A DNA stretch of 64,000 nucleotides, taken from the NCBI GenBank assembly GCA_000002435.2, contig CM018793.1; one strand, given 5' to 3'. Source of the DNA: Giardia intestinalis. Taxonomy: Eukaryota. Under the pieces are notes generated by a model that was given only the letters and a program-made list of their open reading frames with translations, did not search any database and was not told the origin of the DNA. Shown here piece after piece: positions 1 through 64,000 of the stretch (positions within the stretch are counted from its first letter, which is position 1; each line of letters opens with the position of its first letter). Both the position numbers and the translations under genes were made by a program.

Positions 1-7
1 AATTCAC

Positions 8-607
8 TCAGGTAAAGCGTATCTGGCAGGTTTCCATCGCCCTGGCCCTGCAGTAGGGGCATTTGGCGTCTACACGCATTAGCAGCTCCGCGCAGGAGCT
101 GCAGACGCACAGATGCCCGCAGGGGACGAAGGCGTGCGTGCTCTGCTTATCTAAGCAGACGCAGCACTCCCCGTCGGGCAGCTGCACCCTCTTGACGGCT
201 TTGGGGCGGCGGCGGCGTAGGGCGGCTTGCTGTCTCCTGATTATCGTTTGAGCCTTGGCTAAATCGAAACCAAGGCTTCTCGCTGCCCCTTCCGCCCTAT
301 CAAGCTGCTCGTAGAGCTCAGATAGGGCGGTCCCCGCCGTTGTGTATTTGGCCAGGCGCTGCTCTAAAGAGCACTTCTCTTTCCTGGCCTGCGCGCGCTC
401 TGCCCAAAGCTTTTCGCGGAGCCTCTTCACTTTGAGGCCCCGACGCTTCGCCTGGCTGCTCGCCATTGCGAGCAGCTCTTCGGCCGATCGGAGGAGGTCC
501 AGCTCGTCCACCGTAGTGGAATCGAGCTGGAAATCCTCGTCCGGCGTTTGTGGGAAGCCCACAAAGCCGGGGAAGCCGATCATGCAGTCAAAAGGCGGAG
601 TAGTCAT
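8..607 (-). CDS. C-terminal C3HC4 RING-finger protein (E3 ligase-like) with a coiled-coil middle region
   Basis: 199-aa ORF. The C-terminus reads CCVCLDKQSTHAFVPCGHLCVCSSCAELLMRVDAKCPYCRA, which has C-x2-C...C-x-H-x2-C-x2-C...C-x2-C spacing. The region upstream of the ATG is A-rich. The stop lies inside AGTGAAT (reverse complement of nt 1-12). Confidence 0.7.
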   Translation of the reverse strand: MTTPPFDCMIGFPGFVGFPQTPDEDFQLDSTTVDELDLLRSAEELLAMASSQAKRRGLKVKRLREKLWAERAQARKEKCSLEQRLAKYTTAGTALSELYEQLDRAEGAARSLGFDLAKAQTIIRRQQAALRRRRPKAVKRVQLPDGECCVCLDKQSTHAFVPCGHLCVCSSCAELLMRVDAKCPYCRARAMETCQIRFT

Positions 608-702
608 CTGAACGGGACTTTTTCTCTATTTGCAATTTCAATTTAAAATGCTTCTCCGACGTTTATTATCCCTATACTCGTCAATATAGTGTAAATAAGA
701 AA

Positions 703-1191
703 ATGGGCAAGGTCATAAGAGCAGTAAACAGGACAAAGAAGGGCTATGTAGGCGCCCCGCGCAGCGCCCGCTCGACGGAGGTGGTAATTACGCTGCCTCC
801 GCGCGAGTACAGGCGCCTCAGACGCAGCCTCGGGATGACCCGCCCCCCGCCCGAGTTCGCCGAGAAGGGGCGCATTATAAGACACAATAAGCCCTCCCCG
901 GCGCGCAAACGGGCCAGGATAGCCGCCCTAGAGGCCCTGAGGGCGGCCAGGGAGGAGGAGCTCGCCCGCAAGCGCTTCCCGGAGGACAAGGAGTACATAC
1001 TGAGGATCCTCCGCAAGTGGCTGGGCGAGGCGGCGGCGCACGAGAACGCCCAGATCGTGGACTCCCGCGCCGTCTGCGGGCCGAGGGCCGTCCGCCGCAA
1101 GACCGCCGTCCGCCTCCTCCCTCTGGTGCGCCAGTGGCTGCTGGAGCCCCTCAAGGACCTCGTGGCGAGGCTTGAGGCGGCCGAGAAGTAA
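703..1191 (+). CDS. hypothetical basic protein (162 aa, Arg/Lys-rich)
   Basis: The ATG is preceded by gtaaataagaaa. The stop TAA is embedded in AGTAAAT. The competing overlapping ORFs look like GC-rich frame noise. Confidence 0.5.
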   Translation: MGKVIRAVNRTKKGYVGAPRSARSTEVVITLPPREYRRLRRSLGMTRPPPEFAEKGRIIRHNKPSPARKRARIAALEALRAAREEELARKRFPEDKEYILRILRKWLGEAAAHENAQIVDSRAVCGPRAVRRKTAVRLLPLVRQWLLEPLKDLVARLEAAEK

Positions 1192-1206
1192 ATTGCACCG
1201 TTTACT
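1187..1206. terminator. two-armed stop/poly(A) palindrome AGTAAA-N8-TTTACT shared by convergent genes
   Basis: Stops at 1189-1191 (+) and 1202-1204 (-). Each arm reads AGTAAAY on its own strand. Confidence 0.55.
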
Positions 1207-1675
1207 CGTCGTAGCCCTCCTCGAAGAGGTCCCAGGCATGGTAGAAGCTCTCCAGGGCCGCGCACTTGTCGACGTGCTCGAGCTTGAGCGCCCGCCGCTT
1301 CTCCGGGTCGGGCTCGCGCCAGAAGGCCATCGAGCTGATCTTCTGGAAGGCCCGGAGCGCCCGGATCTGGAGGCGACCGTCCCGGGGCGAGAGGACGGCG
1401 GGGAGCAGCTTCTGGCCGAGGAGCCCCTTCCGCGCCATGTACAGCTCGATCATCTCCGCCCGCCAGCGGGTGAGGCAGCGGATCTGGCCCGCGCGGCGCG
1501 CGCTCCGCCTTCTGAACGCGCGGAGGGGGAGCCTCCCGCGCGGGCACTTATCGCAGCGCAGCCAGAACAGGTGGTCCGAGTAGAACGTGATCAGCTCCCA
1601 GAGCTTCCCCTGGGAGACGGAGGCCGGCTGGGCCAGGATCTCGGGCACGAAGCCGAAGGGAGGGAGGTAGGGCAT
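1202..1675 (-). CDS. hypothetical protein (157 aa)
   Basis: The 308-aa ORF was trimmed to Met152 (MPYLPPFGF...) because that ATG follows gaaagaaaaagggcg and the longer form overlaps the next gene. The stop lies in AGTAAAC. Confidence 0.45.
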   Translation of the reverse strand: MPYLPPFGFVPEILAQPASVSQGKLWELITFYSDHLFWLRCDKCPRGRLPLRAFRRRSARRAGQIRCLTRWRAEMIELYMARKGLLGQKLLPAVLSPRDGRLQIRALRAFQKISSMAFWREPDPEKRRALKLEHVDKCAALESFYHAWDLFEEGYDE

Positions 1676-1775
1676 CGCCCTTTTTCTTTCCCGTCCGCAG
1701 AAGCCGATTTGAAGTGGTTTGCAACACATATGTTGCTTGGCCGTTCTGCAACACATATGCTGCCGCGAATAAATA
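1676..1775. promoter_or_regulatory. divergent promoter region with a duplicated GCAACACATATG(T/C)TGC inverted-repeat motif
   Basis: 100-bp spacer between divergent ATGs. The sequence is ttgcaacacatatgttgc...ctgcaacacatatgctgc. The first copy is GCAACA-cata-TGTTGC (6-bp arms). aataaataATG lies at the right end. Confidence 0.4.
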
Positions 1776-4205
1776 ATGACGCGGCGCATCCAGTGCGGAG
1801 GCTCCAGCCTCGAGATCGACCCGCTGACCGGCGAGCTCTCCTTCGAGGACTTCCTGAACACGGCAGAGCCGCCCGAGCAGGACCCGATGCCCGTCCCGAA
1901 GATCGACGTCGGAGGATCGCTGGAGATACTTAACAGCCCGATTGTCGAGGCTATCTTCGGCGACGTCCTTGATAAGCTAGATCTTTTCAAGAAAGATGTC
2001 GACGCGTTCATTGCGATGCTCAAGCAGAAGACGAAGAACGCGATCAATTGGGGGTTAGCGTTAGTCGGCGTGACGACTGTCTCGGGCCTCATGGTCGTCA
2101 TGGTGAGAGAGATCACCATGGCCATCAAGCGCTGGCAGCGAACGAGAGAGTATCAGGACAGTCAGCAGCCAGAAGCCCAGCCGAAGATGATCTCCAAGGA
2201 GAACATGGAGAAGAAGGACGAGATCAGCGAGATTAGCGGCGAAGATGTGGAACCGCCGAGTCTCGGGGAGTACGAGGAGCAGGTGTATGACGAGAACGGC
2301 AACGCCATGTTGAATCCTGACGGCTCGCCGTTGACAAAGACAGTCGTTATCCCCCTCGATCGGGACATCTCCGACCAGTACGACCCAATTCCCGAACCCG
2401 ATGACATCTCAGAAGAGGAAGAGGAGATAGAAGAGGACGAAGTGGAAGAGGAGCCGCCCATCAAGATAACTGATGAGCTGATCAGCGATATCTTCTGGGA
2501 GTTCGACAAGCAGCCCATCCTCAACGAAGAGAACTTCGAGTTCCTCTACGACAGCGGCGTTTACATCATTCACATCCCCCACGTATATATGAAGCGTACA
2601 TGCAAGTTGGGCGGCGACTATGCGGCCTATCCCTGCAAGATGATCGAAAGCATCATCGGACCTGCCTTATGGGACAGATACGGCCATACATTCAAACTGC
2701 GCTTTCCAAACTGCTCACATCAAGTATCTGGTCCCATGGGCACTGAAATCTGTTGTAAGTGTCATATGAATGATTCAGTTCATTGGAGGATACGCGTAAT
2801 ACCGGACGATCAGCCTATATGGTATAACAACGACTGCACGTGCGGCGCTAATTGCAGTTGTCGTTGCCATACCAAGACTCCAGAGAGCGTCTTCACCGTA
2901 ACATACAATTGCGTTTTTTGGTGTGTTCCCTGTGCCACAAGATGTATCTATACCCAGTACGAATCTGACTGTTGGACTCATTACAATTTTTCCACGGATC
3001 GGGGCTTTAGATCAGAAAGTGTCGCCGATAGTAACGGTTTTAGTTCTGCATATATAATACCCGCAGGTAAAAAAATCATACGTTATGAGAGCGAAAACAA
3101 GAACTACCCATATAACTCGCGCGAGTGCTGTGACTTCTGCAAGGTGATGAAGAATTACTTTTACGAAACCGAGGGCTACAAGCTGCACCGCACCAACACA
3201 GAGGTCTACATCTTCTTCTCCCGCGGCGAGAACTCGACAATCTTCGAGAAATGCAACGACCTCTTCAATGGCTATGTGTCCCAGAAGATCCACGACCTTC
3301 TTTCAGACTGGGACGCTGGCAACAATAAGATCATGAATCGACTCAGCATCGACTGTAAGTGCGATGTGAAGCGGCCGCGCTGCACGGACGTCTTCCGAGG
3401 CCTGGGAGAGGTCCATGCTGATACCGTTGGTTTCCTAAAAGGCCATGCCCAGAAGGTCAAATGGATATACCTCCCCGACTACGATTCAAATCTCGGCTTG
3501 CCTTGGTGGTATGACGACCCGCACGACTACCAATCGATCTCGAAGGTCTGCGCATTCGAGGGCTTCCTCGAGCGCAACATCCCCGAGCACGTCATCCGCT
3601 TCTACTCTTACCGCAGACTCACAGACAAGAAGTGGTTCGGGAACCTCTACAAGCAGATCTGCGATGCGATACTCTTGGATTACCCAGACATGCCTGCGGG
3701 CATTGGGGCTGCTGCGCAGAAGTGGAAGGACTTCAACGCATGGAAAGGCATTGATAAGATGCTCAGCGACGTCGTTCCGGTTAAACAGATATATCCCGAA
3801 CAGGTTTATCCTGAGACGCGGCTCTTCACTAGCAAGCCGGCCAACTGGAACCAGCTGAAGCAGCGCGGCGCGAGTTGGACCGGCGAAGTAGAGCCAGAGC
3901 TCGCGTCCTTCAAGCGCTACCTCGACCTCCTCAACAAGTACTACCCGGGCTGGTGGGAGTTCCGGGAGACGCAGGAGCTCGGCTGGTGGGACAATTTCTG
4001 GACCCAGATACCCGACCTCAGGGACCTTGAGCGGACCTCCATCTTCTACTACGAGGACCTCACCATTGACGAGACCCACTATGAGATATACGGCGAACCT
4101 CCTTGGTGGCGCAGTTTCTGGGGGCCGACGATACGAGACAAGGCGCCCGACCCGGAGAGGCCGCGCACATACGAGGAAACAGTTGAAGTGGCAAGTCGAT
4201 ATTAG
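1776..4205 (+). CDS. membrane-anchored protein with an acidic linker, a Cys-rich central domain and a Trp-rich C-terminus (809 aa)
   Basis: A single hydrophobic span, WGLALVGVTTVSGLMVVMV, lies near aa 92-115. An EEEEEIEEDEVEEE tract follows. CxC/CxxC clusters are dense (CTCGANCSCRCH, CVFWCVPCATRC). The C-terminus has PGWWEF..GWWDNFW..PPWWRSFW. The stop lies in TAGTGAAT. Confidence 0.7.
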   Translation: MTRRIQCGGSSLEIDPLTGELSFEDFLNTAEPPEQDPMPVPKIDVGGSLEILNSPIVEAIFGDVLDKLDLFKKDVDAFIAMLKQKTKNAINWGLALVGVTTVSGLMVVMVREITMAIKRWQRTREYQDSQQPEAQPKMISKENMEKKDEISEISGEDVEPPSLGEYEEQVYDENGNAMLNPDGSPLTKTVVIPLDRDISDQYDPIPEPDDISEEEEEIEEDEVEEEPPIKITDELISDIFWEFDKQPILNEENFEFLYDSGVYIIHIPHVYMKRTCKLGGDYAAYPCKMIESIIGPALWDRYGHTFKLRFPNCSHQVSGPMGTEICCKCHMNDSVHWRIRVIPDDQPIWYNNDCTCGANCSCRCHTKTPESVFTVTYNCVFWCVPCATRCIYTQYESDCWTHYNFSTDRGFRSESVADSNGFSSAYIIPAGKKIIRYESENKNYPYNSRECCDFCKVMKNYFYETEGYKLHRTNTEVYIFFSRGENSTIFEKCNDLFNGYVSQKIHDLLSDWDAGNNKIMNRLSIDCKCDVKRPRCTDVFRGLGEVHADTVGFLKGHAQKVKWIYLPDYDSNLGLPWWYDDPHDYQSISKVCAFEGFLERNIPEHVIRFYSYRRLTDKKWFGNLYKQICDAILLDYPDMPAGIGAAAQKWKDFNAWKGIDKMLSDVVPVKQIYPEQVYPETRLFTSKPANWNQLKQRGASWTGEVEPELASFKRYLDLLNKYYPGWWEFRETQELGWWDNFWTQIPDLRDLERTSIFYYEDLTIDETHYEIYGEPPWWRSFWGPTIRDKAPDPERPRTYEETVEVASRY

Positions 4206-4215
4206 TGAATTTACT
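4204..4215. terminator. stop/poly(A) palindrome AGTGAATTTACT shared by convergent genes
   Basis: Stops at 4203-4205 (+) and 4214-4216 (-). Arms are AGTGAAT (+) and AGTAAAT (-). Confidence 0.55.
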
Positions 4216-7090
4216 AATAACTGATGTTTATAGCCGGGTTCTTTGCCCAGTACCAGATCTTCACCCGGTTACCTGAGCCAAGGGATCTCGAATTCGACCA
4301 TGTTAATCGTAGGTTAATGTACGAATCGCTAGTATAGTCCGACCACGAGACTATGATTGTGTCATATGTACTAACGCGACAATCATACGCCTGGATCGAG
4401 ACAATGTCGTCATTGGATCTGCTCTGCATGTCGCTCGGAAAGTCCGCGAGATTCAGTCGCATGAACCCGTTGCCGTCGGTCGTCTGACTCGGCACAAAGC
4501 TCTTCAGCAGACACGGCGTCTTGAGGGCGTTGCATATCCGCTCTGAGTAGCTGCACAGCGTCTCACAGTCAGTAATCCGGCTCAGCTGATTAGAGAGCTG
4601 AGAGGTGTTCTGAGCGATAGAAGCCAGAGCACCCGTGATCTTACCAGCTTGCTGACTGACGTTGTTCGAGATGACCTGCACCTGGTTGTAGAGCTGGTTA
4701 TAACAACTAATGTGCGAGTTCAGAGACGATTGGACACCGCTAATGCGATTCGTGTTCCCTAAGACAGAGTCCCAAATGCCGCGCTCATTCGACTCAAGCG
4801 CATTGATGCGAGTCTCCAGAGCAGGCACATTTCCAACATTGCCATCAAGACGAGTAAGGCTCTCTCGAATCTCGCTGATGCTCTGGTCGACTGCTGTCAT
4901 GTGGCGGTCATGTGCATCTAAGGCGTCCTGCGTAGAGTCTCTCAAGCTCTCTAGTCGACCGTTTATCTCTCTCGCTGAATTGTTAACTGCATCGATAGTA
5001 GTCGCGAACTCTGTCGTTGTCCTCTCTAACGAACCTATCTTCACCTCAGATGCTTCCACTGTCCTGCTCATCCGAGACAGCGATGAAGAGAAGGCTGCAT
5101 TGTCTGTCTCAAAGACGCCTACCTTTTCAGCGAGCCTTCGGATGATCTCGTCCTGTGCAGCAAGGCGTTCTTCAAAAGCGCTTGCCTTTGCGCGCTCCTC
5201 TTCTAACTGTCTCTCAAGAGAGTCGATACGCGCTGCCGTTAATTGAGCGCCCACCTTTGCCTCGACCTTCTGCTGGTCGATGAGCTCTCTGAGATAGTTG
5301 TACGCGCCCTCGAGGTCTCTCTTGATCGTCATAGCATCGATCAGACCTCCCTCGAAGTCGGGAACTGAGATGTCGTTCCGCTCAAAGAACTGTGCGACAA
5401 TGGTCATCAGAATCTCCATGCGGTTCCGGAACTCCATGAGACTGTCCTGGTTACCCTCGAGCACGCTCACGCGGTCCTTCGTTTCATCTAACTGAACGCG
5501 GTCATCGTCAGTGTGACTCGTCAAGTCCCGAATACGCTCTTCAGCTCGCTTTACTTCCAAATGGGTCAAGGTCATATCATCGTTTATGTGTGAGAACTCA
5601 TCCCAAATGAACTGGAAGCGTTTATAAAGATCATCAGTCAGAAACTTGTATATCTTGCCGAACTTATAGTCATGCTGGTCGAGGCGGTACTTCGCTTCCA
5701 CTGCATATGTAAGGGCTACCGCAGCGACGACGCCAAGACACGCGTCTATCACATATCCGGTAATCAAGTTAATCAGATTCAGCTTCCGGAAAAGACCGCC
5801 CCCTGCGGCGATAATAGTATCAAACTCGCCGAGCTTATCCTTCATCAGATCTTCCTTCGTGAACGTCTTCTTCTTGATGAGATCGATCTGGCCCTCGGCG
5901 CGCTTGATGCGAGCCTCTAGAGTCTTCCGCTGCTTCTCGAGACGGTTGATCTTTGAATCGGCTTTCATTGCGTGCTTAGCAAGATAACGCGTTTGATGTG
6001 AGATGCGTCCCTTGCTAAGCTTCTTGAGACTCTTAATGGCTGTAACGTTACCGCCGATCTTGTAGTACTTTCCGAGGTGCTTGCGAAGACCATTGTCCTC
6101 GTCGCCGTCCTCATCGAAGCCCTGAAGCTGTCGATAGAGCCACATTGTCTGCTGGTTGAGCGAGGCGGCCATGAAGTCTGCACGAGACACGCGACCATCG
6201 GGAGAGAGCTTCTGATTGCTGCGACCAGCAAGCGACCCGCCGACCATCTGATAGATATACTGGATCTGCTCGATGACCGGTTGGCTCTTCAAATCGTCTT
6301 CGCTAATAGCGCCCGTCACGCCCTTGATGGAGATATCAGCATCTCTTGCAGCTCGCAGCCCAAACGTCTCAGGCTTCTTTATCTTACGTGGCTTCTTCGG
6401 CTCCTTTGGCTTCCTCTCCTTCTTGAGCTTCTTCTTCTTATCTGTAAGCGGCAGAAGGTCCTCCCGAAAAGCATAGTTGCCCCTTACCATCCACGTGACA
6501 GCAAGGATCTTCTGAACAATCGTCAGGTCGCGCAAATAGTCGAGCTTGTTCGGCGCATTCATATAGTCCTCCGGCTGGAAGTTGTTGTTGAAGCCGACCA
6601 TTGGGACCGACTTGACCTTCGGCTTCGAGAGAGTCTGCCCGGTTAGAGACATCGTATAGAGATCCGCAGGCACAGTCTTGAAGCCCAGTATCTCCTCCAT
6701 GAACTTCACTAGAAACGCTAGACACGGACCCTTCACCGGAGACTCTCCGTCGAAGGCATTGCCGTTCCAGTTCTTGATTTCATAGTTCTCATGATTACAA
6801 TAGTACTTGATGCACTTCTTTCGCTGAGCGGGGTCAAGAAGCTGCACGGCGCAGTGTATTGTCTTCCCGCCAAAGTACCCCGATATGCAGTGAGTCTTGC
6901 TGAGATTCAGGTTAGACCCAAACAGAGCTTTGCGTTCGTCAGGCACTAAGGCACACTGCATCACGTAGTCTTTGATGAGGTTATAATGATACGATGAGAG
7001 TGCGCTGACCTTATCTGCGAACGACTGCATCGACTCTGTCGTCATGAAGACGCCGTCGAGCTGCTCCCTGCGGATGATGAGGTTGTTCAT
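4214..7090 (-). CDS. large protein (958 aa): N-terminal domain, basic KKKKLKKERKPKEPKKPRKIKKPE tract, one central hydrophobic span, long coiled coil and a beta-rich C-terminal head (fibre/spike-like architecture)
   Basis: Uninterrupted 958-aa ORF. The hydrophobic segment is LINLITGYVIDACLGVVAAVALTYAV. About 350 aa of heptad-like sequence follow (RIDSLERQLEEERAK, KIGSLERTTTEF, ETRINALESNERG). The terminal ~100 aa are rich in S/T/Y/W (VSWSDYTSDSYINLRLTWSNS...KIWYWAKNPAINISY). Confidence 0.75.
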   Translation of the reverse strand: MNNLIIRREQLDGVFMTTESMQSFADKVSALSSYHYNLIKDYVMQCALVPDERKALFGSNLNLSKTHCISGYFGGKTIHCAVQLLDPAQRKKCIKYYCNHENYEIKNWNGNAFDGESPVKGPCLAFLVKFMEEILGFKTVPADLYTMSLTGQTLSKPKVKSVPMVGFNNNFQPEDYMNAPNKLDYLRDLTIVQKILAVTWMVRGNYAFREDLLPLTDKKKKLKKERKPKEPKKPRKIKKPETFGLRAARDADISIKGVTGAISEDDLKSQPVIEQIQYIYQMVGGSLAGRSNQKLSPDGRVSRADFMAASLNQQTMWLYRQLQGFDEDGDEDNGLRKHLGKYYKIGGNVTAIKSLKKLSKGRISHQTRYLAKHAMKADSKINRLEKQRKTLEARIKRAEGQIDLIKKKTFTKEDLMKDKLGEFDTIIAAGGGLFRKLNLINLITGYVIDACLGVVAAVALTYAVEAKYRLDQHDYKFGKIYKFLTDDLYKRFQFIWDEFSHINDDMTLTHLEVKRAEERIRDLTSHTDDDRVQLDETKDRVSVLEGNQDSLMEFRNRMEILMTIVAQFFERNDISVPDFEGGLIDAMTIKRDLEGAYNYLRELIDQQKVEAKVGAQLTAARIDSLERQLEEERAKASAFEERLAAQDEIIRRLAEKVGVFETDNAAFSSSLSRMSRTVEASEVKIGSLERTTTEFATTIDAVNNSAREINGRLESLRDSTQDALDAHDRHMTAVDQSISEIRESLTRLDGNVGNVPALETRINALESNERGIWDSVLGNTNRISGVQSSLNSHISCYNQLYNQVQVISNNVSQQAGKITGALASIAQNTSQLSNQLSRITDCETLCSYSERICNALKTPCLLKSFVPSQTTDGNGFMRLNLADFPSDMQSRSNDDIVSIQAYDCRVSTYDTIIVSWSDYTSDSYINLRLTWSNSRSLGSGNRVKIWYWAKNPAINISY

Positions 7091-7159
7091 TATTTATTTT
7101 CCCCACTCACACCAACCATTTGAAAGTGGAATCTGTTCTGAGAAAATAAAATGACGTAA
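7091..7159. promoter_or_regulatory. conserved bidirectional intergenic cassette (copy C1) with a 2-codon uORF ATG-ACG-TAA abutting the polB ATG
   Basis: The sequence is tatttattttcc...CCAACCATTTGAAAGTGGAATCT...GAGAAAATAAAATGACGTAAATG. Related cassettes lie at 11795-11867, 18294-18365 and 19231-19343, with an orphan at 20700-20747. Confidence 0.5.
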
Positions 7160-10100
7160 ATGGCAACCACTAGGGAACTCCTGACCATGCATCCCCAGCA
7201 GATGTCCGAGGACCAGCTCGCCCAGCTCAAGACGTCGCTCGAGACGCTCAACTACACCCAGCTCCGACAATACGTGCTCGGCCGCGTCAAGCCCCTCATC
7301 GAGAACGTCCGCAAGCACATCCAGGAGGACCCCGTCGGCTCGGTAGATCAAGTCCTCGACTTCCAGGACGGCTTCTGGTCCAAGGACCTGATCCAGCGCG
7401 TCCGCTGGAACCTCGCCCAGTTCAGGGTAAACGAGAAGAACCCCCGCAGAGTGCCGACCAGCAGAGCGAAGGAGGCGCTGGAGCTGAACTACATGACCGA
7501 CTACTCCTTCCGGCGCATCGTCTACCCGATCGTCGCAGACCTCGCCAAGGCTCTTTATCTCCGCGCAGAGGAAGCTAACCGCCGCAACACCGACGCTTCG
7601 GTGCGCTATGTCCCGCTTCTTGTCATGTTCAACCAGCAGAACACGTTCGGCTATCCGCCCCGCGTCGCCTTCCTCGTGACGCCTGCCGTCATCACGTTCC
7701 TCCGCGGATGGAAGGTCTTCGCCGACGGAGACGACGCCCACCAGCACTACCTCAACGCGGTCACGAGGGACGCGGCGCAGATCCACGGCGTCCAGTCCGC
7801 AGAGCCTGGCGAGATGCTCTACTGCTTCAACTGGGACCCCATTTTCGCCGGCACAGAGAGCGACCCCGAGAACCCCCGCAACGCCATGTTCTCCTTCGGG
7901 ACGATGTACGAGCCCGTCTTCATCTTCCAGATCCAGATCATCCGCACCAGAGAGGGCCAGCGGAAGCTCATCCACCGCAGGGGAGGTATGGCGCCCTTCA
8001 CGAACGACTCGTTCTTCGACCTCACGCGCTACCAGATCGAGAAGACAGGCGAGGGCTTCAAGAACAGCAAGGACACGTGTTTCCTCTACGCCCTCAAGCA
8101 GAGCGGCGTGCTGAGCGACGACGAGATACGGGCCGCCGCCTTCCACATCAACCAGGCCTCTGTCACCTTCGCGATGATCGACGCCATCGGCAAGCAGCTC
8201 TTCGTCTGCTTCCACATGCACATGGCAGACAGGGTCGTCCTCAAGGGCGCGCAGAAGAACCGCAAGGTTCCGCCGGGCGTCGCGATCCGGAACATCCACC
8301 TGGGCTTCGACTTCAACCACTACTACATCTTCGACGAGAAGCTCCCCTACAGCAAGACGTACGTGAACAACGCAGCCGTCATGATGGAGCACCACACATA
8401 CCCCGCGAACACGAACCTGCGCGAGGTCAACGTCAGAGACACCTTCCACCCGCAGACCAGGGAGCCGACGAAGAAGGTCGTCTTCGGCTACCACCGCGAC
8501 GACGACCCCCATACATGCTCGAGTCGGGACCTCATCCTCTCGCTCCACAAGCAGGGCCTCCTCAAGCCCATCCGCTCCGACAGCCTGCTGGCCATCAAGG
8601 AGTCCTTCATCCGCGAAGAGCACTACGAGGAGGACGCGCTCAACTACTGCGAGGACCAGCTGAAGGAGATCACGCCGAAGAAGAAGACCCAGTCGCCCAA
8701 GGACGTCTGGTTCGCAGACTTCGAGACGACGACCGACGGGGACCAGCACCACCCGTTCCTCCTCTGCTTCCACGGGATCAACAACGTCACGGGGACGTAC
8801 TGGGCGAAGGACTACAACAGCATCGGGGACATGGTCCGAGCGGCCTTCAACCGCCTCGCGATGCTCAACCGGCCCCAGCTGGTGTACTTCCACAACCTCA
8901 ACTACGACGGGGCCTTCGTCCTCCCGTACTTCGACGTCAAGAAGGACAGCATCGTCACCCTCGGGGCGAGCAAGATCATCGCGTTCACGATCCATGTCCG
9001 GCTGAGCGACGACCGGAAGAACAAGCCGATCCCGATCCACTTCCGGGACTCCTACGCCCTGATCACGGCTCCCCTCAGCAAGTTCGGCAAGATGTTCAAC
9101 CTCAACGTGCACAAGGAGGTCCTCCCGTACTCGTTCTACACCCAGGACAACGTCAAGAAGCTGTGCCAGGGCTTCAAGCCGACGCTCGAGGAGTACCTCT
9201 CGTACGAGATCGAGAGCAGGAGGGAGGAGCTCGAGCAGCTGCTCCGTACGCTGCCGGAGATGCTGGTAATAGACAGGGTCGACGCCTTCAAGTACGCCCA
9301 CTACTACTGCGCAAGAGACTGCCACGTGCTCAAGGACGGGGTGATGGGCTTCAGACGCCAGCTCCTCGAGGTCACGGGCATCGACGCCTTCACATCCATG
9401 ACGCTCCCGAGCATTGCCTACAACTTCCTCATCAACGAGAAGTGCTTCGAGGGCTGCTTCAACCTCAACACGGCGCCGCTCCTCTTCGTACGCCAGTGCG
9501 TGACGGGCGGGCGCTGCATGCTCCGGTGCAACGAGAAGCAGTACGTCGAGGGCGAGGTCATGGACTTCGACGCCGTCTCGCTGTATCCGTCTGCCATGGC
9601 GCGCCTCCACACCCTCATGGGCCACCCGAAGATCGTCGACCCCGAGAAGCACGACCTCGGCTGGCTCCTCCGGCAGGACGGCTGCTTCCTCGAGATCGAC
9701 ATCGAGGTCGTCCCGAAGCAGCTCGACTTCCCCCTCATCAACAGGCAGACGGAGAAGGGGAGGCACTTCTCGAACGAGCCGGGCCCGATGTTCGCCGACA
9801 ACATCACGATCGAGGACATCATCGAGTACCACAAGGTCCCGATGAACCGGATCAGGGTCCTCCGGGGCTACTACTACGACGAGGGCAAGAACACGAACAT
9901 CCAGGCCGTCATCCGGAAGATCTTCGAAGCGCGGCTCAAGTTCAAGGCGGAGGGCAACCCGCTCGAGAGCATCTACAAGCTCATCATGAACAGCTGCTAC
10001 GGGAAGAGCATCCTCAAGCCCGTCTACAAGCGGATGAACACGGTCGACCACGCGGGCCTTGAGAGAGAGCTCCTCGACAACTCGGCCGATGTCCTCTGCT

Positions 10101-10756
10101 GGGAGCCGCTCTACGACGGCGGCCGCTTCCTCCTCAAGCAGAGCAAGCCCCTTCTGGAGGCGAACAGCTTCCCGACGTTCGGGGTCCAGGTGCTCTCGAT
10201 GAGCAAGCGCATCATGACGGAGGTGATGGCGACGGCCCAGGACCACGGGCTCCCGATCTACTACACAGACACGGACAGCATCCACATCGACAAGGCGTCC
10301 ATCGAGCCCCTCCGGAACTACTTCCACGCGCGCTTCCAGCGGGAGCTCATCGGGAAGAACCTCGGCCAGTTCCACTCAGACTTCCCCGACAGCCCCTCCG
10401 GGGAGATGTTCGTCAGCCGCTACTTCATCGGCGTCGGCAAGAAGGCATACCTCGACATCCTCCAGGACAGCCAGAACAACATGAGCTACCACGCGCGCCT
10501 CAAGGGCATCCCCGAGCAGGCGATCCTCAACGAGGCCCGGCAGCGCTGCTCCCACAACTTCCTCGGCGGGCTCTACAACCTCTACGCGGACCTCTACAAC
10601 GGCGTGCCCCAGACCTTCAACCTCATCTACGACGGCGCGGTGCGCTTCGTGCGAGACGCCAGCCTCGCCTACCGCTGCAGGGACGACTTCAAGCGGAGAG
10701 TCATCTTCGAGAGGGAGCCCGATGAGCCCCTGAACATATCAAAGCTGATGCAGTAA
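7160..10756 (+). CDS. family-B DNA polymerase of the protein-primed type (pPolB), 1198 aa, with a ~500-aa N-terminal extension
   Basis: Exo I is VWFADFETTTDG (aa ~517-527). Exo II is FHNLNYDGAF (aa ~577-586). Exo III is YYCARDCHVL (aa ~715-724). Motif A is DFDAVSLYPSAM (aa 802-813). Motif B is KLIMNSCYGKS (aa 940-950). Motif C is YYTDTDSIH (aa 1034-1042). A KKAY motif lies at aa ~1094-1097. The stop lies in AGTAAAT. Confidence 0.92.
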   Translation: MATTRELLTMHPQQMSEDQLAQLKTSLETLNYTQLRQYVLGRVKPLIENVRKHIQEDPVGSVDQVLDFQDGFWSKDLIQRVRWNLAQFRVNEKNPRRVPTSRAKEALELNYMTDYSFRRIVYPIVADLAKALYLRAEEANRRNTDASVRYVPLLVMFNQQNTFGYPPRVAFLVTPAVITFLRGWKVFADGDDAHQHYLNAVTRDAAQIHGVQSAEPGEMLYCFNWDPIFAGTESDPENPRNAMFSFGTMYEPVFIFQIQIIRTREGQRKLIHRRGGMAPFTNDSFFDLTRYQIEKTGEGFKNSKDTCFLYALKQSGVLSDDEIRAAAFHINQASVTFAMIDAIGKQLFVCFHMHMADRVVLKGAQKNRKVPPGVAIRNIHLGFDFNHYYIFDEKLPYSKTYVNNAAVMMEHHTYPANTNLREVNVRDTFHPQTREPTKKVVFGYHRDDDPHTCSSRDLILSLHKQGLLKPIRSDSLLAIKESFIREEHYEEDALNYCEDQLKEITPKKKTQSPKDVWFADFETTTDGDQHHPFLLCFHGINNVTGTYWAKDYNSIGDMVRAAFNRLAMLNRPQLVYFHNLNYDGAFVLPYFDVKKDSIVTLGASKIIAFTIHVRLSDDRKNKPIPIHFRDSYALITAPLSKFGKMFNLNVHKEVLPYSFYTQDNVKKLCQGFKPTLEEYLSYEIESRREELEQLLRTLPEMLVIDRVDAFKYAHYYCARDCHVLKDGVMGFRRQLLEVTGIDAFTSMTLPSIAYNFLINEKCFEGCFNLNTAPLLFVRQCVTGGRCMLRCNEKQYVEGEVMDFDAVSLYPSAMARLHTLMGHPKIVDPEKHDLGWLLRQDGCFLEIDIEVVPKQLDFPLINRQTEKGRHFSNEPGPMFADNITIEDIIEYHKVPMNRIRVLRGYYYDEGKNTNIQAVIRKIFEARLKFKAEGNPLESIYKLIMNSCYGKSILKPVYKRMNTVDHAGLERELLDNSADVLCWEPLYDGGRFLLKQSKPLLEANSFPTFGVQVLSMSKRIMTEVMATAQDHGLPIYYTDTDSIHIDKASIEPLRNYFHARFQRELIGKNLGQFHSDFPDSPSGEMFVSRYFIGVGKKAYLDILQDSQNNMSYHARLKGIPEQAILNEARQRCSHNFLGGLYNLYADLYNGVPQTFNLIYDGAVRFVRDASLAYRCRDDFKRRVIFEREPDEPLNISKLMQ

Positions 10757-10763
10757 ATTTACT
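10752..10763. terminator. perfect 12-bp stop/poly(A) palindrome AGTAAATTTACT
   Basis: Stops at 10754-10756 (+) and 10763-10765 (-). Confidence 0.6.
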
Positions 10764-11794
10764 TAGCGCTCCATAATCTCCTTGAACCTCCCAAAGGTTA
10801 GAGGCTCAGCATTGAAGAACTTCTTCTTCCTTGCCCACGCAGAGAGACGATCGAAGAAAGCCTCAGACGATATCTGCTTGTCCCCAATGGTAAAGCTGTA
10901 ACGACGATCATGATACTCATCAATATCGAACCAGGCGTCTGTGATCGCAAACTGACGCGTAACAGCAGCTGCCTTTATCAAACAGTACTGGCCACCGCTC
11001 CATATGGTTCCCACATGACCCGGCTCTATCGCGACAACTGGGTTGTAAATGCCCTTATGCTCGAGGAGGAACTCGTTCGTCTGCCTGATCGTGTCAAGCG
11101 CATCGACCTCGCACAGACGATGAGGATCATCCGAGGCCCTGTCCTTGATGTGGTCCTCACAGACAGCCGGGTCGATAGCGAAGCGCACATGGAAGGCCGG
11201 AAGGATGCCTGCGCGGAGCATGTAGTGGTCGATCAGGTAGTGGAGGTACTGGCCTTGCTCCTTCGTGATGTAGCCGTCACTCATCTTGAAGAGGATGAAC
11301 GCGCTAGTAGACGGCAGCCAGCGGTCGAAGATGATGAAGTCGTACTGCTGATACTCTTCGGCAAAACGGCAATGAAGAAGCTGCTTCCCCAGTGCATGGA
11401 CCACCTGCTCCTGGAACTGGAAAGCAAGCTCCCTGGGGTTCTTGTAGTACTCCTCGAGGGTGATGCCTCCGTTCTGTCCAAAGTGGTTGTCTGCCACGGC
11501 CTCCTCGATGATGGTAGCTTCGAAGCCTTGGTCGATCAGGTACTTCTTGAGATGCTTGCAGAAGGTGGACTTGCCTGCGCCGATGGGACCGTCAACAACG
11601 ATGATGCGAGGATCAATGACAACAGGCGGCACAACTCTCGAACTGAAATCGCTGAGCTTCCATACGAGGTTATCGTCCATGTTGATCCCGATGTCAACTG
11701 ACTCCAGAAAGTCTTCGACTGGCCAGTGTGATGATTTACTATCGATGAGGCCTGGCTCAGCTGGCTGGTTCTGGGGCTCGTAGTACTGGCTCAT
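10763..11794 (-). CDS. deoxynucleoside kinase family protein (dNK/dCK-like P-loop kinase) with N- and C-terminal extensions
   Basis: The start was trimmed to MSQYYEPQNQ, which follows ggaaaataaa. The P-loop is VVDGPIGAGKST. Other dNK-like motifs are IIEEAV, LEEYYKNPRELAFQFQ and IIFDRWLPSTSAF (ERS-like), plus the lid-like HIKDRASDD. Order and spacing resemble Drosophila dNK and dCK/dGK. Confidence 0.75.
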   Translation of the reverse strand: MSQYYEPQNQPAEPGLIDSKSSHWPVEDFLESVDIGINMDDNLVWKLSDFSSRVVPPVVIDPRIIVVDGPIGAGKSTFCKHLKKYLIDQGFEATIIEEAVADNHFGQNGGITLEEYYKNPRELAFQFQEQVVHALGKQLLHCRFAEEYQQYDFIIFDRWLPSTSAFILFKMSDGYITKEQGQYLHYLIDHYMLRAGILPAFHVRFAIDPAVCEDHIKDRASDDPHRLCEVDALDTIRQTNEFLLEHKGIYNPVVAIEPGHVGTIWSGGQYCLIKAAAVTRQFAITDAWFDIDEYHDRRYSFTIGDKQISSEAFFDRLSAWARKKKFFNAEPLTFGRFKEIMER

Positions 11795-11867
11795 TTTATT
11801 TTCCCAGTAGTGCACGTCTCAAGAGCCAAACCATTTTAAAGTGAATTCTCCCCACGGAAATAAAAGT
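11795..11867. promoter_or_regulatory. conserved bidirectional intergenic cassette (copy C2)
   Basis: The sequence is tttattttcc...GCCAAACCATTTTAAAGTGAATTCTCCCC..GGAAATAAAAGTATG. Confidence 0.5.
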
Positions 11868-12122
11868 ATGGCTGGCCACCTTCTCAACAGCAACGGGACC
11901 GCGAAGAACGAGAACAAGCTCTACACCCAGAAGCCGACGCCCTTCTACGACGCGGGCACGGTGCCGGTCCGTCTGTCCTCGGTACCCTTCGAGAGCCGCA
12001 ACGAGCCGATCCGCGTCCAGATCGACGAGCCGCCCAAGCAGCGCCCGCGAGCTGGTCTAGTGCGCACCCGCAAGAGGATGATCCCGAGGAACCGCTGGAA
12101 GAGGAACGGGAACAAGCAGTAA
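11868..12122 (+). CDS. small basic protein (84 aa), island-specific
   Basis: The start was trimmed to MAGHLL, which follows GGAAATAAAAGT. The C-terminus is basic (RAGLVRTRKRMIPRNRWKRNGNKQ). A paralog lies at 18366-18617. The stop lies in AGTAAAC. Confidence 0.55.
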   Translation: MAGHLLNSNGTAKNENKLYTQKPTPFYDAGTVPVRLSSVPFESRNEPIRVQIDEPPKQRPRAGLVRTRKRMIPRNRWKRNGNKQ

Positions 12123-12131
12123 ACGTTTACT
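12118..12131. terminator. perfect 14-bp stop/poly(A) palindrome AGTAAACGTTTACT
   Basis: Stops at 12120-12122 (+) and 12127-12129 (-). Confidence 0.6.
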
Positions 12132-12723
12132 TCGAGATCTCCTCGAGGAAGCGGTTGAAGGTGTTCGTCTCGGTGGAGGCGTTGAGGAAGCGCTGGATGC
12201 CGTCAGCCCACGCCTGGGCGCTCTCGTCGCTGATGCTGAGACAGGTGGCTGTGTACGTGCGCTTGTTCTTGGGAAGCCTCGAGAGCCTCACGAACTCGTC
12301 TCCGGTCTCCTCGTAGAGATAGAAGGCAGAGCGTGCTCCATCAGAAGCGCGTCTGCAGAAAGCGGTGTAGTGAGGGGCTTGCACGAACTCGTCCTCGGGT
12401 CGCTTGACGAAGCGGAAGACGACGCCCTGCTGGTTGAGCCACTTGCAGAACCAGGAGGTGACTCGCTGATAGTCCTCAGTACCCTCAGCGCACTCTGCGG
12501 TGACTCGACCGAGCAGTCTTCCGACCTGGCCGCAAAAGGACTTAAACGCGGGACTGGACGGGGCGGGAGGATTTGCCACTGGCAGAACGGGCTCGGCGTC
12601 GGCGGTCTGTCGCTGTCGGGTTCTAGAGGCAGACTTCCTATGAGTGGGCTCTCTGGAGGAAGGAATGACATCTTGAAGGAAGGGGTCCTCGGCGAAGTGC
12701 TCTGGTATGAATCCATCTGCCAT
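12127..12723 (-). CDS. hypothetical protein (198 aa), island-specific
   Basis: The protein begins MADGFIPEHF and the ATG follows aggaaaataaaataagc. A paralog lies at 18622-19230, with the C-terminal ~130 aa well conserved. Confidence 0.6.
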   Translation of the reverse strand: MADGFIPEHFAEDPFLQDVIPSSREPTHRKSASRTRQRQTADAEPVLPVANPPAPSSPAFKSFCGQVGRLLGRVTAECAEGTEDYQRVTSWFCKWLNQQGVVFRFVKRPEDEFVQAPHYTAFCRRASDGARSAFYLYEETGDEFVRLSRLPKNKRTYTATCLSISDESAQAWADGIQRFLNASTETNTFNRFLEEISK

Positions 12724-12754
12724 GCTTATTTTATTTTCCTGGGAGCCCTGTAAC

Positions 12755-12826
12755 CAGATCAGATCAGAATTGATTCCTGATCAATTCGGACGAAGCGACG
12801 ACTCCAGAAAAAAAAATAACGCTGAC
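12755..12826. repeat. partial copy of the 5' part of repeat module R (GATCA/GAATTGAT iteron-like array plus A9-TAACGCTGAC)
   Basis: Patchy match to 13702-13792 and 19809-19905. It includes the 8-bp inverted repeat GAATTGAT-tcctg-ATCAATTC. Confidence 0.6.
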
Positions 12827-12839
12827 GTGAATTCGATGT

Positions 12840-13679
12840 TTACTTTGCAAACAGCTTTACGATGTCTTCCTTGTCTCCGGCAATGGCCAACGCAAAAACC
12901 CTACCATTATTGATGTCCTTCTCCTTATCTGCCAACAAAGCAGCACAAGCAGCATGGCCATTTCTCACAGCCCACTCGAAAGCAGTACCACGGGCGTTAT
13001 TGCATAACCTGGCCTCCTTATCTAACAACAGCTTGACGATGTCTGCGTAACCACAGGATGCTGCTAGCATGAGAGCGGTCCAGCCGTCGTTATCCTTCAT
13101 GCCTGCCTCCTTCTCCGCTAATAGGTTAGCGCACTTAGTGTGACCCTTACACGCAGCCCACATGAGAGCAGTCCTACCATCTTTATTCTTCATGCCGGCC
13201 TCCTTCTCTAACAACAGCTTAACGCTGTATGCGGAATCCTTGGATGCTGCTATTATGAGAGCCGACCCGCAGCATCTCGCACATATACCGGCCTCCTTCT
13301 TCACTAGCAGGTCAACGCACTTAAAATTAAACTTACTCACAGCCCACATGAGGGCGGTCCTACCGATGACATCCTTCATACCAGCCTCCTTCTCTAACAG
13401 CAGCTTAACGCAGTCTGTATAGCCTTCGGATGCTGCTATCATGAGAGCCGTCAAGCCGTGTCCATCACTCATACCAGCCTCCTTCTCCACTAGCAGGTTA
13501 GCGCAGTTAGTATGACCCTCCCTCGCAGCCCACATGAGGGCAGTCCAGCTGTTGAAATCCCTCAGGCCAGCCTCCTTGTCTACTAGTTCCCTGACGACAT
13601 CGATGTTACCTTGCGCTGCTGCTTCTATGAGATCCCTAAAACCATATCCTGGCGACTTGTATTCTCGATAAGCCTTCAT
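12840..13679 (-). CDS. ankyrin-repeat protein (279 aa, ~8 repeats of the TALMWAA..GH..CV.LL..KEAG type)
   Basis: A regular ~33-aa ANK periodicity runs through the whole ORF. The start is ggaaaataaaatATG. The stop lies in AAGTAAAC. Confidence 0.88.
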   Translation of the reverse strand: MKAYREYKSPGYGFRDLIEAAAQGNIDVVRELVDKEAGLRDFNSWTALMWAAREGHTNCANLLVEKEAGMSDGHGLTALMIAASEGYTDCVKLLLEKEAGMKDVIGRTALMWAVSKFNFKCVDLLVKKEAGICARCCGSALIIAASKDSAYSVKLLLEKEAGMKNKDGRTALMWAACKGHTKCANLLAEKEAGMKDNDGWTALMLAASCGYADIVKLLLDKEARLCNNARGTAFEWAVRNGHAACAALLADKEKDINNGRVFALAIAGDKEDIVKLFAK

Positions 13680-13701
13680 ATTTTATTTTCCTCCCCGCCC
13701 T

Positions 13702-14161
13702 GAATCAATTAATCAGATCAGAATCAATTCGTCAGAATGGTTTGCACTTCCTGACTGCCGCCTCCCAGAAAAAAAAAATAACGCTGGCCTGCTTTCTGCT
13801 TTCGGGCTGTCTGTATGTCGCACTTCGGTGTCGTGCGGGCCCGGGGGCAGGGAGCAGACCAGGCTGGCCGGCAGCTGAACCGGGCGCGAACGCATCACAC
13901 ACATCCAAGGACAACGCGGTCTCCTCCCGGCGTGCACGGCACCACGCTGGGCGGTTCCGGGGGGAGGCCGCGATTTTTTTTGAAAATTTACAGGTTTTTT
14001 ATTCTGTTGAAAAGTAGGTAAACGAGCGCCAGCGTGTGGGAGCCTAGTGGGCGGACCGGCACACGCAGACGCACTTGTGGGGGACGCTTTCGTTTTTTTG
14101 GGCCCAGCCCCGTGCAGGCCCAAAAAAACGAAAGTGGGCACCACAAGGATATATACTACTG
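13702..14161. repeat. repeat module R, copy A (~460 bp)
   Basis: Colinear with 19809-20231. The order is a GAATCA array, A10-TAACGCT, a conserved core GTATGTCGCAC..GGTGTCGTGCGGGC, ~190 bp of GC-rich sequence, T8 and an AT-rich tract, an 18-bp-stem hairpin (14087-14134), then GGATATATACTACTG. Homology stops abruptly after this last motif. Confidence 0.85.
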
Positions 14162-17100
14162 ACGCCCGCCGTCATCACGTTCCTCCGCGGCTGGAAGGTC
14201 TTCGCAGACGGCGACGACGCGCACCGGCACTACCTCAACGCGGTTACGAAGGACGCGGCGCAGATCCACGGCGTCCAGTCTGCAGAGCCCGGCGAGATGC
14301 TCTACTGCTTCAACTGGGACCCGGTCTTCGGGGGCACTGAGAGCGACCCCGAGAACCCCCACAACGCGCTCTTCTCGTTCGGGACGATGTACGAACCCGT
14401 CTTCTTCTTCCAGATCCAGATCGTGCGCATGAAGGATGGCCAGCGGAAGTTCATCCACCGGCGCGGCGGCCTGGCCCCCTTCACGAACGACTCGTTCTTC
14501 GACCTCAACCGCTACCAGATCGAGCGGACAGGCGAAGGCTTTCGGAACAGCAAGGACACGTGCTTCCTCTACGCTCTCAAGCAGAGCGGGCAGCTGAACG
14601 ACGAGGAGATCAAGGCCGCGGCGCTCCACATCAACCAGGCGGCGGTCACGTTCGCGATGGTCGACGCGATCGGCAAGCAGCTCTTCATCTGCTTCCACAT
14701 GCACATGCCGGACAGGGTCGTCCTCCGGGGCGCACAGAAGGGCCGCAAGCTCCCGCCCGGCGTCGCACTCCGGAACATCCAGATAGGCTTCGACTTCAAC
14801 CACTACTACATCTTCGACGAGAAGCTCCCCTACAGCAAGGCGTACGTGAACCACGCGTCCGTGATGATGGAGCACAACGCGTACCCGGAGAACGCGAACG
14901 TCCGCGAGGTCAGCGTCCGGAACACCTTCCACCCGGAGACCCGGGAGCCGATGCAGAAGGTCGTCTTCGGCTACCACCGCGACGACGACCCCCACACGTG
15001 CACGAGCCGCGACCTCCTCCTCTCGCTCCACAAGCAGGGCCTCCTCCGCCCGATCCGCTCAGACGACCTCCTCGCCGTCAAGGAGTCCTTCATCCGCGAG
15101 GAACACTACGCGGAGGACAACCTCGAGTTCTGCGAGAACCAACTCAAGAAGATCGAGCCCAAGAAGAAGCAGGCCCCGCCGAAGGACGTCTGGTTCGCGG
15201 ACTTCGAGACGACGACCGACGGGGACCAGCACCACCCGTTCCTCCTCTGCTTCCACGGGGCGAACAATGTGACGGGGACTACTGGGCGAAGGACTACACA
15301 GCATCGGGGACATGGTCCAGCGGCCTTCCCGCCTCGCGACCTCAACCGGCCCCAGCTGGTTACTTCACAACCTCAACTACGACGGGGCCTTCGTCCTCCC
15401 GTACTTCGACGTCAAAAGGACAGCATCGTCACCCTCGGGGCGAGCAAGATCATCGCGTTCACATCCACATCCGACTGAGCGACGACCGGAAGAACAAGCC
15501 GATCCCGATCCACTTCCGGGACTCCTACGCCCTGATCACGGCGCCCCTCAGCAAGTTCGGGAAGATGTTCAACCTCGACGTCCACAAGGAGGTCCTCCCG
15601 TACTCGTTCTACACGCAGGAGAACGTCCGCAAGCTCGCAGAGGGCTACCGGCCGACCCTCGAGGAGTACCTCTCGTACGAGATGGAGAGCAGACGGACCG
15701 AGCTCGAGCAGCTGGTCCGCATGCTGCCGGGGATGCTCGTCGAGGACCGCGTCGATGCGCTCCGCTACGCCCACTACTACTGCGCGCGGGACTGTCACGT
15801 GCTCAAGGAGGGCGTCCTCCGCTTCCGGCAGCAGCTCCTCGAGGTCACCGGGATCGACGCGTTCACGTCCATGACTCTCCCGAGCGTCGCGTACAACTAC
15901 CTCATCAACGAGAAGTGCTTCGAGGGCTGCTTCAACCTCAACACGGCTCCGCTTCTCTTCGTGCGCCAGTGCGTGACGGGCGGGCGCTGCATGCTCCGGA
16001 ACAACGAGAAGCAGTACGTCGAGGGCGAGATCATGGACTTCGACGCGGTCTCCCTGTACCCGTCCGCAATGGCGCGCATCTACACCCTCAAGGGCCACCC
16101 GAAGGTCGTCGACCCCGAGAAGCACGACCTCGGCTGGCTCCTCCGCCAGGACGGCTGCTTCCTCGAGATAGACATTCAGATCGTCCCGAAGACCCTCGAC
16201 TTCCCCCTCATCAACCGCCAGACGGAGAAGGGCCGCCACTTCTCAAACGAGCCAGGCCCGATGTTCGCGGACAACATCACGATCGAGGACATCATCGAGT
16301 ACCACAAGGTCCCGATGAACCGAATCCGCGTCCTCCGGGGCTACTACTACGACGAGGGGAAGAACTTCGCCATCCAGACCGTTATCCGGAAGCTCTTCGA
16401 TACGCGCCTCAAGTTCAAGGCGGAGGGCAACCCCCTTGAGAGCATCTACAAGCTCATCATGAACAGCTGCTACGGGAAAAGCATCCTCAAGCCCGTCTTC
16501 AAGCGGATGAACACCGTCGACCGGGCCGGGCTCGAGCGGGAGCTCCTCGACAACTCCGCCGACATCCTCTGCTGGGAGCCGCTCTACGACGGCGGCCGCT
16601 TCCTCCTCAAGCAGAGCCGCCCGCTCCTCATGGCGAACAGCTTCCCGACGTTCGGCGTCCAGGTCCTCTCGATGAGCAAGCGCATCATGACGGAGGTGAT
16701 GGCAACGGCCCAGGACCACGCGCTCCCGATCTACTACACGGACACCGACAGCATCCACATCGACAAGCGGTCAATAGAGCCGCTCCGGAACTACTTCCAC
16801 GCGCGCTTCCACCGCGAGCTCATCGGCAAGAACCTCGGCCAGTTCCACTCGGACTTCCCCGACAGCCCCTCCGGCGAGATGTTCGTCAGCCGCTTCTTCG
16901 TCGGCGTCGGCAAGAAGGCGTACCTCGACATCCTCCAGGACAGCCAGGGCCACATGAGCTACCACGCGCGCCTCAAGGGCATCCCCGAGCAGGCGATCCT
17001 CAACGAGGCCCGCCAGCGCTGCGCCCAGAACTTCCTCGGCGGGCTCTACAACCTCTACGCCGACCTCTACAACGGCGTCCCCCAGACCTTCAACCTCATC

Positions 17101-17229
17101 TACGACGGCGCCGTCCGCTTCGTCCGCGACGCGCACCTCGCCTACCGCTGCCGCGACGACTTCAAGCGCCGCGTCATCTTCGAGAAGGAGCCCGACGCGC
17201 CCCTGAACGTCGTCAAGCTCATGCAGTGA
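14162..17229 (+). pseudogene. second pPolB copy, 5'-truncated (starts at the equivalent of aa ~173) and frame-broken around Exo II
   Basis: The 14075-15478 frame and the 14560-17229 frame together are colinear with polB aa ~173-1198. Motifs A, B, C and KKAY are intact (DFDAVSLYPSAM, KLIMNSCYGKS, YYTDTDS). A net 10 nt are missing between 15274 and 15474. There is no ATG or promoter at the 5' junction with module R. Confidence 0.85.
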
Positions 17230-17236
17230 ATTTACT
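17225..17236. terminator. stop/poly(A) palindrome AGTGAATTTACT
   Basis: Stops at 17227-17229 (+) and 17232-17234 (-). Confidence 0.55.
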
Positions 17237-18293
17237 CCATGCTGCTCTCCTCGTCGCGCGCAAGGACCTCCTGGAACTCATCAAACGACAAGGCCATCAT
17301 CTGCATGCGGCGCTTGAACGGATTGACGAACCTCCCATATGCGGTCCAATCGCAGAGCTCGTTGAAGAAGACAAACGCGTTGATCCTGCGCATCCCGATC
17401 TGGACGAAGTAGCGGCGGTCCTCGCCGAGGAAGAGAGTATTCTCGACAACGTACTGGCGCGTCACCCTCGCGGCCGCGACGAGCGAGAACTGGTTCCCCG
17501 CCGAGAAGGCCTTGCTCCACTCGGTGTCCGCTGGATGGTTCAGGTTGAAGACCGGCGTGTAGACGCCCTTGTGCTTGAGGAGGAACTCGTTCGTCTTACT
17601 CACGACCCCGAGCGCGTCCTCCTCGCACTGGCGGTGTTCCTCCTCAGCAGCGCGCTGGACGATACGCTGCGCACAGATCAGCGGGTCCGTCGCAAAGCGG
17701 ACGTGTGTCGCCGGAAGGATCCCCGCGTACGACATGTAGACGTCGATCAGGTAGTGGAGGTACATCGCCTGGCGGCCCGTAATATGGCCCTCCTGCACCT
17801 GGAAAAGGACGAACGCACTCGTCGAGGGCAGCCAGCGGTCGAAGATGACGAGGTCGTAGTCCTTGTACTTGTCCGTGAAGCGGTACTCGAGGAGCTGGTC
17901 TGCGAGAGCATGTGTGACGGCGAGCTGGAAGCGGTACGCGTTGGCGTGCGGGTCCCTGTAATACTCGTCGAGCGTGATCCCGTACGCGCTGAAGCACTCG
18001 AGCCCCACAACCTCCTCGATGACCACTGCCTTCAGCCCGCTGTCCTGGGCGTGCTCGACAAGGCGGCGGCAGAAGAGGGACTTGCCGGCCCCGATGGGTC
18101 CGTCGACGACAATCATGCGCGGATCGACGCACGCCGGCGGGATGACGGATGCGTGCCGCGCCAGGCTCAACCCGCGAAGAGTGGACAGCTTCGAGTTCAC
18201 CTCGAGCAGCTCCTCGGACACGTCGTAGTAGAGGCTCGAGTGGCGGACAAGCTCGGTCCCGGGCTGGTTCTGGGGCTCGTAGTACAGGCTCAT
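17232..18293 (-). CDS. deoxynucleoside kinase family protein, divergent paralog of 10763-11794
   Basis: The start was trimmed to MSLYYEPQNQ, which follows ggaaataaa. The P-loop is VVDGPIGAGKSL. Also present are LDEYYRDPHANAYRFQ, VIFDRWLPSTSAF and HYLIDVYM. The ORF is intact. Roughly half its residues are shared with copy 1. Confidence 0.72.
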   Translation of the reverse strand: MSLYYEPQNQPGTELVRHSSLYYDVSEELLEVNSKLSTLRGLSLARHASVIPPACVDPRMIVVDGPIGAGKSLFCRRLVEHAQDSGLKAVVIEEVVGLECFSAYGITLDEYYRDPHANAYRFQLAVTHALADQLLEYRFTDKYKDYDLVIFDRWLPSTSAFVLFQVQEGHITGRQAMYLHYLIDVYMSYAGILPATHVRFATDPLICAQRIVQRAAEEEHRQCEEDALGVVSKTNEFLLKHKGVYTPVFNLNHPADTEWSKAFSAGNQFSLVAAARVTRQYVVENTLFLGEDRRYFVQIGMRRINAFVFFNELCDWTAYGRFVNPFKRRMQMMALSFDEFQEVLARDEESSME

Positions 18294-18365
18294 TTTATTT
18301 CCTGGCGGCCTCCCCAATAAATGCCAAAGCATTTGAAAGTGAATTCTCCCGCCAAAAATAAAAGT
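18294..18365. promoter_or_regulatory. conserved bidirectional intergenic cassette (copy C3)
   Basis: The sequence is tttatttcc...GCCAAAGCATTTGAAAGTGAATTCTCCCGCCAAAAATAAAAGTATG. Confidence 0.5.
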
Positions 18366-18617
18366 ATGGCAGGCCACCTCCTCAGCAGCAAGGGGACCAC
18401 GAAAAACGAGAACAAGCTCTTCACCCAGAAGCCGACGCCCTTCTACGACGCAGGCACCGTCCCGGTCCGCCTCGCGTCCGTGCCCTTCGAGAACCGCAAC
18501 GAGCCGATTCGCGTCCAGATCGACGAGCCGCCCAAGCCCCGCCCTCGCGCAGGCCTCGTCCGCACCCGCAAGAGGCTGATCCCGAGGAACCGCTGGAAGA
18601 AGAACACGTACCAGTAA
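18366..18617 (+). CDS. small basic protein (83 aa), paralog of 11868-12122
   Basis: The protein reads MAGHLLSSKGTTKNENKLFTQKPTPFYDAGTVPVRL... About 70 of its first 79 residues are identical to copy 1. Confidence 0.55.
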   Translation: MAGHLLSSKGTTKNENKLFTQKPTPFYDAGTVPVRLASVPFENRNEPIRVQIDEPPKPRPRAGLVRTRKRLIPRNRWKKNTYQ

Positions 18618-18626
18618 ATGTTTACT
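18613..18626. terminator. stop/poly(A) palindrome AGTAAA-tg-TTTACT
   Basis: Stops at 18615-18617 (+) and 18622-18624 (-). Confidence 0.55.
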
Positions 18627-19230
18627 TCGAGATCTCCTCGAGGAAGCGAGCGAACGTGCCCGGCTCGGTCGAGGCGTTGAGGAAGCACTGGATGCCCTCT
18701 GCCCACTGCAGCGCCTGCTCGTCGGTGAGGCACGGACTTGTCGCCGTGTACGAGCGCTTGAACTTCGGGAGCCGCGACAGCCTCACTAACTCCTCCCCGG
18801 TCTCCTCTAAGAGGTAGAAGGCAGAGCGCACTCCATCTGATGCTCGCCTGCAGAAGGCGGTGTAGTGGGGCGCGCGCACGAACTCGTCCTCGGGCCTCTT
18901 GACGAAGCGGAAGATGACCCCGAGCTGGTTGAGCCACTGGCAGAACCAGGCCGTGACTCGCTCGTAGTCCTCCGTGCCCTCGGCGCAGTCGGCAGTAATG
19001 CGGCCCAGTAGTCTTCCCACCTGGCCACAGAAGCTCTTGAAGGGCGGGCCGGCGCGGGCGGATGTCTGCTGTGCGGGCTCGGGGTGCGAAGTCTGCTGAA
19101 CGGGGTCGGGGTCGGCGTGCGCTCGAGCCTTGAGGGGGCTTCGCTTGCGAGAGGATCCTCGAGGAGGGAGGGCGATGTCTTGCGTGAAGAGGTCCTCGGT
19201 GTAATGCTCAGGAATGATGCCATCTGCCAT
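18622..19230 (-). CDS. hypothetical protein (202 aa), paralog of 12127-12723
   Basis: The start was trimmed to MADGIIPEHY, matching copy 1. The core FKSFCGQVGRLLGR.TA.CAEGTEDY.RVT.WFC.WLNQ.GV.FRFVKRPEDEFV.APHYTAFCRRASDG is shared. Confidence 0.6.
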   Translation of the reverse strand: MADGIIPEHYTEDLFTQDIALPPRGSSRKRSPLKARAHADPDPVQQTSHPEPAQQTSARAGPPFKSFCGQVGRLLGRITADCAEGTEDYERVTAWFCQWLNQLGVIFRFVKRPEDEFVRAPHYTAFCRRASDGVRSAFYLLEETGEELVRLSRLPKFKRSYTATSPCLTDEQALQWAEGIQCFLNASTEPGTFARFLEEISK

Positions 19231-19343
19231 GCGTCCTTTTATTTTCTTGACGCTCCTATCATAAAGACGCAAACCATTTCAAATCCACTTCTACCAAACA
19301 ATATTAAATTCACTTCCTTCCGGCGTCTGCAGAAAAAAAAAAA

Positions 19344-19787
19344 ATGCTGGACCTCCGCAAGCTTAACAAGGAGGACTTCGAGCAGGCCATAGCCACCTTC
19401 ATCGAGCGTGCTCTTGACCTCGAACGGCCGGAAGATCTGAACAAAGACGAGCCGATTTATAACAGAAGCTATCTCCAGATCGACCCCGTCACGCACGGAG
19501 AGTATAACCTCACCCCGGCCGTTCTCTGGTCGCTGATAGTTATGACACTGACCTCCTATGGCCTTACAATGTTTACTGAGGACGACTGTCTTTGCGTGCA
19601 ATATGGCAAAATATACAAGTTTCCCATCGAGCCGGCAGACGAAGACGTTCTCAGAGAGATACACTATGCCATACACGTTGAAGCGACAGAAGACTTGGAA
19701 CTCTTCCCCCAGACCGAAGAGGAGATCGTGGCAGCGTTCAAACAGATACTTGGCGGACAGATAGAATTCCACATCCGACCCAAGTAA
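19344..19787 (+). CDS. hypothetical acidic protein (147 aa), found only in unit 2
   Basis: The ATG directly follows an ~11-nt A-run. The stop lies in AAGTAAAC. No paralog is present in unit 1. It occupies the slot held by the ankyrin gene in unit 1. Confidence 0.5.
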   Translation: MLDLRKLNKEDFEQAIATFIERALDLERPEDLNKDEPIYNRSYLQIDPVTHGEYNLTPAVLWSLIVMTLTSYGLTMFTEDDCLCVQYGKIYKFPIEPADEDVLREIHYAIHVEATEDLELFPQTEEEIVAAFKQILGGQIEFHIRPK

Positions 19788-19808
19788 ACCTGCGCTCCTC
19801 GGTCATGC

Positions 19809-20231
19809 GAATCAATTCCCGAATCAGAATCAAATCAAAATCAATTCGTCACAATTAATTGCACGAGGGGTCTCACAGGGCTCAGAAAAAAAAAATTACG
19901 CTGACCTGCCGGGCTGTCTGTATGTCGCACCTCGGTGTCGTGCGGGCCCGACAGGCTGGCTGGCTGGCCGGCAGCTGAACTGAGCCTCGAACGTACCACA
20001 CCCACAACGCGTCTCCTCCCGGCGTGCACAGTTCACGCTGGGCGGTTCCGGGGGGAGGCGCGTTTTTTTTAGAAAAATTACAGGTTTTTTATTCTATCAA
20101 AAATCATAATGTTTGGACGGGAGATTGCAGCAGGGAGAACAAAATCGCGGCGGTCGTTTTCGTTTTTTTGGGTAAGGCCCCCGGCCGGCCCAAAAAAACG
20201 AAAGCGGGCGCCTCGAGGATATATACTACTG
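19809..20231. repeat. repeat module R, copy B (~423 bp)
   Basis: Same element order as copy A: GAATCA array, A10-TTACGCT, GTATGTCGCACCTCGGTGTCGTGCGGGC, GC-rich core, T8, hairpin at 20158-20203, GGATATATACTACTG. Confidence 0.85.
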
Positions 20232-20359
20232 GCGTGCTCCCTGTAGAGGTGATCGCGCTCTCTACGTTGATCGAGCACGATATTGTACAACTTCTTCACT
20301 TTGAGGTTGCGGCGCCTTATTTGGGTTCTAGCTCGTTCAAAGAGCTCCCCGTCGGTTCT

Positions 20360-20445
20360 AACAGGCCCCAGCTCGTCCACTTCCACAGCCTCAACTACGA
20401 CGGGGCTTTCATCCTTCGACATCAAGGAGGACTCCATCGTCACCG
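20360..20445 (+). pseudogene. third, isolated pPolB fragment covering only the Exo II region
   Basis: It translates to RPQLVHFHSLNYDGAFI....DSIVT, compared with polB NRPQLVYFHNLNYDGAFVLPYFDVKKDSIVT. The flanks are unrelated to polB. Confidence 0.65.
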
Positions 20446-20699
20446 CACGAGGCACCCCGCAGGTCCGGGAGGGCCCGAGCATCGGCCAATCCACGACAGC
20501 ACCAACGATGGCGAAGCAGACCCACAACCATCCCACACTCTGGGCCGGACTCCCGCCCCGCGGGCCCTACTCTGCCCCGCCGCCGCTGGCCCTGCGCCCT
20601 GGGTCGGAGCGGCGGCCCGCGCCCCCGCAAGCCTCTCGGCCGCCGGAGATGCCGCGGCGCCACGCGCTGGGCCGCCCCGGGACCCGGCGCCGTCTTCCA

Positions 20700-20800
20700 A
20701 AAAACCCAAACCATTGCAAATCGGAATCTCTCCCGGAAAATAAAATGACGCCGGCGCTGCCGGTATGTCGCACCGAGGTGTCGTGCGGGCGCCTGGAAGG
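20700..20800. repeat. orphan copy of the polB-type promoter cassette fused to the R-module core
   Basis: The sequence is ACCCAAACCATTGCAAATCGGAATCTCTCCCGGAAAATAAAATGACG (compare 7112-7156), followed by GGTATGTCGCACCGAGGTGTCGTGCGGGC (compare 13812-13840). Confidence 0.6.
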
Positions 20801-20864
20801 CCTTTCCTCAAGCCCCTCTGCGGAGGGCAGGGCAAGAGCCTGCGCGGCCTGCCCTGGGCGCTGT

Positions 20865-21098
20865 TTACTTCGGCTGGCTCCCGTGGGAGAGCACAACCGA
20901 GACCTTGCGGCAAGCCCTCCCCTGGCCGAGCGTGAACCTGACAGTGAGCTGGTCCAGGCGCATCACAGCGCGGAACGCGGCTCGAACGGTGCGGGGGAGG
21001 GCTCGAACGGCTCGAGCGATGCAGAGGAGCCTCGAGAAGATCCCGGGCGGCCTCGGGGGGTGCTCCAGAGGCGGCGTCGGAATGGTGGCATCAGACAT
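20865..21098 (-). CDS. possible small ORF (77 aa). It is the only ORF in the GC-rich block with both a host-type initiator and a poly(A) motif.
   Basis: The ATG follows ggaaataaaaagcagcgacc. The stop TAA lies inside AAGTAAAC. It sits in very GC-rich sequence where random ORFs abound. Confidence 0.3.
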   Translation of the reverse strand: MSDATIPTPPLEHPPRPPGIFSRLLCIARAVRALPRTVRAAFRAVMRLDQLTVRFTLGQGRACRKVSVVLSHGSQPK

Positions 21099-24000
21099 GG
21101 TCGCTGCTTTTTATTTCCGGACACCAGGTCAACCCGAGGCCGAATCAAAATCAATTCGGAATCTGTCCGCCAAATAGTTTAGACGAGAAGTCAGACAGGC
21201 CCGAAAAGACGCGACCCGCCGCCGGTGTGCTTCGCCGCGGCGCCGCGCGAGTGGATGCACCAGTCGACCCGAGCGGCGAGAACCAGGCGGGGCAGACGGC
21301 TGGCGTGGGGTAGGAGGGCCCAGGCGCAGATGTGGGTGGCCGCCTCCCCCTAACGCTCTGCACTGTGGCTCCACCGCGCCCGAGGCAAGCAGATGGGCAG
21401 GTGGGCGCACCGACGCGCGGCGCCTGGGCCAAGACCAGGAGGTGAGGCACTAATCCTGCTAGAATAGCTATACGCCGAACCCAACGGAACGCTCGACTCC
21501 ACCTCCTTGGAAAGCACCCGACCACCCAAAAGTGGAAGAGGCCGCCGCTAAGATAGGCACTATGTTGCCCGCAGGCAGCGGCCTCAGCTACAGCACACAG
21601 AACCAAACACAACGCACGCCTTAGCCGCTGGCTCCCCCACCGGGCCATACCTGACGGCGCCCTGGCTAGCTTTGAGGTGCAAGGAAACAACTAGCTTCAC
21701 TCCTGTACACCCTCCCCAGACCAGCCGCCTATCAATCCGCTCGGCTCGCCACAGACGCTCAGTCTGTGTCGGCGCAGCCGTTGAGCTCCGCATTCACAAG
21801 AGTGGATACCAAGCACCACGCAGGCACTAAGGAGGATGGCTCCGTGCAACTGGACCTTGAGCGCAGGACGGCACAGCGTCATCCAGACGGGCTCATAGAG
21901 GTCGACGTCGTCCTGATGACCCGTTTTTGCGGGAGGAAGCCCGGCTACGTGAGATAGACATAGGCCATCCTCACACACGGACACAGTGCTTACCCTCTCA
22001 CCTTGTGGTGCTCCATGTGGCTTCCCATCTATTCATGAAGCCCGCCATGATAACACCTAGTGCACCAACGTCGGTCTTGTGCGCCCACCTGCGGCGCCCT
22101 CTATGGATCCGAGACGCTCTGGTCCCTCGCATTGTGTCGCTCAAACTGCTGGCTCCTCGAGTCTGTGTGCCCCCAGGGGCTCGGTCGAACCAAGAACAAC
22201 GAATCTCAGGCTTGCCCATGAGCTGGAACACGTCCAGGAGCCAGGCACCGTGCAAGCGGCTACCGCTCCCCAGGCGTCAGCTCCAGACTGTGGGGAGGTT
22301 CGCCCGGACACCCGCTGGCCCAGGGGTGGCGGCCCGCCAGGCTCCCAGCCCCCGGATCAATGTCCAAGGGCGGCCGCACAGCAGAAGACCGCCCCGGTGC
22401 CACGGCCGGCGACAGACAACTATTTACAGTGACGCTGCGGCTGCAGAGGCGGGGCCTCGGAGCGCCGGCCTGCCGACACGCTCCGCCGGCTCAGAGAGAG
22501 AGCCCTGGACCCGGCGCGGCTCCGCGAATAGGAGATGCAGCCGTCCTGCTTGGCGCTCTGCAGCAGGGCTATGTTCTCCTCGAAGGACATGGGCGGCGCA
22601 ACGGCCCCGGCCCTTATCACGACCGGCGGGGCATCCCTTAGCCTTGGGCCAACCGGGCGCCGCCCATGAGCCTCGCTGTCAGGTGATGTAGCGTCTTCAG
22701 GCCCCAACGACGCTCGTCACTGTCTCATCGTGCTTTGTGACTTAACTCGTGTGGCCCTTGGCTTGTCCTTGCCACAGAATGCACTCTTGAAGTCGGATGA
22801 GCGGAAACTGATGGTCGACTGTAGCTCGCTGCAACGTTTGTGTGTCGACCACCTACCCAGCCACGCTCAGAGATCAATGACCCGGCCAACTCTTCTTGGA
22901 CAACAAAAAGGCCACCGGCAGACTCGAAATCCTTGTGGACGACACAGGGAAGGGATCCTCGCTGGCATCGATCTTGTCGGGGTCGTGGAGGTAGGTAAGG
23001 ATGATGACGATCTGCTCCATGATGGAGAGCACTGTATCGGTAGGGTTACCGGTTCTTGCACAATCGGCAACCACATCTTGAGGCACCGATCCCAGCGGTC
23101 CATAACGATGACATGGAGTGGGCGTCTCTGAGCACCCGGTAGTGCCTAATGGCATCTAGGTGTCAGCGTCTGGAAATGGTGGCCAGCGCGACCCAGTGGC
23201 CTCCGTGAGCTTCCCACTCTGAGCCTTGGGTAGCTACCTATCACATGGACAGTACCAAAGCTGCCCACATCAAGCACCCCTCCTCGCATCGATGCAGCTC
23301 GTCAAGAGCGAACACGGAATATCGGGTGCGCCGTCCCCAGCCATGACGGTGTCAACGGCGCTGTGCAGAGCACGCTCGGGGGCAGGGGAGTGGCCACCCC
23401 TTTTCCCGGTTGCTGGCTGGCTGGCGAAGTATACGAGGCGCACCCGCTTGTCAGGCAGCTGTCTGAGATGAGGGCATTCCCGGCCCGGAGAGGCCCCTGC
23501 TTAGAACAGGTCACCAATTGTGTAGTAGAAGGAGCACGATCCTTGACATCCTTCCGTGCCAGACTGAAGGAACAAGCTCTGATGCGCTCCTTGCATTTTC
23601 TATTATCATAAACAGTGCTCGATAAGGTAGACGGTATCCCTAAGGAGACACACCGATGCGCTGTGCGAGTCGTCAACCACTTTCCGATCAATCTTATATG
23701 GGTGCGTCTCAGTATGGCCCATATGTTCGCAACATCACAACCGCCGCAGTTGCTATTTACAAAAAGTGGGCCATCAGTGAATGAAGCCAACAAACCCTGG
23801 ACTGTGAGGGAGACGCCTTTTCACGCCTGTCTCATGCCAGTACTTTGGGCCCTCGAATACTTATTGCCGCAAACCAAGCCAATCTATCGGCGTGTCAGGC
23901 GTATCGTTGCGACCATAAGGCTCAGTTTCTTTCATAATTAGCCCTGCTACCATCCACATCGCTGCGAGTGTCCCGCAATAGACTTGAGTAGGAAGCGCTT

Positions 24001-24297
24001 TAAACCCTTGACAAAAGCCCGCAGGCGGCACTAAACGCGCAGTTGATAAGCAAAATGGCCTTAGCCCCAGTAGTCTGTACAGCGCTGGTTGCGCCACGTA
24101 GCAGGCTTTCGGAGCACCCGTCTTCCCCTTCTTCCACAAGGGGTCCCGCTGTTGGTCATGGTGTTCTGAAATTGGACTGTTTTAGGCACATCCAGAATAC
24201 TCACACCCACCCTACTAGCGCACCTAATGCCTGTGCCGGATGAAATAGTGAGCGCGATCCATTTAACCTCAGTTTTCTGCGTTCAAAGTAAAAATTA

Positions 24298-25077
24298 ATG
24301 TGGAGCTGGGAGAGATCGCACTTTCACCACCATCATCACTACTGTCACCACCATAGTGTCCCTGAGTATGGGGTGCTTGGGGGTTTTGGCGGGCTCATCG
24401 GAGGACTCATAGGGGGCGCCATCGGGGCTAATCTGGGTCGCAAAAAAGAGAGAAAAGAGAAAGAAGTTATAGTCCAGCAGCAGCAGATCTCGCCCCCGCA
24501 GCAGAGTAAAGACAAGGAGGTTCACATCCACATTAACCAGTACACCCCGCCAAATAACGCTGCTCCCTCTCCAGCGGCAAACAATGCTAGCAAGCAAGCT
24601 GGGAGCAGTGCAGAGCCGTCTACACAACACATAGAGGCAGGGCTAGCGTCACTGGAGAAGCTTATGTATCTCGGCAACATAGAGGCGGCTAGGCTGCAAA
24701 TGCCGGCATTCAAGAAGTGGTACTTCTCCGAGCGCGAGAAGTTCACCGACCTCAATCTGCTGGGGGTGTACGACACGCGGCTACTGACTGTAGACATGTG
24801 GCTGGTTAACGATGCCGCAAGGGTTGTTAAGGCGCCACAAGGCCCCTTTACGGAGAACGATGCCAAGAAGGTTATGGAGCGCCTGGTAACCAAGGATGGC
24901 CAGCAACAGTTTGTGCAACTGTTCCAACCCGCCCCCATAATGGAGGGTGATAAGCACGAAGACAAAAGCTCAGAGGAACCACTCTTCCTGCGAAGCCTGA
25001 GGAACGCCAATCTCGCCCCCCGCAGCTCTGTTTCAGCCGACCCCATGCAGGCCTACCCGGGCCTAAGAATGAAGTGA
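24298..25077 (+). CDS. hypothetical protein (259 aa) with a His-rich N-terminus and a Gly-zipper-like segment
   Basis: The start is aaaaattaATG. The protein contains HFHHHHHYCHHH and GGFGGLIGGLIGGAIGANLG. Confidence 0.5.
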   Translation: MWSWERSHFHHHHHYCHHHSVPEYGVLGGFGGLIGGLIGGAIGANLGRKKERKEKEVIVQQQQISPPQQSKDKEVHIHINQYTPPNNAAPSPAANNASKQAGSSAEPSTQHIEAGLASLEKLMYLGNIEAARLQMPAFKKWYFSEREKFTDLNLLGVYDTRLLTVDMWLVNDAARVVKAPQGPFTENDAKKVMERLVTKDGQQQFVQLFQPAPIMEGDKHEDKSSEEPLFLRSLRNANLAPRSSVSADPMQAYPGLRMK

Positions 25078-25106
25078 CCCTGTACGCGATCGTGCAAGGA
25101 CTCTCT

Positions 25107-26000
25107 TTACTGTTCAACCAGGGCGGTGACCGTGTTTCCAAACAAGTTTTCTGGTTCTAGGGAGGCTACGTCCCGGCGCACTTTATAGTGCGGGTTGTCC
25201 CCCGCCTTTAGCCATGAAAAGTCGCGAACGGTGAAGCACTGGGTCTCGTCTAGCACTGGGTCCAAACCCGACTGCAGTAAACGCTTGTTGAACTCAGGAT
25301 CTAACTTGCCGAGGAGGGCCGTGTGTGCCTCAATGGTGGCACGTGTGAGCGGCGCAAACTGCAGATCAAGGCTGTGCTCAATGATAGGGGAACTTCCGAC
25401 AGCCACGACAAACGTCGAGGACGCTGTGTGGTGGATCCGCAGCTGATGGCAGGAAGCGATGACCACCAGCCCGCGACAGCGCTCCATGTGTAATGCTCCA
25501 GACACGCTGCTGCAAAAGATCATGCAGCCATCACAATCATCGACGTACAATGTAGATAATTGGGTTGGGAGGACTATTCGCGCGTTGACGCACTTGCGCA
25601 GAGTATAGTCCGTGCCTTCTTTGTCCGGCTCGAGTCGAAAGCTAGCGTCAACAATGTCGCAGGTAACGTTTTCATCGATGTACTGAATCACGGGAGCGCT
25701 CGGGGTTTCTACCGCGCTGTCCTTCTTGATATATTTCCTGCTAGAAAAGGCGAAAGCCTTGCGGGGGACCTTGAGCTGCCTCGCTGCAGCCAAATTGTAA
25801 GCCAGCTTAGTCAGCTGGATATTTGTGACGCGCCTGTCATAAGCGCTCAGAGAAGACGTTATTTGTGCCCGGCGCTCATATGCGCGTAGCTGGGCTGCCA
25901 GACCCCGGAGCACCGCCTCTGCCTCGTCCCTGTCTGTGATGGCTCTAAGCTCTCCCAAGGCAGCGTTAAACGCGTCCACCTCTGCGTTCGCTAGGGTCAT
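25107..26000 (-). CDS. tubulin-folding cofactor C (TBCC / C-CAP-like beta-helix domain) protein
   Basis: CHQLRIHHTASSTFVVAVGSSPIIEHSLDLQFAPL and VRDFSWL align with human TBCC CQQLRIHSTKDTRIFLQVTSRAIVEDCSGIQFAPY and VDDFNWL. The start was trimmed from a GTG to the first ATG (MTLANAE). Confidence 0.75.
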   Translation of the reverse strand: MTLANAEVDAFNAALGELRAITDRDEAEAVLRGLAAQLRAYERRAQITSSLSAYDRRVTNIQLTKLAYNLAAARQLKVPRKAFAFSSRKYIKKDSAVETPSAPVIQYIDENVTCDIVDASFRLEPDKEGTDYTLRKCVNARIVLPTQLSTLYVDDCDGCMIFCSSVSGALHMERCRGLVVIASCHQLRIHHTASSTFVVAVGSSPIIEHSLDLQFAPLTRATIEAHTALLGKLDPEFNKRLLQSGLDPVLDETQCFTVRDFSWLKAGDNPHYKVRRDVASLEPENLFGNTVTALVEQ

Positions 26001-26070
26001 CGGGGTCGACGAGCGCAAGGAAAATAAAACGGGTAAAGGCACAATTCACTGAGCCTGACAAAAGCCTGTC

Positions 26071-26877
26071 TTAGAAGACAAACTTCTCCTCCTGGTCGTC
26101 CTCTGGACGAATGAAGGTCGAGATCTTCTTCATGTTGTTCTGGAGACCGTCGAGGACAGAGCCCATGGTCCTCACAATCTCGTCGTAGCTGGTCTTGCGG
26201 GTCGCAATCAGCTCAGCAACGACGCCGGCGAGAACCTTGCACTCTGCAGACAGCGAGACGACACCGTCGCGTGCGATGGACTCATAGTGCCTGCTCAGGA
26301 TCTCGGAGTCGCGGAGGTACTCGTCGATGCTCTGCTCACGGTCTGCACGCGCACGGTCATTCATGTCGGTGGCATGCTTGAGGTCGCGGTCCACCTTGCT
26401 GTAGATCTCTGTCGCCAGCGCCATCCTGGTATTGCGCTCGTTGGTGAGATTGCCAATAAAGGCGCCAAAGGACTCCTCGGCACTGGTCTTGAAGTAGCGG
26501 ATAGACTCCAGCAGATCGTCGTGCTCCTGGGCGATCTTCGCCATGGCGTGTCTGCACTTGTGGGCGAGGTCGGAGAAGTTGTCATTGTTCTCCTTCGTGT
26601 GGAGGCTCACAGAGGCCCCGAGCGCATCTCTTGTGTCCATTATGCGGGTGGTGAACTTCTTGCGGATGTCATCGAGGCGCTTGGTCGCTCGCTCGGTCTC
26701 CAACTGGAGGATCTTGTCAAGGTGCTCAATCCCGTTCTGGATGAGCTCGAACCTCTCGAGGTCAACCTGCTTGGTCTCGTCAACCTGCCTCTTGAAGTCC
26801 TCGTGAAAGTCGGTCACACGGCTGTTGATCTTTGCGAGGCGGTCCTTGAGAGAAAACGACGTGGAGACGGTGGTCAT
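26071..26877 (-). CDS. SF-assemblin / giardin-family coiled-coil cytoskeletal protein
   Basis: NSRVTDFHEDFKRQVDETKQVDLERFELIQNGIEHLDKILQLETERATKR parallels the beta-giardin N-terminus NQRVSRFHDKMENEIEVRRVDDDTRVKMIKDAIAHLDRLIQTESRKR. The start was trimmed to MTTVSTSF, which follows an A7 run. Confidence 0.7.
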   Translation of the reverse strand: MTTVSTSFSLKDRLAKINSRVTDFHEDFKRQVDETKQVDLERFELIQNGIEHLDKILQLETERATKRLDDIRKKFTTRIMDTRDALGASVSLHTKENNDNFSDLAHKCRHAMAKIAQEHDDLLESIRYFKTSAEESFGAFIGNLTNERNTRMALATEIYSKVDRDLKHATDMNDRARADREQSIDEYLRDSEILSRHYESIARDGVVSLSAECKVLAGVVAELIATRKTSYDEIVRTMGSVLDGLQNNMKKISTFIRPEDDQEEKFVF

Positions 26878-27214
26878 TTTTTTCTGGCGCAAAAGCGGAC
26901 TATTAATAATTATGAAACAGAGGGCAGAAGGCGCGCATTTGGCCCTGACCATGCACCTGCAGCGTGGCCGGTAGTGCTAGGCGTCTCCTTGCCGTCGAAG
27001 GGTCTGGCTTAGGAATCCGCATCGGCACTCTGCCCGCGGCCAGCCTTTCAGAGCACCAAAATTAGTTTAAGGAACAATCGTCAGCGGAAATCCGTCCATC
27101 GAACAAGGAAAGATCAAGGGTGCATAGCCACTAGCACTACGGTGCAGGATGTTGTGGTAAATTTCCGATTTCACGTGTCTGGACAGGCAGCAGCTTCTGG
27201 GCTCCATCTAAAAA

Positions 27215-30181
27215 ATGCTCCTCTCTCTTCCTGTCCAACCTCTCAGACTACGGCACCTCAAGAGTCACCAGTTGCTCGTGCAGGTCCAGAAGTACTGGGA
27301 GGCAAAGAAAAAGTCGCGTGCAGATGAAGAGTGCCGGTTCTGCGATGCAGCGCGAGACTCCGCTGAAATTTTAGAACAGGAGCATCTTGAGTCAGATACT
27401 GCACTCCGAGAGTATCAGCGGTATTGCGCCATGACAAGCTCTGTCCACTCTTTAACGACCTGGAACAACAATACCCTCTTGCAGCTTACAACCAAGAATC
27501 ACCCAAATGTGTGGCAGTTTTGTGCTACAGATAGCGCTTCCTATCAAAGCACATGTCTCTACAATGATATATTCAGCTCCTTTTACAGTTCTTTCGCCAT
27601 TTTATTCAATGCTTGCTGTGCACAGGCCTCTGCTGGCACTGGTCCCTTAAACGCCGTTCTTCCTCACAAGAGATTCCTGTTCAAAACTATTCTTGAGCTT
27701 TCTAGCATTATCCGTGACTCCTTTGCATGCTACCTCCCCGATGAGCTTTTGAGCACCGAACTCGCCCGCTGCCTCCACAGCGACGCATTTGATGCTCTGT
27801 TTTCTCTTGTTGACCTTTCGATGATAGAGCTACTACTTGCAATTGACATTGATAGGATTGAACAAGGCGGTCCTTCAGATATGCAAAGCTTTTTGTCCGT
27901 TACTTTTCTCTACACAGATATATCTACCTCTTTGCAACAGCAGCTCTTGAGCATCCACGACAAAGATCCTATCTTCCTTGCTATTCAGCAGGATCTTGCT
28001 GTTCGAACACCACTTTTTCTTGCATATACCTACTGTTCCTTTGCGAAAGCAATGATGACATCAGACAGTCTGCCGTTGGCAGGTACATATGCACAAAAAG
28101 CGTACAGCTTCCTGGAGCGGTTCCCCTCCAAGAACAGTGCACCCACCGCTACGATAGATCCAAATCTGGTATCGCCGCCAGAAGATATCAGATTGTTTGT
28201 CCAGCGCTTGCGGAGTGAGATTAACGAAATCGTAGAAAGGTGTGGCACAACAGAATTAGCGGACGTGCCATCTCCCCCGCCTCTGTCTATAGAGCGTGTT
28301 CGTGAGATGCTGCTGGCAGACGATGCAGACTATGAAGTACTCGAGCACTATCGACTTCTTCTAAGCTGGGATCACGAGAAGAAACGACTTGTATTCACAC
28401 CGCCTATGAAGGACTCCACTGGATCGTTCGACATGGAAGGTGATGACATTGATTTTGAGAGCATGCAAGGAGGCTCTCGGTCTATCCAAAAGGGGCTTGA
28501 CTTAGATAACGAGGACCTTCCAGACTTTAAATCAAACCCCTCCGAGCCCACTGATAAGCAGGAGTCTGCTGGTTTGGATGCAGAAGAGAAAGCTGTGGAG
28601 GACCCATCTTCGGATGCTCATCATTCGGACCGGGCTTCGTCCAAAAGCTCTCAACCATCTATGGTGTACATCGAACATACGCCGACCATGAATGGGCTCT
28701 CAGTGAAAGGAGAGCACTCTCTGGATGTGATGGAGACCCCGTCAATAGAGCTACCCACCCTTGCTATTGAAAAGCCAAGCAAAATACCAACTCCCACCTT
28801 TACGAGCAGTTATGTTGACCGCATGGCCACAGAGGATATTCCTTCGGATCCTACATACAAAACAAAGCTACCTGCACTGGAAGGCATGCCGCTCCCCAGG
28901 TCTATGCCTGCTGTTATCAAGCCAGAGTGCTGCGATAAGCGAGATAACCTCGATCCCTCGCTACCCCTTGATCTCTTGTCAGATAGCTCCAGTTCCTTAC
29001 CATTTAATTACGAATCCAAGCCAACGGAGAGTGATGTCCTAGATGTACCTCCTGCACCAGCTCAGCCTTCAGTAATGTCGACATTTGATCATGGAGATCT
29101 CCATACTCCAGAAGACCAGGAGAAGGTGAGCGCGAAAGAGAGCTCGCAGCATCCTGCTGAAGCGCTACAGTCACACGATTTGCAGGATACACACAAGCCT
29201 TCGGGCGACCCAGAGGAGGCCTCTCACGAGCTCTATCTTGGAGCGCCTTCAGATGTCGTGGCCATTGATCGGGATGCGGTCTTTCCAAACGACTCTCCTT
29301 CTGTTGAGAATTGTCCGCCATCGACAGACAAGCTCTCTGGAGACGATGACCTTGACAGTATGACCACTAAAGACTTGATATGCAGTAACGGTGTACATGA
29401 TTCGTTTGAGCACGATTCTATGGAAGAAAAGGAGCCAGAAGATGATGGCAACAGACCGACAGCTTTACTCGATGAGATTGCAATTGGCATGCAACAATCG
29501 ACGCAGAGCGGATGTTTCATGGATAACTCCTCCAGGATAACTGAACCGGTGCGAGAGACAGAGCTAGAACTAGACATGATCGTCAATGAAATGAATATCG
29601 CGCAGAGTGACGACTCTCTGAAGATAAGCTCACATACCAGCATTCATAGTAGTGGGAATGAGCCTGCAATTTCACGGGTGTCTCCCAGCTTGGTTAAGCC
29701 TGGCTCAGCGGTTACATTATCTGCGCCGCCTAACGTTAATTCATCAACAGTTGCAGTCGATGTCAATGCAGTGTTAGCAGAAAAGATAAACCCAGAGGAG
29801 GCCATGAATGTAGCCGCGCCGGTGTTTATGGCAAACATGCGCTCCACTTCATTAGGGCCCACGTCAACCTTGATAGAGAACGCGCTGTCGTACTGCGAAG
29901 AGGTTTCCCTTCACCACTCTGTCACTTCGAGCAACGTTAACAATATAGTTCTTTCCATTGGTTCTGGTGCCAGTTTCTCCACGTCTGCTGATTCTATTAA
30001 GAAGTTTCTGTCTGATTCTCAGACAAGCCTGGGGATGAATCAATCCGTCTCTCTTGGTCACAGTTACATTGACAAAGCACGCATACGCACAAGACTTCGT
30101 CTTCTACAATCGCGTGCCGAGCGAGCAATTCTCATTGCCCTGCTAATTACCTTTGTAATAGCAATAGTATGCACACTATAA
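27215..30181 (+). CDS. hypothetical tail-anchored protein (988 aa) with a Ser/Asp/Pro-rich disordered middle
   Basis: The start is ctaaaaaATG. The C-terminal hydrophobic segment is AILIALLITFVIAIVCTL. Confidence 0.6.
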   Translation: MLLSLPVQPLRLRHLKSHQLLVQVQKYWEAKKKSRADEECRFCDAARDSAEILEQEHLESDTALREYQRYCAMTSSVHSLTTWNNNTLLQLTTKNHPNVWQFCATDSASYQSTCLYNDIFSSFYSSFAILFNACCAQASAGTGPLNAVLPHKRFLFKTILELSSIIRDSFACYLPDELLSTELARCLHSDAFDALFSLVDLSMIELLLAIDIDRIEQGGPSDMQSFLSVTFLYTDISTSLQQQLLSIHDKDPIFLAIQQDLAVRTPLFLAYTYCSFAKAMMTSDSLPLAGTYAQKAYSFLERFPSKNSAPTATIDPNLVSPPEDIRLFVQRLRSEINEIVERCGTTELADVPSPPPLSIERVREMLLADDADYEVLEHYRLLLSWDHEKKRLVFTPPMKDSTGSFDMEGDDIDFESMQGGSRSIQKGLDLDNEDLPDFKSNPSEPTDKQESAGLDAEEKAVEDPSSDAHHSDRASSKSSQPSMVYIEHTPTMNGLSVKGEHSLDVMETPSIELPTLAIEKPSKIPTPTFTSSYVDRMATEDIPSDPTYKTKLPALEGMPLPRSMPAVIKPECCDKRDNLDPSLPLDLLSDSSSSLPFNYESKPTESDVLDVPPAPAQPSVMSTFDHGDLHTPEDQEKVSAKESSQHPAEALQSHDLQDTHKPSGDPEEASHELYLGAPSDVVAIDRDAVFPNDSPSVENCPPSTDKLSGDDDLDSMTTKDLICSNGVHDSFEHDSMEEKEPEDDGNRPTALLDEIAIGMQQSTQSGCFMDNSSRITEPVRETELELDMIVNEMNIAQSDDSLKISSHTSIHSSGNEPAISRVSPSLVKPGSAVTLSAPPNVNSSTVAVDVNAVLAEKINPEEAMNVAAPVFMANMRSTSLGPTSTLIENALSYCEEVSLHHSVTSSNVNNIVLSIGSGASFSTSADSIKKFLSDSQTSLGMNQSVSLGHSYIDKARIRTRLRLLQSRAERAILIALLITFVIAIVCTL

Positions 30182-30223
30182 TCGTGATTGTAAATCGCCC
30201 CGTTCACACTAAAAGCTGGCTCC

Positions 30224-32332
30224 CTACTCGCCAGAAAAGGTGAAGGCCCCCACTTGCACATGGCCTCGACCTTCGGGAACGTAATGGAGAATGGGAATCC
30301 CATTCTCAAGCCTGTCAAAGTAGTAGAAGCCCCACCTTTCCAGCTGCAGAGTCTCCTTCGGCTTGACGTATTGTAGTATATTCCCCTGGACGTATGCATC
30401 GAACGTCTTGAAGGAACTCTTGTTAACGAAGTCTCTGAAGTCGTCATCAGGCCCAAGAATGTCCTTGGTTATTAGGTGACCGAAGTAGCACGTCCGCACA
30501 CGCTTCACTGTCCTTGACTTCCCGACCCACGTGATCTTCAAGGTGCCTGAGTAGTCTGTATCCTCAGGAACATGCCTTAGGGCCAGTGTCTGGGCGCCGT
30601 AGTCAACGGCCTCGATCTGCATGTTACCCCACGTCATAAGAGTGAGTTTATCGCCGACCTTCAAGCCCTGGTCCTCCATCTGCTTAAAGTCCGAAGAGTC
30701 GATGAGAACCTCGGGACGATAGAGGACCTGCTTTGTGCCCAAGTCTGCATTCTTTGCATGCAGTGGGACATCCCGCAGCGCGTAGAACGCATGCTTCGGC
30801 GTGAAGTTCACGATTCGGGCAGTGACAGCGTCATCTGAGTGGACGGCGTGGAACCTCTTAGCAATGGGCTCTATGAATTGCTTATTCACGGCCCAGATCT
30901 TCGACCACTCCTGATAGTTGTTGCGGCGCGACGGGCCCTGATCCAATATGAACTTCCGCAAGGCATCGGGGCGCAGTCCTCTGCGCATGAGACCCTGGAC
31001 GGTGGGAAAACGCGGATCGAACCAGCCTTCCACGAGTCCTTCCTCCACAAACCACTGCAGATGACGCTTGCTCATGATACTGTATTGCATACGAAGACGC
31101 GAGAAATCGTATAGCTCAGGCTTGCGTAGGCCTAGCTTATCGCAGAACCACCAGTACTGGTTGTTTCTATCTAGAAACTCCGTGGTGCGAAGGGCGTGCG
31201 TGATTCCTTCCACAGAGTCGACAATCGGACACGCAAAGTCATAGGTTGGATAGACCTTGTATTTTGTCCCGGTCCTGTGGTGCTCGTCCTTGACGTTCAC
31301 CCTGTAGATCACTGGGTCGCGCATGCACTTGTTAGGATCGTCGATGGATATCTTTGCCCGCAAGCACGTCAACTGGCCTTCCTCGCTGCCCTTTTTCATC
31401 TCCTCCCACAGACGGAGAGACTCTCCAACAGCTGTATCACGAAAGTCGGATGCAACTCCATCAAATCGCCTCTTCTGCATCTCTTCTGACGGGGTTTTGT
31501 CGCAGTACGCCAGCCCGTCGAGAATGAGCTTCTCCGCCAACTGGAGCATCAAGTCAAAGTGGTCAGAAGTATAGGAAAAGGAATCGAAGTCGAGCTGCAG
31601 AGACTTCATATCACGCTTCAAATTTTCGACAAACTCCGGGTTTTCGCGCCCGGGATTAGTGTCGTCCATGCGAAAGTGCAGGCGACCCTTATATGCGCGA
31701 GCAAAGTAATGATTGAGCATGGCCGCCTTTGCGTGACCAATGTGCAGGTACCCGGACGGCTCGGGCGGGAAGCGAGTGCAGACCTTTCCGAGCTCCGCGT
31801 TGTTAAGCACAGGCCCGTCTTTCGGCAGAAGAGACCGGGTGTAGTTCTTCACAGCCATGCTTGTCTGCCCGCGGGCAACCTTAAGGGCAACATCTGAAGC
31901 GTATGCCTCAAGCAGAGAAGCTGTCCTAGGGTGTCCGGCGAGGACATCAGCGTGAGGAGCGCCGACGATGATATAGTCAAGCTCCTTGTGTCCTGTTGAG
32001 ACAGGCGTATCCTGCGCTATTGCAGAGACTATCGTCTCTAGCATATCGGGCTGCGCTGGCTGGTCGATTAAATAGAGAAGAGGAAGAACGGCGGTAGAAA
32101 TAAGCATCTCGACCTCAACAGGCATAGACGGCCAAAGGATCCTAAAAAGCTCCAGATAGCCCGTCGTGAGGACGCCGTCGGGCGCCTTGTACGTTGGTTC
32201 GGTCAAATCGGCCTCAGCAACGTAGTTTGCGTGGACGCCCCCCACGTAGGCCAGGAGAGCTAGTGACACGGGGGCCCGATCGGCGCGAAACGTGATGGTT
32301 GCGGCTGGTGTCTTGTCCTTCTTCGCGCACAT
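30224..32332 (-). CDS. glutamyl-tRNA synthetase (class I Glu/Gln-RS, closer to the eukaryotic GluRS pattern) with an N-terminal extension
   Basis: RFPPEPSGYLHIGHAKAAMLNHYFA...RMDDTNP carries the HIGH motif. IMSKR is the KMSKS-like motif. Confidence 0.85.
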   Translation of the reverse strand: MCAKKDKTPAATITFRADRAPVSLALLAYVGGVHANYVAEADLTEPTYKAPDGVLTTGYLELFRILWPSMPVEVEMLISTAVLPLLYLIDQPAQPDMLETIVSAIAQDTPVSTGHKELDYIIVGAPHADVLAGHPRTASLLEAYASDVALKVARGQTSMAVKNYTRSLLPKDGPVLNNAELGKVCTRFPPEPSGYLHIGHAKAAMLNHYFARAYKGRLHFRMDDTNPGRENPEFVENLKRDMKSLQLDFDSFSYTSDHFDLMLQLAEKLILDGLAYCDKTPSEEMQKRRFDGVASDFRDTAVGESLRLWEEMKKGSEEGQLTCLRAKISIDDPNKCMRDPVIYRVNVKDEHHRTGTKYKVYPTYDFACPIVDSVEGITHALRTTEFLDRNNQYWWFCDKLGLRKPELYDFSRLRMQYSIMSKRHLQWFVEEGLVEGWFDPRFPTVQGLMRRGLRPDALRKFILDQGPSRRNNYQEWSKIWAVNKQFIEPIAKRFHAVHSDDAVTARIVNFTPKHAFYALRDVPLHAKNADLGTKQVLYRPEVLIDSSDFKQMEDQGLKVGDKLTLMTWGNMQIEAVDYGAQTLALRHVPEDTDYSGTLKITWVGKSRTVKRVRTCYFGHLITKDILGPDDDFRDFVNKSSFKTFDAYVQGNILQYVKPKETLQLERWGFYYFDRLENGIPILHYVPEGRGHVQVGAFTFSGE

Positions 32333-32365
32333 TTTTATTTACTAGGGAACAGCAGTGCGGGTGCA

Positions 32366-33898
32366 TCAGAGCTTGTTTGCTACAAGGTACTTGGCTGTGG
32401 AGACGAGCCGTCGATAGTCTTTGACCACCTTGTTGATGGCCTTCAGGAAGTCGGCCTCGGAGATCAGACGTCTTTTATCACGCAAACAGTACATGCCTGC
32501 CTCTGTACATATTGAGCGTATCTCGGCTCCGCTGGCGTTGGGGCTGAGGCGCGCAAGAAGCTTGACGCGGATGTTCTTTTCTACGCTCATCTTCCGGAGG
32601 TAGATCTCGTATATTTCTTCACGGCCCTTCTGGTCCGGCAAGCCAAACTCTATCTTCTTATCAATTCTCCCTGGACGCGTCAGTGCAGCATCCAGGATGT
32701 CTGGCCTGTTGCTCGCCATGATCACCTTCACATTTCCCCTCTGCTTGAACCCGTCCAGCTGCGTGATTAGCTCAAGCATCGTCCTCTGTACCCCAGTGTC
32801 TCCTGTCTCACTTGCATTAACTGATCTCTTCAGCCCCCACGAATCTACTTCGTCAAAGAAGAGGATCGCTGACTTCTTTGTCCTCGCCAAGCTGAAGATC
32901 TCACGAACTAGTCGTGCTCCCTCGCTGGAGTATTTCGAGATGAGCTCCGAGCCCAGAATACGAATGAAAGTGGACTCTGTACGGTTGGCCACTGCACGGG
33001 CTGTGAGGGTCTTGCCGCTGCCCGGAGAGCCGTAGAACAAGAGGCCCTTGCAAGGCTCTATGCCCAGGTTTGTGAATCTCTGAGGATGGAGCAGCGGAAG
33101 CTCTAGAGACTCGCGTATCAGCTTCAGCTGCTTAGCGCAACCGCCAATGTCTCTGTACGTTAGGTTAGGTCTATCATCAACCTGCATAAGGGAAACAAGA
33201 GGGTCAATCAAAGGCGGCAGAGGAAAACGGATGGCATACTTGGAGCGGTCGCAGGCCACGCGCATGCCCTCCTCAAGGTCTGCTGGCGCTATGTTTTCAT
33301 CTTTGCTGACAACGTAGTTGAGGTGCCCAAAAAGATCGATGCATGCACGCCACACAGGCTGTGTGCCCCCAAACCGCCTTGACTGGTCGGAAAAGAGCTG
33401 AGGAACCCCCAGGTCGCCTCCGTCAAGCGTGTGCAGATCAGCGGAGGCGGATGTGTCAGAGTCAGGGGGTCTGGGGATCTTGCTCGCCGCTTCCTGAAGT
33501 GCAGCCCCTGGGTCATGCGAAGAGGCAGGTCCGCCTTGCTGTGGAGCGACTCCGGTAGGTGTTATAACTGTGTTGTCATAGCCCAGTATGTTGGTAATTG
33601 TTGCTATTTGCAATGCCATGAAGTTGCGTACAATCGCTGCATCTCCCTCAATGTCCCATTGGCTTGGAGGCGCTAGGCCACAGTCAAGATCCTCGAGGCC
33701 GGAGTTTGTCTTAATGGTGTTGGCTAGGCGCGTTATGGACGTCTCTAGCTTTTCCAGCTCAGATGAATAGGGCCCCTTCCCGATCTGTTTGAGAAGGTCC
33801 AACTCGCTCTGATCGAGAGTTGGCATATTGGCTACAAACTCATCCATATCCGATTCTGTGTCGTCTCTGTATCGCCTCTTCTGGGCCTGTGGGGGCAT
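32366..33898 (-). CDS. RPT1: 26S proteasome regulatory AAA-ATPase subunit Rpt1 (PSMC2/S7-like)
   Basis: LGIEPCKGLLFYGSPGSGKTLTARAVANRTESTFIRILGSELISKY, MSVEKNIRVKLLARLSPNASGAEIRSICTEAGM and NKVVKDY closely parallel human PSMC2. Confidence 0.9.
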   Translation of the reverse strand: MPPQAQKRRYRDDTESDMDEFVANMPTLDQSELDLLKQIGKGPYSSELEKLETSITRLANTIKTNSGLEDLDCGLAPPSQWDIEGDAAIVRNFMALQIATITNILGYDNTVITPTGVAPQQGGPASSHDPGAALQEAASKIPRPPDSDTSASADLHTLDGGDLGVPQLFSDQSRRFGGTQPVWRACIDLFGHLNYVVSKDENIAPADLEEGMRVACDRSKYAIRFPLPPLIDPLVSLMQVDDRPNLTYRDIGGCAKQLKLIRESLELPLLHPQRFTNLGIEPCKGLLFYGSPGSGKTLTARAVANRTESTFIRILGSELISKYSSEGARLVREIFSLARTKKSAILFFDEVDSWGLKRSVNASETGDTGVQRTMLELITQLDGFKQRGNVKVIMASNRPDILDAALTRPGRIDKKIEFGLPDQKGREEIYEIYLRKMSVEKNIRVKLLARLSPNASGAEIRSICTEAGMYCLRDKRRLISEADFLKAINKVVKDYRRLVSTAKYLVANKL

Positions 33899-34031
33899 GA
33901 TATTTTTTTATTGTTGGTTCCATCGGGATCTACAGTTCTTGACATGGAACTTTTGCACCATGCACAAAGCGTGCCAGTGTGTTAGGACCCGAAAAATAAA
34001 TTCCATCTGCGTTGAAAATTCAGAACCCCTT

Positions 34032-36605
34032 ATGTCTCTAACGGCCGTAAGCGATCTTCTTAAGGAAAGCGATGCCATGCTGGATGAGGTCCTGCGGATC
34101 AGAACCATTATTCAGCAGTCCAAAGACGCGTCTGCAGCAGAGCTTCTACGCCGCGTTCGCTATGAGGCGGCAGCCGCCCAGTTCATTCCCTCAGATACCA
34201 TAACCACGCAGCAACTGGAGGAAAATGCTAGGCTCTTGAAGGAGCAAGCGGAGGTCTCCAGTGACGCCTTTGATGATCTTAGGCTCACAGATGAGGAGGT
34301 GCACCAATTTGAGCTTGAGCTTCAGGAGAGAGCAGCAGAGGGCATCGATAAAGTTCCGAAGAGCAATCCTACCGGTGGACCGCCTAAACCCGGCTCTCGG
34401 CGTGGCCAACGAAATGTGAAGGGGTCTTCGGGTAAGCCACATCTCCAGGGTAAGTCCCGGGGTAGTGATCGCCTCCAGAAAGGGACTAGCCAGCCTCAGG
34501 GACCGTCCCGTGTACTAAGCGCTGATAGCTCCATGTCAGCAGAGCAAAGCGATTCGTCGCACAACTGTGGAGACTCAGCAGTTCTTCTCTCTGTCATTCT
34601 GCAAGAAGGCACCTCTTATGCACCAGAGAACCCTGACGGGGACCGCTGTGATGCAAACAGCGGAGTGCTCTCAGAGACGCAGGATCTTGATGAGATGCTT
34701 GACGGCCTTCTGGAGTACCACGAGAAACTGGAAAACGACCGTGTGGACGGGTGTCGGGGTCGGGTTTTCCAGACAGAATTGCCAACCATCCTGGAGTCTC
34801 AGACATCGTCCCCAGGCGCTTCCCAGTACACTGCATCTGAGGCATCCCTTCTTCCAGATCCAACATACAACCCCAATAACATCTACAATCCGAACTTTAC
34901 AGTACTATTAACTGAAAAAGAAAACGACAAAGTTGAGAAACTTTTGGCAGAGGATCTCCCCACTGAAAATGCGTTTCGGCTTTCAAACGAAGACATCCGC
35001 CGCGATGCCGAGATATGCGCACAGCTGTCCATGCTTGTTCCGCTGGACCGTAGCGACATGATCTATGCCCCAACCTTCACAACAGAAGCCTCTGCCGACG
35101 AAACCGTAGAGACGGCCTCTAAGCGGCCATCACGTCCTTACACGCACAACTCGTCCTCAACGCTCGTGACTTTGTCAGAGCCTTCCCATATGACGGAGCG
35201 AGGGCGGGAACTTTGGGCCAAGCATACCAGAGGCCTGTCACTGGGCGAGCCACTGGACATCTTTGTTCCTCGCCTCAAGTCTGGAGTCCCTGACTATTTG
35301 AAGGAGCAGCGGCGAGACAACATCTTGGTCCAATATTACTCTGCGATTTCACAGTGCTTGAACGAGCTTAAAAAAGACAGAAGCCTCATCCACATGACAG
35401 GAGAGAGAGTGAAAGAACTCCTCACGGACTTCTATATGACCCCAACAAACTTTGAACTAGTAGGAGACCTCCACAAAGCCATGGATAGTGTTGCGTCGAG
35501 CTCTCTTCCCTTGCGCAGTATAGGAGACGATGAGACCCCCCTAACACCTCAACTCATCCAGAAACCTGAAGACCTTGTACGGAACATCCTTCCTCCAGAA
35601 GATCGTGAAAAGCTAGACGACATTCTCTCAAGGGTGCGTAGCGATGCGTTGGAAGTTATTGAAACAGATGAGTATTACAAAGATCTGGATCTGACGGAGT
35701 ATATTAAGACGGCCACGGCTTTGCAGGACTTGAATGCCGATCCTGAATCCTCTCCTAAAAGCTACACAGCATATTCACGTGCACTAGATGTTGATGATAA
35801 TCCAGGGATACAGGATCCACTTCTTCTTAAGATCTACCGTGAGAGGCAGGCCGCTGCTCAAAACGCCGATAATATCGAGAACAGCAGCTGCGACTACAGC
35901 AGCATCAGTGATGATTATGATTTCGAAGATTATAAATCTAACCAACTTCTAACAGACCAAGAAATTAAGCGCGAGACCAAGAAGTTATTAGATGGAAAAG
36001 ATCAGGAGGGAGGGAAGTTGTATACGATATTGCAAGACGGAACAGGCCTAAACACCGAAGTAATGTCAGGGGCTGCAGGCCCTACCATAGCCCACTTCTC
36101 TCTGCACCAGGGCACTGACGTCAGCACTGCAGGGCTGGGAGGCACAACGGCAACATCTGAGGCAACTGATAGGACTGCCAACAAGACCAAGATCAAAACC
36201 AAAAAGCAGCTCACGAACACTGAACTGTTGGCCAAAAAGAGCAAAAATCTTAGCAACAAGTTCCAAGAGATAATAAACCGTTCTAAGCCATCAGAGATGA
36301 CTGCAGAGCTTAACCGCGTCTACGAGGATCTCCAGCCAGATGACGTAGACAAGATCCTTTCGGGTCCACAGGCCAATCAGCATATCCAGACACTCAAAAG
36401 GCAAGGGATAGCTTTACTGGATCTAGAGCCGGTCGGCACGGAGTGTTCAGGTCAGTCGATGACGACCCAGAACACGTCTGCATCGTCAACTGTGCTTGGA
36501 GCCTCATCTGGAAGAAGCTCTGCCAAGCCTGTCCTGGCAAAGTCGGGCACAAAGGCGTCGTCTTCAAAAGTTCATAGCAGAATTCCGCAAATACAAGATC
36601 ACTAG
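34032..36605 (+). CDS. hypothetical protein (857 aa), largely disordered and acidic
   Basis: The 925-aa ORF was trimmed to Met69 (MSLTAVSDLL) because the longer form overlaps the Rpt1 start on the other strand. gaaaaataaa lies upstream. Confidence 0.5.
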   Translation: MSLTAVSDLLKESDAMLDEVLRIRTIIQQSKDASAAELLRRVRYEAAAAQFIPSDTITTQQLEENARLLKEQAEVSSDAFDDLRLTDEEVHQFELELQERAAEGIDKVPKSNPTGGPPKPGSRRGQRNVKGSSGKPHLQGKSRGSDRLQKGTSQPQGPSRVLSADSSMSAEQSDSSHNCGDSAVLLSVILQEGTSYAPENPDGDRCDANSGVLSETQDLDEMLDGLLEYHEKLENDRVDGCRGRVFQTELPTILESQTSSPGASQYTASEASLLPDPTYNPNNIYNPNFTVLLTEKENDKVEKLLAEDLPTENAFRLSNEDIRRDAEICAQLSMLVPLDRSDMIYAPTFTTEASADETVETASKRPSRPYTHNSSSTLVTLSEPSHMTERGRELWAKHTRGLSLGEPLDIFVPRLKSGVPDYLKEQRRDNILVQYYSAISQCLNELKKDRSLIHMTGERVKELLTDFYMTPTNFELVGDLHKAMDSVASSSLPLRSIGDDETPLTPQLIQKPEDLVRNILPPEDREKLDDILSRVRSDALEVIETDEYYKDLDLTEYIKTATALQDLNADPESSPKSYTAYSRALDVDDNPGIQDPLLLKIYRERQAAAQNADNIENSSCDYSSISDDYDFEDYKSNQLLTDQEIKRETKKLLDGKDQEGGKLYTILQDGTGLNTEVMSGAAGPTIAHFSLHQGTDVSTAGLGGTTATSEATDRTANKTKIKTKKQLTNTELLAKKSKNLSNKFQEIINRSKPSEMTAELNRVYEDLQPDDVDKILSGPQANQHIQTLKRQGIALLDLEPVGTECSGQSMTTQNTSASSTVLGASSGRSSAKPVLAKSGTKASSSKVHSRIPQIQDH

Positions 36606-36625
36606 AGGCTAGCGCGTGTCTACTA

Positions 36626-37753
36626 CTACTTCTTCATGCCAAGAACTCGGAGTATCGCGTCATCTCCCCCCACAACCGTGACCTTGGCCTCCTCATTGAT
36701 TCCTATCTTATTAATCCCACCTCTGCACACAGGAACCCTAAGGACTACCTCTTCTAGTTCATTGTTCCAGATCGTGAGTGTTCCGTCAGAGTGCCCGCAA
36801 TATATCAAGAAGGTTTTCTCCACGAATCGATGCGCAATAGACATGATTGGAACCTTATCAGTAATGGTTACATGGTTGAGTTTAGAGATATCTCCTTCAT
36901 AGTTTTCATAAATAGCGAGAGTTCCATCTGAGTGGCCTACGAAGAGAAGATCATCGTCGGCAGTGAATGCAGTGACTCGCCCGCAATTGTTACTTGGAAA
37001 TGCTAAGTAGTCGGAGCAAGAAGAGGCAACCGCTGCTGCATCAGTCGACCCCCCTGGATTGACAAAGATAGTCTGACCATCGGCGCCACCGAAAACACAC
37101 ATGCTACCGAATGGATAGCACGCAATGACAGATTGTGTAAAGGCCTTCTTCTTCCAGAGGATGTCTCCGTTGCTCTTGTCGAGGACGAAGATACCTCCGT
37201 CTCGGGCGCCTATGCCCACATACTTTCCCCCAAAAATGCAGCAGGTCATTAGATTGGGCGCCGCCTTCATCTTTGGCAGGACAGACGTTTGCCAAACGAG
37301 CCTTGTTTGGTGCATGAGGCAGACCGTTGCATGGGACCCTCCGAAGACACTCTCTTGGGTTTCCCTGTCGAAGAACCCGTTGGCGATCGATCCCATCTGA
37401 ACCTGTTCCGTCCCCTTTGCGCCACCCTTCGCCCACGAGATGACACGCCCGTCCAGGCCTGCGCTGAGAATGTCGCCCGACCGGAGAATCGCAACAAAGG
37501 TGACCCACTCCACGTGACCGCCCTGCTTAAACAGTGTCCTGACGTGCTTCCCGTTGGGCAGGGTAAATACACGGATACTGTGATCTCCAGAAGCGCTGGC
37601 AACAAGCCATGGATCGGTACCATAGTTGTGCTGCTCCCAGTGAAAGTCGAAGAGGGCCCCATGACCCTCGTCGTGACCCCTGCATTCCAAAACGTGGGTG
37701 AAGAAGGGGTTCTGCGGCATGTCAACGCGGACAGTCTCAAAGCCCCCACTCAT
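36626..37753 (-). CDS. WD40-like beta-propeller protein (375 aa)
   Basis: Repeated GH/GD...D-G-x-I/V-x-W/V units, for example ASGDHSIRVF, GLDGRVISW, GHSDGTLAIY, GHSDGTLTIW and GGDDAILRV. Confidence 0.65.
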   Translation of the reverse strand: MSGGFETVRVDMPQNPFFTHVLECRGHDEGHGALFDFHWEQHNYGTDPWLVASASGDHSIRVFTLPNGKHVRTLFKQGGHVEWVTFVAILRSGDILSAGLDGRVISWAKGGAKGTEQVQMGSIANGFFDRETQESVFGGSHATVCLMHQTRLVWQTSVLPKMKAAPNLMTCCIFGGKYVGIGARDGGIFVLDKSNGDILWKKKAFTQSVIACYPFGSMCVFGGADGQTIFVNPGGSTDAAAVASSCSDYLAFPSNNCGRVTAFTADDDLLFVGHSDGTLAIYENYEGDISKLNHVTITDKVPIMSIAHRFVEKTFLIYCGHSDGTLTIWNNELEEVVLRVPVCRGGINKIGINEEAKVTVVGGDDAILRVLGMKK

Positions 37754-37792
37754 TTTTTACTTTTGTCCATCACTCTGCTCTACGCCTCTGAC

Positions 37793-38452
37793 TTACTCCT
37801 CCCGTCCAGAAATGGCCATGAGGATAATCATTCCGAAAAGCAGAACCTTCGCCCATTTGTGCTCTTGTAAAAGAATCGTCATGTATCCCAGGCCCGGAAG
37901 ATTGATTAGCATTTTCCCGACCAACTCATACGGCTCAAGGTACACTCTCCCCGTAGTATAAAGGAACGTGTCCTTGACTTTGTTTGCGTCTCCCTTTGTG
38001 ATGAATGCCAGTCTGCGACAGGGACTGGGCAGTGCTGGAGGGTTTGCAGCTTTTGCAATACTGGAAGGACCGTGATGCAACACGACTCCAGTAGCGTCTA
38101 CTACAGTGCTATTCACGTCACAAGGAAAGTCGTTGTCGATAATGACACGTCTCTCGGTAACTCTGTGGGATATCGGGATAGCCCTATGCATCAGCGAATA
38201 CCCCACGATGTCTCCGACTTCTATTCCCAGATTGTGGTTGGTGCTCTTAATTGCTGAGATGTCTCCTCGCATGAACCCGGGCACCATGGACCCCGTCAGA
38301 ACTACTATGCCCGGCATATCGTTGTTTAGAAAAAGCTTGAGGAGGTTCCAGTGCATGTAAGCTGTGCATATGGAAAGGACGAACTTCAGTATGTAGTAAA
38401 GAACGTCGAAAACAGAGAGCGAGCGCACGCGCTGGAGGGTCTTGGAGAGCAT
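37793..38452 (-). CDS. SEC11: signal peptidase complex catalytic subunit SEC11
   Basis: VVLTGSMVPGFMRGD (compare VVLSGSMEPAFQRGD), GDIVGY...IPISHRV, ITKGDANKVKD and LPGLGYMTIL. It carries a ~45-aa insertion relative to yeast Sec11. Confidence 0.88.
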   Translation of the reverse strand: MLSKTLQRVRSLSVFDVLYYILKFVLSICTAYMHWNLLKLFLNNDMPGIVVLTGSMVPGFMRGDISAIKSTNHNLGIEVGDIVGYSLMHRAIPISHRVTERRVIIDNDFPCDVNSTVVDATGVVLHHGPSSIAKAANPPALPSPCRRLAFITKGDANKVKDTFLYTTGRVYLEPYELVGKMLINLPGLGYMTILLQEHKWAKVLLFGMIILMAISGREE

Positions 38453-38478
38453 AGTTTTTAAATTGGAAGCCTTACCAA

Positions 38479-40056
38479 CTAGGTCTTTGTAGCGGATTCC
38501 TCGTACTTTGCCGCATGTGGTCCGCGAAGGAATAGTTCACAGAGGTTCTGAATAGTGAACTCTGCTCCTCTAGTATCATCACTGTCCAAATTGAGGATAA
38601 TGCTACAGTCGCTAATCATATCCGTAGAGGTCAGACAATGAGACACGCAGAAGATCTGGTCAATTTCGTGACTGAGTCGATTGTAGACACTACTATTTAG
38701 AGTTAGTCGCACCCATACAGTGTATCGGTTGGCCGTCAAAGCTAGTGACCAGTCCAGATACTTAAGGATTGCCTCTTGGATGTCTGTCAGACACGTCTGA
38801 GGCGGCAGAGTTAAGAGCTCGTTTGCGTTGGCAAACAATGTGGTTTCTATCTCTGGCAGGAAGAACGTTTGGGGAAGAGATGGCCTATCTCCAGAGTGGG
38901 TAGTGGAGTAAAATGTATTAGCCGATGCCTTAAGCAACGATTCGCGGGAAGGCAAAAGAGTTTGGCTAAGAGAGCTATTTAGAGTGATGGCTTGAAGGTC
39001 GCCAACGTAAGGTAGGGTAATCGAGGACGTCACCTCATCGCATGCCTGGTTCAATGCTTTCCCCACATCTTGGCAACGAGAGAGAAGGCCCGCATATTCC
39101 TTCAGCGTGTATATAGGTATATTTGTGAGAAGAGCAAAGATCACAATAGGGCTTATCCAGAGCTCCACGGCATCCACCAAACACAACATCGCGTCTCTGT
39201 TGGCCATCACTAGACTCCAGTTATATGCAAGCTGTGCAAACAAATCGAAGAGCCGCCGGATCAGAACGTACTTACCCTTTAGGGAGTCTCCATACCAGCC
39301 AGTCGACCCCGCAGTTGATGCATTTGTGCCTCCAAGCAGTCGCGGAAGTATCTCATCCAATTCTGAGGTGTCCTGGCACGTGGTAAGAATGTAGAGGGTG
39401 TCGCACTTGGGCTGCAAAACAGTCAGTGACAAGCTAGACTCATCGAGAACAGATGAAAAGGAGTTCTCCTGTGCTGTTGGTGTGAAGGGGTTCTGTCTTA
39501 GAATGAAGCTAGGGTGCATCCGAAACCGAGCAGAGGCCAGGACTTTGCTAACGGAGGGCTGCTCCAGGACTGTCTTGGATAAATCGGAGAGACACATGCT
39601 TGCCTGATTGGCGTCCTTGATGCTAATGATTGCGGAAGATACGGTAGCAAACTCTTCGTGCCGGACGCCAACAGGATCCGCGTCCGCTGTAGAAAAACGT
39701 GCAGAGGGCTGCCAATTATTACCAGATACTGACAGGTGAGTGTGCTGCGATACGTCTCGCTCGTGCTTATCTAAATAAAACGCTACAGTGTATGTGCCAC
39801 GCTGGCTTGCCGAGATGCTAAATGGAGGTTTAAATGCAAAGCTGTCCGTGGATATACGGCTCCACGTGCCATTGACGGGCTTAAAATACATGGACTTTGG
39901 ATAGCTTTCGAGGTAGACCTTCCCATCGTTCATGCGAAACGTCACCTGTAGAAGAGCATTTGGAGGAAACCAGCGAGGAGCTATGTCATGCAGAAACCCG
40001 GTCTTCAAGCTGCCGGTCTCCCACTTCTTGTTTTTGTGCCGAAAGATAATACGCAT
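38479..40056 (-). CDS. hypothetical protein (525 aa)
   Basis: Long uninterrupted ORF of host-like composition. No recognisable motif. Confidence 0.55.
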   Translation of the reverse strand: MRIIFRHKNKKWETGSLKTGFLHDIAPRWFPPNALLQVTFRMNDGKVYLESYPKSMYFKPVNGTWSRISTDSFAFKPPFSISASQRGTYTVAFYLDKHERDVSQHTHLSVSGNNWQPSARFSTADADPVGVRHEEFATVSSAIISIKDANQASMCLSDLSKTVLEQPSVSKVLASARFRMHPSFILRQNPFTPTAQENSFSSVLDESSLSLTVLQPKCDTLYILTTCQDTSELDEILPRLLGGTNASTAGSTGWYGDSLKGKYVLIRRLFDLFAQLAYNWSLVMANRDAMLCLVDAVELWISPIVIFALLTNIPIYTLKEYAGLLSRCQDVGKALNQACDEVTSSITLPYVGDLQAITLNSSLSQTLLPSRESLLKASANTFYSTTHSGDRPSLPQTFFLPEIETTLFANANELLTLPPQTCLTDIQEAILKYLDWSLALTANRYTVWVRLTLNSSVYNRLSHEIDQIFCVSHCLTSTDMISDCSIILNLDSDDTRGAEFTIQNLCELFLRGPHAAKYEESATKT

Positions 40057-40063
40057 ACCCTCT

Positions 40064-42358
40064 TTAATTTACCACCGTTGGGGTTACAACGATGCGGTCA
40101 GCCAATAGCCGAAGACTCGCCATTAGCCGTCTGCTGTGACCAAGGTTTTCCCGAGAGACCCGTGCCTTCTTTCTGTACATCACAAGAGAAGAGTAGAGCA
40201 CCTTCAACGACTCCGCAACAATCTCGTTGGCTACAAAGAACAAGGAGGTATTTTCGATTAGAGATAAATAGTCTTGCAATGTATCACATGCAATGCTAGC
40301 GATCTCCGCGTCTGCATCAAAGGACGCTTGTTGCCTTTGCACAGCACGTATTGTACGAAATACGTACTTTAGCCGCAGAAGAGAAAAGCCCTTGCCGCCT
40401 CCCTTGTTTCTCTCATTAGTTAGCGAACCGAGAGAGTCGAAAAATAAAGACCACAATCTACGAAGAAGAGCGCCCAGTGTGTAGCTATCAATCACTTCAG
40501 GATGCTTGATAATCTCCTCTATGGAAAGCTTTCCAATCAGAATGGCCATTAGGACCGCAAATTTGTGGTGTCGAATGCCAGATGCTTTCGGTTCTGCGGC
40601 ACTGTAGTGTTCGAACTGAGCCGTCTGTCGCTGACCCACATTGAGGGCAGGGTGTGTTGAGTGTTGGATGTCTCCTAGAGCCCCATCATTGAGCATCATG
40701 AAATCTATCCCGGCGTCGTCCAGGATCAACCCCGTGGTGTTGTCGCGACCTATCAAGAAGTCAAGCCCAATCATGTCGTCGATCAACTCGTCATTATTGG
40801 CCATGTCTTCTCTAAAGCGGTCTCCCGGACCGGCAGCATTAGCATATGTAGTTCCTAGATCGACGAAAAACTTGTGCATGTCCGTTATCGGCTCGGAGGC
40901 CGTGATGTTATAGAGCTTACGTTGAACGTTAATGATTGCAGTACTGAGACGCTTCACATCCCTAGCCTCCTTGTCCCCGAGGACGTATCCATACCACCCC
41001 CCGTAGAACCGTATGTCCCCTACGCCCATGCGGGCAGCGGTGGCCAAGAGGGAGTGGATCAGGAAGTCAAATAGATAGAGCAGGCATCCTGGACAAGAGT
41101 TGTTGTAAGAGTAGATGTGCAGAGGCAGCAGGTCTTTCAGATACGCTGGAGGAACACCGTAGTGGCAACATCCCTGGGTCACCTCCAAGGATAGCACCTG
41201 TGCCTCCTGCGCAAGGCTGTTGGCACGATTGAATGTTGCACTGAAACCGTTCCAATCCACTATGTAAAGGGACCGTGAGATGGACGAAAGGATGGTGTGC
41301 ATAAGTCTCACATCCTCAACGTAAAAGCAAGGAATTTGATCTCTGTAACGGTCTGGTACGTAGGAGCGCTTGTGGAAGAACCTTTTCCTGGCCATTTCTG
41401 CGGAACTCTGGCCTGGCTTGGCTTCTCCTAATCGACTGAAGAGCTCTGTACGTCTCCTGGCTTCGGCTCCGCTTTCTCCAAACTGAACTGCAATTGCATT
41501 GATATTGGTTGCATCCATAACATCGCTCTCTGCAGCTAAAATCTCAGCTACGCGTCTTGCTAATAAGTCATAGGTTTGCGCCCCAAAGCCAATGGAGAGC
41601 GATGCAGACACGGGCAGAAGCATGTCTGGTCGCTCCAAGATGTCTATTGGTCGTGAGACAAGTGCGCCGTGAAAGACTGCCACAAATCTTATCATTGCGA
41701 TGGACGGAAGGACCAGGTAGTAAATCATATGATAGTTCACGGCGATGGTGGACGGCGCATTCCGTACGAGAAGGTTGAGTAGCCATGCGACGCACGAGAA
41801 GAGGATTGTCCAGCGTATGGCAGCACTGAGAATAAAGATCAGGGTGACCTTGATCGAGTGGCGCAGACCCGCATAGATGCCGATGTAATATGGAGACGTG
41901 AGTCGCAGGGTACCCTTTGCGTGTACTATAGAGCGAAGAAAGAGAGTGAAGAGAACCGTGACAAGTGCATATACAAGAGCGTCTGTGCTTTCGAGCCAAG
42001 TCAAGTCCACAGGTGAGAAGCGCGAGGCCAGCGTAAAGACATCACTATTGGGGCTTGTGTAGGCAACTCTCGGCTCCAGATGCAAAAGCTCGAGTGTGAA
42101 TAGAAACCCGAAAACCAGAACGAGTGGGGTGCCCAGGGAATTGTTCCGAGAGTAGTAAAGGCATGATGTGAGGAAGGGTGACAGGAAGAGGAACAAGGTG
42201 GTAACAGGCGTCCGGTCGTAGACCTGGGGCATGCAGGCGTAAAAGACCATCGAGAGAAACGTATTACAGAGGATCGTCACAAACGCGCATCGGAATGTCC
42301 ACGTCCGCATGAACGAGCGAATGCTGTCGTTGGTGCTACATATAAACGATGGCAGCAT
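40064..42358 (-). CDS. multi-pass membrane protein (764 aa): N-terminal TM bundle plus a large soluble C-terminal domain
   Basis: At least six hydrophobic spans lie in the first ~250 aa. No family assignment is possible by eye. Confidence 0.6.
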   Translation of the reverse strand: MLPSFICSTNDSIRSFMRTWTFRCAFVTILCNTFLSMVFYACMPQVYDRTPVTTLFLFLSPFLTSCLYYSRNNSLGTPLVLVFGFLFTLELLHLEPRVAYTSPNSDVFTLASRFSPVDLTWLESTDALVYALVTVLFTLFLRSIVHAKGTLRLTSPYYIGIYAGLRHSIKVTLIFILSAAIRWTILFSCVAWLLNLLVRNAPSTIAVNYHMIYYLVLPSIAMIRFVAVFHGALVSRPIDILERPDMLLPVSASLSIGFGAQTYDLLARRVAEILAAESDVMDATNINAIAVQFGESGAEARRRTELFSRLGEAKPGQSSAEMARKRFFHKRSYVPDRYRDQIPCFYVEDVRLMHTILSSISRSLYIVDWNGFSATFNRANSLAQEAQVLSLEVTQGCCHYGVPPAYLKDLLPLHIYSYNNSCPGCLLYLFDFLIHSLLATAARMGVGDIRFYGGWYGYVLGDKEARDVKRLSTAIINVQRKLYNITASEPITDMHKFFVDLGTTYANAAGPGDRFREDMANNDELIDDMIGLDFLIGRDNTTGLILDDAGIDFMMLNDGALGDIQHSTHPALNVGQRQTAQFEHYSAAEPKASGIRHHKFAVLMAILIGKLSIEEIIKHPEVIDSYTLGALLRRLWSLFFDSLGSLTNERNKGGGKGFSLLRLKYVFRTIRAVQRQQASFDADAEIASIACDTLQDYLSLIENTSLFFVANEIVAESLKVLYSSLVMYRKKARVSRENLGHSRRLMASLRLLADRIVVTPTVVN

Positions 42359-42612
42359 TAGGGGCCCAACGACGCCGACTCAGCAAAATTTACTGACTGA
42401 AATCAAAACTGATAAACCAAGCCCCGCACCAACCAAGAAGGGGGACACCGGGCTATCCAGAAGCATTGCCAGGCGCACAGAAAAGGATATGCACAAAGGA
42501 ATTTTCTTTGCTCAATAGGAAGAGACGCGTTGCTTCGTGCTGACAGGCTTATAAAGCAGCTGACGCGTTCCTCGTGTCTTACACAGAAACCTCTGTCTCT
42601 CTGCCGGATCAC

Positions 42613-43476
42613 TCATTGAATACTGCTCCCTTTCAATGAAGCCCCTGGGATCTGAGCAAACTCAGGCCAATACCCCCGATCCAAAGCGCAGAGAACGCAG
42701 ATTGGAAGATCGGCTGGTCCAAGAGAAGAGGGGATTCTAGATGGAGGTTGGTTCACAGGACCAAGCGGACTCAGGGATCGCAGAGTCTTTTGTATAGTTG
42801 TGGAGGTAATTGTCGGTATCCTGCTCACCGTGCGCCTTTCTTTTTCCAGAGGTGGAAGTGCTTGCCACCTGTGAGAGGATAAAGCGTGAAACTCAGCTGT
42901 TAGATTCGGAAATAAAACGGGTGCTGCAGGAGTAATGGATGGCCTACGGGAGGCATTGAAACTTTGCTGTGTACTCCTGTTCGTCATCGTGCAAGGCTGA
43001 GAAGAACGACAGAGTAGGGTAGGGTACGTTGTAATCAGCTCTGCCTCCATCGAGCCGGTGCGCTCATGATGGATAAAGTCTCTTTGTAAACACTGCCCAG
43101 AGGTATCCTCATGTGGTGCTTGTGGTCCTGCATTCATGGTAACTAACTTCGAGGATGTGCTCCGGCCAAATGTTTTGAAATTGCTGGGATCAACTCTAGA
43201 ATAGCCTAAGACTTCTTCTATGCAGGCGATGGACTTTCCAAAGAGCTCCTCAGAGGCAGGATCCTCAAGAGAAAGGATCCGTTCAGAAAGGTCTGGCCGG
43301 GCAAGAAGCTCGGATGCCGCTTCCGTGAGCATGAGCTTTTTTCTCTGCTTGGATGCGATTTTGGGATCGACATGGCGGAATACAAGTCTCGCGTCGTCAT
43401 GGCTCTTAGAGATATCGGAGATCAAGTCTGTAGAGAAGGATACCTTCGTATCTGGTTTGCTATTCAACGGGCCCAC
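42613..43476 (-). CDS. hypothetical protein. The annotated start is GTG. The gene either starts at Met49 (43332) or continues the upstream ORF.
   Basis: The first in-frame ATG follows cagagaaaaaagctc. See the finding on the 43476/43482 junction. Confidence 0.4.
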   Translation of the reverse strand: MGPLNSKPDTKVSFSTDLISDISKSHDDARLVFRHVDPKIASKQRKKLMLTEAASELLARPDLSERILSLEDPASEELFGKSIACIEEVLGYSRVDPSNFKTFGRSTSSKLVTMNAGPQAPHEDTSGQCLQRDFIHHERTGSMEAELITTYPTLLCRSSQPCTMTNRSTQQSFNASRRPSITPAAPVLFPNLTAEFHALSSHRWQALPPLEKERRTVSRIPTITSTTIQKTLRSLSPLGPVNQPPSRIPSSLGPADLPICVLCALDRGYWPEFAQIPGASLKGSSIQ

Positions 43477-43481
43477 TGCTT

Positions 43482-44150
43482 TTATATTTGTGGCAAATCA
43501 TCTGATGTATCTGTGTATGTAGCGAGGGTGGCACTGAGAACGGTAGAAAGTTTACGAAGACTATACAATTTGCTGACCGTCCTTCCCCTCAAGCACTGAT
43601 GTGAAAGCTCTGCCGATCTAACGGGCCGTCCGTGAAGCAGCGGTCCTAGAATGATGGCCCTGTTGATCCCCTGGACAGCAGCAGCGCGGGCCAACGGGGA
43701 CTCTTCTACTTGGCTTATGCTGGGCACCTCTGCTGGGCACAGGCTGCCATTGAGTGGCATGGGTGAGACGGCCAGCCCGATACTGACAGCCTGCTCACTG
43801 GGTTGCATATCGTGATCAAGTATGCGTATGACAGCAGACTCATTGGAGTCAGCAGACCCCCTCTCTACGGGAGTACATCCTATGTCGATAGTCTCACCGG
43901 CGGAACTACCTCTCAAGTGTATATTCTCAGCGGCTTTGGCAGCAATTTCAATAGTAGGAGCTGTGGCAGAACGCGATGTGTGCCTCTTGTCTTCAATCGC
44001 TTTGGAAGTCATAGCAGGTACTGGTTCCCATAATGCTGTGTCGAGGGGAGTGAGCTGGATGCAGCTTTCTTCCTCAATAGTAACTAGGCGTGGCTCCTGT
44101 GCTTGTGGAATGCCTACGAGAGGGGATAGCAAGGGTCTTTTAGTCCTCAT
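43482..44150 (-). CDS. hypothetical protein (222 aa)
   Basis: The ATG is separated by the 7-nt spacer AAAATAA from the divergent gene at 44158. No AGTRAAY follows its stop. Confidence 0.45.
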   Translation of the reverse strand: MRTKRPLLSPLVGIPQAQEPRLVTIEEESCIQLTPLDTALWEPVPAMTSKAIEDKRHTSRSATAPTIEIAAKAAENIHLRGSSAGETIDIGCTPVERGSADSNESAVIRILDHDMQPSEQAVSIGLAVSPMPLNGSLCPAEVPSISQVEESPLARAAAVQGINRAIILGPLLHGRPVRSAELSHQCLRGRTVSKLYSLRKLSTVLSATLATYTDTSDDLPQI

Positions 44151-44157
44151 AAAATAA

Positions 44158-45312
44158 ATGGGCGAAACGGATATTTTGCCATCACGGCAGGCTTCCCCAA
44201 GGGCGAGTGCAGAAGCCTCTGCGCAGCTCTATAAGCCGTGGGAGTACTTGAAACGCGCACAGGCCCTCCAGCCGAACCTACAAGAGACCAGCCCGTGTCA
44301 GCGAGGGCCTTACAATCTAGCCTCCGAGGATCCCGGAGACAGAATACCCCTGTCTAAACATGATCGGCTAGTGACAAGCCCGCAGAAAATCGATGATGCA
44401 GACGGGGTCGCGCTTCCGGTTCTCCGTCAACCGCCTTCCGTCAAGGAAGGTGTGGCTGGGCGGTCTAAGAAGCGATCTTCCAGCTTGGCTACAGTACGGG
44501 CTACAGCCGGAACTGCCGACTACTCCTCAGCAGAGCCTCGCAGCGGTAAGCGTGCGCCTTACCAGAACCTAAACCCCATTCGGTATCGACTTTTCCTTGA
44601 CCAACTATCGTTCCGCAAGAAGACGAACAGTGTTCCAGAGCCCAGCCTGCTCTTGTCTCCACTCGAAACCAGCCTTCTCTCCAACGACAAGCAAAGACTC
44701 CCCGCCGCAAAGCCATGGATTGGATTCCGCTACAACCTGAAACGATCGGATCCGGTAGTCTTCTCCCCTGTTCTCGTCACTAACAGTGATTTATTGGATT
44801 ATGACGGCGCCCCTAGCCTGGCAGACTCACATCGATATAAGATGTTCACTCAGAGCGGGAGCAAATCCATGACAGTCAGCGCTCCGGTCCTGCAGACGAC
44901 TCCCTTAAACTCCTCAACTATCCTTTCTAAGGCTGATGAGTCTCTTCTCTGTGGCTATAACACCATTAGTGCATGCAAGAAAATGCTTGCGCGGTCATTT
45001 TCCAAGCGATCCTCCAGTACAGTCACCCACCGAAGCCTGTCTACCGGTCTAGCAGACGCAGAACAGACCAAGAGTACGACCAACAGCCCGTACGACTCAA
45101 TTTTGCTGGAATTTGCAGACGATGTTGTTCCATTTGCTGAATCATCCAATCACACTCCTCACCAACGGGCCCTAATCAAGGCTCAAGAGCAGCGAATACA
45201 ACACCTAGTAGATACGCAGCCCGATGTGCTAGCAGAGGCCGAGCCCCCCTCCTTTGCCAGCTACTACGTGCGATCAAGAAGGGGGTCCACGGGGATCAAC
45301 AGCGTAAGTTAG
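44158..45312 (+). CDS. hypothetical Ser/Pro-rich protein (384 aa)
   Basis: The start is aaaataaATG. The ORF is long with host-like composition. Confidence 0.5.
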   Translation: MGETDILPSRQASPRASAEASAQLYKPWEYLKRAQALQPNLQETSPCQRGPYNLASEDPGDRIPLSKHDRLVTSPQKIDDADGVALPVLRQPPSVKEGVAGRSKKRSSSLATVRATAGTADYSSAEPRSGKRAPYQNLNPIRYRLFLDQLSFRKKTNSVPEPSLLLSPLETSLLSNDKQRLPAAKPWIGFRYNLKRSDPVVFSPVLVTNSDLLDYDGAPSLADSHRYKMFTQSGSKSMTVSAPVLQTTPLNSSTILSKADESLLCGYNTISACKKMLARSFSKRSSSTVTHRSLSTGLADAEQTKSTTNSPYDSILLEFADDVVPFAESSNHTPHQRALIKAQEQRIQHLVDTQPDVLAEAEPPSFASYYVRSRRGSTGINSVS

Positions 45313-45449
45313 CGCAATTGCCGGCCCATGGAGTCAGCAGCCCTCTCGGTAAATTATTTTCCTCGTGTTTAGGCTTTACTACTAATCATCACATTTGACC
45401 TACACCTTTGATAGGGTTTAAAACATATTCTTTTGTTTGACAATCATAA

Positions 45450-48400
45450 ATGTCGGGCACTCGTCTTCGGACCGCACCGTCGTACACCCCTGAAGATTTG
45501 GCGAGCGTGATTGCCGGGACCGCCAGTGACGCTGTGATCAAGGCGGTCCTGAACACGGCCGTTGCCAAGCGAGAGCTAGATGTCCTCGAGAGGCTCCGCG
45601 CTGAGGGCCCATTCAGCATCCAGCGCTGCGCAGAGCGCCGTCTGAAGGTTCCGGCCATTGCCAAGCTGATCAGGAACTCGGGCGCGGCTCCTCCTCCCTC
45701 TCTGCCATCGTTCGATTCCTTCACCGGTAACTTTAATCCTTCTATCTTCAAGAGAGCCGTCAAGTCGTTTTACAGGCAGACCCGCCAGCTTCCGTGTGAG
45801 GCGCTTTACAGCGTGTACTTCATCCAGGGCAGCTTTGCCGTTTTCCCCCGTTGCTTTGAGGCGGGCTTCCAGGCCTTTATGCTCAATAAGCTGAGCCTTG
45901 CTTTAGATGACTACAGGGCGAAGTTCACCCTTGACGAGACCCAGACAGCCGAGTCGTCAGATGCGTTGGTGAGGCTCAGAAACATCTGTGCCTACTACGA
46001 GAAGCTGTACTCTCTGGAAGGTATTCGCATCTACTGCTCAGCCCCATCTCAAGGCGTTCCCCTGTCAAGGGAGCAGAGGAAGGCTTGTTCTAGACAGGAA
46101 TTCGCCAACTTCAAAGACCCCCTGGCGGTCAGACAATGCAAGTATCCCCACGAGCTTATCCTGGAGAAGCTTCCCACCAAGGCATTTCTGACGATTCTTT
46201 CGGGATCCTCTTATCCGTCGATTCCCTTCGTTAAGCAGGCAGCCTCGATGAACCCCGTGAAGACTCTTCTGCTGCTCGGCGTCTTGAGCGAGCCCAACGG
46301 CACCGAGGCCCCACGGGTCAACTTCTCCATCTTCGACATGCGCCTCCGCGATGACCTTGTTGTCTATGCGGCCAACGATAGAGGCTTCAAGCTGGCCTAT
46401 TCGTATCACAACCTGACACACTGGTGGATAAACACTTATCTGATTGAGCTTCTGGACACGGGGTTGATGAAGAATCTCGTCAACTCGGGCTACTTCGACC
46501 TCGAAACTGTCTTTGTGCTTACCTTTATGAAGCATCGGGACCCCACTGAAATAGGGCCATCTCTCGACCTCCTTACCTCGTACTTTGCGAAAGTATCACA
46601 GGGGCTCATTCCATTCTTTTCTGGTGACATGATCGAGGTGGATCGGACTCTCCGGGGAGGGGAAAAGGCGGACCCCCATCACGTGCTCGATAAGATGGTC
46701 TCCTCAACCGCGAAGCTGCTTCTCATTTTCCTGGAGTATATGGTCTGCTGGACGCTCGGGATCGGCCGGAAACAGCTTCTTTCGGAGCAAGACCTTGCAG
46801 CTCTGAAGCCGGAGGAGGTTTACACGTGTGTCTCGACCAGTACCATTCTGTCGGCCTTCATGGCGAAGACAAAGAGCTTAGCAAGCGCGCAGTCTGCGTT
46901 CACACTCTACATCCTTGCCCACCAAGTAGCGGTGCTTCACAAGGCCCAGGGAATGGACTGCCCGAAGATCATTTCTAATCTGTCTCTCCAGCAGTACATA
47001 GAGAAGTCGCACCTCCTGACAAACAAGGATGCGCATATCCGCTCTTCTGTTCTTGTCTCTCTCTGCAGACACTGTGAAGCCTTTGCGTCCATGGCCCGCA
47101 TCACGGCTTCGTGCAAGCAGCTACACAAGGTCTTCCTGGACGAGGCTCACGAGACAGCCACATACATCAGGTCCATTGTCGACAAGTTCCTAAAGGACAA
47201 GGAAGCCTTGAGCAACGCTTCCAACTATCTTAACTCGAGATTTGATTCTGATGAGGCCGTTTATAACCTTTTCTATGTTGCGCGGCTCCACGACGTGCTG
47301 TTCCGACTCTGCCCTGAGAAGGCGTCGACTGAGTTTTTCACGAGAGCCTTGAGGGTCTACTTGCGGTTCTCAGGGGATGGTTCGATCAGCATCTCTGATA
47401 GTTACTCTGTCCTCTGTAAAATCTCTACCAGATGGCAGGAAAAGCTTCAGGGAACAATGGATCCCAGCTACAAGTATACTCCGACGCACTACCCGAGCGG
47501 CTGTCTTGTGTCAGTAGAGTATCCGCACCACGTTGACCAGCTGACCTACGACACCTTGTCCAGTGAGATACGGAGTGCCTTGTCGTGTGAAGATCTTTCC
47601 TTGCTCTCCCCTGTGGACATGTCTCGCTACATTGCCCCACGGATTGAGCCGTCCGCCTTCTACGTCGGTCCTGGGTACATGTACAGACGGCACCATCCTG
47701 TCGTTGCAGTCCCACTCCTGTCAGCCTCTTCGGCAGACTCAGTCCTGCTTTCGGTTCCTCTTCGCGTGGCGCCTCGTGACCCGACAAAGAAGGCCGCTAC
47801 GCCATCCCTCAGCGAGAAGACAGAAAAGATTCTCCAGGGCTTGTCCTATTTGCTATTCCGGGACAGGTTTGCCGGCCTGAAGAAGAGCCTGCAACATCTC
47901 GTTCTCCACAAAGACGTCTTGGCTCCTGCCGTGAACGGAGGGGCGCCAGTTGCCGAGAGACTCTTCCAGTATGTGCAGTCTCTTCACAGTTATGTCACGC
48001 GCCTTCTGGGAACTCTGGCTAGAGTTCCAATCTACGACAAGAGCATGCTTATTTGTCACAACAAGGATTTGACAGAGGAACAGGCGCTTTCCCTCGCTAC
48101 AAGAGCCTCCGCGATTGTCCTGAATTATTCCAACAGAAACCTCAAGGACCTGCAGAGTGTTCTTGAAAAGTACATCTCAGTCTTCTTTGAGACTACCCTC
48201 TCCATTAAGAGCGTCAGCGAGCACATCGTGAAGCCAATTTCACTTTTGATTCCGTCGAATGACATGAAGGTATCGCTGCAGCGTAAGCACAATCAACTTC
48301 TTAGGGCGCAGGACCCGTACTTCGCCTCTCCTCCGACAAATGTCCAGATCAGGTTCGACTTCAAGGGCACAGAGGAGTACTACAAAACTCTGATGAGCCT

Positions 48401-51164
48401 CCCCATCATTTCTAAGAACTTGAGGTCTCAGATGAGCACAGACACGGTCACTGCCGTCATCCAGTTTTCCTTGGTTCAGCTTCTTACGGACGACCTCCTC
48501 CCGGTCACCAAGGGAGTCTTCGCTAATTCCTTCAGAGAGAATTTGCTTTTGTACCTGAACTACACAACCCTCTACACAACCCAGAAGAGGCTTGCTGACG
48601 TCATATCTCGCGGGTACGGCACGTTCTTCAGCAACGTCCATGCACACAAGCAGTATGAGAAGGCCTGGAGCTCCCTCGTCAAGAACGTGAGTATAAAGCT
48701 TGACGACTTTGTGAAGGTCCGCGAAGCTATGATTAGCCACAACCACAGGGACTACGTAGAGAACATCTGCAAAGTGCGTACATCCAAGACTTTCATGGGC
48801 GATTGTGAGCATATCTTCTACAAAGCGCTCTGCTTGATGATCGACGACAGAAATCTGAAAGTGGTTGACCAGCTGTCCGACGAGGCTAGGAAATACTTGC
48901 ATCCGTTCGACCCCGACCAGCCCCAGGCACAGCGCGCCTTCGACACAGAAGGATTCAATAGGCTATTTGGGTGGATGATCCTCCTGTGTGAGTGCATCAT
49001 CAGCTATAGCGTTCTCGAGGAGGACGTCCTGGACTCCCCTGACCTTGGCTTCCTTTGTACAAAGCTGGACGACATAGAGAAGATCTTGGGTGCAGCCGGG
49101 CTGCTTTGCAAGGAAAAGGCTTGCACTTTGAACATCGGGGCGTTCATGACTTCTCTCAGGAGCATCTCTACAGGCAGTGGCCTCGCGGTTGCGCACCGGT
49201 CCCTCCTGATCATGCTGTCTACCTCGGTTGTGGTGACTGCCCACCTGGCGCCTGTCCCAGCCGAAAGGTCCAACGTCGATCTTAAGCCTCTGCAGCCCAG
49301 CTTCGTCAAATATGTGAAGGAGCACATCAGGGTGTACATGAGACACGCTTGCCCTGCCCCGGTTCCAATGAAGATGGCGCGGACGGGCATGGCGGCCAGA
49401 GCCTGTGCAGTAGATTCAGCCCAGCCTATGATGCTCTGCGCTGCATCGAATCGTGTTGTCCCAGAACGAGAGACGAAGCGCAAGAAGCTCGTTCGTGGCG
49501 GACGAGGAAATCAGCGTGTCTTTAAGCATGTGGACTATCTGGTTTCGATCATGGCTCGCTTTTATCGTGCCGCCAGCATGAAGCTAGCGATCACTGCGGG
49601 TGTTCTGCTCATTTCCAGCAACACAAATGCCTTTGTCTCCCCGCTGATCTCGATTTTACAGGCATCCGTTTTGAATGAGTCGGATGTCACCTCCGTGATC
49701 GAGTCGTTGGAGGCCATCACGGCCAAGTCCTTCTCCGTGGCATCTATGTCTATGATCGTCAAGATCATCACGCTCCCCGTTCTCCTGCAGCACCCGCGGG
49801 CTCCGGAGTTCTTGTTCAAGAAGGTCGTCTTCTCCCACTTCGACGTCGACCTTCTGCTTATCCGGTGCTGCATCATGCAGTTTAATACCGACCGCGCCAT
49901 GGAGGTCATCGAGCACTACATAGATAGGATCTCCAAGGGCTACCATAATGCGTGTGCAAATCCTGGCAAAGATGATGGAATTGTGGAGTCGCTCAAGATT
50001 GGAGCAACGGACAATATCACAGAGATCCCGCAGGATGATGACCTCGTTGCGTTGCCGAAGAACGTCGAGACCGCCCTGCGCTATATGGCCATTATTCCTA
50101 CCATGCTGAACCCGGAGATCCGTCCCCGTGGCTTCAGCGGGGACATCCTTCCCAAGAGCGACCAGGAGAAGTATCCCCTCATCGTCACCAAGGAGTCGAA
50201 GCGTGACGCCTTCATTGAGCCCGAGCGGATCCTCCGCCTCGTTCAGCTCACTGAGTTCTTGATAGATCTGCCCAATCCATTTAAGACGGGCCAAGTCGCC
50301 GAAATCAAGATGGCGTGGTTCGTCAACGCTGTTACACACGGCTACTTTAAGAAGTCTGTCATGGACACGGCGTTCACGTTTCTGGACAATTGCAACGGTA
50401 AGAGCCTGAAGTACCTGATACCAGGAGCATCCGAGGCGGAGCTCCGCTACCTCCATGAGAACATATCGGCGATCTCTGAAGCGAGTGTCCTCTGCGTCGC
50501 AAGCCTTGTTAGGGCTGGCGAGAAAGAAAAGGAGGACTTCGCCGCCGACAGGTTCATCAACAACATGAAGTTCATCGTCAGCACGGCCACCTCAGAACCG
50601 GATTACCGCGTAGACTCGTGCATCTTCACCTACTTCGATCTTGCTCGGGAACTGGTTCAGCGCCAGCAGGATGCCCACGGGTATTGCTGCGACGCGTGCG
50701 GCGGCGATCGCGTGCCGCATACAGAGTGCACGCTCTACAAGGACATGTGCTTTATGGTCCGACTGATTGAGTGGGCTGCTGAATACAGGACCTCGTTGCC
50801 GGACTTTGTTAAGTTCCGGACTCTCTACAAGAGTCTTCCCATAGACGAGATTGACGCGATGGGCTCGTTCGCCCTCGCGATCGTCAAGAACCACGAGGCC
50901 CCGGGTGAGTCTTCCTGCCTTAATGCCGTAAGCGCTGAATTGGCCAAGTTCGCGACCGCGGCCATCGCCATGGGCGTAAACATTCGTGTGGATAGGTCGT
51001 ACGTGAGTGTCTACACGCCTGTCGTCTATTCCGATGCACCTCTATTCACTCGCGGGATCTTTGCCAAAACCTTCAACCTGCATGACGCTATGAGTGACAT
51101 CTTAGCTCAAATGACTCTTGAGGAGAGGAGCAAGCTGTTTGCATACCTCTGTTACTGTTTGTAG
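45450..51164 (+). CDS. very large hypothetical protein (1904 aa), probably helical-repeat
   Basis: Uninterrupted 5.7-kb ORF. The start is caatcataaATG. The stop lies in TAGTGAAT. Confidence 0.7.
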   Translation: MSGTRLRTAPSYTPEDLASVIAGTASDAVIKAVLNTAVAKRELDVLERLRAEGPFSIQRCAERRLKVPAIAKLIRNSGAAPPPSLPSFDSFTGNFNPSIFKRAVKSFYRQTRQLPCEALYSVYFIQGSFAVFPRCFEAGFQAFMLNKLSLALDDYRAKFTLDETQTAESSDALVRLRNICAYYEKLYSLEGIRIYCSAPSQGVPLSREQRKACSRQEFANFKDPLAVRQCKYPHELILEKLPTKAFLTILSGSSYPSIPFVKQAASMNPVKTLLLLGVLSEPNGTEAPRVNFSIFDMRLRDDLVVYAANDRGFKLAYSYHNLTHWWINTYLIELLDTGLMKNLVNSGYFDLETVFVLTFMKHRDPTEIGPSLDLLTSYFAKVSQGLIPFFSGDMIEVDRTLRGGEKADPHHVLDKMVSSTAKLLLIFLEYMVCWTLGIGRKQLLSEQDLAALKPEEVYTCVSTSTILSAFMAKTKSLASAQSAFTLYILAHQVAVLHKAQGMDCPKIISNLSLQQYIEKSHLLTNKDAHIRSSVLVSLCRHCEAFASMARITASCKQLHKVFLDEAHETATYIRSIVDKFLKDKEALSNASNYLNSRFDSDEAVYNLFYVARLHDVLFRLCPEKASTEFFTRALRVYLRFSGDGSISISDSYSVLCKISTRWQEKLQGTMDPSYKYTPTHYPSGCLVSVEYPHHVDQLTYDTLSSEIRSALSCEDLSLLSPVDMSRYIAPRIEPSAFYVGPGYMYRRHHPVVAVPLLSASSADSVLLSVPLRVAPRDPTKKAATPSLSEKTEKILQGLSYLLFRDRFAGLKKSLQHLVLHKDVLAPAVNGGAPVAERLFQYVQSLHSYVTRLLGTLARVPIYDKSMLICHNKDLTEEQALSLATRASAIVLNYSNRNLKDLQSVLEKYISVFFETTLSIKSVSEHIVKPISLLIPSNDMKVSLQRKHNQLLRAQDPYFASPPTNVQIRFDFKGTEEYYKTLMSLPIISKNLRSQMSTDTVTAVIQFSLVQLLTDDLLPVTKGVFANSFRENLLLYLNYTTLYTTQKRLADVISRGYGTFFSNVHAHKQYEKAWSSLVKNVSIKLDDFVKVREAMISHNHRDYVENICKVRTSKTFMGDCEHIFYKALCLMIDDRNLKVVDQLSDEARKYLHPFDPDQPQAQRAFDTEGFNRLFGWMILLCECIISYSVLEEDVLDSPDLGFLCTKLDDIEKILGAAGLLCKEKACTLNIGAFMTSLRSISTGSGLAVAHRSLLIMLSTSVVVTAHLAPVPAERSNVDLKPLQPSFVKYVKEHIRVYMRHACPAPVPMKMARTGMAARACAVDSAQPMMLCAASNRVVPERETKRKKLVRGGRGNQRVFKHVDYLVSIMARFYRAASMKLAITAGVLLISSNTNAFVSPLISILQASVLNESDVTSVIESLEAITAKSFSVASMSMIVKIITLPVLLQHPRAPEFLFKKVVFSHFDVDLLLIRCCIMQFNTDRAMEVIEHYIDRISKGYHNACANPGKDDGIVESLKIGATDNITEIPQDDDLVALPKNVETALRYMAIIPTMLNPEIRPRGFSGDILPKSDQEKYPLIVTKESKRDAFIEPERILRLVQLTEFLIDLPNPFKTGQVAEIKMAWFVNAVTHGYFKKSVMDTAFTFLDNCNGKSLKYLIPGASEAELRYLHENISAISEASVLCVASLVRAGEKEKEDFAADRFINNMKFIVSTATSEPDYRVDSCIFTYFDLARELVQRQQDAHGYCCDACGGDRVPHTECTLYKDMCFMVRLIEWAAEYRTSLPDFVKFRTLYKSLPIDEIDAMGSFALAIVKNHEAPGESSCLNAVSAELAKFATAAIAMGVNIRVDRSYVSVYTPVVYSDAPLFTRGIFAKTFNLHDAMSDILAQMTLEERSKLFAYLCYCL

Positions 51165-51170
51165 TGAATC

Positions 51171-53501
51171 CTATGGTTCGTCGCTGGAGTAGTAGTCCGA
51201 GCTTTCTTCCTCGGAGCTCGAGACCCAGCCCCTGTAGCGCCACACAGCTGGGTTCTTCTTCCTTCTGCCGCCTGTCTTGCGTCGTGCTGCCTTGGATGTT
51301 TTGGCTATGTCGACCAGCTGGATGGCGAGCTGTGCATAATCTTTGTCGTAGATAGGCAGCCTGTGCCCTTGTTCGTCTGTGGCCGGTTTGCTGTGCGCCA
51401 TCTGATCTAGTAGCGCTCCTCTATCCACGTGGCCGTGTGGCTGTTCTCCTCCTGGAGCTGAAACAGCAGCAGGCGACAGTAGTGGAGGTGGCGAGGTGTC
51501 TCTGAGCCTTTTCCGCGATCTGGTATGCCGCGGCGCCTCAGGAGTGTTCAATTGCTGCTGAATCTCTGTGTCTGCACCCAGCTCTGCCTTCAGCAACTCC
51601 AGGTCTAAGTCTGCTTCTGTAAAAAAGAGAGGAGAGGGCGGTACAAAGTGATAGTCGTAGAGCCGCCTACTAAGCACGAAGCACGGCACCATAGCAAGCT
51701 TTCTACCGCTGCCATTCACTTCTTCGCTGGCTGCAGAGGCACCCAAGAAGAGCTGCATGACATCTTTATAGCTGGAGTGCTTGACAACAGGCTTCTTCGG
51801 GGCAGCAAAGTAGCGATGATTAACGCCCGACTCTGCCGTGGAGCTATTAAGCCGCGTCTTGTAAACATAGTAAAGGCGCTTGTACTGCTCCTTTGCTAGC
51901 TGCTGCTCCCTTTGGAGAGAGGCCAGGGACAGCTTTACAATATCCTGTATGTACTTACGCTCGGACTCGCCTATGTATGTCTTGCAGCATGTTGGCGGCA
52001 GGGTCAAAAAGAGATACTGATAGAACGCTCCGAATGCACAAAGCATGTCCCCATGGGGAGACCACGACACACAAGTTAGAAAAGCTGTTTGGTAGCTCTC
52101 TCCCTTGAACACGGCTATGCAAGAAAAGTCCTGGGTAGTATAAAAGTGAACGTCACAGCCTGCGACGATGGCAAAGATCATGCTGTAAGGAAGCCCAGAG
52201 TAGTTTGGAATTCCCGGACACAGCTCATAAAGATGTGGTGAGAAGGCAACGTCTACAGACGGAAAGCGGTGTCCGGGCAAGACAATGTCAGGAGCCATGG
52301 ACTTGTCTCTGTCCAGGAGAAGAGACTGACGAGACAGGACATACGAGCAGAAGGTGTACCCCAGTATATCGTCTTCCCGGTTGTCTGGTACAACTGGGAG
52401 GAATCCGCAGGTAGCAACAAGGAACGACCCGTCTGGAGAGTATGCACAGCCGCGTCGGTAGAGAGATATGGCGTACATGGTCCGCAAAGAGCGCCGTTCC
52501 TGATTCATGGCCTTTTCAGGTCCACGTTCCAGAAAAAGACTGACAGTGGAGGGAGAGGTGGCGTGTTCAGAAAGACTCTTGGATCCTTGGGTAAGCAAAG
52601 CCATCTGAGCCCTGGCAAGTTCTTCAGGCTGTTGAGGTGGATTTATTATTCCCCCACTATCATCTCGCAAGAAGCAATCTCTGAGATATCTTTCATATTC
52701 ACCGGGAGTAGTCATGCGCCCGAAGGCTAGGAACTCTCCCAGAAGCTTTATATCCACTGAAGACACTTTGGATCTGAGAGAGTAGGACGCGTGTCCGTTC
52801 TTAGTGCGTGTTCGAAGAATGAGAAATAGGGACGACAGAGATTGAGCAGCTAGGATGGATCCACAAGGGGACCACGATATGCTCAGGAGTTGTGACGAGC
52901 TAACTTTGACTGTTTGTGGATTTGAGTCCCGCGGACGCTCGTCGCTGACTGAGTTGTAAAAGAGGTTGTCTGTACAAACTGGGATAATAGTGATCGTTCC
53001 GTTTCCTCCAGCGAGTGCAATCGACGTTCCATCCGGAGACCACACGATGCTCGTGGGCCAAGTATCTATCAAGAAGCGTCGGAAGTGCGTCAGCATATTG
53101 CCCTCGGAGTCAGACAGCACAGAAAAATCACTGGGGAGGATGGCAGCAGAAGTAGGCACTAGGTTAGGAAGAGTTTCAAGGCCCTGGATCTCGGCCGTGC
53201 TCGGCCGGAAGTGGTAGACCAAGAGCTTGTATGATTCAGAGTCACAGCCCGCCACAGCCAAAAATCTGCCGCTGGGAGAGAAGCGCAAGGCCTCGACAGA
53301 GTTCAGAGGGAGTACCTCTTCGAGGGAGACCTCAAACATGTTCTCGTCTGGGCCGCACTGAGAGCGTCTGCACACAAACTTGACCGCTCCAGACTCCTTG
53401 TATATTCCACCGGCAGCTAGGACGCAGAGCTGCGGGTGAAAATCTATGTGCTTTGCAATGATGTTGTCCTTGGGATCCAGCCCAAGGTTGTAGGCGTCCA
53501 T
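51171..53501 (-). CDS. WD40-repeat protein (776 aa) with a basic/acidic C-terminal tail. A HIRA/CAF-1 p60-like layout is possible.
   Basis: Contains FSPSGRFLAVAG, VWSPDGTSIALAGGNGTITI, SWSPCGSILAA, YSPDGSFLVA and SWSPHGDMLCA. Confidence 0.6.
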   Translation of the reverse strand: MDAYNLGLDPKDNIIAKHIDFHPQLCVLAAGGIYKESGAVKFVCRRSQCGPDENMFEVSLEEVLPLNSVEALRFSPSGRFLAVAGCDSESYKLLVYHFRPSTAEIQGLETLPNLVPTSAAILPSDFSVLSDSEGNMLTHFRRFLIDTWPTSIVWSPDGTSIALAGGNGTITIIPVCTDNLFYNSVSDERPRDSNPQTVKVSSSQLLSISWSPCGSILAAQSLSSLFLILRTRTKNGHASYSLRSKVSSVDIKLLGEFLAFGRMTTPGEYERYLRDCFLRDDSGGIINPPQQPEELARAQMALLTQGSKSLSEHATSPSTVSLFLERGPEKAMNQERRSLRTMYAISLYRRGCAYSPDGSFLVATCGFLPVVPDNREDDILGYTFCSYVLSRQSLLLDRDKSMAPDIVLPGHRFPSVDVAFSPHLYELCPGIPNYSGLPYSMIFAIVAGCDVHFYTTQDFSCIAVFKGESYQTAFLTCVSWSPHGDMLCAFGAFYQYLFLTLPPTCCKTYIGESERKYIQDIVKLSLASLQREQQLAKEQYKRLYYVYKTRLNSSTAESGVNHRYFAAPKKPVVKHSSYKDVMQLFLGASAASEEVNGSGRKLAMVPCFVLSRRLYDYHFVPPSPLFFTEADLDLELLKAELGADTEIQQQLNTPEAPRHTRSRKRLRDTSPPPLLSPAAVSAPGGEQPHGHVDRGALLDQMAHSKPATDEQGHRLPIYDKDYAQLAIQLVDIAKTSKAARRKTGGRRKKNPAVWRYRGWVSSSEEESSDYYSSDEP

Positions 53502-54007
53502 CGAAATTTTTAAAATGGCACCCCAATGAGGTCATCGAGGCACAACGGCTTCACTGGCTGTCATCGCTCTATGTGGGGACGTGTCCCGCCACAGCTGCCA
53601 AAACTCTAGCTCTCCGTGCCAACCAGCTTTTGAGGTAAAGAGTGACTTGACAGGAGCTAAGAACTGGGACAAAAGATGGTCTACGTTGGTCAATAACTAA
53701 TCCGTATAAGAATATAATCAAGGTAGGCAGAGTGTTGAGCCTCCAAGAAAGCTGTCGGAATGGAGCACTACTGTAGATCTAATGACGCGTGTTCCTATAC
53801 CCGGCGCACGACGCCTGGTGGCAACAGTTGACCGCGTCTAACTGTGTTGCAAAATTTATAAGGAAAAGATGTTGATACATATTCAGTTTAAGTTGGTACG
53901 CTGTTGTGGCTGTAGTCCCATGCAGTTATTAATTAGATGGCTGAGATAATCATAATTGACCCAAAACCTTTTAACTGAAATTCCCATTCCAAATAATTAA
54001 ACTGGCC

Positions 54008-57000
54008 ATGCTTTTTGCGGCGTTGGCGGTCCTGTTTAGCTCTGCGTCCTCTCCGGGATGCATAGATCCTACACAGAACCCAGACGGCGAGTACGAGTGC
54101 CAGCACGGAGGCGTCTGCACGAGGTTCGAGACGCTTCTCAGCTCCGGCTTTATCTGCGACTGTCCTCGCGGGTCCTTCGGCCGCGCATGTAACTTCTGCG
54201 ACCGGTCATTCATGCTCATCAATGATCGGTGTGTCAGCCCCGCTTGCGTCCTTGATGGTGTGAGCGTTTGCGGGGGCAGCGGCGAGTGCCTCTACACCGA
54301 GGACACAGACTCATGGTCGTGTTCGTGCAGAGATGGATTCGTTAACATCGCAGGGACGTGCGTCTCCTCCTCATGCATTAATCCAGAGAGTCCGGATCTC
54401 ATTTGCAGCGGCAACGGCAGCTGTAGGTCTCTTCCAGGTGGGGAAACAGGCGATGACTATCTCTGCGACTGTAACGATCTCCACTTGGGCGACCATTGTG
54501 AGGCATGTAATCGCAGAACGTCTAAGCCCGTGACTACAAACGGGGTGACAGAGTGTGTTTCCCTGGAATGCTTTACTGAAGATGAGGAGCTACCCTGCGG
54601 CGGTCACGGACACTGTGGCAGCTACCCTGTCGATGGGAAACTCTCCTATACTTGCATGTGCGGGTTTGGATACTCTCTCGTGAACAAGACATGTGTAGCA
54701 TCATCGTGTATTTTTGAATACAGTAACGGACATCATGTCTGCGGCTACGACGACTCCTTCAAGACGGCGTGCGTAGAAAGTGCCCAAGGTGAGTGGTCCT
54801 GTAGATGCCCGTCCGACACTACATTCATGGACGGCTATGGCTGTGTTTCTAGCCAGTGCATCGAGAATAGTGGCGAGCCTCCATGCGGTGGCGTTGGTGG
54901 ATGTTATGTATTCCAGATTAGCGGTGAGACGAAGACGTACAAGTGTCAATGCCCGCATTACACTGTTGGAAACTTTTGCAAGACTTGTTCTCCTAACGAG
55001 GCAACGAACATAGACGGTGTTTGCGTTCCTAATGATTGTATTTATGGCAACACATCGTGTAATGACCACGGGGTGTGTCATAGTCTTTTAGTTCATAGCT
55101 TCTGCGAATGTGAGTCGGAATTTGACACTGTTGATGAGATGAAGCACTACTGCGGGATACCGGAGTGCCATGACCCCAACACAAAGATGCTTTGCTCCGG
55201 GGCTGGTGCGTGTAACGAGCAAACGCGGGTCTGCGTGTGCATCAACGGTTTTCAGTATCAATCATATGGCGGCTGTGTTCCTGATAAACTAATTAACGAG
55301 AATGGTGTTTGCAATGGGCGCGGAACGGCCTCCCTGAAGGACCCGTGGGACCTTCCTGCCAACGAAAAGCTTAATGCCACAAACCCCGAGCATTGGATCT
55401 GCGTGTGTGGTACTCTATACACTGGCGAAACTTGTGACCAATGCAACCCATCAACATCCTTCACGCCAACAGCTTCCCCACCAGAATCACAACCTACGGG
55501 TGCTCCTCCTCAACTACCAACTTGCACGCCTCGTGATTGTTATAATGATGGGTATGAGTTGAAGGATCCTGATCCTCCTGTCGATCCTAATCAGCCGTCT
55601 GATCCTACTTATATCGATCAGCCTACTAAGCTATGCACGAATCCTTTACAGGAGAATAACAGTCCCTTGGGTACGTGTGAGAGCTACAAGATAGAGGACG
55701 AAGACATGTTCATATGCACCTCGAACGATCCGAATCAGTACCAGCAGGCCTATAATTCTTCCTCCATCTATCCCGTCGCCTGTACGACACCGGGACAGCA
55801 TTACGTTCGCCAAAATTTCATGTGCGGGCTTCTACAGGGCAAAACAGCTCCTCTTGAGATCAGGATGGTTAGCTGTAGCACTACCGAAACCAACGGTTAC
55901 AACTGTACGTGCAATGGAGAGTACAACTGGGTTAGCAGGACGATCAATGGCGTGATACACTACAGCTGTATGCACGACGAGTGTCTTAACGATGGGGCTA
56001 CTTCCGGGTCTTCAGACATTAACGACTATTGCTCCGGGCTGGGCGATTGCATACTGGATCTTACTGGAACAACTCACACTTGCGCCTGCAGCGCCAACGC
56101 CGTGTTCTACAAGAATAAGTGCATTCCAAGAGCGTGTGTTTCTGGGTGGAAAGATGAGCAGACGCCAATCATATGCGGCGGCCGTGGAACCTGCACACAC
56201 TGGGGAGACGGCGACTGGGGCTGCAAGTGCATGGATGTCGATCACTATACTTACGTGAGCGGGGGCTGCTATCCGAATTCTTGTGTCTATCTCTGGCAAA
56301 ATCCTACCGATGGCGCCTCATACATCCAACTCTGCGGTGGTGATAGCGTGGTTGCAGGGGGCACGTGCATCGTTGACGAGGCTGATCCTTCGAAGTCCTA
56401 TTGTGAGTGCAATGCCGACTTCGTGAGATATGGGCAGACGTGTGTGCATAAGAAGTGCACATCTGTGGATTATCACAACGACTTTCAGGTAACCCCCGAC
56501 TCCATCTGTTCTGGAAACGGCTACTGTCTGTTCAACTCCCGTACCAATATGTCCACCTGCTTCTGCACGAAGGGGACTGCCTACGGTCCATTTTGCTCCG
56601 TCGAACCATGCATTACGAATATTGAGTATGAGTTTGGAGATACTTGGGGTGAGATAACTCTGAATTGCGGAAGGCCTGGGGCCGGCGTTTGTAACATCAC
56701 TGGGGAGTCCACCGGCGAATGCTCATGCAATCCCGATTATGAGCTTTTGCCACCAACTTCTGAGCATCCAGAACTGGCCAAAATTTGCGTCAATACAGGG
56801 TGCATCGACAATGGAGTATACTGTGGCGGAGACCTGGCCGCAGTTTGTGGTATATCCAGAGCCGTGGCTACGTGCCTATGCAGCCAGGCATTCGAGGCCG
56901 TGAACAACACATGTGTGCCGAAGATGTGCTATGCGCCGAATCCAGACGGGATGATGGCCGTCTGTGGCGGCGTGGGAACGTGCGAAAAGGAATCAGGCTC

Positions 57001-60000
57001 TAATGTGTACTCTTGCAAGTGCCCCACGAGCGGCTACACAGCTGCTCAGATGAAATATAACGGTAACACAGTCTGGACTTGCGCCCCGCAGAGCTGCGTC
57101 AATGGCACAGACAGTAGCGCCACAGTGTGTGGAGGAACTACTGGGGGGTCTTGCGTAGGCTCCGGCGGGCAGTATCGCTGTTCATGTAGTGACGGATTCT
57201 TCCTTATCACCCCCACCCAGTGCGTCAGCAACAATTGCCTCTCGCAGAATATGAATGGTCAGATTTCCGTTTGCAGCGGGGTAGGAACGTGTTCTGAGAG
57301 TACAATGGGCATGTTCACTGAGTACTACTGTACTGGCTGTACTACTGGTTTCAAAGCTATAGATGGAAAATGCGTCAGCGAGAGCTGCTACTTCCAAATC
57401 GATTCCCTGAGCAAGTACTACGTTTGTGGAAAGCTGGGCAACTTCGGCGAGTGCGTGGGGACGGGTTCGGGATTCACCTGCTCTTGCTCCTACGGCTTTT
57501 TCCTAGCCGAGAAATACTGCGTCCCTAATCAGTGCACAGATAACCGCAGACACCCGGCAGAGTGTGGGGGCCATGGCGAATGCAAGCTTAAGAGCCTGGC
57601 CGAGTTCACCTGCGTTTGTAATGCCAACTATGAAACTGTCGACACCGATGAGCTTGGACTTCACTATTGTGTCGCCCAAGCTTGCATGGTGAAGGATAAC
57701 GGAGTTGTTACATCCATATGTAATGGTCATGGCTTGTGCAGGAAAGATAGGTGTTCCTGTTATGAAGGATATGCAGACGATCCATCTGCATCAACTAATG
57801 ATCCAACAGGAAACTGTACGGTTTGTGCTACTGGTTATAAAGAGTATCCTGCTCCTAACACTCTCACCGCCATCGCAGCCAACGCAAACTGCGTCAAAAA
57901 TAACTGCGGCCGGTCGACTCAAGACGATGACTGCGGCGGGTCCACTGTTGCCAATAATCCCTCCTGTGTGTACTCGTCTAAGACTTCGACCTATGAGTGC
58001 TCTTGCAAGACAGGCCACTACTCTAACAATGGAATTTGTAAGGTCTCCAGCTGTACGGACGGCGACTCCACTGTAGAGTGCGGTGGCTCTCAATTTGGCA
58101 CGTGTGATAACACAAACAATATATGCACGTGCGTCTCTGGGATGGTTTTGGTCAAGCCGTACCTTTGTGTCTCCCCGCGCTGCATCTCCAACAGTGCAAC
58201 GAACGAGGTCTGCAATGGGCACGGAACCTGCGCAATAAATCCTCGCACGCAGATAGCCGCCTGTAGGTGTACTGACGACTACGTTACAGCCAGGGACGGT
58301 CTGTGCTACCTCAGCACTTGCTTCAACGATCCCGAGCATTCTCAGCCAGTGGTTTGTGACGGTGCTGACAACAGCTGCAATACAGGAGGTGAATGCTCTT
58401 GCACACCGCCGTTCGTTAAATTCGCTGGCCAGAACGGGTGCGTGCATAGCAATTGTATCCAGAACGGGGTCGTTTGTGGAGGTCGCGGCGTGTGCCGTGC
58501 AAACCTTCTTTACACGCAGTACTCGTGTTTCTGCAATGATGAGTACATCCTAGCGTCAGACGGAACATGCCAGCCTAGGTCCTGCTCCCGAGACGGGGTG
58601 ACCGTCTGCGACAACAACGGCACCTGCGAGGCGGATGCAAGTGGCTCGACATATAGCTGTAAGTGCAATGGTACAACTATACTCTACATGAATGGCTGCG
58701 TTCCACGCGCCTGTTTCCCGCAATACAATCCTCGAGCATCTCTTTGCGGAGGAAATGGTCTATGTGATATGTCATCTGGGATGTGCCAATGCAATAGCGA
58801 CGCGTCGCTTACGGACGAACTTCTCTGCCAGCCAACCGACTGCGTTAATCCTCAGTACTCGGCAACAGTGTGCACGAATAACGGAGTGTGCAATTCTGTC
58901 AGCAACGTTTGTTTGTGTGTCGAGGGAAGCTCTGGGAAGTACTGTGAGTCGTGTGCCTCCGGATATAAGAAGTACACTAGTAACGACGAGTACAACGGCA
59001 GGTGCGTCAAGGACTCCTGCGGAAGCAAGAATTGTGGGACCCCAGGAAAATGCATCTTCGACTCCGACATCATCGAATATCGCTGCCTATGCAATGACGG
59101 GTTCTACTACAGCACATCCGAGCAGGAGTGCCGCCGATGCCTCATGGATAACTGCGTTACCTGCAACGGGGAGTCTTCATGCGCCGTTTGCGAGGATGGC
59201 TATTATTCCAACGGAGGGCGCTGCAGGGAGTGCGACGATGATTGTCGGACCTGCTCAGGACCAGAGGAGAGCCATTGCTTGAGTTGCATGCCGGGGAAGG
59301 TCCATAGCACAGGGGTCGGTCCCGCAAATTGCATTGACGAGTGCAAGGAGAATGAGGACGGATGCGCGACGTGTGGCTCGGTGATTGCGGGAAGCAGGTA
59401 TTGCTCCGTCTGTCGTGGACAGACCAGCTTCCCTCTCGAGGGTACCTGCCATGCGAAGACCTCCCGGGCCGGCGACGCCTGCGAGAGCGTCGTGGCAGGC
59501 AGGTGCACCAGGTGCTTGGGAAACTACTTCCTTTACGAAGGCGGATGTTATAGTAGCAGTCGTCTTCCTGGGAGCCAAGTGTGTTCCGTGGTTCTCGGGG
59601 GCAACTGCCTGAAGTGTGCCGACGGGTACTATAAGGCCGGGAGCGACGTCGAGCACGCATGCGTGTCATGCGATGGTCTGATGGAAGGATGCACTAAGTG
59701 CATGGCAAGCGGTTGCACAGAGTGCAAGGCTGGGTACTATCCAGACACTTCCAATGGACGGTGCATGGAGTGCGCCAGCCCATGCAAGACGTGTAACGGC
59801 GCTGGCGGTCGGTGCACATCCTGCGCGAAAGGATATTTCGCTCAGTTCATGGCCGATGATCTGAACAACTACGGTGAGTGCCGGAATTGTAGCAACACCA
59901 CCGCAGACAACGGGCTGGTTGGTGTGAGGAATTGCAAGGAGTGCGTCGTTTTTGCAGTCGGATCCCTTTCGCAACCGGAGATGGTCCACTGTAGCGAATT

Positions 60001-60238
60001 CTCCTCCGTCAAGTCGTCGGCCGGCGTCATAGCGGGCTCTGTCATAGCAGTGCTTCTTGTGCTAGGCGGAGTCATCGGGTTCTGTGTCTGGTGGTTCCTG
60101 GTCCGCGGCAAGAAGGGTCAGGCAGCTCAGAAAGGACGACGTGGAAAGTCCTATTCTGGCCGAAAGTATGTGCGGACTGTTTCCGATCCTGACAGCACGT
60201 CGTTGCTATCCACAGACATGACTAACTCGCTTCTTTAG
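54008..60238 (+). CDS. high-cysteine membrane protein (2076 aa) of the EGF-like/CXXC-repeat, VSP-related family
   Basis: The signal-like N-terminus is MLFAALAVLFSSASS. Dozens of C-x-C/CxxC/GxC units run throughout, and the distal part has furin-like CxxCxxGYY repeats. A single C-terminal TM, AGVIAGSVIAVLLVLGGVIGFCVWWFLV, is followed by a basic tail that does not match the VSP CRGKA ending. Confidence 0.85.
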   Translation: MLFAALAVLFSSASSPGCIDPTQNPDGEYECQHGGVCTRFETLLSSGFICDCPRGSFGRACNFCDRSFMLINDRCVSPACVLDGVSVCGGSGECLYTEDTDSWSCSCRDGFVNIAGTCVSSSCINPESPDLICSGNGSCRSLPGGETGDDYLCDCNDLHLGDHCEACNRRTSKPVTTNGVTECVSLECFTEDEELPCGGHGHCGSYPVDGKLSYTCMCGFGYSLVNKTCVASSCIFEYSNGHHVCGYDDSFKTACVESAQGEWSCRCPSDTTFMDGYGCVSSQCIENSGEPPCGGVGGCYVFQISGETKTYKCQCPHYTVGNFCKTCSPNEATNIDGVCVPNDCIYGNTSCNDHGVCHSLLVHSFCECESEFDTVDEMKHYCGIPECHDPNTKMLCSGAGACNEQTRVCVCINGFQYQSYGGCVPDKLINENGVCNGRGTASLKDPWDLPANEKLNATNPEHWICVCGTLYTGETCDQCNPSTSFTPTASPPESQPTGAPPQLPTCTPRDCYNDGYELKDPDPPVDPNQPSDPTYIDQPTKLCTNPLQENNSPLGTCESYKIEDEDMFICTSNDPNQYQQAYNSSSIYPVACTTPGQHYVRQNFMCGLLQGKTAPLEIRMVSCSTTETNGYNCTCNGEYNWVSRTINGVIHYSCMHDECLNDGATSGSSDINDYCSGLGDCILDLTGTTHTCACSANAVFYKNKCIPRACVSGWKDEQTPIICGGRGTCTHWGDGDWGCKCMDVDHYTYVSGGCYPNSCVYLWQNPTDGASYIQLCGGDSVVAGGTCIVDEADPSKSYCECNADFVRYGQTCVHKKCTSVDYHNDFQVTPDSICSGNGYCLFNSRTNMSTCFCTKGTAYGPFCSVEPCITNIEYEFGDTWGEITLNCGRPGAGVCNITGESTGECSCNPDYELLPPTSEHPELAKICVNTGCIDNGVYCGGDLAAVCGISRAVATCLCSQAFEAVNNTCVPKMCYAPNPDGMMAVCGGVGTCEKESGSNVYSCKCPTSGYTAAQMKYNGNTVWTCAPQSCVNGTDSSATVCGGTTGGSCVGSGGQYRCSCSDGFFLITPTQCVSNNCLSQNMNGQISVCSGVGTCSESTMGMFTEYYCTGCTTGFKAIDGKCVSESCYFQIDSLSKYYVCGKLGNFGECVGTGSGFTCSCSYGFFLAEKYCVPNQCTDNRRHPAECGGHGECKLKSLAEFTCVCNANYETVDTDELGLHYCVAQACMVKDNGVVTSICNGHGLCRKDRCSCYEGYADDPSASTNDPTGNCTVCATGYKEYPAPNTLTAIAANANCVKNNCGRSTQDDDCGGSTVANNPSCVYSSKTSTYECSCKTGHYSNNGICKVSSCTDGDSTVECGGSQFGTCDNTNNICTCVSGMVLVKPYLCVSPRCISNSATNEVCNGHGTCAINPRTQIAACRCTDDYVTARDGLCYLSTCFNDPEHSQPVVCDGADNSCNTGGECSCTPPFVKFAGQNGCVHSNCIQNGVVCGGRGVCRANLLYTQYSCFCNDEYILASDGTCQPRSCSRDGVTVCDNNGTCEADASGSTYSCKCNGTTILYMNGCVPRACFPQYNPRASLCGGNGLCDMSSGMCQCNSDASLTDELLCQPTDCVNPQYSATVCTNNGVCNSVSNVCLCVEGSSGKYCESCASGYKKYTSNDEYNGRCVKDSCGSKNCGTPGKCIFDSDIIEYRCLCNDGFYYSTSEQECRRCLMDNCVTCNGESSCAVCEDGYYSNGGRCRECDDDCRTCSGPEESHCLSCMPGKVHSTGVGPANCIDECKENEDGCATCGSVIAGSRYCSVCRGQTSFPLEGTCHAKTSRAGDACESVVAGRCTRCLGNYFLYEGGCYSSSRLPGSQVCSVVLGGNCLKCADGYYKAGSDVEHACVSCDGLMEGCTKCMASGCTECKAGYYPDTSNGRCMECASPCKTCNGAGGRCTSCAKGYFAQFMADDLNNYGECRNCSNTTADNGLVGVRNCKECVVFAVGSLSQPEMVHCSEFSSVKSSAGVIAGSVIAVLLVLGGVIGFCVWWFLVRGKKGQAAQKGRRGKSYSGRKYVRTVSDPDSTSLLSTDMTNSLL

Positions 60239-60278
60239 AGTGAATTCCTATCTACCGCTGTTTACTATCCGAACAAAA

Positions 60279-60710
60279 ATGGTCAACGACGAGGGGACGG
60301 CTCTCCTCTATGCTAAAGAGGCATCCGAGTCGACGAGAAGAACGCAAATCTATAGTATGGAGCCGTACGCGTCTCCAGGCGAGATACCGTTCCAGGAGCA
60401 GGCGTCTCCATGGCCAAACACCGGTTCTCTTATCCACCTGAGCCCAAGTGTTGAGCCTGTGAAGAAGAATGAGTATGCCCTTCAGCCTGGCATGCCGCTC
60501 TGCACGATACTGTTTGTCATGGGCTGTCTACTCCCTCCAGTGCTCTGGCTAGTCGGCCCTATATTAAGTGCTAGCCCTACTGTGCACCCGGATGTGCGCA
60601 CCAGGTTCTTCTACGCGACAGTGGCTTCCCTGGCATTCACAAGCATGCTTGCACTGGCAGCCCTAGTGACAAGTTTCATTCTCTACAACCAGACGGTCTC
60701 ATCTGAGTAA
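60279..60710 (+). CDS. small membrane protein (143 aa, two hydrophobic spans)
   Basis: The start was trimmed to MVNDEG, which follows gaacaaaa. Its 3' end overlaps the convergent gene by 12 nt. Confidence 0.45.
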   Translation: MVNDEGTALLYAKEASESTRRTQIYSMEPYASPGEIPFQEQASPWPNTGSLIHLSPSVEPVKKNEYALQPGMPLCTILFVMGCLLPPVLWLVGPILSASPTVHPDVRTRFFYATVASLAFTSMLALAALVTSFILYNQTVSSE

Positions 60711-63700
60711 AGCGGCATTTTTGTTGAACCATTCAATGAAATCTGCCCATTCATGACACTCAGTGTAGTAGTAACTTCTACGGTAGCGAATGACGACTCC
60801 ATCGACAACAATATAAAGGCGGAGCTCTCGGACAGGGCCAGTTGGGAGGAGCTTGAAGAGGACGGTATAGGAATGGTTGCTCAGTTTCTCAATAAAGACG
60901 CGGTAGCCAGGTTTTGATGATTGAAGAAGCGTCTGTTTGGCTTGCTCCTTTGCAGGCTCGCCCTCCTCGTCTTTTCCGCTCACAAAGTAGCTGCTTCGCG
61001 CGATGGAGCGCAGAAAGTTATTAATCGGTCGGACAAAGTCTCGTATGATGCTCTCCAAAGAGTCAAAAACACGCTCGTTGGGAAAGGAAAGGGCCTCGTC
61101 GGGTAAGACCAGCTGCCTGATCACCAGTTTCTTGCTCACTGCCAGAGAGTTGCGTTGCCCGTTTGGAAGGAGAGGTTTGTAGCGCTCATCCTCCTGAATA
61201 GTGAAGTACATTAGCGACCTTGTGGTCTGCTGAGCCTCGGGGACACACATCACTAAGCGCAGCTTGTTGGGCCCGTTTCTGTGCGGTACAAAAATGAATG
61301 GTCGCTCGTCCACCTCTCGTTGAGCGTTCAGATACTCATATATCTTGCTCCCAAAGATATTCCTGAAATAAGGGTCGCTGATCTCTCTGCGAACGATGCT
61401 TGGGCGGAGGTCCTGCTGCTGTCGGTGAAGATGGTCTGCGTATCGCTGGGAGCCAATAAAAAGAAGGACAGGAATGTAAGTGAAGTAGTTCCAGTGGGCC
61501 TCCCTGCAGAGAAAGACAAGAGGCATGTGTGTCTCCACCGTTAGCCTGTCTAAGAACACTTGGTCAGCCCTTTCTAGTGGGTCAGAAATGTCACTGTACT
61601 CTGCCAAAATAGATGCCAGCTCAGTCCGGAGCTGCGGATGTCGGTCCTCGATAGTGCCGATATTGTTCAAGAAGTAACTCAGATAGTTAGCGAATAGCTC
61701 ATCAATCCTAAACGCGTTACTGAAAAAGCCTCTGTCGCCAAATAGCTCATTCAGCTGCGTCTGCAGGGCCTTGTTCAAAAGGTCCCGATACAAGCTCCCA
61801 ATAATGGTCCCGGACGACCCGGATAGAAGAGTGTACAGAGCAAGCCTAGTGAACGTTCTACACTGGGTTTGCCTCGTTTCGCCAGGATCAGATATGCCTA
61901 CGTCTGACAGTGCTCTGAGGAGATGCATTAGTGCCTCGCTGATGGAGACGGGTTTCTCCAAAAATGAGGCGAATTTCTTTGGCATCTTGTCGATTCTATT
62001 AAAGTACGTATTGGTTATAGAGGTGCTTAGCTTGCTGTACCTATAGCATTGTTCTGTACTCAAAATTGCATCCAGAAGACGAAGCTGTAGCTTATTCATG
62101 TGAAGCTGAGGAAGACAGTCCACTACCTTGACCTGCCTGTCAAACGCTGCGTCTTCGTCACGGGAGAGCGTGACCACAAGGGAAAGGACATTTTGATGAA
62201 GATCTATGCCAAAAAGGTAAGCATCAAACTCTGTTTCGATGGCACCCTCAGTTTCCAGTGTGGAAAGATCAGACAGCAAGGAAACCTGGCCTGTAAGACC
62301 TTCGTAACGGCTCACGCGCACCCGCTTCATCACAGAGTTGGTAATCCACTGAGCTGCAGGACAGAACACCTTGAATGCCCTATACCGCGAAAAAACTGCA
62401 GGGTTGGATTCCCCAGATAAAGATATGAAGATTATCTCCTTGCTGTACTCAATGAACGGCCGTCCCGCATCGATAAGCTCCATTGTGGGATAACGGAGCT
62501 GGTGATAGCGCGTTGCTTGGGTAATGACATCCAGTACTTGGGAGAGAACGGGCCGAATATTCTCGGCAGAGCACAGAAGATCCCGCAAAAGAGGATCTAT
62601 TGTCATAAGTTGGGAGCATAGGAAAATGAACCCCTCTGTGAAGTCCTTCTTCCCGCTACCAAGCTCATCACCGGAACTGCTTCTTGCAGTTCGATTGAGC
62701 CGCCCAACCAAGTACTTTACCAGCTCCTGCTGAAGAACGGATGCCGACCCTCCTGCGACAGAGGAGTGCTCCACGTAGTCGTCGCCAATGCTAGACACAT
62801 ACGTCTCTTTAAATCCCTTGTAAAAAGCCAGCAATAGGTTTTCAACAGGCTCTTCGTCACCAAGTTTGTCTAGTTCTCGGTCCATTCCTTTGTAGAGAGT
62901 ACAGATCTTTTTATAGTCATCGAGCTCCTCAAGATACAGTTGCAGCGCTTTGTTGTCCCCACTCTGCTTTATAGATAAATACCTGTAAAGCTCTTTGGCA
63001 AATAGAAGCCTAGACGGTTGAGGATTTAGATCCTTTAGTGGCACGCCCTCTGCTATGCTTGGCTGTATTCTTCCTAGCCAGTTTGGAGCCTCTTCCAAGG
63101 CAAGCTGATTGATCGAGCTGAAAAATTGGCGATGATTTTCTTCAGCCTTATTATGCAACTCGTTACGAAGACCGTCCAGCGCAGATCTTAAATCAGTGCC
63201 TCTGTTAAATAAAGGGTCAGCAATCAAACTACTACATGATGCCTTAAACAGCAGGCTTGTTAATATTAGTGCAAGGTTCCTAGCGGCACAATAGTCTGTC
63301 TGATACAAACCCATCTTGAGGGTCAAGTTGTGTAGAAAATCATCAAGCTTTTTGGAACCTTTAAACAAGCAAAACTTGAGGAAAAGACTAGCAACTAGTT
63401 GGGTCTCTTTACCAGATAGAGACACCATGTCATGATAGGTGAGCCCCATAAATTCCTTCAGCTCCAAACTGCTCAGGTAGTTAGTAAGGTTTTCAGGCCA
63501 GAAGATGGCATCTGAGTACAGAGTCTGCGGCTGGGTCCTTTCCGTCAAGCTTTCATTTGTGTAGCCATCCTCCTCATCCTGCACACTATTAGAAAATGCA
63601 TTGATGGAGACACTATGATAAAGCTGGGTGTAGTACAACTCCAACGAATTTTGTATCAGCATAGTACGATCGATAGCGTGTCGGTACCTGTTAAATGAAA

Positions 63701-63938
63701 AATCTTTAATTCGTGGCCCAATCCAACGTAGAAGCAGTGTAGTTACAATATTAGGATTCTCAGCAGTGTAGGCAGCAGAGTATGCTCCACCCGGGTAGCT
63801 CAATATCACGTCATGTGTGATCGAACACCCGTGGGCCAACGCGACGTTAACCAACTCGATGTATTTGCAGACTCTTTTCATGACATTCGTGGGGGTGTAC
63901 TTTGGATTGGTAAAGAAATCTATTAAGCTCTTCTTCAT
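60699..63938 (-). CDS. large hypothetical protein (1079 aa)
   Basis: Uninterrupted 3.2-kb ORF with no recognisable motif. The window ends 62 nt upstream of its ATG. Confidence 0.65.
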   Translation of the reverse strand: MKKSLIDFFTNPKYTPTNVMKRVCKYIELVNVALAHGCSITHDVILSYPGGAYSAAYTAENPNIVTTLLLRWIGPRIKDFSFNRYRHAIDRTMLIQNSLELYYTQLYHSVSINAFSNSVQDEEDGYTNESLTERTQPQTLYSDAIFWPENLTNYLSSLELKEFMGLTYHDMVSLSGKETQLVASLFLKFCLFKGSKKLDDFLHNLTLKMGLYQTDYCAARNLALILTSLLFKASCSSLIADPLFNRGTDLRSALDGLRNELHNKAEENHRQFFSSINQLALEEAPNWLGRIQPSIAEGVPLKDLNPQPSRLLFAKELYRYLSIKQSGDNKALQLYLEELDDYKKICTLYKGMDRELDKLGDEEPVENLLLAFYKGFKETYVSSIGDDYVEHSSVAGGSASVLQQELVKYLVGRLNRTARSSSGDELGSGKKDFTEGFIFLCSQLMTIDPLLRDLLCSAENIRPVLSQVLDVITQATRYHQLRYPTMELIDAGRPFIEYSKEIIFISLSGESNPAVFSRYRAFKVFCPAAQWITNSVMKRVRVSRYEGLTGQVSLLSDLSTLETEGAIETEFDAYLFGIDLHQNVLSLVVTLSRDEDAAFDRQVKVVDCLPQLHMNKLQLRLLDAILSTEQCYRYSKLSTSITNTYFNRIDKMPKKFASFLEKPVSISEALMHLLRALSDVGISDPGETRQTQCRTFTRLALYTLLSGSSGTIIGSLYRDLLNKALQTQLNELFGDRGFFSNAFRIDELFANYLSYFLNNIGTIEDRHPQLRTELASILAEYSDISDPLERADQVFLDRLTVETHMPLVFLCREAHWNYFTYIPVLLFIGSQRYADHLHRQQQDLRPSIVRREISDPYFRNIFGSKIYEYLNAQREVDERPFIFVPHRNGPNKLRLVMCVPEAQQTTRSLMYFTIQEDERYKPLLPNGQRNSLAVSKKLVIRQLVLPDEALSFPNERVFDSLESIIRDFVRPINNFLRSIARSSYFVSGKDEEGEPAKEQAKQTLLQSSKPGYRVFIEKLSNHSYTVLFKLLPTGPVRELRLYIVVDGVVIRYRRSYYYTECHEWADFIEWFNKNAALLR

Positions 63939-64000
63939 GTAAATCCGTGTCAGCTTAGTGAAGTAGACATTTGCTATAAGATACCGAGTAGCGTCTGCAG

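What the first reader, a model, noticed from the sequence alone, without database searches (positions are those of the whole stretch)
4214..7090. 958-aa TM-anchored coiled-coil 'stalk plus head' protein resembling viral attachment fibres
Seen: a ~440-aa N-terminal region with an NLS-like Lys/Pro tract, then one hydrophobic span. About 350 aa of heptad-rich sequence follow, with recurring x-I/L-x-S-L-E-R/x units (RIDSLERQL, KIGSLERTT, RLESLRDS, RINALESNE). The protein ends in a compact S/T/Y/W-rich ~100-aa terminal domain. Established: coiled-coil stalks ending in a beta-rich head are the design of reovirus sigma1-type and other viral fibre/attachment proteins. Inference: this is a candidate virion or cell-surface spike of the element.
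Basis: partly seen in the sequence, partly recalled or inferred. Interest (0 to 1): 0.6.

Follow-up and report, generated by a model that had tools for sequence, protein, structure and literature searches.

The report
Membrane-anchored coiled-coil fibre of Giardia Polinton-like virus
The gene (Giardia intestinalis WB GL50803_16686, annotated only as hypothetical) encodes an orphan protein built like a membrane-anchored stalk with a small head, and it belongs to an integrated Polinton/Maverick-like DNA virus, where it is most likely a surface or virion fibre, though this is untested.

Summary
ORF 4214-7090(-) is a real, conserved 958-aa gene: Giardia intestinalis WB GL50803_16686, annotated "hypothetical protein".

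Its layout:
- a conserved ~430-aa N-terminal region with an invariant Lys/Pro basic tract
- one hydrophobic span (aa 437-466)
- a conserved helical segment
- a ~240-aa coiled coil in a single heptad register, about 35 nm long
- a ~100-aa C-terminal beta-sandwich (AF2 pLDDT 90) with no significant structural neighbour

It is not a host cytoskeletal protein. In every locus recovered it sits between a protein-primed DNA polymerase and an ~800-aa Cys-rich membrane protein. These lie inside a ~25-kb element that also encodes dNK, an A32-type packaging ATPase and a weak rve-like integrase, so the element is Polinton/Maverick-like.

The N-terminal domain has no relatives among 1.84 billion representative proteins. 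N-terminal, stalk and head modules are exchanged between lineages, under purifying selection.

Best reading (about 0.4): a type-II-oriented fibre of the element, used for attachment or entry, or displayed on the cell surface. It resembles reovirus sigma1 in design only and is not a family member. Membrane insertion, oligomeric state, virion location and expression are all untested. This is a new variant of a known kind, of moderate interest.

The parts
4214..7090 (-). Whole gene, 958 aa plus stop codon (GL50803_16686)
   Evidence: ORF list. Exact match to XP_001707487.1 / A8BF58. 27 homologue clusters.
6443..7090 (-). N-terminal conserved region N1, aa 1-216. The extreme N-terminus MNNLIIR.EQLDG is invariant.
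   Evidence: Alignment A1. Mean pairwise identity 67%. No relatives outside the family among 1.84e9 representatives. The AF2 model is unusable, pLDDT 38.7.
6368..6442 (-). Basic Lys/Pro tract, aa 217-241 (NLS-like or DNA-binding)
   Evidence: K223 K224 K227 K232 K233 P234 R235 K236 are invariant in 17 sequences.
6305..6367 (-). Variable linker, aa 242-262
   Evidence: Length 19-54 aa within the family, 58% gaps. In P0027 it is expanded to a ~350-aa Pro/Thr/Ser/Gly repeat insert.
6005..6304 (-). Most conserved region N2, aa 263-362 (MVGGS..GR.NQKL...RVSRA.FMAA..NQQTMWLYRQ)
   Evidence: Mean pairwise identity 79%. dN/dS 0.07 for aa 263-432, WB vs P15.
5795..6004 (-). Helix before the hydrophobic span, aa 363-432, with a heptad signal at 371-408
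   Evidence: AF2 secondary structure H365-409 and H413-428, pLDDT 51-73. Heptad score above the 99% shuffle threshold.
5693..5782 (-). Single hydrophobic span, aa 437-466, the candidate signal-anchor / transmembrane helix. N438, N441 and D449 are conserved.
   Evidence: Invariant residues. Hydrophobic character is retained in the distant P0027.
5261..5692 (-). Conserved aromatic-rich helical segment after the span, aa 467-610
   Evidence: Mean identity 67%, few gaps. Alignment A4.
4541..5260 (-). Coiled-coil stalk, aa 611-850, about 33 heptads in one register, with a hinge at DGNVGNVPALE (749-759)
   Evidence: Most variable region: 42% mean identity, length 211-265 aa. PDB profile hits lie only here.
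4217..4540 (-). C-terminal beta-sandwich head, aa 851-958 (WYWAKNPA near the end)
   Evidence: AF2 pLDDT 89.7. No significant fold match. Head swapped between otherwise near-identical genes.
7091..7159 (.). 69-bp divergent intergenic spacer shared with the pPolB gene. An A/T-rich initiator-like sequence (AAATAAATA) abuts the target's ATG.
   Evidence: Sequence read directly.
7160..10756 (+). Context: protein-primed family-B DNA polymerase, 1198 aa
   Evidence: PF03175 E 5e-37. The divergent pairing with the target is conserved in L001, L002, L003, L005 and L006.
1776..4205 (+). Context: 809-aa neighbour GL50803_3666, convergent with the target (8-bp gap). It has an N-proximal hydrophobic span at aa 92-110, an acidic tract, a Cys-rich region and a Trp-rich C-end.
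   Evidence: Synteny in every locus where that flank is held: L001-L005, L007-L010, L013, L014; in the distant L006 only a cut ORF lies there.
10763..11815 (-). Context: deoxynucleoside kinase-like gene of the element
   Evidence: 83% identical to the PF01712-bearing ORF of L005.

Best explanation
**What it is.** GL50803_16686 is a gene of an integrated, roughly 25-kb Polinton/Maverick-like DNA virus of Giardia. It encodes a membrane-anchored fibre.

**How it is probably oriented (inferred).** The protein has no signal peptide, and 436 residues are made before the only hydrophobic span. The span should therefore act as a signal-anchor. That leaves the conserved N-terminal region, with its basic tract, on the cytosolic or nucleoplasmic (or particle-interior) side. 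The C-terminal 490 residues would go to the exoplasmic side.

**What it would then display (inferred).** Parallel helices zip into a ~35-nm coiled-coil stalk that holds a small beta-sandwich head at its tip. The invariant N-terminus and N-terminal region would dock the protein to a conserved partner of the element. The exchangeable stalk and head would contact the target cell, for attachment or entry, possibly together with the adjacent 809-aa Cys-rich membrane protein.

**Shown versus inferred.**
- Shown: gene reality, domain layout, the heptad constraint, the beta-sandwich prediction, the element context, module mosaicism and purifying selection.
- Inferred: membrane insertion and topology, oligomeric state, location in a particle or on the cell surface, and the attachment role.
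For: **Element context.**
- pPolB is adjacent (PF03175, E 5e-37).
- The order dNK, pPolB, target, ~800-aa membrane protein is conserved in three 24-33-kb metagenome contigs and in Giardia P15; the distant contig L006 keeps the divergent pPolB-target pair and the fragmented GS contig the target-~800-aa pair.
- The same elements carry an A32-type packaging ATPase (25.9 bits, above the Pfam cut-off of 22.8) and a weak rve-like ORF.

**Architecture.**
- There is a single hydrophobic span and no N-terminal signal sequence.
- The heptad register is conserved across the family even where sequence identity is about 25%.
- The head model is confident.

**Fibre-like evolution.**
- The N-terminus is invariant and the distal stalk is variable, with indels.
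- Modules are swapped between lineages. WB vs P0002 is 97% identical over aa 1-262 but 57% over 611-850. P0008 vs P0017 is 97% identical in the N-terminal region but 56% in the head.
- The target and its 809-aa neighbour are among the most divergent large genes of the element: 45-62% against 72-87% for pPolB, 85-89% for the integrase-like ORF and 93% for the ATPase.
- dN/dS is 0.07-0.31, so the gene is maintained.

**Other points.**
- The target and the 809-aa neighbour are the only two element proteins with hydrophobic spans, and they are adjacent.
- Family-profile hits in PDB sequences are led by fibrous proteins that are described as trimeric (my knowledge): P22 gp26, sigma1, fibritin and trimeric autotransporters.
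- The weak fold matches of the head are enriched in phage tail-fibre and tailspike distal domains.
- There is a precedent for a membrane entry protein in Mavericks: nematode MFUS-1 (bioRxiv 10.1101/2022.07.12.499685).
Against: - No capsid protein or protease was identified in the element. No fold could be predicted for the candidates, so particle formation rests on the packaging ATPase alone.
- The hydrophobic span carries a conserved Asp and two Asn. Its crude dGapp is positive (+2.4 to +5.5), so membrane insertion is plausible but marginal.
- The head is fairly conserved (61% mean identity, dN/dS 0.13-0.22), not hypervariable as many receptor-binding tips are.
- The a/d composition (a = L/I/V, d = mostly L) does not discriminate dimer from trimer.
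- The tight, conserved divergent pairing with the polymerase gene would fit a replication-linked role equally well.
- Fold matches are all below significance.
- There are no expression, localisation or particle data. No paper in the searched library mentions the gene.
- The family is absent from IMG/VR viral contigs.
Confidence: 0.4

Rival explanations
1. An intracellular organiser, not a spike. The protein would be anchored in the ER or inner nuclear membrane of the infected cell. The NLS-like tract plus a disordered linker plus a membrane span would serve as an inner-nuclear-membrane targeting device. It would tether replication or assembly of the element to the nuclear envelope. Its stalk and head would sit in the lumen, topologically like SUN-domain proteins.
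For: - The basic tract is invariant and followed by a length-variable, disordered-looking linker, which is hugely expanded in P0027.
- The N-terminal region is the most conserved part.
- The start codon lies 69 bp (window) or 7 bp (L006) from the divergent pPolB gene in all lineages, which suggests co-regulation with replication genes.
- The overall layout (N-terminal domain, one span, coiled coil, C-terminal beta-sandwich) matches the SUN layout as I recall it from established knowledge.
Against: - There is no Sad1/UNC Pfam hit.
- Swapping of the stalk and head modules between lineages is easier to explain for an externally exposed part than for a lumenal tether.
Confidence: 0.25
2. Not a membrane protein. 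The hydrophobic span would be buried in an oligomeric helical core, and the protein would be a soluble fibre, cement, scaffold or length-determining protein of the particle.
For: - The crude insertion energy is positive, and Asp449, Asn438 and Asn441 are conserved within the span.
- Helical segments with heptad signal lie on both sides of the span.
- There are weak PHROG hits to tape-measure proteins, E 2e-6 to 2e-5, all in coiled-coil regions.
Against: - The span is about 30 residues long and is by far the most hydrophobic segment in every homologue. Its hydrophobic character is kept in P0027 although the sequence has changed.
- The aromatic-rich juxta-span segment is typical of membrane interfaces (my inference).
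- The tape-measure hits are compositional.
Confidence: 0.15
3. A class-I-like fusion protein. The hydrophobic span would be an internal fusion peptide followed by a heptad repeat.
For: In the distant homologue P0027 the span and its flanks align to henipavirus-type F0 across the cleavage site, the fusion peptide and the start of HRA. The phmmer E-value is 8.6e-4, and 10 of 12 PDB hits are paramyxovirus F proteins.
Against: - The match is not reproduced with the window protein or with the family profile.
- There is no signal peptide, no second heptad repeat followed by a C-terminal anchor, and no multibasic cleavage motif directly before the span in the main family.
- The match lies in an Ala/Gly/Thr-rich segment, so it is probably compositional.
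Confidence: 0.07
4. A replication accessory or terminal protein partner of the protein-primed polymerase.
For: The gene is adjacent to and divergently paired with pPolB in all lineages. It has an NLS-like basic tract, as reported for terminal proteins (my recollection, not tested here).
Against: - The polymerase already carries a ~560-aa N-terminal extension upstream of its PF03175 domain, the usual place of a fused terminal protein in such elements (established knowledge).
- A span, a 35-nm coiled coil and a beta-sandwich head have no counterpart in terminal proteins.
Confidence: 0.05
5. A host cytoskeletal coiled-coil protein, as the Giardia GS annotation 'spindle pole protein, putative' implies.
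For: - A database name is given to the GS fragment.
- There are sub-threshold coiled-coil hits: SMC and Rad50 in NCBIfam; crescentin and CEP85 in Pfam.
Against: - All such hits fall far below the family cut-offs and lie only in the heptad region.
- Every homologue whose context was read sits inside the element.
- There is no paralogue in the 40 kb of host genes in the window.
- The N-terminal domain has no relatives outside the family.
Confidence: 0.03

Closest known systems
Reovirus sigma1 / avian reovirus sigmaC attachment fibres
   Same: An N-terminal anchoring part, an alpha-helical coiled-coil stalk, and a small C-terminal beta-rich head. The family profile hits sigma1 coiled-coil fragments at E 1e-5 to 5e-4.
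Phage trimeric coiled-coil fibres (P22 tail needle gp26, T4 fibritin) and phage tail-fibre / tailspike distal domains
   Different: All matches are compositional or below significance. The host is eukaryotic. There is a membrane span and a large orphan N-terminal domain.
Paramyxovirus attachment glycoproteins (HN/H/G)
   Same: Type II orientation (inferred here): N-terminal cytoplasmic part, one span, a helical stalk and a C-terminal beta-rich head. The gene is encoded next to a second membrane glycoprotein-like gene.
   Different: Their N-terminal tails are short, their stalk is a four-helix bundle and their head is a six-bladed propeller. There is no sequence or fold similarity.
SUN-domain proteins of the nuclear envelope
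   Same: The same order of parts: an N-terminal nucleoplasmic domain, one span, a long coiled coil and a C-terminal beta-sandwich.
MFUS-1, the gB-like fusogen of nematode Mavericks (bioRxiv 10.1101/2022.07.12.499685)
   Same: A large single-span membrane protein carried by a Maverick/Polinton-type element and proposed to mediate entry.
   Different: MFUS-1 has a signal peptide, a C-terminal span and a class III fusogen fold. The Giardia protein has none of these.

Membership tests
Reovirus sigma1-type attachment fibre | Sequence-family membership (Pfam sigma1 models) | tested here: not met
   No such family appears among the Pfam hits at E <= 0.1.
Reovirus sigma1-type attachment fibre | Head with the sigma1 / adenovirus-knob-type beta-barrel fold | tested here: not met
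Reovirus sigma1-type attachment fibre | Parallel trimeric coiled-coil stalk | tested here: inconclusive
   The heptad register is conserved over about 33 heptads, and the profile hits favour trimeric fibres. The a/d composition does not fix the oligomeric state, and no multimer prediction was available.
Single-span (type II) membrane protein | One hydrophobic segment long and hydrophobic enough to span a bilayer, and no cleavable signal peptide | tested here: inconclusive
   There is a unique ~30-aa span, conserved in character. Its crude dGapp is +2.4 to +5.5 because of the conserved Asp and Asn residues. The N-terminus is not hydrophobic. Insertion itself is not testable with these tools.
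Polinton/Maverick-like element (context of the gene) | Protein-primed family-B DNA polymerase | tested here: met
   PF03175, E 5e-37 at window 7160-10756. A second, truncated copy lies at 14560-17229.
Polinton/Maverick-like element (context of the gene) | FtsK/HerA-A32-type genome-packaging ATPase | tested here: met
   PF04665 at 25.9 bits (cut-off 22.8) in L011 8032-8976. The syntenic 314-aa ORFs in L012 and L014 carry only a faint precomputed PF04665 mark, and the L012 copy is 93% identical to the L011 one. This part of the element lies outside the window.
Polinton/Maverick-like element (context of the gene) | Retroviral-type (rve) integrase | tested here: inconclusive
   The 342-aa ORF gives PF00665 at E 0.0015 and 19.2 bits, below the cut-off of 32.6. 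A profile of five homologues finds nothing in PDB sequences.
Polinton/Maverick-like element (context of the gene) | Double jelly-roll major capsid protein, penton protein and adenain-like protease | tested here: inconclusive
   The ORFs of contig_1735 gave no Pfam hit, the large ORFs tried (487/898/783 aa) gave no NCBIfam hit, and the 487-aa ORF gave no PDB-sequence hit.
Polinton/Maverick-like element (context of the gene) | Terminal inverted repeats | not tested
   Both ends of one element were never held together. Only shared non-coding motifs at one end were seen.
SUN-domain protein | C-terminal Sad1/UNC domain | tested here: not met
Paramyxovirus-type class I fusion protein | Signal peptide, cleavage site before the fusion peptide, two heptad repeats and a C-terminal anchor | tested here: not met
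   None of these can be seen in the sequence or alignment. The F0 similarity is found only for the distant homologue P0027, not for the window protein or the family profile.

The most novel reading that the evidence does not exclude
The ~25-kb element is, or recently was, an infectious membrane-containing DNA virus of Giardia. That would be the first DNA virus of a diplomonad. Its entry machinery would be a new two-component system: this type-II coiled-coil fibre with an orphan head, plus the adjacent Cys/Trp-rich 809-aa membrane protein. This would be a second, independent route, besides the gB-like fusogen of nematode Mavericks, by which a Polinton-type element gained membrane-based cell entry.
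Probability: 0.15. Interest if true: 0.8.

Novelty: new variant of a known kind. Interest (0 to 1): 0.5.

Why it matters
No DNA virus of Giardia turned up in the literature searches made here. Polinton/Maverick elements are suspected to be viruses, but how they leave and enter cells is mostly unknown. The only proposed entry protein I found is the gB-like fusogen of nematode Mavericks.

A conserved, intact, purifying-selected pair of membrane proteins sits in a Giardia element that also keeps a packaging ATPase. One of the pair is built as a 35-nm fibre with exchangeable stalk and head modules. This gives a concrete, taggable candidate, GL50803_16686 in the standard laboratory strain WB, for testing three things:
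- whether the element makes particles
- how the particles recognise Giardia
- whether the element could be turned into a DNA delivery tool for this parasite

If the protein instead proves to be a nuclear-envelope tether, it would still be a new virus-encoded membrane organiser. As it stands, the finding is a well-described orphan protein with a plausible but unproven role.

Tried and rejected
**Searches and predictions that gave nothing useful**
1. Pfam, PHROGs and NCBIfam scans of the protein gave only sub-threshold coiled-coil noise: ATG17-like, crescentin, SMC, Rad50 and tape-measure models. I rejected these as compositional.
2. AF2 on the N-terminal 432 aa with eight sequences gave pLDDT 38.7, which is unusable and was not searched further.
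3. A profile of the N-terminal domain against 1.84e9 representatives found family members and fragments only.
4. A head-domain profile against the 5.8e9-protein collection found only fragments of the same family.
5. A scan of IMG/VR viral contigs found no relative.
7. Profile and sequence searches of PDB sequences found nothing for the rve-like ORF or for the 487-aa ORF next to the ATPase, so neither the integrase nor the capsid identity is settled.
8. Literature searches for the locus tags, for Giardia with Polinton, Maverick, protein-primed or endogenous viral element, and the P15 and assemblage A genome papers gave no description of this gene or element. The only trace is a Giardia pPolB placed in a Polinton-like virus tree.

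**Ideas tested and dropped**
1. The fusion-peptide idea. The F0 match holds for P0027 but not for the window protein or the family profile. I kept it only as a low-probability rival.
2. The 'recurring units' as true repeats. Self-BLAST of the stalk finds none.
3. Paralogues in the window. There are none.
4. The claim that the target evolves uniquely fast. Several other large ORFs of the element (487, 783 and 898 aa) are equally or more divergent.


Full report
**What is there**

The window is Giardia intestinalis WB. Its host part (about 24-64 kb) encodes delta-giardin, TBCC, Glu/Gln-tRNA synthetase and a proteasomal AAA ATPase. These proteins match WB database entries exactly. The ORF at 4214-7090 on the minus strand is 958 aa. 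It is GL50803_16686 / XP_001707487.1 / A8BF58, annotated 'hypothetical protein'. No paper in the searchable library mentions it or its neighbour GL50803_3666.

**Check of the observation**

- **Basic tract.** The Lys/Pro tract starts at aa 218. Its core (K223 K224 K227 K232 K233 P234 R235 K236) is invariant in 17 homologues.
- **Hydrophobic span.** One segment stands out, aa ~437-466. There is no N-terminal signal-like sequence.
- **Heptads.** The four quoted motifs lie at 621, 684, 712 and 761, spaced by multiples of seven. A single heptad register fits about 33 heptads between aa 614 and 850, with a hinge at 749-759.
- **Heptad constraint across the family.** Positions a and d are 60% and 54% LIVMF, against 4-21% at the other five positions. 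Glu is enriched at e and Arg at g. The pattern holds in the clade that shares only about 25% identity with WB in this region. This shows selection for a coiled coil and not for a particular sequence.
- **Corrections.** The coiled coil is about 240 aa (roughly 35 nm), not 350. Residues 467-610 are a conserved, aromatic-rich helical segment. There are no true sequence repeats.
- **C-terminal domain.** The last ~100 residues fold, in an AF2 model of aa 839-958 (14 sequences, pLDDT 89.7, pTM 0.75), into the end of the stalk helix followed by a six-strand beta-sandwich.

**The gene is real and maintained**

A search of 5.8 billion clusters found 27 homologue clusters, 25 of them full length at ~950-990 aa. 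They include Giardia P15 (GLP15_4357) and a Giardia GS fragment named 'spindle pole protein, putative'. In GS the gene is split into two ORFs by a frameshift. Pairwise dN/dS between WB and P15 is 0.07-0.31 by region and is highest in the stalk.

**Context: a Polinton/Maverick-like element**

The gene is divergently paired with a 1198-aa protein-primed DNA polymerase (PF03175, E 5e-37). The spacer between them is 69 bp, and an A/T-rich initiator-like sequence abuts the ATG. The gene converges, with an 8-bp gap, on an 809-aa ORF. That ORF has an N-proximal hydrophobic span, an acidic tract, many Cys residues and a Trp-rich C-end.

The order dNK, pPolB, target, ~800-aa ORF recurs in the following loci:
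- three metagenome contigs of 24-33 kb
- Giardia P15
- several WB-like assemblies
- a further 24-kb contig seen in 12 samples, which shows the ~800-aa ORF and the target before the held stretch ends

A much more divergent contig carries a 1311-aa homologue, P0027, paired divergently with a pPolB in the same way; its dNK was not identified and the ORF on its other flank is cut.

Walking along these contigs gives an element of about 25 kb with this gene order: 488-aa ORF, 314-aa ATPase, small ORFs, 875-900-aa ORF, 342-aa ORF, ~800-aa ORF, small ORFs including a RING-finger protein, then the ~805-aa membrane protein, the target, pPolB, dNK and small ORFs. In the Giardia DH contig L012 the dNK-side block appears inverted relative to this order.

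- The ATPase matches poxvirus A32 above the Pfam cut-off, 25.9 against 22.8 bits.
- The 342-aa ORF has only a sub-threshold rve hit.
- No capsid protein or protease could be named.

In the window the pPolB-to-end segment is partly duplicated twice downstream, so the WB insertion is rearranged at that end. A Giardia pPolB has appeared in a published tree of Polinton-like viruses (PMC4642659). I found no description of the element itself.

**The family is an orphan**

- A profile of the N-terminal 432 aa, searched against 1.84 billion representative proteins, returned only family members and fragments.
- A head-domain profile found only fragments of the same family.
- IMG/VR viral contigs hold no relative.
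- AF2 could not fold the N-terminal region, pLDDT 38.7.

**Comparisons with known structures**

A family profile against all PDB sequences gives 34 hits at E <= 0.01. All of them lie in the coiled coil. They are led by P22 tail needle gp26 (1e-7), reovirus sigma1 (1e-5), T4 fibritin (7e-5), a phage tail-tip fibre, trimeric autotransporter adhesins, and coronavirus and influenza fusion cores. By my recollection most of these are trimers. The match is one of composition and periodicity, not homology. The a/d residues (a = L/I/V, d = mainly L) do not settle the oligomeric state.

The head model has no significant neighbour:

| Search | Best match |
|---|---|
| Foldseek vs PDB | E 0.37 |
| Foldseek vs BFVD | E 1e-3, TM-score 0.51 or less |

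The weak matches are enriched in phage tail-fibre and tailspike distal domains and in jelly-roll capsid proteins. I treat this as a hint only.

**Evolutionary behaviour**

Conservation is uneven along the protein:

| Region | Mean pairwise identity | Note |
|---|---|---|
| N1, aa 1-216 | 67% | |
| N2, aa 263-362 | 79% | |
| Span, aa 433-466 | 71% | |
| Post-span, aa 467-610 | 67% | |
| Stalk, aa 611-850 | 42% | length 211-265 aa |
| Head, aa 851-958 | 61% | |

Modules are exchanged between lineages:

| Pair | One part | Another part |
|---|---|---|
| WB vs P0002 | 97% over aa 1-262 | 57% in the stalk |
| P0002 vs P15 | 72% in N1 | 87-100% from the span onward |
| P0008 vs P0017 | 97% in the N-terminal region | 56% in the head |
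| P0023 vs P0025 | 75% in N1 | 96-99% in the C-terminal half |

Between WB and P15 the polymerase is 97.7% identical, while the target is 71% and the 809-aa neighbour 74%.

Compared with one metagenome element, the target (45-62%) and the membrane neighbour (47-66%) fall in the divergent class of genes. The ATPase (93%), the integrase-like ORF (85-89%) and the polymerase (72-87%) are conserved. Other large ORFs are equally divergent, so this behaviour is not unique to the target.

The target and its neighbour are the only two element proteins with hydrophobic spans.

**Most likely mechanism**

This part is inferred. With 436 residues made before the only hydrophobic segment, and no signal peptide, the established rules for signal-anchor proteins predict an N-terminus-inside, C-terminus-outside orientation. 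The conserved N-terminal region, including the invariant first 13 residues and the basic tract, would remain inside, where it could bind a conserved partner such as a capsid component or DNA. The stalk and head would project about 35 nm from the exoplasmic face of a cell or particle membrane.

Three features match what I recall of viral attachment fibres:
- a conserved proximal end with a variable, recombining distal end
- placement next to the only other membrane protein of the element
- the presence of a packaging ATPase, which implies particles

I give this reading about 0.4.

**Rivals**

- **A nuclear-envelope or ER tether for replication or assembly (0.25).** It is supported by the NLS-like tract plus variable linker, by the very tight pairing with the polymerase gene, and by a SUN-like order of parts. 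There is no SUN domain.
- **A soluble fibre or scaffold whose hydrophobic helix is buried (0.15).** The span carries a conserved Asp and two Asn, and its crude insertion energy is positive.
- **A class-I-like fusion protein (0.07).** In P0027 the span and its flanks align to henipavirus-type F0 across the fusion peptide (E 8.6e-4). This fails for the window protein and for the family profile, and the rest of the class I layout is missing.
- **A terminal-protein-like replication partner (0.05).**
- **A host cytoskeletal protein (0.03).** This is effectively refuted by context, by the orphan N-terminal domain and by the sub-threshold nature of all coiled-coil family hits.

**Verdict**

It resembles sigma1-type fibres in design, but it fails both membership tests that could be run. 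Its location and function are unproven. It is best classed as a new variant of a known kind (viral fibre or spike-like proteins) in an under-described Giardia Polinton-like element. Interest is moderate.

Noticed in passing
window 7677-12740 vs 14160-19247, and ~20150-20800: The right-hand part of the element (the 3' two-thirds of pPolB, dNK and small ORFs) is duplicated in tandem at about 6.5-kb spacing with 82-93% identity. A third short fragment follows. The second pPolB copy (14560-17229, 889 aa) is truncated at its N-terminus.
   Followed up: partly
window 13700-14150 (hairpin 14074-14147; copy at 20149-20234): A non-coding block lies at the junction between the copies. It holds a 31-nt inverted repeat (GGGGGACGCTTTCGTTTTTTTGGGCC / GGCCCAAAAAAACGAAAG...) and short motifs. 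By eye, similar motifs occur at the left end of metagenome contig L001. This is possibly the element terminus or origin region.
   Followed up: partly
window 12840-13679 (-): An ankyrin-repeat gene (279 aa; internal 93-nt periodicity) lies between the two element copies. A homologue sits at the equivalent place in the Giardia P15 contig (L005 3003-3650), so it may be cargo of the element in Giardia genomes. It is absent from the metagenome contigs.
   Followed up: no
window 1776-4205 (+), GL50803_3666: An 809-aa orphan protein with an N-proximal hydrophobic span (aa 92-110), an acidic low-complexity tract, a Cys-rich region with many CxxC-like spacings and a Trp-rich C-terminus (GWWEFRE..GWWDNFW..PPWWRSFW). 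It is always adjacent to the target. It is a candidate partner or fusogen.
   Followed up: partly
L006 5034-8969 (P0027): A distant 1311-aa homologue carries a ~350-aa Pro/Thr/Ser/Gly-rich repeat insert (KPSTGD..., GIIQTPEYVKP...) directly after the basic tract. Its hydrophobic span resembles the henipavirus F fusion peptide and its flanks (phmmer E 8.6e-4).
   Followed up: partly
L011 8032-8976; L012 1831-2775; L014 2153-3097: A 314-aa A32-type packaging ATPase of the element is divergently paired with a 487/488-aa orphan ORF in L011 and L014. The L012 copy is 93% identical to the L011 one. The 487-aa ORF is only 47% identical across lineages where the ATPase is 93% identical. Whether it is the major capsid protein is unknown.
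   Followed up: partly
L012 (Giardia DH contig AHGT01000070.1) 10146-16498: In the assemblage A2 isolate DH, the block carrying the small ORFs and dNK appears inverted relative to its orientation in the other elements. This suggests rearrangement or head-to-head copies.
   Followed up: no
L013 637-3629 (Giardia GS contig ACGJ01002501.1): In isolate GS the homologue is split into 538-aa and 458-aa ORFs by a frameshift. The first half carries the database name 'spindle pole protein, putative'. This is either a pseudogene or an assembly error.
   Followed up: no
L001-L003, L006, L011, L014: Related elements differ widely in G+C (46-65%) while keeping gene order. This hints at different host species or lineages among the gut metagenome samples.
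   Followed up: no
window 8-607 (-) and L007 8233-8832: A RING-finger (zf-C3HC4) protein of about 200 aa is encoded inside the element, in the WB-like contigs (L007-L009), DH (L012), L003 and L014; the window ORF is the same length and sits at the equivalent place but was not scanned itself. This is unusual cargo that could target host proteins for ubiquitination.
   Followed up: no

What the first reader, a model, noticed from the sequence alone, without database searches (positions are those of the whole stretch)
7091..7162. Island-specific conserved bidirectional promoter cassette, and a 2-codon uORF abutting the polymerase start
Seen: four divergent junctions (7091-7159, 11795-11867, 18294-18365, 19231-19343) and one orphan (20700-20747) share a cassette. 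Its order is CAT-tttatttt(c)c, then (G)CMAACCATTTNAAA(G)TG(R)AWTCTC, then G(R)AAATAAAA(G)T-ATG. The A/T-rich ends are the generic initiators. The central CAAACCATTT..AAAGTGAATTCTC box is not seen at host promoters in this window. Upstream of polB the cassette ends AAAATAAAATGACGTAAATGGCA. That gives an ATG-ACG-TAA mini-uORF whose stop directly abuts the real ATG. With the very short 5' UTRs typical of Giardia, this could throttle polymerase translation or mark the transcription start between the two ATGs. The orphan copy reads AAAATAAAATGACGCCGG, so the TAA is lost.
Basis: seen in the sequence. Interest (0 to 1): 0.5.

Follow-up and report, generated by a model that had tools for sequence, protein, structure and literature searches.

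The report
Oriented promoter box in Giardia provirus
A 24-base motif sits a fixed few bases upstream of the start signal of a subset of genes in a virus-like element integrated in the Giardia genome; it is very likely a class-specific promoter element, while the tiny upstream reading frame before the polymerase gene is a lineage-specific by-product.

Summary
The window is Giardia intestinalis WB. The box CAAA[C/G]CATTTNAAA[T/G][T/C]G[G/A]A[A/T]TCT occurs 8 times, all in intergenic DNA of positions 1-21000. A matrix built only from other isolates recovers them at 19-35 bits. The 43 kb of host DNA gives at most 14 bits, and shuffles at most 17. The box is oriented, not symmetric. In 26 of 33 instances across nine lineages an A-rich initiator starts 0-10 nt downstream on the same strand (median 5). 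The opposite gene's initiator lies 0-57 nt away. The island is the right arm of a Maverick/Polinton-like endogenous virus with protein-primed polB, an A32-like ATPase and a weak integrase signal. Its left arm has no box, so the box marks a gene class. The ATG-ACG-TAA uORF exists and is in frame, but only in WB-type sequences. Three lineages have out-of-frame upstream ATGs and four have none. The "orphan" is the element's right-end promoter, which precedes a conserved structured non-coding segment, not a decayed polB cassette. No transcription or binding data were available.

The parts
7091..7102 (-). A-rich initiator of the 958-aa gene. It reads GGAAAATAAATA on the minus strand and abuts that gene's ATG at 7090.
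   Evidence: All orthologues have the same kind of element.
7103..7111 (.). Variable spacer between the minus-side initiator and the box.
   Evidence: Across nine lineages the stretch from the CAT to the box ranges from about 12 nt in L002 to about 40 nt in L004 and L017. It cannot be aligned.
7112..7135 (+). Upstream promoter box CCAACCATTTGAAAGTGGAATCTG, oriented toward polB.
   Evidence: It scores 31-33 bits. It is collinear and gap-free with the initiator in nine lineages.
7142..7150 (+). A-rich initiator GAAAATAAA on the polB side. This is the predicted region of transcription start.
   Evidence: The sequence is shown. The position rule comes from PMC3792122 and PMC1872034. The 5' end was not mapped here.
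7151..7159 (+). Two-codon upstream ORF ATG-ACG-TAA. It is in frame with the polB ATG and directly abuts it.
   Evidence: It is present only in the window and L001. It lies in a leader (GACGTAA) that other lineages conserve without an ATG.
7160..10756 (+). Protein-primed family B DNA polymerase gene (1198 aa).
   Evidence: It matches PF03175 at 5e-37. dN/dS against ten other sequences is 0.07-0.60, and 0.07-0.34 within the Giardia clade. Its 90%-identity cluster contains XP_001707488.1.
632..655 (-). Box before the RING-finger gene (8-607, minus strand). It is followed by GAGAAAAAG and a 10-nt leader.
   Evidence: It is conserved in L002 and L016.
1698..1721 (-). Box before the 157-aa gene (1202-1675, minus strand).
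   Evidence: The same box is in L001, and one precedes the L004 orthologue.
11827..11850 (+). Box before the conserved 84-aa gene (11868-12122), in the junction shared with the dNK gene.
   Evidence: It is doubled in L002 and L017.
18325..18348 (+). Box before the second copy of the 84-aa gene (18366-18617). It is a paralogue of 11827-11850 through the 6.48-kb duplication.
19270..19318 (+). Two tandem boxes before the 147-aa gene (19344-19787). The first is 19270-19293, a variant with TCCACTTCT as its right half. The second, 19295-19318, is degenerate.
   Evidence: The same variant box occurs at L004 14709 and L016 13076.
20707..20744 (+). Box plus initiator of the so-called orphan. It is the orthologue of the element's right-end promoter.
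20745..20870 (+). Conserved GC-rich segment downstream of the orphan promoter. It appears to be non-coding and has predicted hairpins.
   Evidence: It is 75% identical to L004 over 118 nt. Three compensatory pairs occur among three sequences. The reading frame is not conserved in L017.
1721..1763 (+). Second, different promoter motif GCAACACATATGYTGC, present twice before the 809-aa gene (1776-4205).
   Evidence: It also lies before the 209-aa gene of the same element at L020 8134 and 8201.

Best explanation
The polB/958-aa junction holds two opposed Giardia-type A-rich initiators, each next to its own start codon. It also holds an oriented 24-bp upstream promoter element that belongs to the polB side.

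The composite 'box, then 4-8 bp, then A-rich initiator' precedes a defined subset of transcription units. These are polB, the conserved 84-aa gene, a RING-finger gene, a 157-aa gene, a 147-aa gene and a right-end non-coding unit. All lie in the right arm of a Maverick/Polinton-like endogenous viral element in G. intestinalis.

If transcription starts in the A-run, as is usual in Giardia, the box spans roughly -12 to -38. That is the position a TATA/BRE-type element would occupy. The inferred mechanism is that a sequence-specific DNA-binding factor, from the host or the element, binds the box. It then fixes or boosts assembly of the transcription complex on the adjacent initiator. This gives one class of the element's genes a common control that differs from two other classes. 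One class carries the GCAACACATATG motif. The other is the left-arm genes, which have bare initiators.

The ATG-ACG-TAA upstream ORF most likely arose as a side effect. A leadered initiator (GAAAAGAAAAAGGACGTAAG-ATG) changed toward the common GAAAATAAAATG form. It is tolerated rather than selected.

Shown here: the motif, its statistics, orientation, spacing, class restriction, conservation, and the variability of the uORF. Inferred: protein binding, effect on transcription, and position of the 5' end.
For: - Enrichment and cross-validated detection.
- There are 35 instances in nine Giardia-clade lineages, all intergenic.
- In 26 of 33 instances an initiator-like A-rich 9-mer starts 0-10 nt downstream on the same strand (median 5). 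The exceptions are mostly distal members of tandem pairs or sites at or near contig ends. The opposite-strand initiator is 0-57 nt away (median 22).
- In the nine-lineage alignment of the polB junction, the stretch from the box to the initiator has essentially no gaps. The flank toward the 958-aa gene varies in length and sequence.
- polB is under purifying selection against every lineage compared, with dN/dS 0.07-0.34 within the Giardia clade. dS against the Giardia-clade lineages other than near-identical L001 is 0.42-2.3. The retained motif is therefore not just recent identity.
- The box precedes non-homologous genes.
- Host promoters in the window lack it.
- The 10-kb left arm of the same element lacks it.
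- Giardia promoters are 40-60 bp long. A 15-bp motif specific to one gene family (him) is already known to be essential for the histone promoters (PMC1872034).
- Genome-wide TSS-seq found no motif other than the AT-rich initiator (PMC3792122).
Against: - No transcription, 5'-end or protein-binding data were available for these genes.
- The rest of the 12-Mb host genome could not be scanned, so use of the box by some host genes is not excluded.
- Identity in the polB-junction box (67-83% against WB) is only modestly above third-codon-position identity (51-77%). The argument rests on the contrast with the flanking spacer and on recurrence at unrelated genes.
- In clade-2 lineages (L012, L013, L014, L016) the dNK/84-aa junction keeps only a half-box, in the opposite orientation. 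The full box is therefore not indispensable for that gene.
Confidence: 0.7

Rival explanations
1. The box is a truly bidirectional central element that serves both divergent genes equally.
For: - In most divergent junctions the box lies within 60 bp of the opposite ATG, which is within Giardia promoter range.
- Giardia promoters are reported to be inherently bidirectional (PMC1885649, listed).
- The box has weak dyad symmetry, CCATTT-N-AAAT-N-GG (counts).
Against: - Spacing to the opposite initiator is variable and rich in indels, whereas spacing to the same-strand initiator is fixed.
- The box occurs where no divergent gene is present, for example 20707, L017 16323 and L014 7171.
- In tandem doublets both copies keep one orientation.
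- TSS-seq authors argue that apparent bidirectionality in Giardia is two adjacent unidirectional events.
Confidence: 0.2
2. The ATG-ACG-TAA upstream ORF is a selected translational throttle, or a termination-reinitiation device, for the polymerase.
For: - The uORF is real, in frame, and its stop abuts the polB ATG.
- If the 5' end lies in the A-run, the upstream ATG is 1-8 nt from the cap, which is optimal in Giardia. The polB ATG would then be 10-17 nt away, and recruitment falls beyond 9 nt (PMC3388326, citing Li and Wang 2004).
- In all nine lineages the polB ATG lies 7-11 nt beyond the initiator.
Against: - The uORF occurs only in the window and its 98%-identical relative.
- L002, L004 and L017 have out-of-frame overlapping uORFs of 11-20 codons. 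L012, L013, L014 and L016 have no upstream ATG in the leader.
- polB is under purifying selection in all of them.
- An unrelated gene of L004 shows the same kind of initiator-abutting upstream ATG, while its WB orthologue does not. This points to a by-product of initiator turnover.
- An AAA triplet directly before the polB ATG could itself be the start site.
Confidence: 0.15
3. The shared sequence is only a footprint of promoter duplication or gene conversion within a repetitive element and has no specific function.
For: - The island contains a 6.48-kb duplication and scrambled fragments.
- Tandem box duplications occur in several lineages, so the cassette clearly spreads by duplication.
Against: - The box is retained at orthologous positions across lineages with polB dS of 0.4-2.3, while neighbouring spacer is unalignable.
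- Orientation and spacing relative to the initiator are constant at non-homologous genes.
Confidence: 0.08
4. The box is a host cis-element shared with host genes of some regulon, for example DNA metabolism or the cell cycle. The element has merely adopted it.
For: - The right half contains AATCT. This fits the loose Giardia GARP-type site (A/G)ATCN quoted in PMC9295799.
- Box-bearing genes include polB, and the box lies in the junction shared with dNK.
Against: - None of 15 host promoters in the window has it.
- Genome-wide promoter studies reported no such motif.
- A 4-nt resemblance carries almost no information.
Confidence: 0.12

Closest known systems
Giardia histone motif 'him' with the AT-rich initiator (PMC1872034)
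   Same: Both are conserved motifs of 15-24 bp restricted to one gene set. Both lie just upstream of an A-rich initiator, inside a promoter of at most about 50 bp, in the same organism.
   Different: The sequences differ (him is GRGCGCAGATTTNGG). him has been shown by deletion and gel shift to act, whereas the box has not been tested. The box belongs to a virus-like element rather than to core host genes.
Class-specific (early/late) promoter motifs of large DNA viruses and virophages, such as the mimivirus early AAAATTGA motif and the baculovirus late TAAG (own knowledge, not checked here)
   Same: In both cases a short motif at a fixed distance upstream of a subset of a viral element's genes marks a class. 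Other genes of the same element carry a different motif or none.
   Different: Those viruses bring their own transcription machinery or factors, and their temporal classes were measured. Here the machinery is presumably host RNA polymerase II acting on Giardia initiators, and no timing data exist.
Maverick/Polinton elements and Polinton-like viruses
   Same: The element has a protein-primed polB and an A32/FtsK-type ATPase above the Pfam cut-off. It also has a weak rve-type integrase signal. It is tens of kilobases long and integrated in a eukaryotic genome.
   Different: The capsid proteins, the protease and the terminal inverted repeats were not demonstrated. The element also carries dNK, RING and ankyrin genes and large coiled-coil and Cys-rich proteins, and it lies in head-to-tail truncated copies.
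Minimal upstream ORFs and stop-start reinitiation sites, such as the AUG-stop uORF of plant NIP5;1 and the UAAUG of influenza B (own knowledge, not checked here)
   Same: All have a very short reading frame whose stop touches the main start codon.
   Different: Those examples are conserved and were shown to regulate. This one is confined to one lineage, and it is not known whether it is even in the mRNA.

Membership tests
Giardia AT-rich initiator core promoter | A/T-rich element abutting the start codon or within about 20 nt of it | tested here: met
   GRAAATAAA or GAAAAGAAAAAGG lies before every island gene. Similar but looser elements lie before host genes.
Giardia AT-rich initiator core promoter | Transcription starts at an A inside the element | not testable with these tools
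   The rule is taken from PMC3792122 and PMC1872034. No 5'-end data for these genes could be reached.
Gene-set-specific upstream promoter element (him-like) | Conserved motif of at least 15 bp within about 50-60 bp of the start codon | tested here: met
   The 24-bp box has its 3' end 14-26 nt from the first ATG at proximal copies.
Gene-set-specific upstream promoter element (him-like) | Fixed orientation and spacing relative to the initiator | tested here: met
   In 26 of 33 boxes the initiator starts 0-10 nt downstream on the same strand, with a median of 5.
Gene-set-specific upstream promoter element (him-like) | Restricted to one gene set and absent from other promoters | tested here: inconclusive
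   It is absent from 43 kb of host DNA in the window and from the element's own 10-kb left arm. The rest of the genome could not be scanned.
Gene-set-specific upstream promoter element (him-like) | Required for promoter activity and bound by a nuclear protein | not testable with these tools
   This needs reporter assays and gel shift or pull-down experiments.
Regulatory upstream ORF | Upstream ATG with a stop before or at the main ATG | tested here: met
   The uORF occupies 7151-7159.
Regulatory upstream ORF | Conserved in orthologues | tested here: not met
   It is present only in the window and L001. Three lineages have different out-of-frame upstream ATGs, and four have none in the leader.
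Regulatory upstream ORF | The upstream ATG lies within the mature mRNA and is translated | not testable with these tools
   No 5'-end or ribosome-profiling data were accessible.
Maverick/Polinton-like element | Protein-primed family B DNA polymerase | tested here: met
   PF03175 at 5e-37 and 128 bits.
Maverick/Polinton-like element | FtsK/A32-type packaging ATPase | tested here: met
   L020 16037-17065 belongs to the same element, left of the window. It matches Pox_A32 at 25.4 bits against a cut-off of 22.8. The L009 homologue scores 26.9 bits.
Maverick/Polinton-like element | Retroviral-type (rve) integrase | tested here: inconclusive
   The rve match scores 20.5 bits (L020) and 18.9 bits (L009). 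Both are below the 32.6-bit cut-off.
Maverick/Polinton-like element | Double jelly-roll major capsid protein, penton protein and maturation protease | not tested
   The candidates are the 445-aa and 507-aa genes next to the ATPase. They gave no Pfam or PHROG match.
Maverick/Polinton-like element | Terminal inverted repeats | tested here: inconclusive
   A candidate right terminus was found: a hairpin followed by GGATAYATACTACT. No inverted copy was present in the sequence held.

The most novel reading that the evidence does not exclude
The element is a still-functional Maverick/Polinton-like DNA virus lineage of Giardia with its own three-tier transcription programme. The first tier is the box promoters, which drive replication and regulatory genes and a structured non-coding RNA. 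The second is the GCAACACATATG promoters, which drive a second class. The third is the bare initiators that drive the ATPase and morphogenesis arm. The box would be read by a dedicated factor, possibly encoded by the element. This would be the first DNA-virus gene-expression code described in a diplomonad.
Probability: 0.25. Interest if true: 0.7.

Novelty: new member of a known kind. Interest (0 to 1): 0.48.

Why it matters
Giardia transcription is poorly understood. Genome-wide studies found only the AT-rich initiator and no other promoter motif (PMC3792122). A long, information-rich, position-locked upstream element offers three things:
- It could serve as bait for isolating a sequence-specific Giardia transcription factor.
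- It could become a compact regulated promoter for Giardia genetics.
- It is evidence that a roughly 30-50-kb region, previously flagged only as a "very large divergent region" between the WB and P15 genomes, is a Maverick/Polinton-like endogenous virus. That element has organised gene classes, and its genes evolve under purifying selection.

The uORF on its own matters little.

Tried and rejected
- **IMG/VR.** No polB relative was found. The two exact box matches (L018, L019) lie in AT-rich contigs with no similarity to any element protein, so they are chance hits.
- **Rfam.** A search of 1-24500 at gathering thresholds found nothing.
- **Small island proteins.** Pfam, PHROGs and PDB sequence searches of the RING, 162-aa, 157-aa, 84-aa, 198-aa and 147-aa proteins gave no DNA-binding candidate. 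The only matches were RING and coiled-coil or tape-measure-like noise for the 958-aa protein. The 84-aa protein looks largely disordered with a basic tail, so I ran no further search on it.
- **Expression and 5'-end data.** The TSS-seq supplements hold no gene table. An encystation expression matrix is indexed by GL50803 identifiers that I could not map to these genes.
- **Li and Wang 2004** is not held, so I used a review's summary instead.
- **Host synteny in other lineages.** The fetched contigs contain no flanking host genes. Synteny with P15 is supported only by a supplementary table.
- **The orphan as a truncated polB promoter.** I considered this because it shares GGAAAATAAAATGACGCC with L002. 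I rejected it because homology continues downstream with the right-end region of L004 and L017.
- **The 146-codon ORF opened by the orphan ATG as a gene.** I rejected this because L017 has a stop at codon 31 and a 10-nt indel relative to L004.
- **Resemblances to YY1 (CCATnTT) and g-CAB.** These are recalled from memory and were not tested.
Full report
**Identity of the window**

The window is Giardia intestinalis WB (assemblage A). The 702-aa tRNA synthetase at 30224-32332 is identical to XP_001707446.1. The protein at 26071-26952 is delta-giardin XP_001707449.1. The 1198-aa polymerase falls in the 90%-identity cluster that contains XP_001707488.1 of WB and EFO61616.1 of isolate P15.

**Check of the observation**

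At the polB junction the coordinates are:
- CAT of the 958-aa gene: 7088-7090
- its initiator: 7091-7102
- the box CCAACCATTTGAAAGTGGAATCTG: 7112-7135
- GAAAATAAA: 7142-7150
- ATG-ACG-TAA: 7151-7159
- the polB ATG: 7160

The upstream ATG is in frame with polB.

The core AACCATTNNAAA with at most one mismatch occurs 8 times against 2.1 expected, and no shuffle reached 8. The 23-mer with at most three mismatches occurs 4 times against 0 expected.

To avoid circularity I built a weight matrix from 11 boxes of other isolates only. It finds the window boxes at 25-35 bits. It also finds a degenerate tandem copy at 19295-19318 at 18.8 bits. The best score in the roughly 43 kb of host DNA is 14.3 bits, and the best over 50 shuffles is 17.3 bits.

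One is at 632-655(-) before a RING-finger gene. One is at 1698-1721(-) before a 157-aa gene. The third is the tandem copy at 19295-19318, which explains the long 19231-19343 junction. The 11795-11867 and 18294-18365 junctions are copies from a 6.48-kb duplication. Fifteen host upstream regions in the window have A-rich initiators but no box.

**Related sequences**

The polymerase has 12 relatives at 98-54% identity in public assemblies. I fetched their contigs.

Nine lineages at 75-98% identity keep the same gene order: 809 aa, 958 aa, polB, dNK, 84 aa, 198 aa. These are the window, L001, L002, L004, L017, L016, L012, L013 and L014. L014 belongs to the cluster that contains assemblage B proteins.

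polB is under purifying selection against every lineage compared. Within the Giardia clade dN/dS is 0.07-0.34. dS against the clade members other than near-identical L001 is 0.42-2.3.

Scanning all of these contigs gives 35 boxes. All are intergenic. None occurs in the distant relatives L007, L009 and L010. The consensus is CAAA[C/G]CATTTNAAA[T/G][T/C]G[G/A]A[A/T]TCT. Positions AAA.CATTT.AAA....A.TCT are nearly invariant in 34 distinct sequences.

**Anatomy: the box is oriented**

In 26 of 33 boxes an initiator-like A-rich 9-mer starts 0-10 nt downstream on the same strand (median 5). The exceptions are mostly the distal members of tandem pairs or sites at or near contig ends. The initiator of the opposite gene is 0-57 nt away (median 22).

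In a nine-lineage alignment of the polB junction, the stretch from the box to the initiator has essentially no gaps. The stretch from the CAT of the 958-aa gene to the box ranges from about 12 nt (L002) to about 40 nt (L004, L017). In L016 it holds a second box.

Boxes also stand where no divergent gene exists, for example at 20707, L017 16323 and L014 7171.

The distance from the box 3' end to the first ATG at proximal copies is bimodal. In one group, 14-18 nt, the ATG abuts GRAAATAAA. In the other, 21-26 nt, the initiator is GAAAAGAAAAAGG and a leader of 8-12 nt follows.

If transcription starts in the A-run, the box covers about -12 to -38. TSS-seq and 5'-RACE in Giardia support a start in the A-run (PMC3792122; PMC1872034). 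This 5' end was not mapped here.

**What the island is**

polB matches PF03175 and the neighbouring gene matches dNK. A WB-type contig fetched through the RING protein (L020) shows that the element continues at least 10 kb to the left of the window. That stretch holds the following genes:
- a 209-aa gene
- a 773-aa gene
- a 342-aa gene with a weak rve integrase match (20.5 bits, below the cut-off)
- an 872-aa gene
- a 181-aa gene
- a 129-aa gene
- a 342-aa ATPase that matches Pox_A32 at 25.4 bits (cut-off 22.8)
- a 445-aa gene divergent from the ATPase

Five of these genes, including the ATPase, have homologues in the 20-kb virus-like contig L009. L009 also shares polB, dNK and parts of the 958-aa and 809-aa proteins.

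The island is therefore the right arm of a Maverick/Polinton-like endogenous viral element.

A supplementary table of the P15 genome paper lists this locus as a "very large divergent region in WB and P15 with inversion". The coordinates are CH991767:1340594-1390492 in WB and contig88 in P15. [quoted passage not shown] I found no paper that combines Giardia with pPolB. A Giardia polymerase appears only as a leaf in a 2015 tree.

**The box marks a class, not the whole island**

The 10-kb left arm has no box. Its genes are packed head to tail, with bare initiators embedded in the end of the preceding gene.

A different motif, GCAACACATATGYTGC, occurs twice before the 809-aa gene (1721-1763). It occurs twice before the 209-aa gene (L020 8134, 8201). 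It is conserved in L001 and L002, and copies or variants lie in L004, L016 and L017.

So the element has at least three promoter types. By analogy with DNA viruses this could reflect temporal classes, but no expression data were available.

**The uORF**

Among the nine lineages:
- The window and L001 have ATG-ACG-TAA-ATG.
- L002 has an upstream ATG at -10, out of frame, opening 11 codons that overlap polB.
- L004 and L017 have one at -7, out of frame, opening 18-20 codons.
- L012, L013, L014 and L016 have no upstream ATG in the leader. They read AGGACGTAGAATG, AGGACGTAAGATG, AGGACGCAAGATG and ACCGCAAGATG.

The leader GACG(T/C)AA is older than the ATG. A few changes that convert GAAAAGAAAAAGG toward GAAAATAAAATG create the upstream ATG.

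The same thing happened in another gene. The L004 179-aa gene has an initiator-abutting out-of-frame upstream ATG with a 22-codon uORF. Its WB orthologue has a leadered initiator without one.

What is constant is that the polB ATG sits 7-11 nt beyond the initiator. A review citing Li and Wang 2004 states that mRNA recruitment in Giardia is efficient with a 1-nt leader and falls beyond 9 nt. A modest damping of polymerase translation is therefore plausible but unproven. In WB an AAA triplet directly before the polB ATG could itself be the start site.

**The orphan**

The sequence downstream of 20745 is 75% identical over 118 nt to L004 16316-16430. It aligns with the region that follows the box promoter beyond the 198-aa gene in L004 and L017. 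The orphan is therefore the element's right-end promoter.

The segment it precedes is not coding. L017 has a stop at codon 31 and a 10-nt indel relative to L004. It folds into hairpins with three compensatory pairs among three sequences. This is suggestive only, given the small sample. Rfam has no match.

**Mechanism and rivals**

My preferred explanation is that the box is an oriented upstream core-promoter element. A sequence-specific factor reads it and positions or stimulates initiation at the adjacent initiator for one gene class of the element (confidence 0.7).

The rivals, with my confidence in each, are:
- a symmetric bidirectional role (0.2)
- a selected uORF throttle (0.15)
- a host regulon element adopted by the virus (0.12); the only lead is AATCT fitting the loose GARP site (A/G)ATCN
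- a functionless duplication footprint (0.08)

**Limits**

There are no transcription, 5'-end or binding data. The rest of the Giardia genome could not be scanned. The capsid genes and terminal repeats of the element were not demonstrated.

Noticed in passing
window 1721-1736 and 1748-1763; L020 8134 and 8201; L001, L002, L004, L016, L017: A second near-palindromic motif specific to the element, GCAACACATATGYTGC, occurs in two tandem copies before the 809-aa Cys-rich gene. It occurs again before the 209-aa gene left of the window. It is probably a second promoter class.
   Followed up: partly
window 20745-20870; L004 16313-16445; L017 16400-16535: A conserved GC-rich segment follows the right-end box promoter. 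It has no conserved reading frame. Its predicted hairpins show three compensatory pairs among three sequences. It may be a non-coding RNA of the element, and Rfam has no match.
   Followed up: partly
window 13803-13843, 19910-19950, 20753-20793: The unit GTATGTCGCACnnnnGGTGTCGTGCGGGC occurs three times. At 13766 and 19883 it is preceded by the initiator-like CAGAAAAAAAAAATAACGCTG. It is duplicated in L004 and L017.
   Followed up: partly
window 14074-14160 and 20145-20230; L014 7680-7756; L004 16744-16810; L001 12932-12945: A hairpin (T7GGG...CCCA7) is followed by GGATAYATACTACT. After that point the lineages diverge, and the L001 contig ends there. It is a candidate right terminus of the element. 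No inverted copy was found in the sequence held.
   Followed up: partly
window 14135-17229 and 20360-20444: A second polB copy starts at about codon 165 just after the terminus motif, and it is frameshifted. A third fragment covers only codons 570-600. The arrangement is a head-to-tail array of 5'-truncated copies, which hints at how the element integrates or replicates.
   Followed up: partly
L020 8323-17529 (the same element, left of window position 1): The element continues at least 10 kb beyond the window. That stretch holds an A32-like ATPase, a weak rve-like protein and large ORFans that match L009 genes. The window shows only the right arm.
   Followed up: yes
window 11868-12122 and 18366-18617: The 84-aa protein has a basic C-terminus and no family match. 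It is among the most conserved genes of the element: 96% identity to L002, where polB is 85%, and 80% over 59 residues to L007, where polB is 63%.
   Followed up: partly
window 10763-11794 versus 17232-18293: The two deoxynucleoside-kinase copies are only 47% identical. The second copy is 76% identical to the L002 kinase. The two tandem units therefore come from different element variants or from an old duplication.
   Followed up: no
window 12740-13790: An ankyrin-repeat gene (12840-13679, also present in L001) sits inside the element. Duplicated pieces of the right-end promoter region flank it, including a partial box on the minus strand near 13735.
   Followed up: no
L010 and L017: A distant virus-like contig of about 19 kb (polB 54% identical, with an ATPase and an integrase-like gene) and a Giardia-clade element come from the same sample, ERZ27273579. 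This is compatible with a free or second element in the same host population.
   Followed up: no
window 4214-7090 and 1776-4205: The 958-aa protein has a long coiled coil and a beta-rich C-terminal domain, which makes it look like a fibre. The 809-aa protein has an N-terminal membrane segment and a Cys-rich body. Both have partial homologues in L009 and may be virion components.
   Followed up: no

What the first reader, a model, noticed from the sequence alone, without database searches (positions are those of the whole stretch)
7091..19272. Replication module present twice with strongly mosaic divergence between the copies
Seen: the block polB / dNK / 84-aa ORF / ~200-aa ORF (7.1-12.7 kb) recurs at 14.2-19.2 kb in the same order and orientation. 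By eye, divergence is very uneven. The polB C-terminal 590 aa are about 9 in 10 identical, the small ORF ~87%, and the ~200-aa ORF well conserved only in its C-terminal two-thirds. The dNK shares only about half its residues, and the two dNK copies also differ visibly in GC content. Most polB differences are conservative, and no stop codon occurs outside the indel cluster. Inference: this is not a simple recent tandem duplication. Either two diverged element variants lie side by side with gene conversion in polB, or the dNK paralogs have diverged rapidly in function.
Basis: seen in the sequence. Interest (0 to 1): 0.6.

Follow-up and report, generated by a model that had tools for sequence, protein, structure and literature searches.

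The report
Duplicated polymerase–kinase block in Giardia
A roughly 6-kb block of virus-like replication genes really does sit twice, side by side, in the Giardia intestinalis reference chromosome. The two copies diverge unevenly because their parts have different histories and constraints, which is useful for Giardia genomics but an ordinary kind of genome evolution.

Summary
The window is Giardia intestinalis WB (2020 PacBio reference). Its left 23 kb is a GC3-rich island encoding a protein-primed family-B polymerase (polB).

The block polB/dNK/84-aa/200-aa occurs twice in tandem. Copy 2 starts at polB codon 173. Identity is mosaic:
- polB: 89% nt
- dNK: 48% aa
- 84-aa ORF: 86–88% aa
- 200-aa ORF: 80% aa in the C-terminal part, 48% in the N-terminal part

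Both copies are under purifying selection. The "indel cluster" (8 deletions, 15279–15462) is probably a long-read assembly error. The 2007 annotation of the same strain has an intact 980-aa polB2 that is identical everywhere else.

The cluster lies inside a statistically supported gene-conversion tract (copy 1 into copy 2). Adjacent genes have incongruent trees. polB2 is sister to the polB of another Giardia lineage, and polB1 is sister to that pair. dNK1 branches outside all dNK2-type genes, with no rate asymmetry.

The best reading is two diverged variants side by side, with sequence exchange in polB, s84 and p200. Gene-specific codon-bias constraint adds to the pattern. Rapid functional divergence of the dNK copies is not supported. 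This is a new member of a known kind, of moderate interest.

The parts
7160..10756 (+). polB1: full-length protein-primed family-B DNA polymerase, 1198 aa (KAE8305704 / XP_001707488).
   Evidence: Pfam PF03175, E=5e-37. Exact match to the Giardia WB protein. Exo I/II/III and Pol A/B/C/KxY motifs are present. GC3 is 0.94.
10763..11794 (-). dNK1: divergent deoxynucleoside-kinase-fold gene, 343 aa. This type occurs only in the A/E/L020 group of lineages.
   Evidence: Pfam PF01712, 58 bits. Named 'Deoxynucleoside kinase' in NCBI. GC3 is 0.69. Only one 90% cluster of this type exists in the protein database.
11868..12122 (+). s84_1: 84-aa ORF of unknown function.
   Evidence: Conserved in all related loci. 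dN/dS is 0.05-0.18. No Pfam hit.
12127..12723 (-). p200_1: 198-aa ORF (GL50803_0060433) of unknown function.
   Evidence: Exact match. The AF2 model has low confidence, with the N-terminal 53 aa disordered. No Pfam hit.
12737..12833 (+). Extra copy of the 5' part of the R element, between p200_1 and the ankyrin gene.
   Evidence: nhmmer with the R profile, E=1.2e-7.
12840..13679 (-). Ankyrin-repeat gene (279 aa). It lies in unit 1 only, between p200_1 and R1.
   Evidence: Pfam Ank_2, E=4e-61. Also present in L006 and L019.
13684..14160 (+). R1: non-coding element that ends unit 1. It carries a hairpin (14074-14147) and the motif GGATATATACTACT (14147-14160). The 143-aa ORF 13713-14144(-) is spurious.
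   Evidence: R1 and R2 are 72% identical, with indels that are not multiples of 3. The hairpin folds at -31.3 kcal/mol, z=-8.8. Five compensatory pairs. Motif.
14160..17229 (+). polB2: copy of polB from codon 173. The first in-frame ATG is at 14297, which gives the 980-aa XP_001707491 of the 2007 annotation.
   Evidence: P0015 is identical to the window outside 15279-15470. All catalytic motifs are kept. Branch-specific nonsynonymous:synonymous counts are 32:54, the same as in L004.
15276..15534 (+). Gene-conversion tract in polB2, corresponding to 8793-9061 in polB1 (exonuclease domain, ExoI-ExoII region). It is copy-1-like.
   Evidence: The three longest concordant fragments are adjacent, with permutation p<0.0005. 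Mismatch rate is 4.5%, against 10.7-13.8% in the flanks. W2 is like copy 1 at 22 sites and like L004 at 7, against 46:64 and 69:84 in the flanks.
15279..15462 (+). Cluster of 8 small deletions (10 nt) that breaks the polB2 frame. Probably an error of the 2020 long-read assembly.
   Evidence: The assembly paper describes PacBio frameshifts corrected only where 75-bp reads mapped.
17232..18293 (-). dNK2: deoxynucleoside-kinase-fold gene, 353 aa (KAE8305708, GL50803_32674). This is the ancestral type shared with all other lineages.
   Evidence: Pfam PF01712, 41.9 bits.. GC3 is 0.88.
18366..18617 (+). s84_2: second copy of the 84-aa ORF. The ORF can extend upstream to 18321.
18622..19230 (-). p200_2: second copy of the ~200-aa ORF (GL50803_15893).
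19239..19787 (.). Unit-2 spacer, in place of the ankyrin gene. It holds overlapping ORFs of 177 aa (-) and 147 aa (+) and has no homologue in unit 1.
19803..20234 (+). R2: non-coding element that ends unit 2. It carries a hairpin (20145-20216) and the motif at 20217-20230.
20351..20444 (+). 95-bp polB fragment (codons ~562-594), about 120 nt after R2. It is a vestige of a further partial unit. R fragments follow at 20714-20792 and 21132-21202.
   Evidence: nhmmer E=1e-16..

Best explanation
**What it is.** The window is a piece of the Giardia intestinalis WB (assemblage A) chromosome. Its first ~23 kb form a lineage-specific island of viral or Polinton-like ancestry. The island's core is a protein-primed family-B polymerase followed by a divergent deoxynucleoside kinase and two small genes.

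The core is present as two tandem units of about 6.1-6.5 kb. Each unit runs from polB (from codon 173 in unit 2) to a non-coding R element, which ends in a conserved hairpin plus the motif ATATATACTACT. A vestige of a third unit follows.

**Why divergence is mosaic.** The two units are diverged variants whose parts have different histories.
1. The dNK genes are deep paralogues or xenologues. They split before the sampled Giardia lineages diversified and have not been homogenised since.
2. polB, s84 and the 3' part of p200 share a much more recent ancestry, because sequence has been exchanged between variants by interlocus gene conversion or recombination. One 270-370-bp tract in the exonuclease domain still shows this directly.
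3. Gene-specific constraint is superimposed. polB and s84 keep extreme GC3 (0.9-0.96) and evolve slowly even at synonymous sites. dNK1 and p200_1 lost that bias. The p200 N-terminus is a disordered, fast-evolving tail.

**State of copy 2.** Both units are kept by purifying selection. Copy-2 polB is most likely an intact, N-terminally shortened gene. Its frameshift cluster is most likely an assembly error.

**Shown versus inferred.**
- Shown: the duplication, the mosaic profile, the conversion tract, the tree incongruence, the selection and the GC3 pattern.
- Inferred: the order of events, and the mechanism that first placed the units side by side. I favour illegitimate recombination joining the end of R to polB codon 173.
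For: **Identity of the locus.**
- Exact protein matches to WB KAE8305703-08 on a 4,018,654-bp contig.
- Host genes to the right of the island.

**Tandem structure and boundaries.**
-.
- The polB remnant after R2.

**Selection.**
- Pairwise dN/dS is 0.18-0.34 for all four gene pairs.
- Changes private to polB2 are 32 nonsynonymous and 54 synonymous. The full-length L004 polB shows 26:46.
- All catalytic motifs are kept in both copies.

**Incongruent histories.**
- The polB tree rooted with L008 gives (L001, L007, ((W1 clade), (W2, L004))), with 100% and 99% bootstrap.
- The rooted dNK tree puts the dNK1 clade outside all dNK2-type genes, including assemblage B GL50581_2239, with 100% bootstrap.
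- The ML topology test favours that placement by 14.3 lnL units (SE 7.3, RELL 0.94).
- The relative-rate test is symmetric, 16:21.
- s84 of L004 groups with copy 1 (6:0:0 informative sites).
- polB shows near-equal conflicting support, 24/22/13.

**Conversion tract.**

**Constraint.**
- GC3 values.
- The same gene-by-gene mosaic appears between orthologous loci: polB 97-98%, dNK1 83-94%, and p809 and cc958 45-90%.
- The p200 N-terminus is predicted to be disordered.

**Assembly artefact.**
- The 2007 protein P0015 differs from the window only inside the deletion cluster.
- The assembly was PacBio RS II, polished with Quiver and corrected with 75-bp Illumina reads. Its authors report PacBio-induced frameshifts (PMC7000408).
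Against: **Evidence for a rate-only explanation.**
- Each gene's W1-W2 distance can be normalised by its own rate within the copy-1 clade, using the branch lengths. The ratios are then fairly uniform, 2.7-5.3.
- The neighbouring genes p809 and cc958 are 2-2.5 times accelerated in the A/E/L020 clade, with GC3 erosion. A rate shift therefore contributes, and could explain more than I allow.

**Weak points in the dNK placement.**
- It rests on one distant outgroup, with 41-44% identity.
- The ML test is borderline, about 2 SE, under a simple Poisson+Γ model.

**Missing comparative data.**
- No other lineage could be shown to carry two units, because the contigs of related lineages break near the unit ends.
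- Losses or gains cannot therefore be counted.

**Weak points in the artefact reading.**
- I could not examine reads.
- The deleted bases are mostly not in homopolymers.
- Independent short-read contigs stop before the tract.
Confidence: 0.55

Rival explanations
1. There was one old tandem duplication and no difference in age between the parts. The mosaic then comes only from gene-specific rates. polB and s84 are held by protein constraint and extreme codon bias. dNK1 and p200_1 relaxed and drifted in the A/E/L020 clade, losing GC3 and evolving faster. The p200 N-terminus is disordered. The only recombination is the short tract in polB.
For: - GC3 tracks divergence.
- The orthologue comparison shows the same gene-by-gene pattern.
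- W1-W2 distances normalised by each gene's own rate are 2.7-5.3.
- p809 and cc958 are significantly accelerated in the same clade.
- dNK1 evolves 3.5-7 times faster than polB1 within its clade, against 1.5-2 times for dNK2-type genes.
Against: - The outgroup relative-rate test for dNK1 versus dNK2 is symmetric (16:21). A 2:1 acceleration is rejected at p=0.003 and a 4:1 acceleration at about 1e-6.
- Identity to the outgroup dNK is about equal for both types, 41-42% versus 41-45%.
- No derived residues are shared by dNK1 and (W2, L004).
- The ML test disfavours the polB-like placement.
- The s84 topology conflicts with that of polB and dNK.
Confidence: 0.22
2. Copy 2 is not an in-situ duplicate. 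It is a second variant of the module, acquired from another Giardia lineage (L004-like) by genetic exchange or by a mobile or viral intermediate. It was inserted next to the resident variant, at the end of R.
For: - Copy 2 aligns contiguously with L004 at 87.5% over 5.1 kb, including dNK.
- It is sister to L004 in polB (84-99%) and in dNK (98-100%).
- It keeps the high GC3 typical of L004 and L001, while its unit-1 neighbours have eroded.
- No dNK2-type gene was found for the assemblage E-like lineages in the protein database.
Against: - W2-L004 divergence is still large: dS 0.27-0.42, and dNK is only 78% identical at the amino-acid level.
- s84_2 is not L004-like.
- R1 and R2 flank the unit as expected for a tandem event.
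- The L006 contig (E-like) ends exactly at the R1|polB2 junction. That suggests a junction exists there in that lineage too.
Confidence: 0.15
3. Copy 2 is a decaying pseudogene copy. It has a truncated polB with real frameshifts, and the uneven identity reflects patchy decay.
For: - polB2 lacks codons 1-172 and carries 8 frameshifting deletions in the window.
- It is not annotated as a protein in the 2020 annotation.
- A degraded third fragment exists.
Against: - There are no indels or stops in the other 2.9 kb, despite 11% substitutions.
- The nonsynonymous:synonymous counts on the polB2 branch equal those of intact orthologues.
- All catalytic motifs are intact.
- dNK2, s84_2 and p200_2 are intact ORFs that are identical in 20 or more independent short-read assemblies.
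- The 2007 assembly of the same strain reads through the tract.
Confidence: 0.06

Closest known systems
Polinton/Maverick-type protein-primed family-B polymerases (pPolB) in parasitic protists, for example the four 'family B2' polymerases of Entamoeba histolytica (PMC3511435). Giardia pPolB was already included in the pPolB tree of Yutin et al. 2015 (PMC4642659, Fig. 6).
   Same: - Both match Pfam PF03175.
- Both have a long N-terminal extension without known homology in front of the exonuclease and polymerase domains.
- Both occur as several paralogues in a parasite genome.
   Different: - No integrase, protease, packaging ATPase, capsid gene or terminal inverted repeat was found in the island or in 10-kb flanks of related loci.
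- The genes are syntenic across Giardia lineages and are under purifying selection with host-like extreme codon bias. They look resident or domesticated rather than like a transposon family.
Tandem segmental duplicates evolving by interlocus gene conversion (concerted evolution with escape of some segments).
   Same: - Direct tandem units.
- A statistically supported conversion tract.
- Sharp identity transitions.
- Conflicting phylogenetic signal along the repeat.
   Different: - Most of polB is not homogenised within the genome. polB2 is closer to another lineage's polB than to polB1.
- One gene pair (dNK) is older than the rest.
Non-TK1-like deoxynucleoside kinases, comprising the Drosophila multisubstrate dNK and Giardia's own dAK (PDB 8PUU) and dNK2 (GL50803_4558), described in PMC11662666.
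   Same: - Both island genes match Pfam PF01712 above threshold.
- The P-loop and the DRW(L)PS motif are conserved in both copies.
   Different: - The island dNK profile hits Drosophila dNK at E=2.5e-7 but Giardia dAK only at E=0.16.
- These genes are extra, with long N- and C-terminal extensions.
- They are not among the 'three dNKs' counted in that paper.

Membership tests
Protein-primed family-B DNA polymerase (Pfam DNA_pol_B_2, PF03175) | Profile match above the curated threshold. | tested here: met
   polB1 scores 128.3 bits and polB2 116.2 bits, against a cut-off of 25.8. There is a weak profile hit to phi29 polymerase 1xhx, E=0.057.
Protein-primed family-B DNA polymerase (Pfam DNA_pol_B_2, PF03175) | Exonuclease motifs I-III and polymerase motifs A (DxxSLYP), B (Kx3NSxYG), C (YxDTDS) and KxY. 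| tested here: met
   The motifs DFETT, HNLNYDG, YYCARDC, DFDAVSLYPS, KLIMNSCYGK, YYTDTDS and GKKAY occur at the same positions in both copies.
Protein-primed family-B DNA polymerase (Pfam DNA_pol_B_2, PF03175) | Priming from a terminal protein, and TPR1/TPR2 insertions. | not testable with these tools
   The N-terminal 520 aa have no Pfam hit. No structure was made for polB.
Polinton/Maverick element | Retroviral-type integrase, adenain-like protease, A32/FtsK packaging ATPase and jelly-roll capsid genes next to pPolB. | tested here: not met
   None of these was found by Pfam in the island ORFs of the window, nor in the precomputed Pfam hits for genes of related loci. The only trace is a 'faint' Pox_A32 hit in the distant locus L008. 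Capsid folds were not tested by structure.
Polinton/Maverick element | Terminal inverted repeats. | tested here: not met
   No long inverted repeat was found in 1-25 kb. No inverted copy of the R end was found in the window or in the loci. The left end of the island lies outside the window.
Non-TK1-like deoxynucleoside kinase (PF01712) | Profile match above threshold, a P-loop, and a DRS/ERS-type motif. | tested here: met
   dNK1 scores 58 bits and dNK2 41.9 bits, against a cut-off of 27. GPIGAGKS and FDRWLPS are invariant. Kinase activity and substrate are not testable here.
Tandem duplication with interlocus gene conversion | Direct repeats in the same order, with a definable junction. | tested here: met
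   The junction is ...ATATATACTACTG|ACGCC, at position 14160 and polB codon 173.
Tandem duplication with interlocus gene conversion | Tracts of excess identity beyond chance. | tested here: met
   A GENECONV-like permutation test reached the observed run in 0 of 2000 shuffles, for tract 8793-9061.
Tandem duplication with interlocus gene conversion | Paralogues within one genome cluster together relative to orthologues (concerted evolution). | tested here: not met
   polB2 groups with L004, not with polB1. dNK1 lies outside all dNK2-type genes.
Pseudogene copy | Relaxed selection and scattered disabling mutations. | tested here: not met
   Nonsynonymous:synonymous counts are 32:54 on the polB2 branch. 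All frameshifts lie in one 190-bp tract, which is absent from the 2007 protein.

The most novel reading that the evidence does not exclude
The island may not be a dead viral relic. It may be a maintained protein-primed replication module, possibly still able to exist or move as a linear replicon between Giardia lineages.

Observations that leave this open:
- Each unit ends in a conserved hairpin plus an adenovirus-origin-like reiterated terminus (…ATATATACTACT).
- An independent metagenome contig ends exactly at that motif.
- polB is almost undifferentiated between assemblage A, the E-like lineages and L020, while neighbouring genes differ by 10-20%.
- The module carries its own two deeply diverged nucleoside kinases, in an organism that has no ribonucleotide reductase and lives on deoxynucleoside salvage.
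Probability: 0.1. Interest if true: 0.8.

Novelty: new member of a known kind. Interest (0 to 1): 0.4.

Why it matters
**Reference genome.** The Giardia WB reference probably carries a local error that hides an intact second protein-primed polymerase gene. That gene was annotated in 2007 and dropped in the 2020 annotation.

**Drug-target work.** Giardia depends wholly on deoxynucleoside kinases for DNA precursors. The literature counts three such kinases. This island adds two further dNK-fold genes that are under selection and deeply diverged. They have unknown substrates and are worth testing in that context.

**Giardia evolution.** The locus is a compact natural example of reticulate evolution between diverged variants of a virus-derived module. 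It could help address the debated question of genetic exchange between Giardia assemblages.

**Limits.** None of this is a new kind of mechanism.

Tried and rejected
**Searches that found nothing.**
- TBLASTN of polB against the phage and plasmid collections gave no match.
- IMG/VR has no relatives. PDB sequence search gave only a weak phi29 hit.
- Rfam found nothing across the whole window.
- Literature searches by gene ID and for a described Giardia pPolB island found nothing specific.

**Attempts to verify the deletion cluster in independent data. All failed or were inconclusive.**
- Exact-product look-ups for P0015, for 15565-17229 and for 14297-15478.
- Short-read contigs carrying dNK2 stop about 150 nt into polB2.
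- A JGI metagenome pattern scan found nothing.
- The last protein search returned no copy-2-type fragments.

**Hypotheses considered and rejected.**
- The island dNKs are Giardia's housekeeping dAK or dNK2. Rejected.
- dNK1 came from an L008-like element. Rejected, because L008's dNK is equidistant from both types.
- The 95-bp polB fragment at 20351 was the donor of the odd tract. Rejected.
- 20.4-23.2 kb is a decayed third polB unit. Only the 95-bp fragment and R pieces are detectable, and there is no codon periodicity.

**Other dead ends.**
- The p200 structure came out at pLDDT 53, too poor for a fold search.
- YN00 dN/dS failed numerically on most pairs.
- I could not date the conversion tract relative to the A/E split, because the tract holds no W1-private sites.


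Full report
**1. What the window is**

Ten ORF products were looked up by exact sequence. Eight are in the collection, and all eight are proteins of Giardia intestinalis WB (ATCC 50803, assemblage A) on a 4,018,654-bp contig.

| Window ORF | Database identity |
|---|---|
| cc958 | GL50803_16686 |
| polB1 | KAE8305704 / XP_001707488, "putative DNA polymerase" |
| dNK1 | KAE8305705, "Deoxynucleoside kinase" |
| p200_1 | GL50803_0060433 |
| dNK2 | KAE8305708 / GL50803_32674 |
| p200_2 | GL50803_15893 |

Ordinary Giardia genes lie to the right of about 24 kb. They include TBCC, delta-giardin, Glu-tRNA ligase, a proteasome ATPase, WD40 proteins, a VSP and Spt6. The left 23 kb are GC-richer and encode:
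- a RING protein
- two large proteins without Pfam hits
- a protein-primed family-B polymerase (PF03175, E=5e-37)
- dNK-fold proteins (PF01712)
- an ankyrin protein

**2.

Self-BLASTN, TBLASTN and a global alignment confirm that polB/dNK/84-aa/200-aa recurs in the same order and orientation.

| Segment | Identity between copies |
|---|---|
| polB codons 173-1198 | 88.9% nt, 87.8% aa (last 590 aa: 90.5%) |
| dNK | 47-48% aa; nt identity drops to 44-71% exactly over the CDS |
| 84-aa ORF | 86-88% aa |
| p200, aa 67-198 | 80% aa |
| p200, aa 1-66 | 48% aa |

GC is 0.534 for dNK1 and 0.623 for dNK2. GC3 is 0.69 and 0.88 respectively.

The units are longer than reported. Each ends in a non-coding element, R1 (13684-14160) or R2 (19803-20234). 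The two are 72% identical, with blocks of near-identity and indels that are not multiples of three. The "143-aa ORF" at 13713-14144 is therefore spurious.

After R2 come a 95-bp polB fragment (20351-20444; nhmmer E=1e-16) and scattered R pieces. This is a vestige of a further unit. In unit 1 an ankyrin gene sits between a duplicated 5' piece of R (12737-12833) and R1. Unit 2 has an unrelated spacer in that position.

**3. The indel cluster**

In 3.08 kb of polB alignment, the only indels are eight 1-2-nt deletions in copy 2 (10 nt, 15279-15462).

The 2007 annotation of the same strain contains XP_001707491, an intact 980-aa polB2. It is identical to the window's copy 2 at every residue outside that tract and reads straight through it.

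The 2020 reference was built from PacBio RS II reads. Its authors report PacBio-induced frameshifts, which they corrected only where at least 10 mapped 75-bp Illumina reads gave at least 50% support (PMC7000408).

The tract is the one part of polB2 that is nearly identical to polB1. Short reads would therefore map to polB1 instead. I conclude the cluster is most likely an uncorrected assembly error (about 70-75%). I could not verify this in independent data.

Selection evidence agrees with an intact gene:
- Substitutions private to the polB2 branch are 32 nonsynonymous and 54 synonymous. This matches the full-length L004 polB (26:46) and polB1 (15:30).
- All exonuclease and polymerase motifs are intact.

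**4. Relatives**

Only 12 clusters in a 5.8-billion-protein database match polB. All come from Giardia genomes or metagenomes. Contigs from other lineages carry the same gene order once: RING, p809, cc958, polB, dNK, s84, p200.

- L006, L019, L020 and assemblage E isolate P15 carry copy-1-type genes. P15 is 97.7% identical to polB1 and 82% identical to dNK1.
- L004, L001 and L007 (the last close to assemblage B GS) carry a dNK2-type gene.
- Copy 2 aligns contiguously with L004 at 87.5% over 5.1 kb, including dNK.

**5. Different parts have different histories**

- The polB protein tree rooted with L008 is (L001, L007, ((W1, L006, L019, L020), (W2, L004))), with 100% and 99% bootstrap.
- The rooted dNK tree puts the dNK1 clade outside a 100%-supported clade of all dNK2-type genes.
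- An ML comparison under Poisson+F+Γ prefers this placement to the polB-like one by 14.3 lnL units (SE 7.3; RELL 0.94).
- Tajima's test with the L008 dNK as outgroup is symmetric (16 versus 21). This rejects a 2:1 acceleration of dNK1 at p=0.003.
- dNK1 shares no derived residue exclusively with (W2, L004).
- s84 of L004 groups with copy 1 (6:0:0 informative sites).
- Within polB the three possible groupings get 24, 22 and 13 sites, which is reticulate signal.
- A GENECONV-like permutation test singles out 8793-9061 as a W1/W2 conversion tract (0 of 2000 shuffles). In that tract copy 2 matches the copy-1 clade at 22 sites and L004 at 7. The flanks give 46:64 and 69:84.

The dNK pair is therefore older than the polB pair. 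Sequence has moved between variants.

**6. Constraint also shapes the mosaic**

- polB has GC3 of 0.94-0.98 in every lineage, and s84 has 0.81-0.95. This is also what creates the 1093-aa shadow ORF on the opposite strand.
- In L004 and L001 nearly all island genes measured have GC3 of 0.86-0.98 (the exceptions are p200 and s84 of L001, both 0.82).
- In the A/E/L020 clade, p809, cc958, dNK1 and p200_1 fell to 0.6-0.73. Copy-2 genes kept 0.81-0.96.
- NG86 dS between the copies follows this pattern: polB 0.32, s84 0.41, p200 0.86, dNK 1.51.
- The same gene-by-gene pattern appears between orthologous loci: polB 97-98%, dNK1 83-94%, p809 and cc958 45-90%.
- p809 and cc958 are 2-2.5 times accelerated in the A/E/L020 clade.
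- The poorly conserved N-terminal third of p200 is Pro/Arg/Ser-rich, carries indels and is predicted to be disordered.

Rate heterogeneity is therefore a real contributor and the main rival explanation.

**7. Mechanism I commit to (confidence 0.55)**

Two diverged variants of the module lie in tandem. The junction joins the end of R (…ATATATACTACTG) to polB codon 173, which I read as illegitimate recombination with TG microhomology.

The dNK genes have stayed distinct since before the sampled lineages diversified. polB, s84 and the 3' part of p200 were brought closer by interlocus or inter-variant exchange, of which one tract is still visible. Codon-bias constraint exaggerates the contrast. 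Both units are functional genes under selection.

It remains unresolved whether the second variant arose by an ancient duplication with later homogenisation, or entered from an L004-like lineage.

**8. Comparison with what is known**

The polymerase belongs to the Polinton/Maverick-type pPolB family. Giardia's pPolB was already placed in such a tree (PMC4642659). Entamoeba has similar multi-copy, N-terminally extended enzymes (PMC3511435).

The island lacks every other Polinton hallmark that I could test, so I do not file it as a Polinton.

The dNKs are bona fide PF01712 members but are remote from Giardia's characterised dAK. The profile E-value is 0.16 against 8PUU and 2.5e-7 against Drosophila dNK. 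They are not among the three dNKs counted in PMC11662666.

**9. Verdict**

The feature is real and its pattern is correctly described. It is a new member of a known kind: a tandem duplicate with reticulate history in a virus-derived island. Interest is 0.4.

There are three practical results:
- a probable reference-genome error in polB2
- evidence against rapid dNK neofunctionalisation
- a conserved hairpin-bearing boundary element that deserves follow-up

Noticed in passing
window 13684-14160 and 19803-20234; L006 12471-12945; L001 16271-16817: A conserved non-coding R element ends each unit. It holds a hairpin with 28-31-nt arms (-29 to -32 kcal/mol, z -7 to -9), with 5 compensatory pairs across 4 sequences. 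The invariant motif GGATATATACTACT follows. The element is conserved even in the distant lineage L001, where it sits about 50 nt upstream of a + strand ORF. It may be a promoter or regulatory element, or an origin-like element.
   Followed up: partly
L006 12932-12945 (contig end), corresponding to window 14147-14160: An independent MEGAHIT metagenome contig ends exactly at …ATATATACTACT, the last base before the polB2 homology. It does not run on into the repeat, as a repeat-induced break would. This is unexplained. It could be a branch point between two continuations, or a real DNA end.
   Followed up: partly
window 7094-10375 (-) and 7160-10756 (+): polB has GC3 of 0.94-0.98 in all lineages. 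This generates a 1093-aa stop-free shadow ORF on the opposite strand. It is an extreme codon bias for a gene of viral ancestry.
   Followed up: partly
window 1776-7090, 10763-11794 and 12127-12723, compared with L004 and L001: GC3 has eroded in a lineage-specific way. p809, cc958, dNK1 and p200_1 have GC3 of 0.6-0.73 in the A/E/L020 clade, against 0.82-0.96 in L004 and L001. p809 and cc958 are also 2-2.5 times accelerated at the protein level there (Tajima p<1e-5).
   Followed up: partly
window 7160-10756 and 10763-11794, compared with L006, L019 and L020: polB1 is almost undifferentiated between assemblage A, the E-like lineages and L020. Quartet-informative sites are 12/10/7 in 3.6 kb. The adjacent dNK1 has 81/6/6 in 1 kb, and the left-flank genes differ by 15-18% nt. 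Possible causes are recent exchange of polB between lineages or very strong nucleotide-level constraint.
   Followed up: partly
window 10763-11794 and 17232-18293: [quoted passage not shown] Their substrates are unknown. Giardia lacks ribonucleotide reductase.
   Followed up: partly
window 20450-23200: A stretch of about 2.8 kb has GC of 0.63 but no long ORF, no codon-position GC periodicity, no Rfam hit and no detectable homology to island genes, apart from small R pieces at 20714-20792 and 21132-21202.
   Followed up: partly
L021 (SRR26410991), corresponding to window 17139-19137: A Logan contig differs from the window only by 4 indels, with 0 mismatches in 2 kb. The indels split dNK2 into ORFs of 181 and 177 aa. 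This is probably sequencing error in that run. In 20 or more other samples the region is 100% identical to the window.
   Followed up: partly
window 12955-13586: The ankyrin gene contains internal tandem repeats (67-85% identical copies). This is ordinary ankyrin-repeat periodicity.
   Followed up: no
L008 (ERZ27287779): A distant relative of the island (polB 55% identical) has a different gene order. It has its own 271-aa dNK and a gene with a faint Pox_A32 (packaging ATPase) hit. It may come from another Giardia species or from a virus.
   Followed up: no
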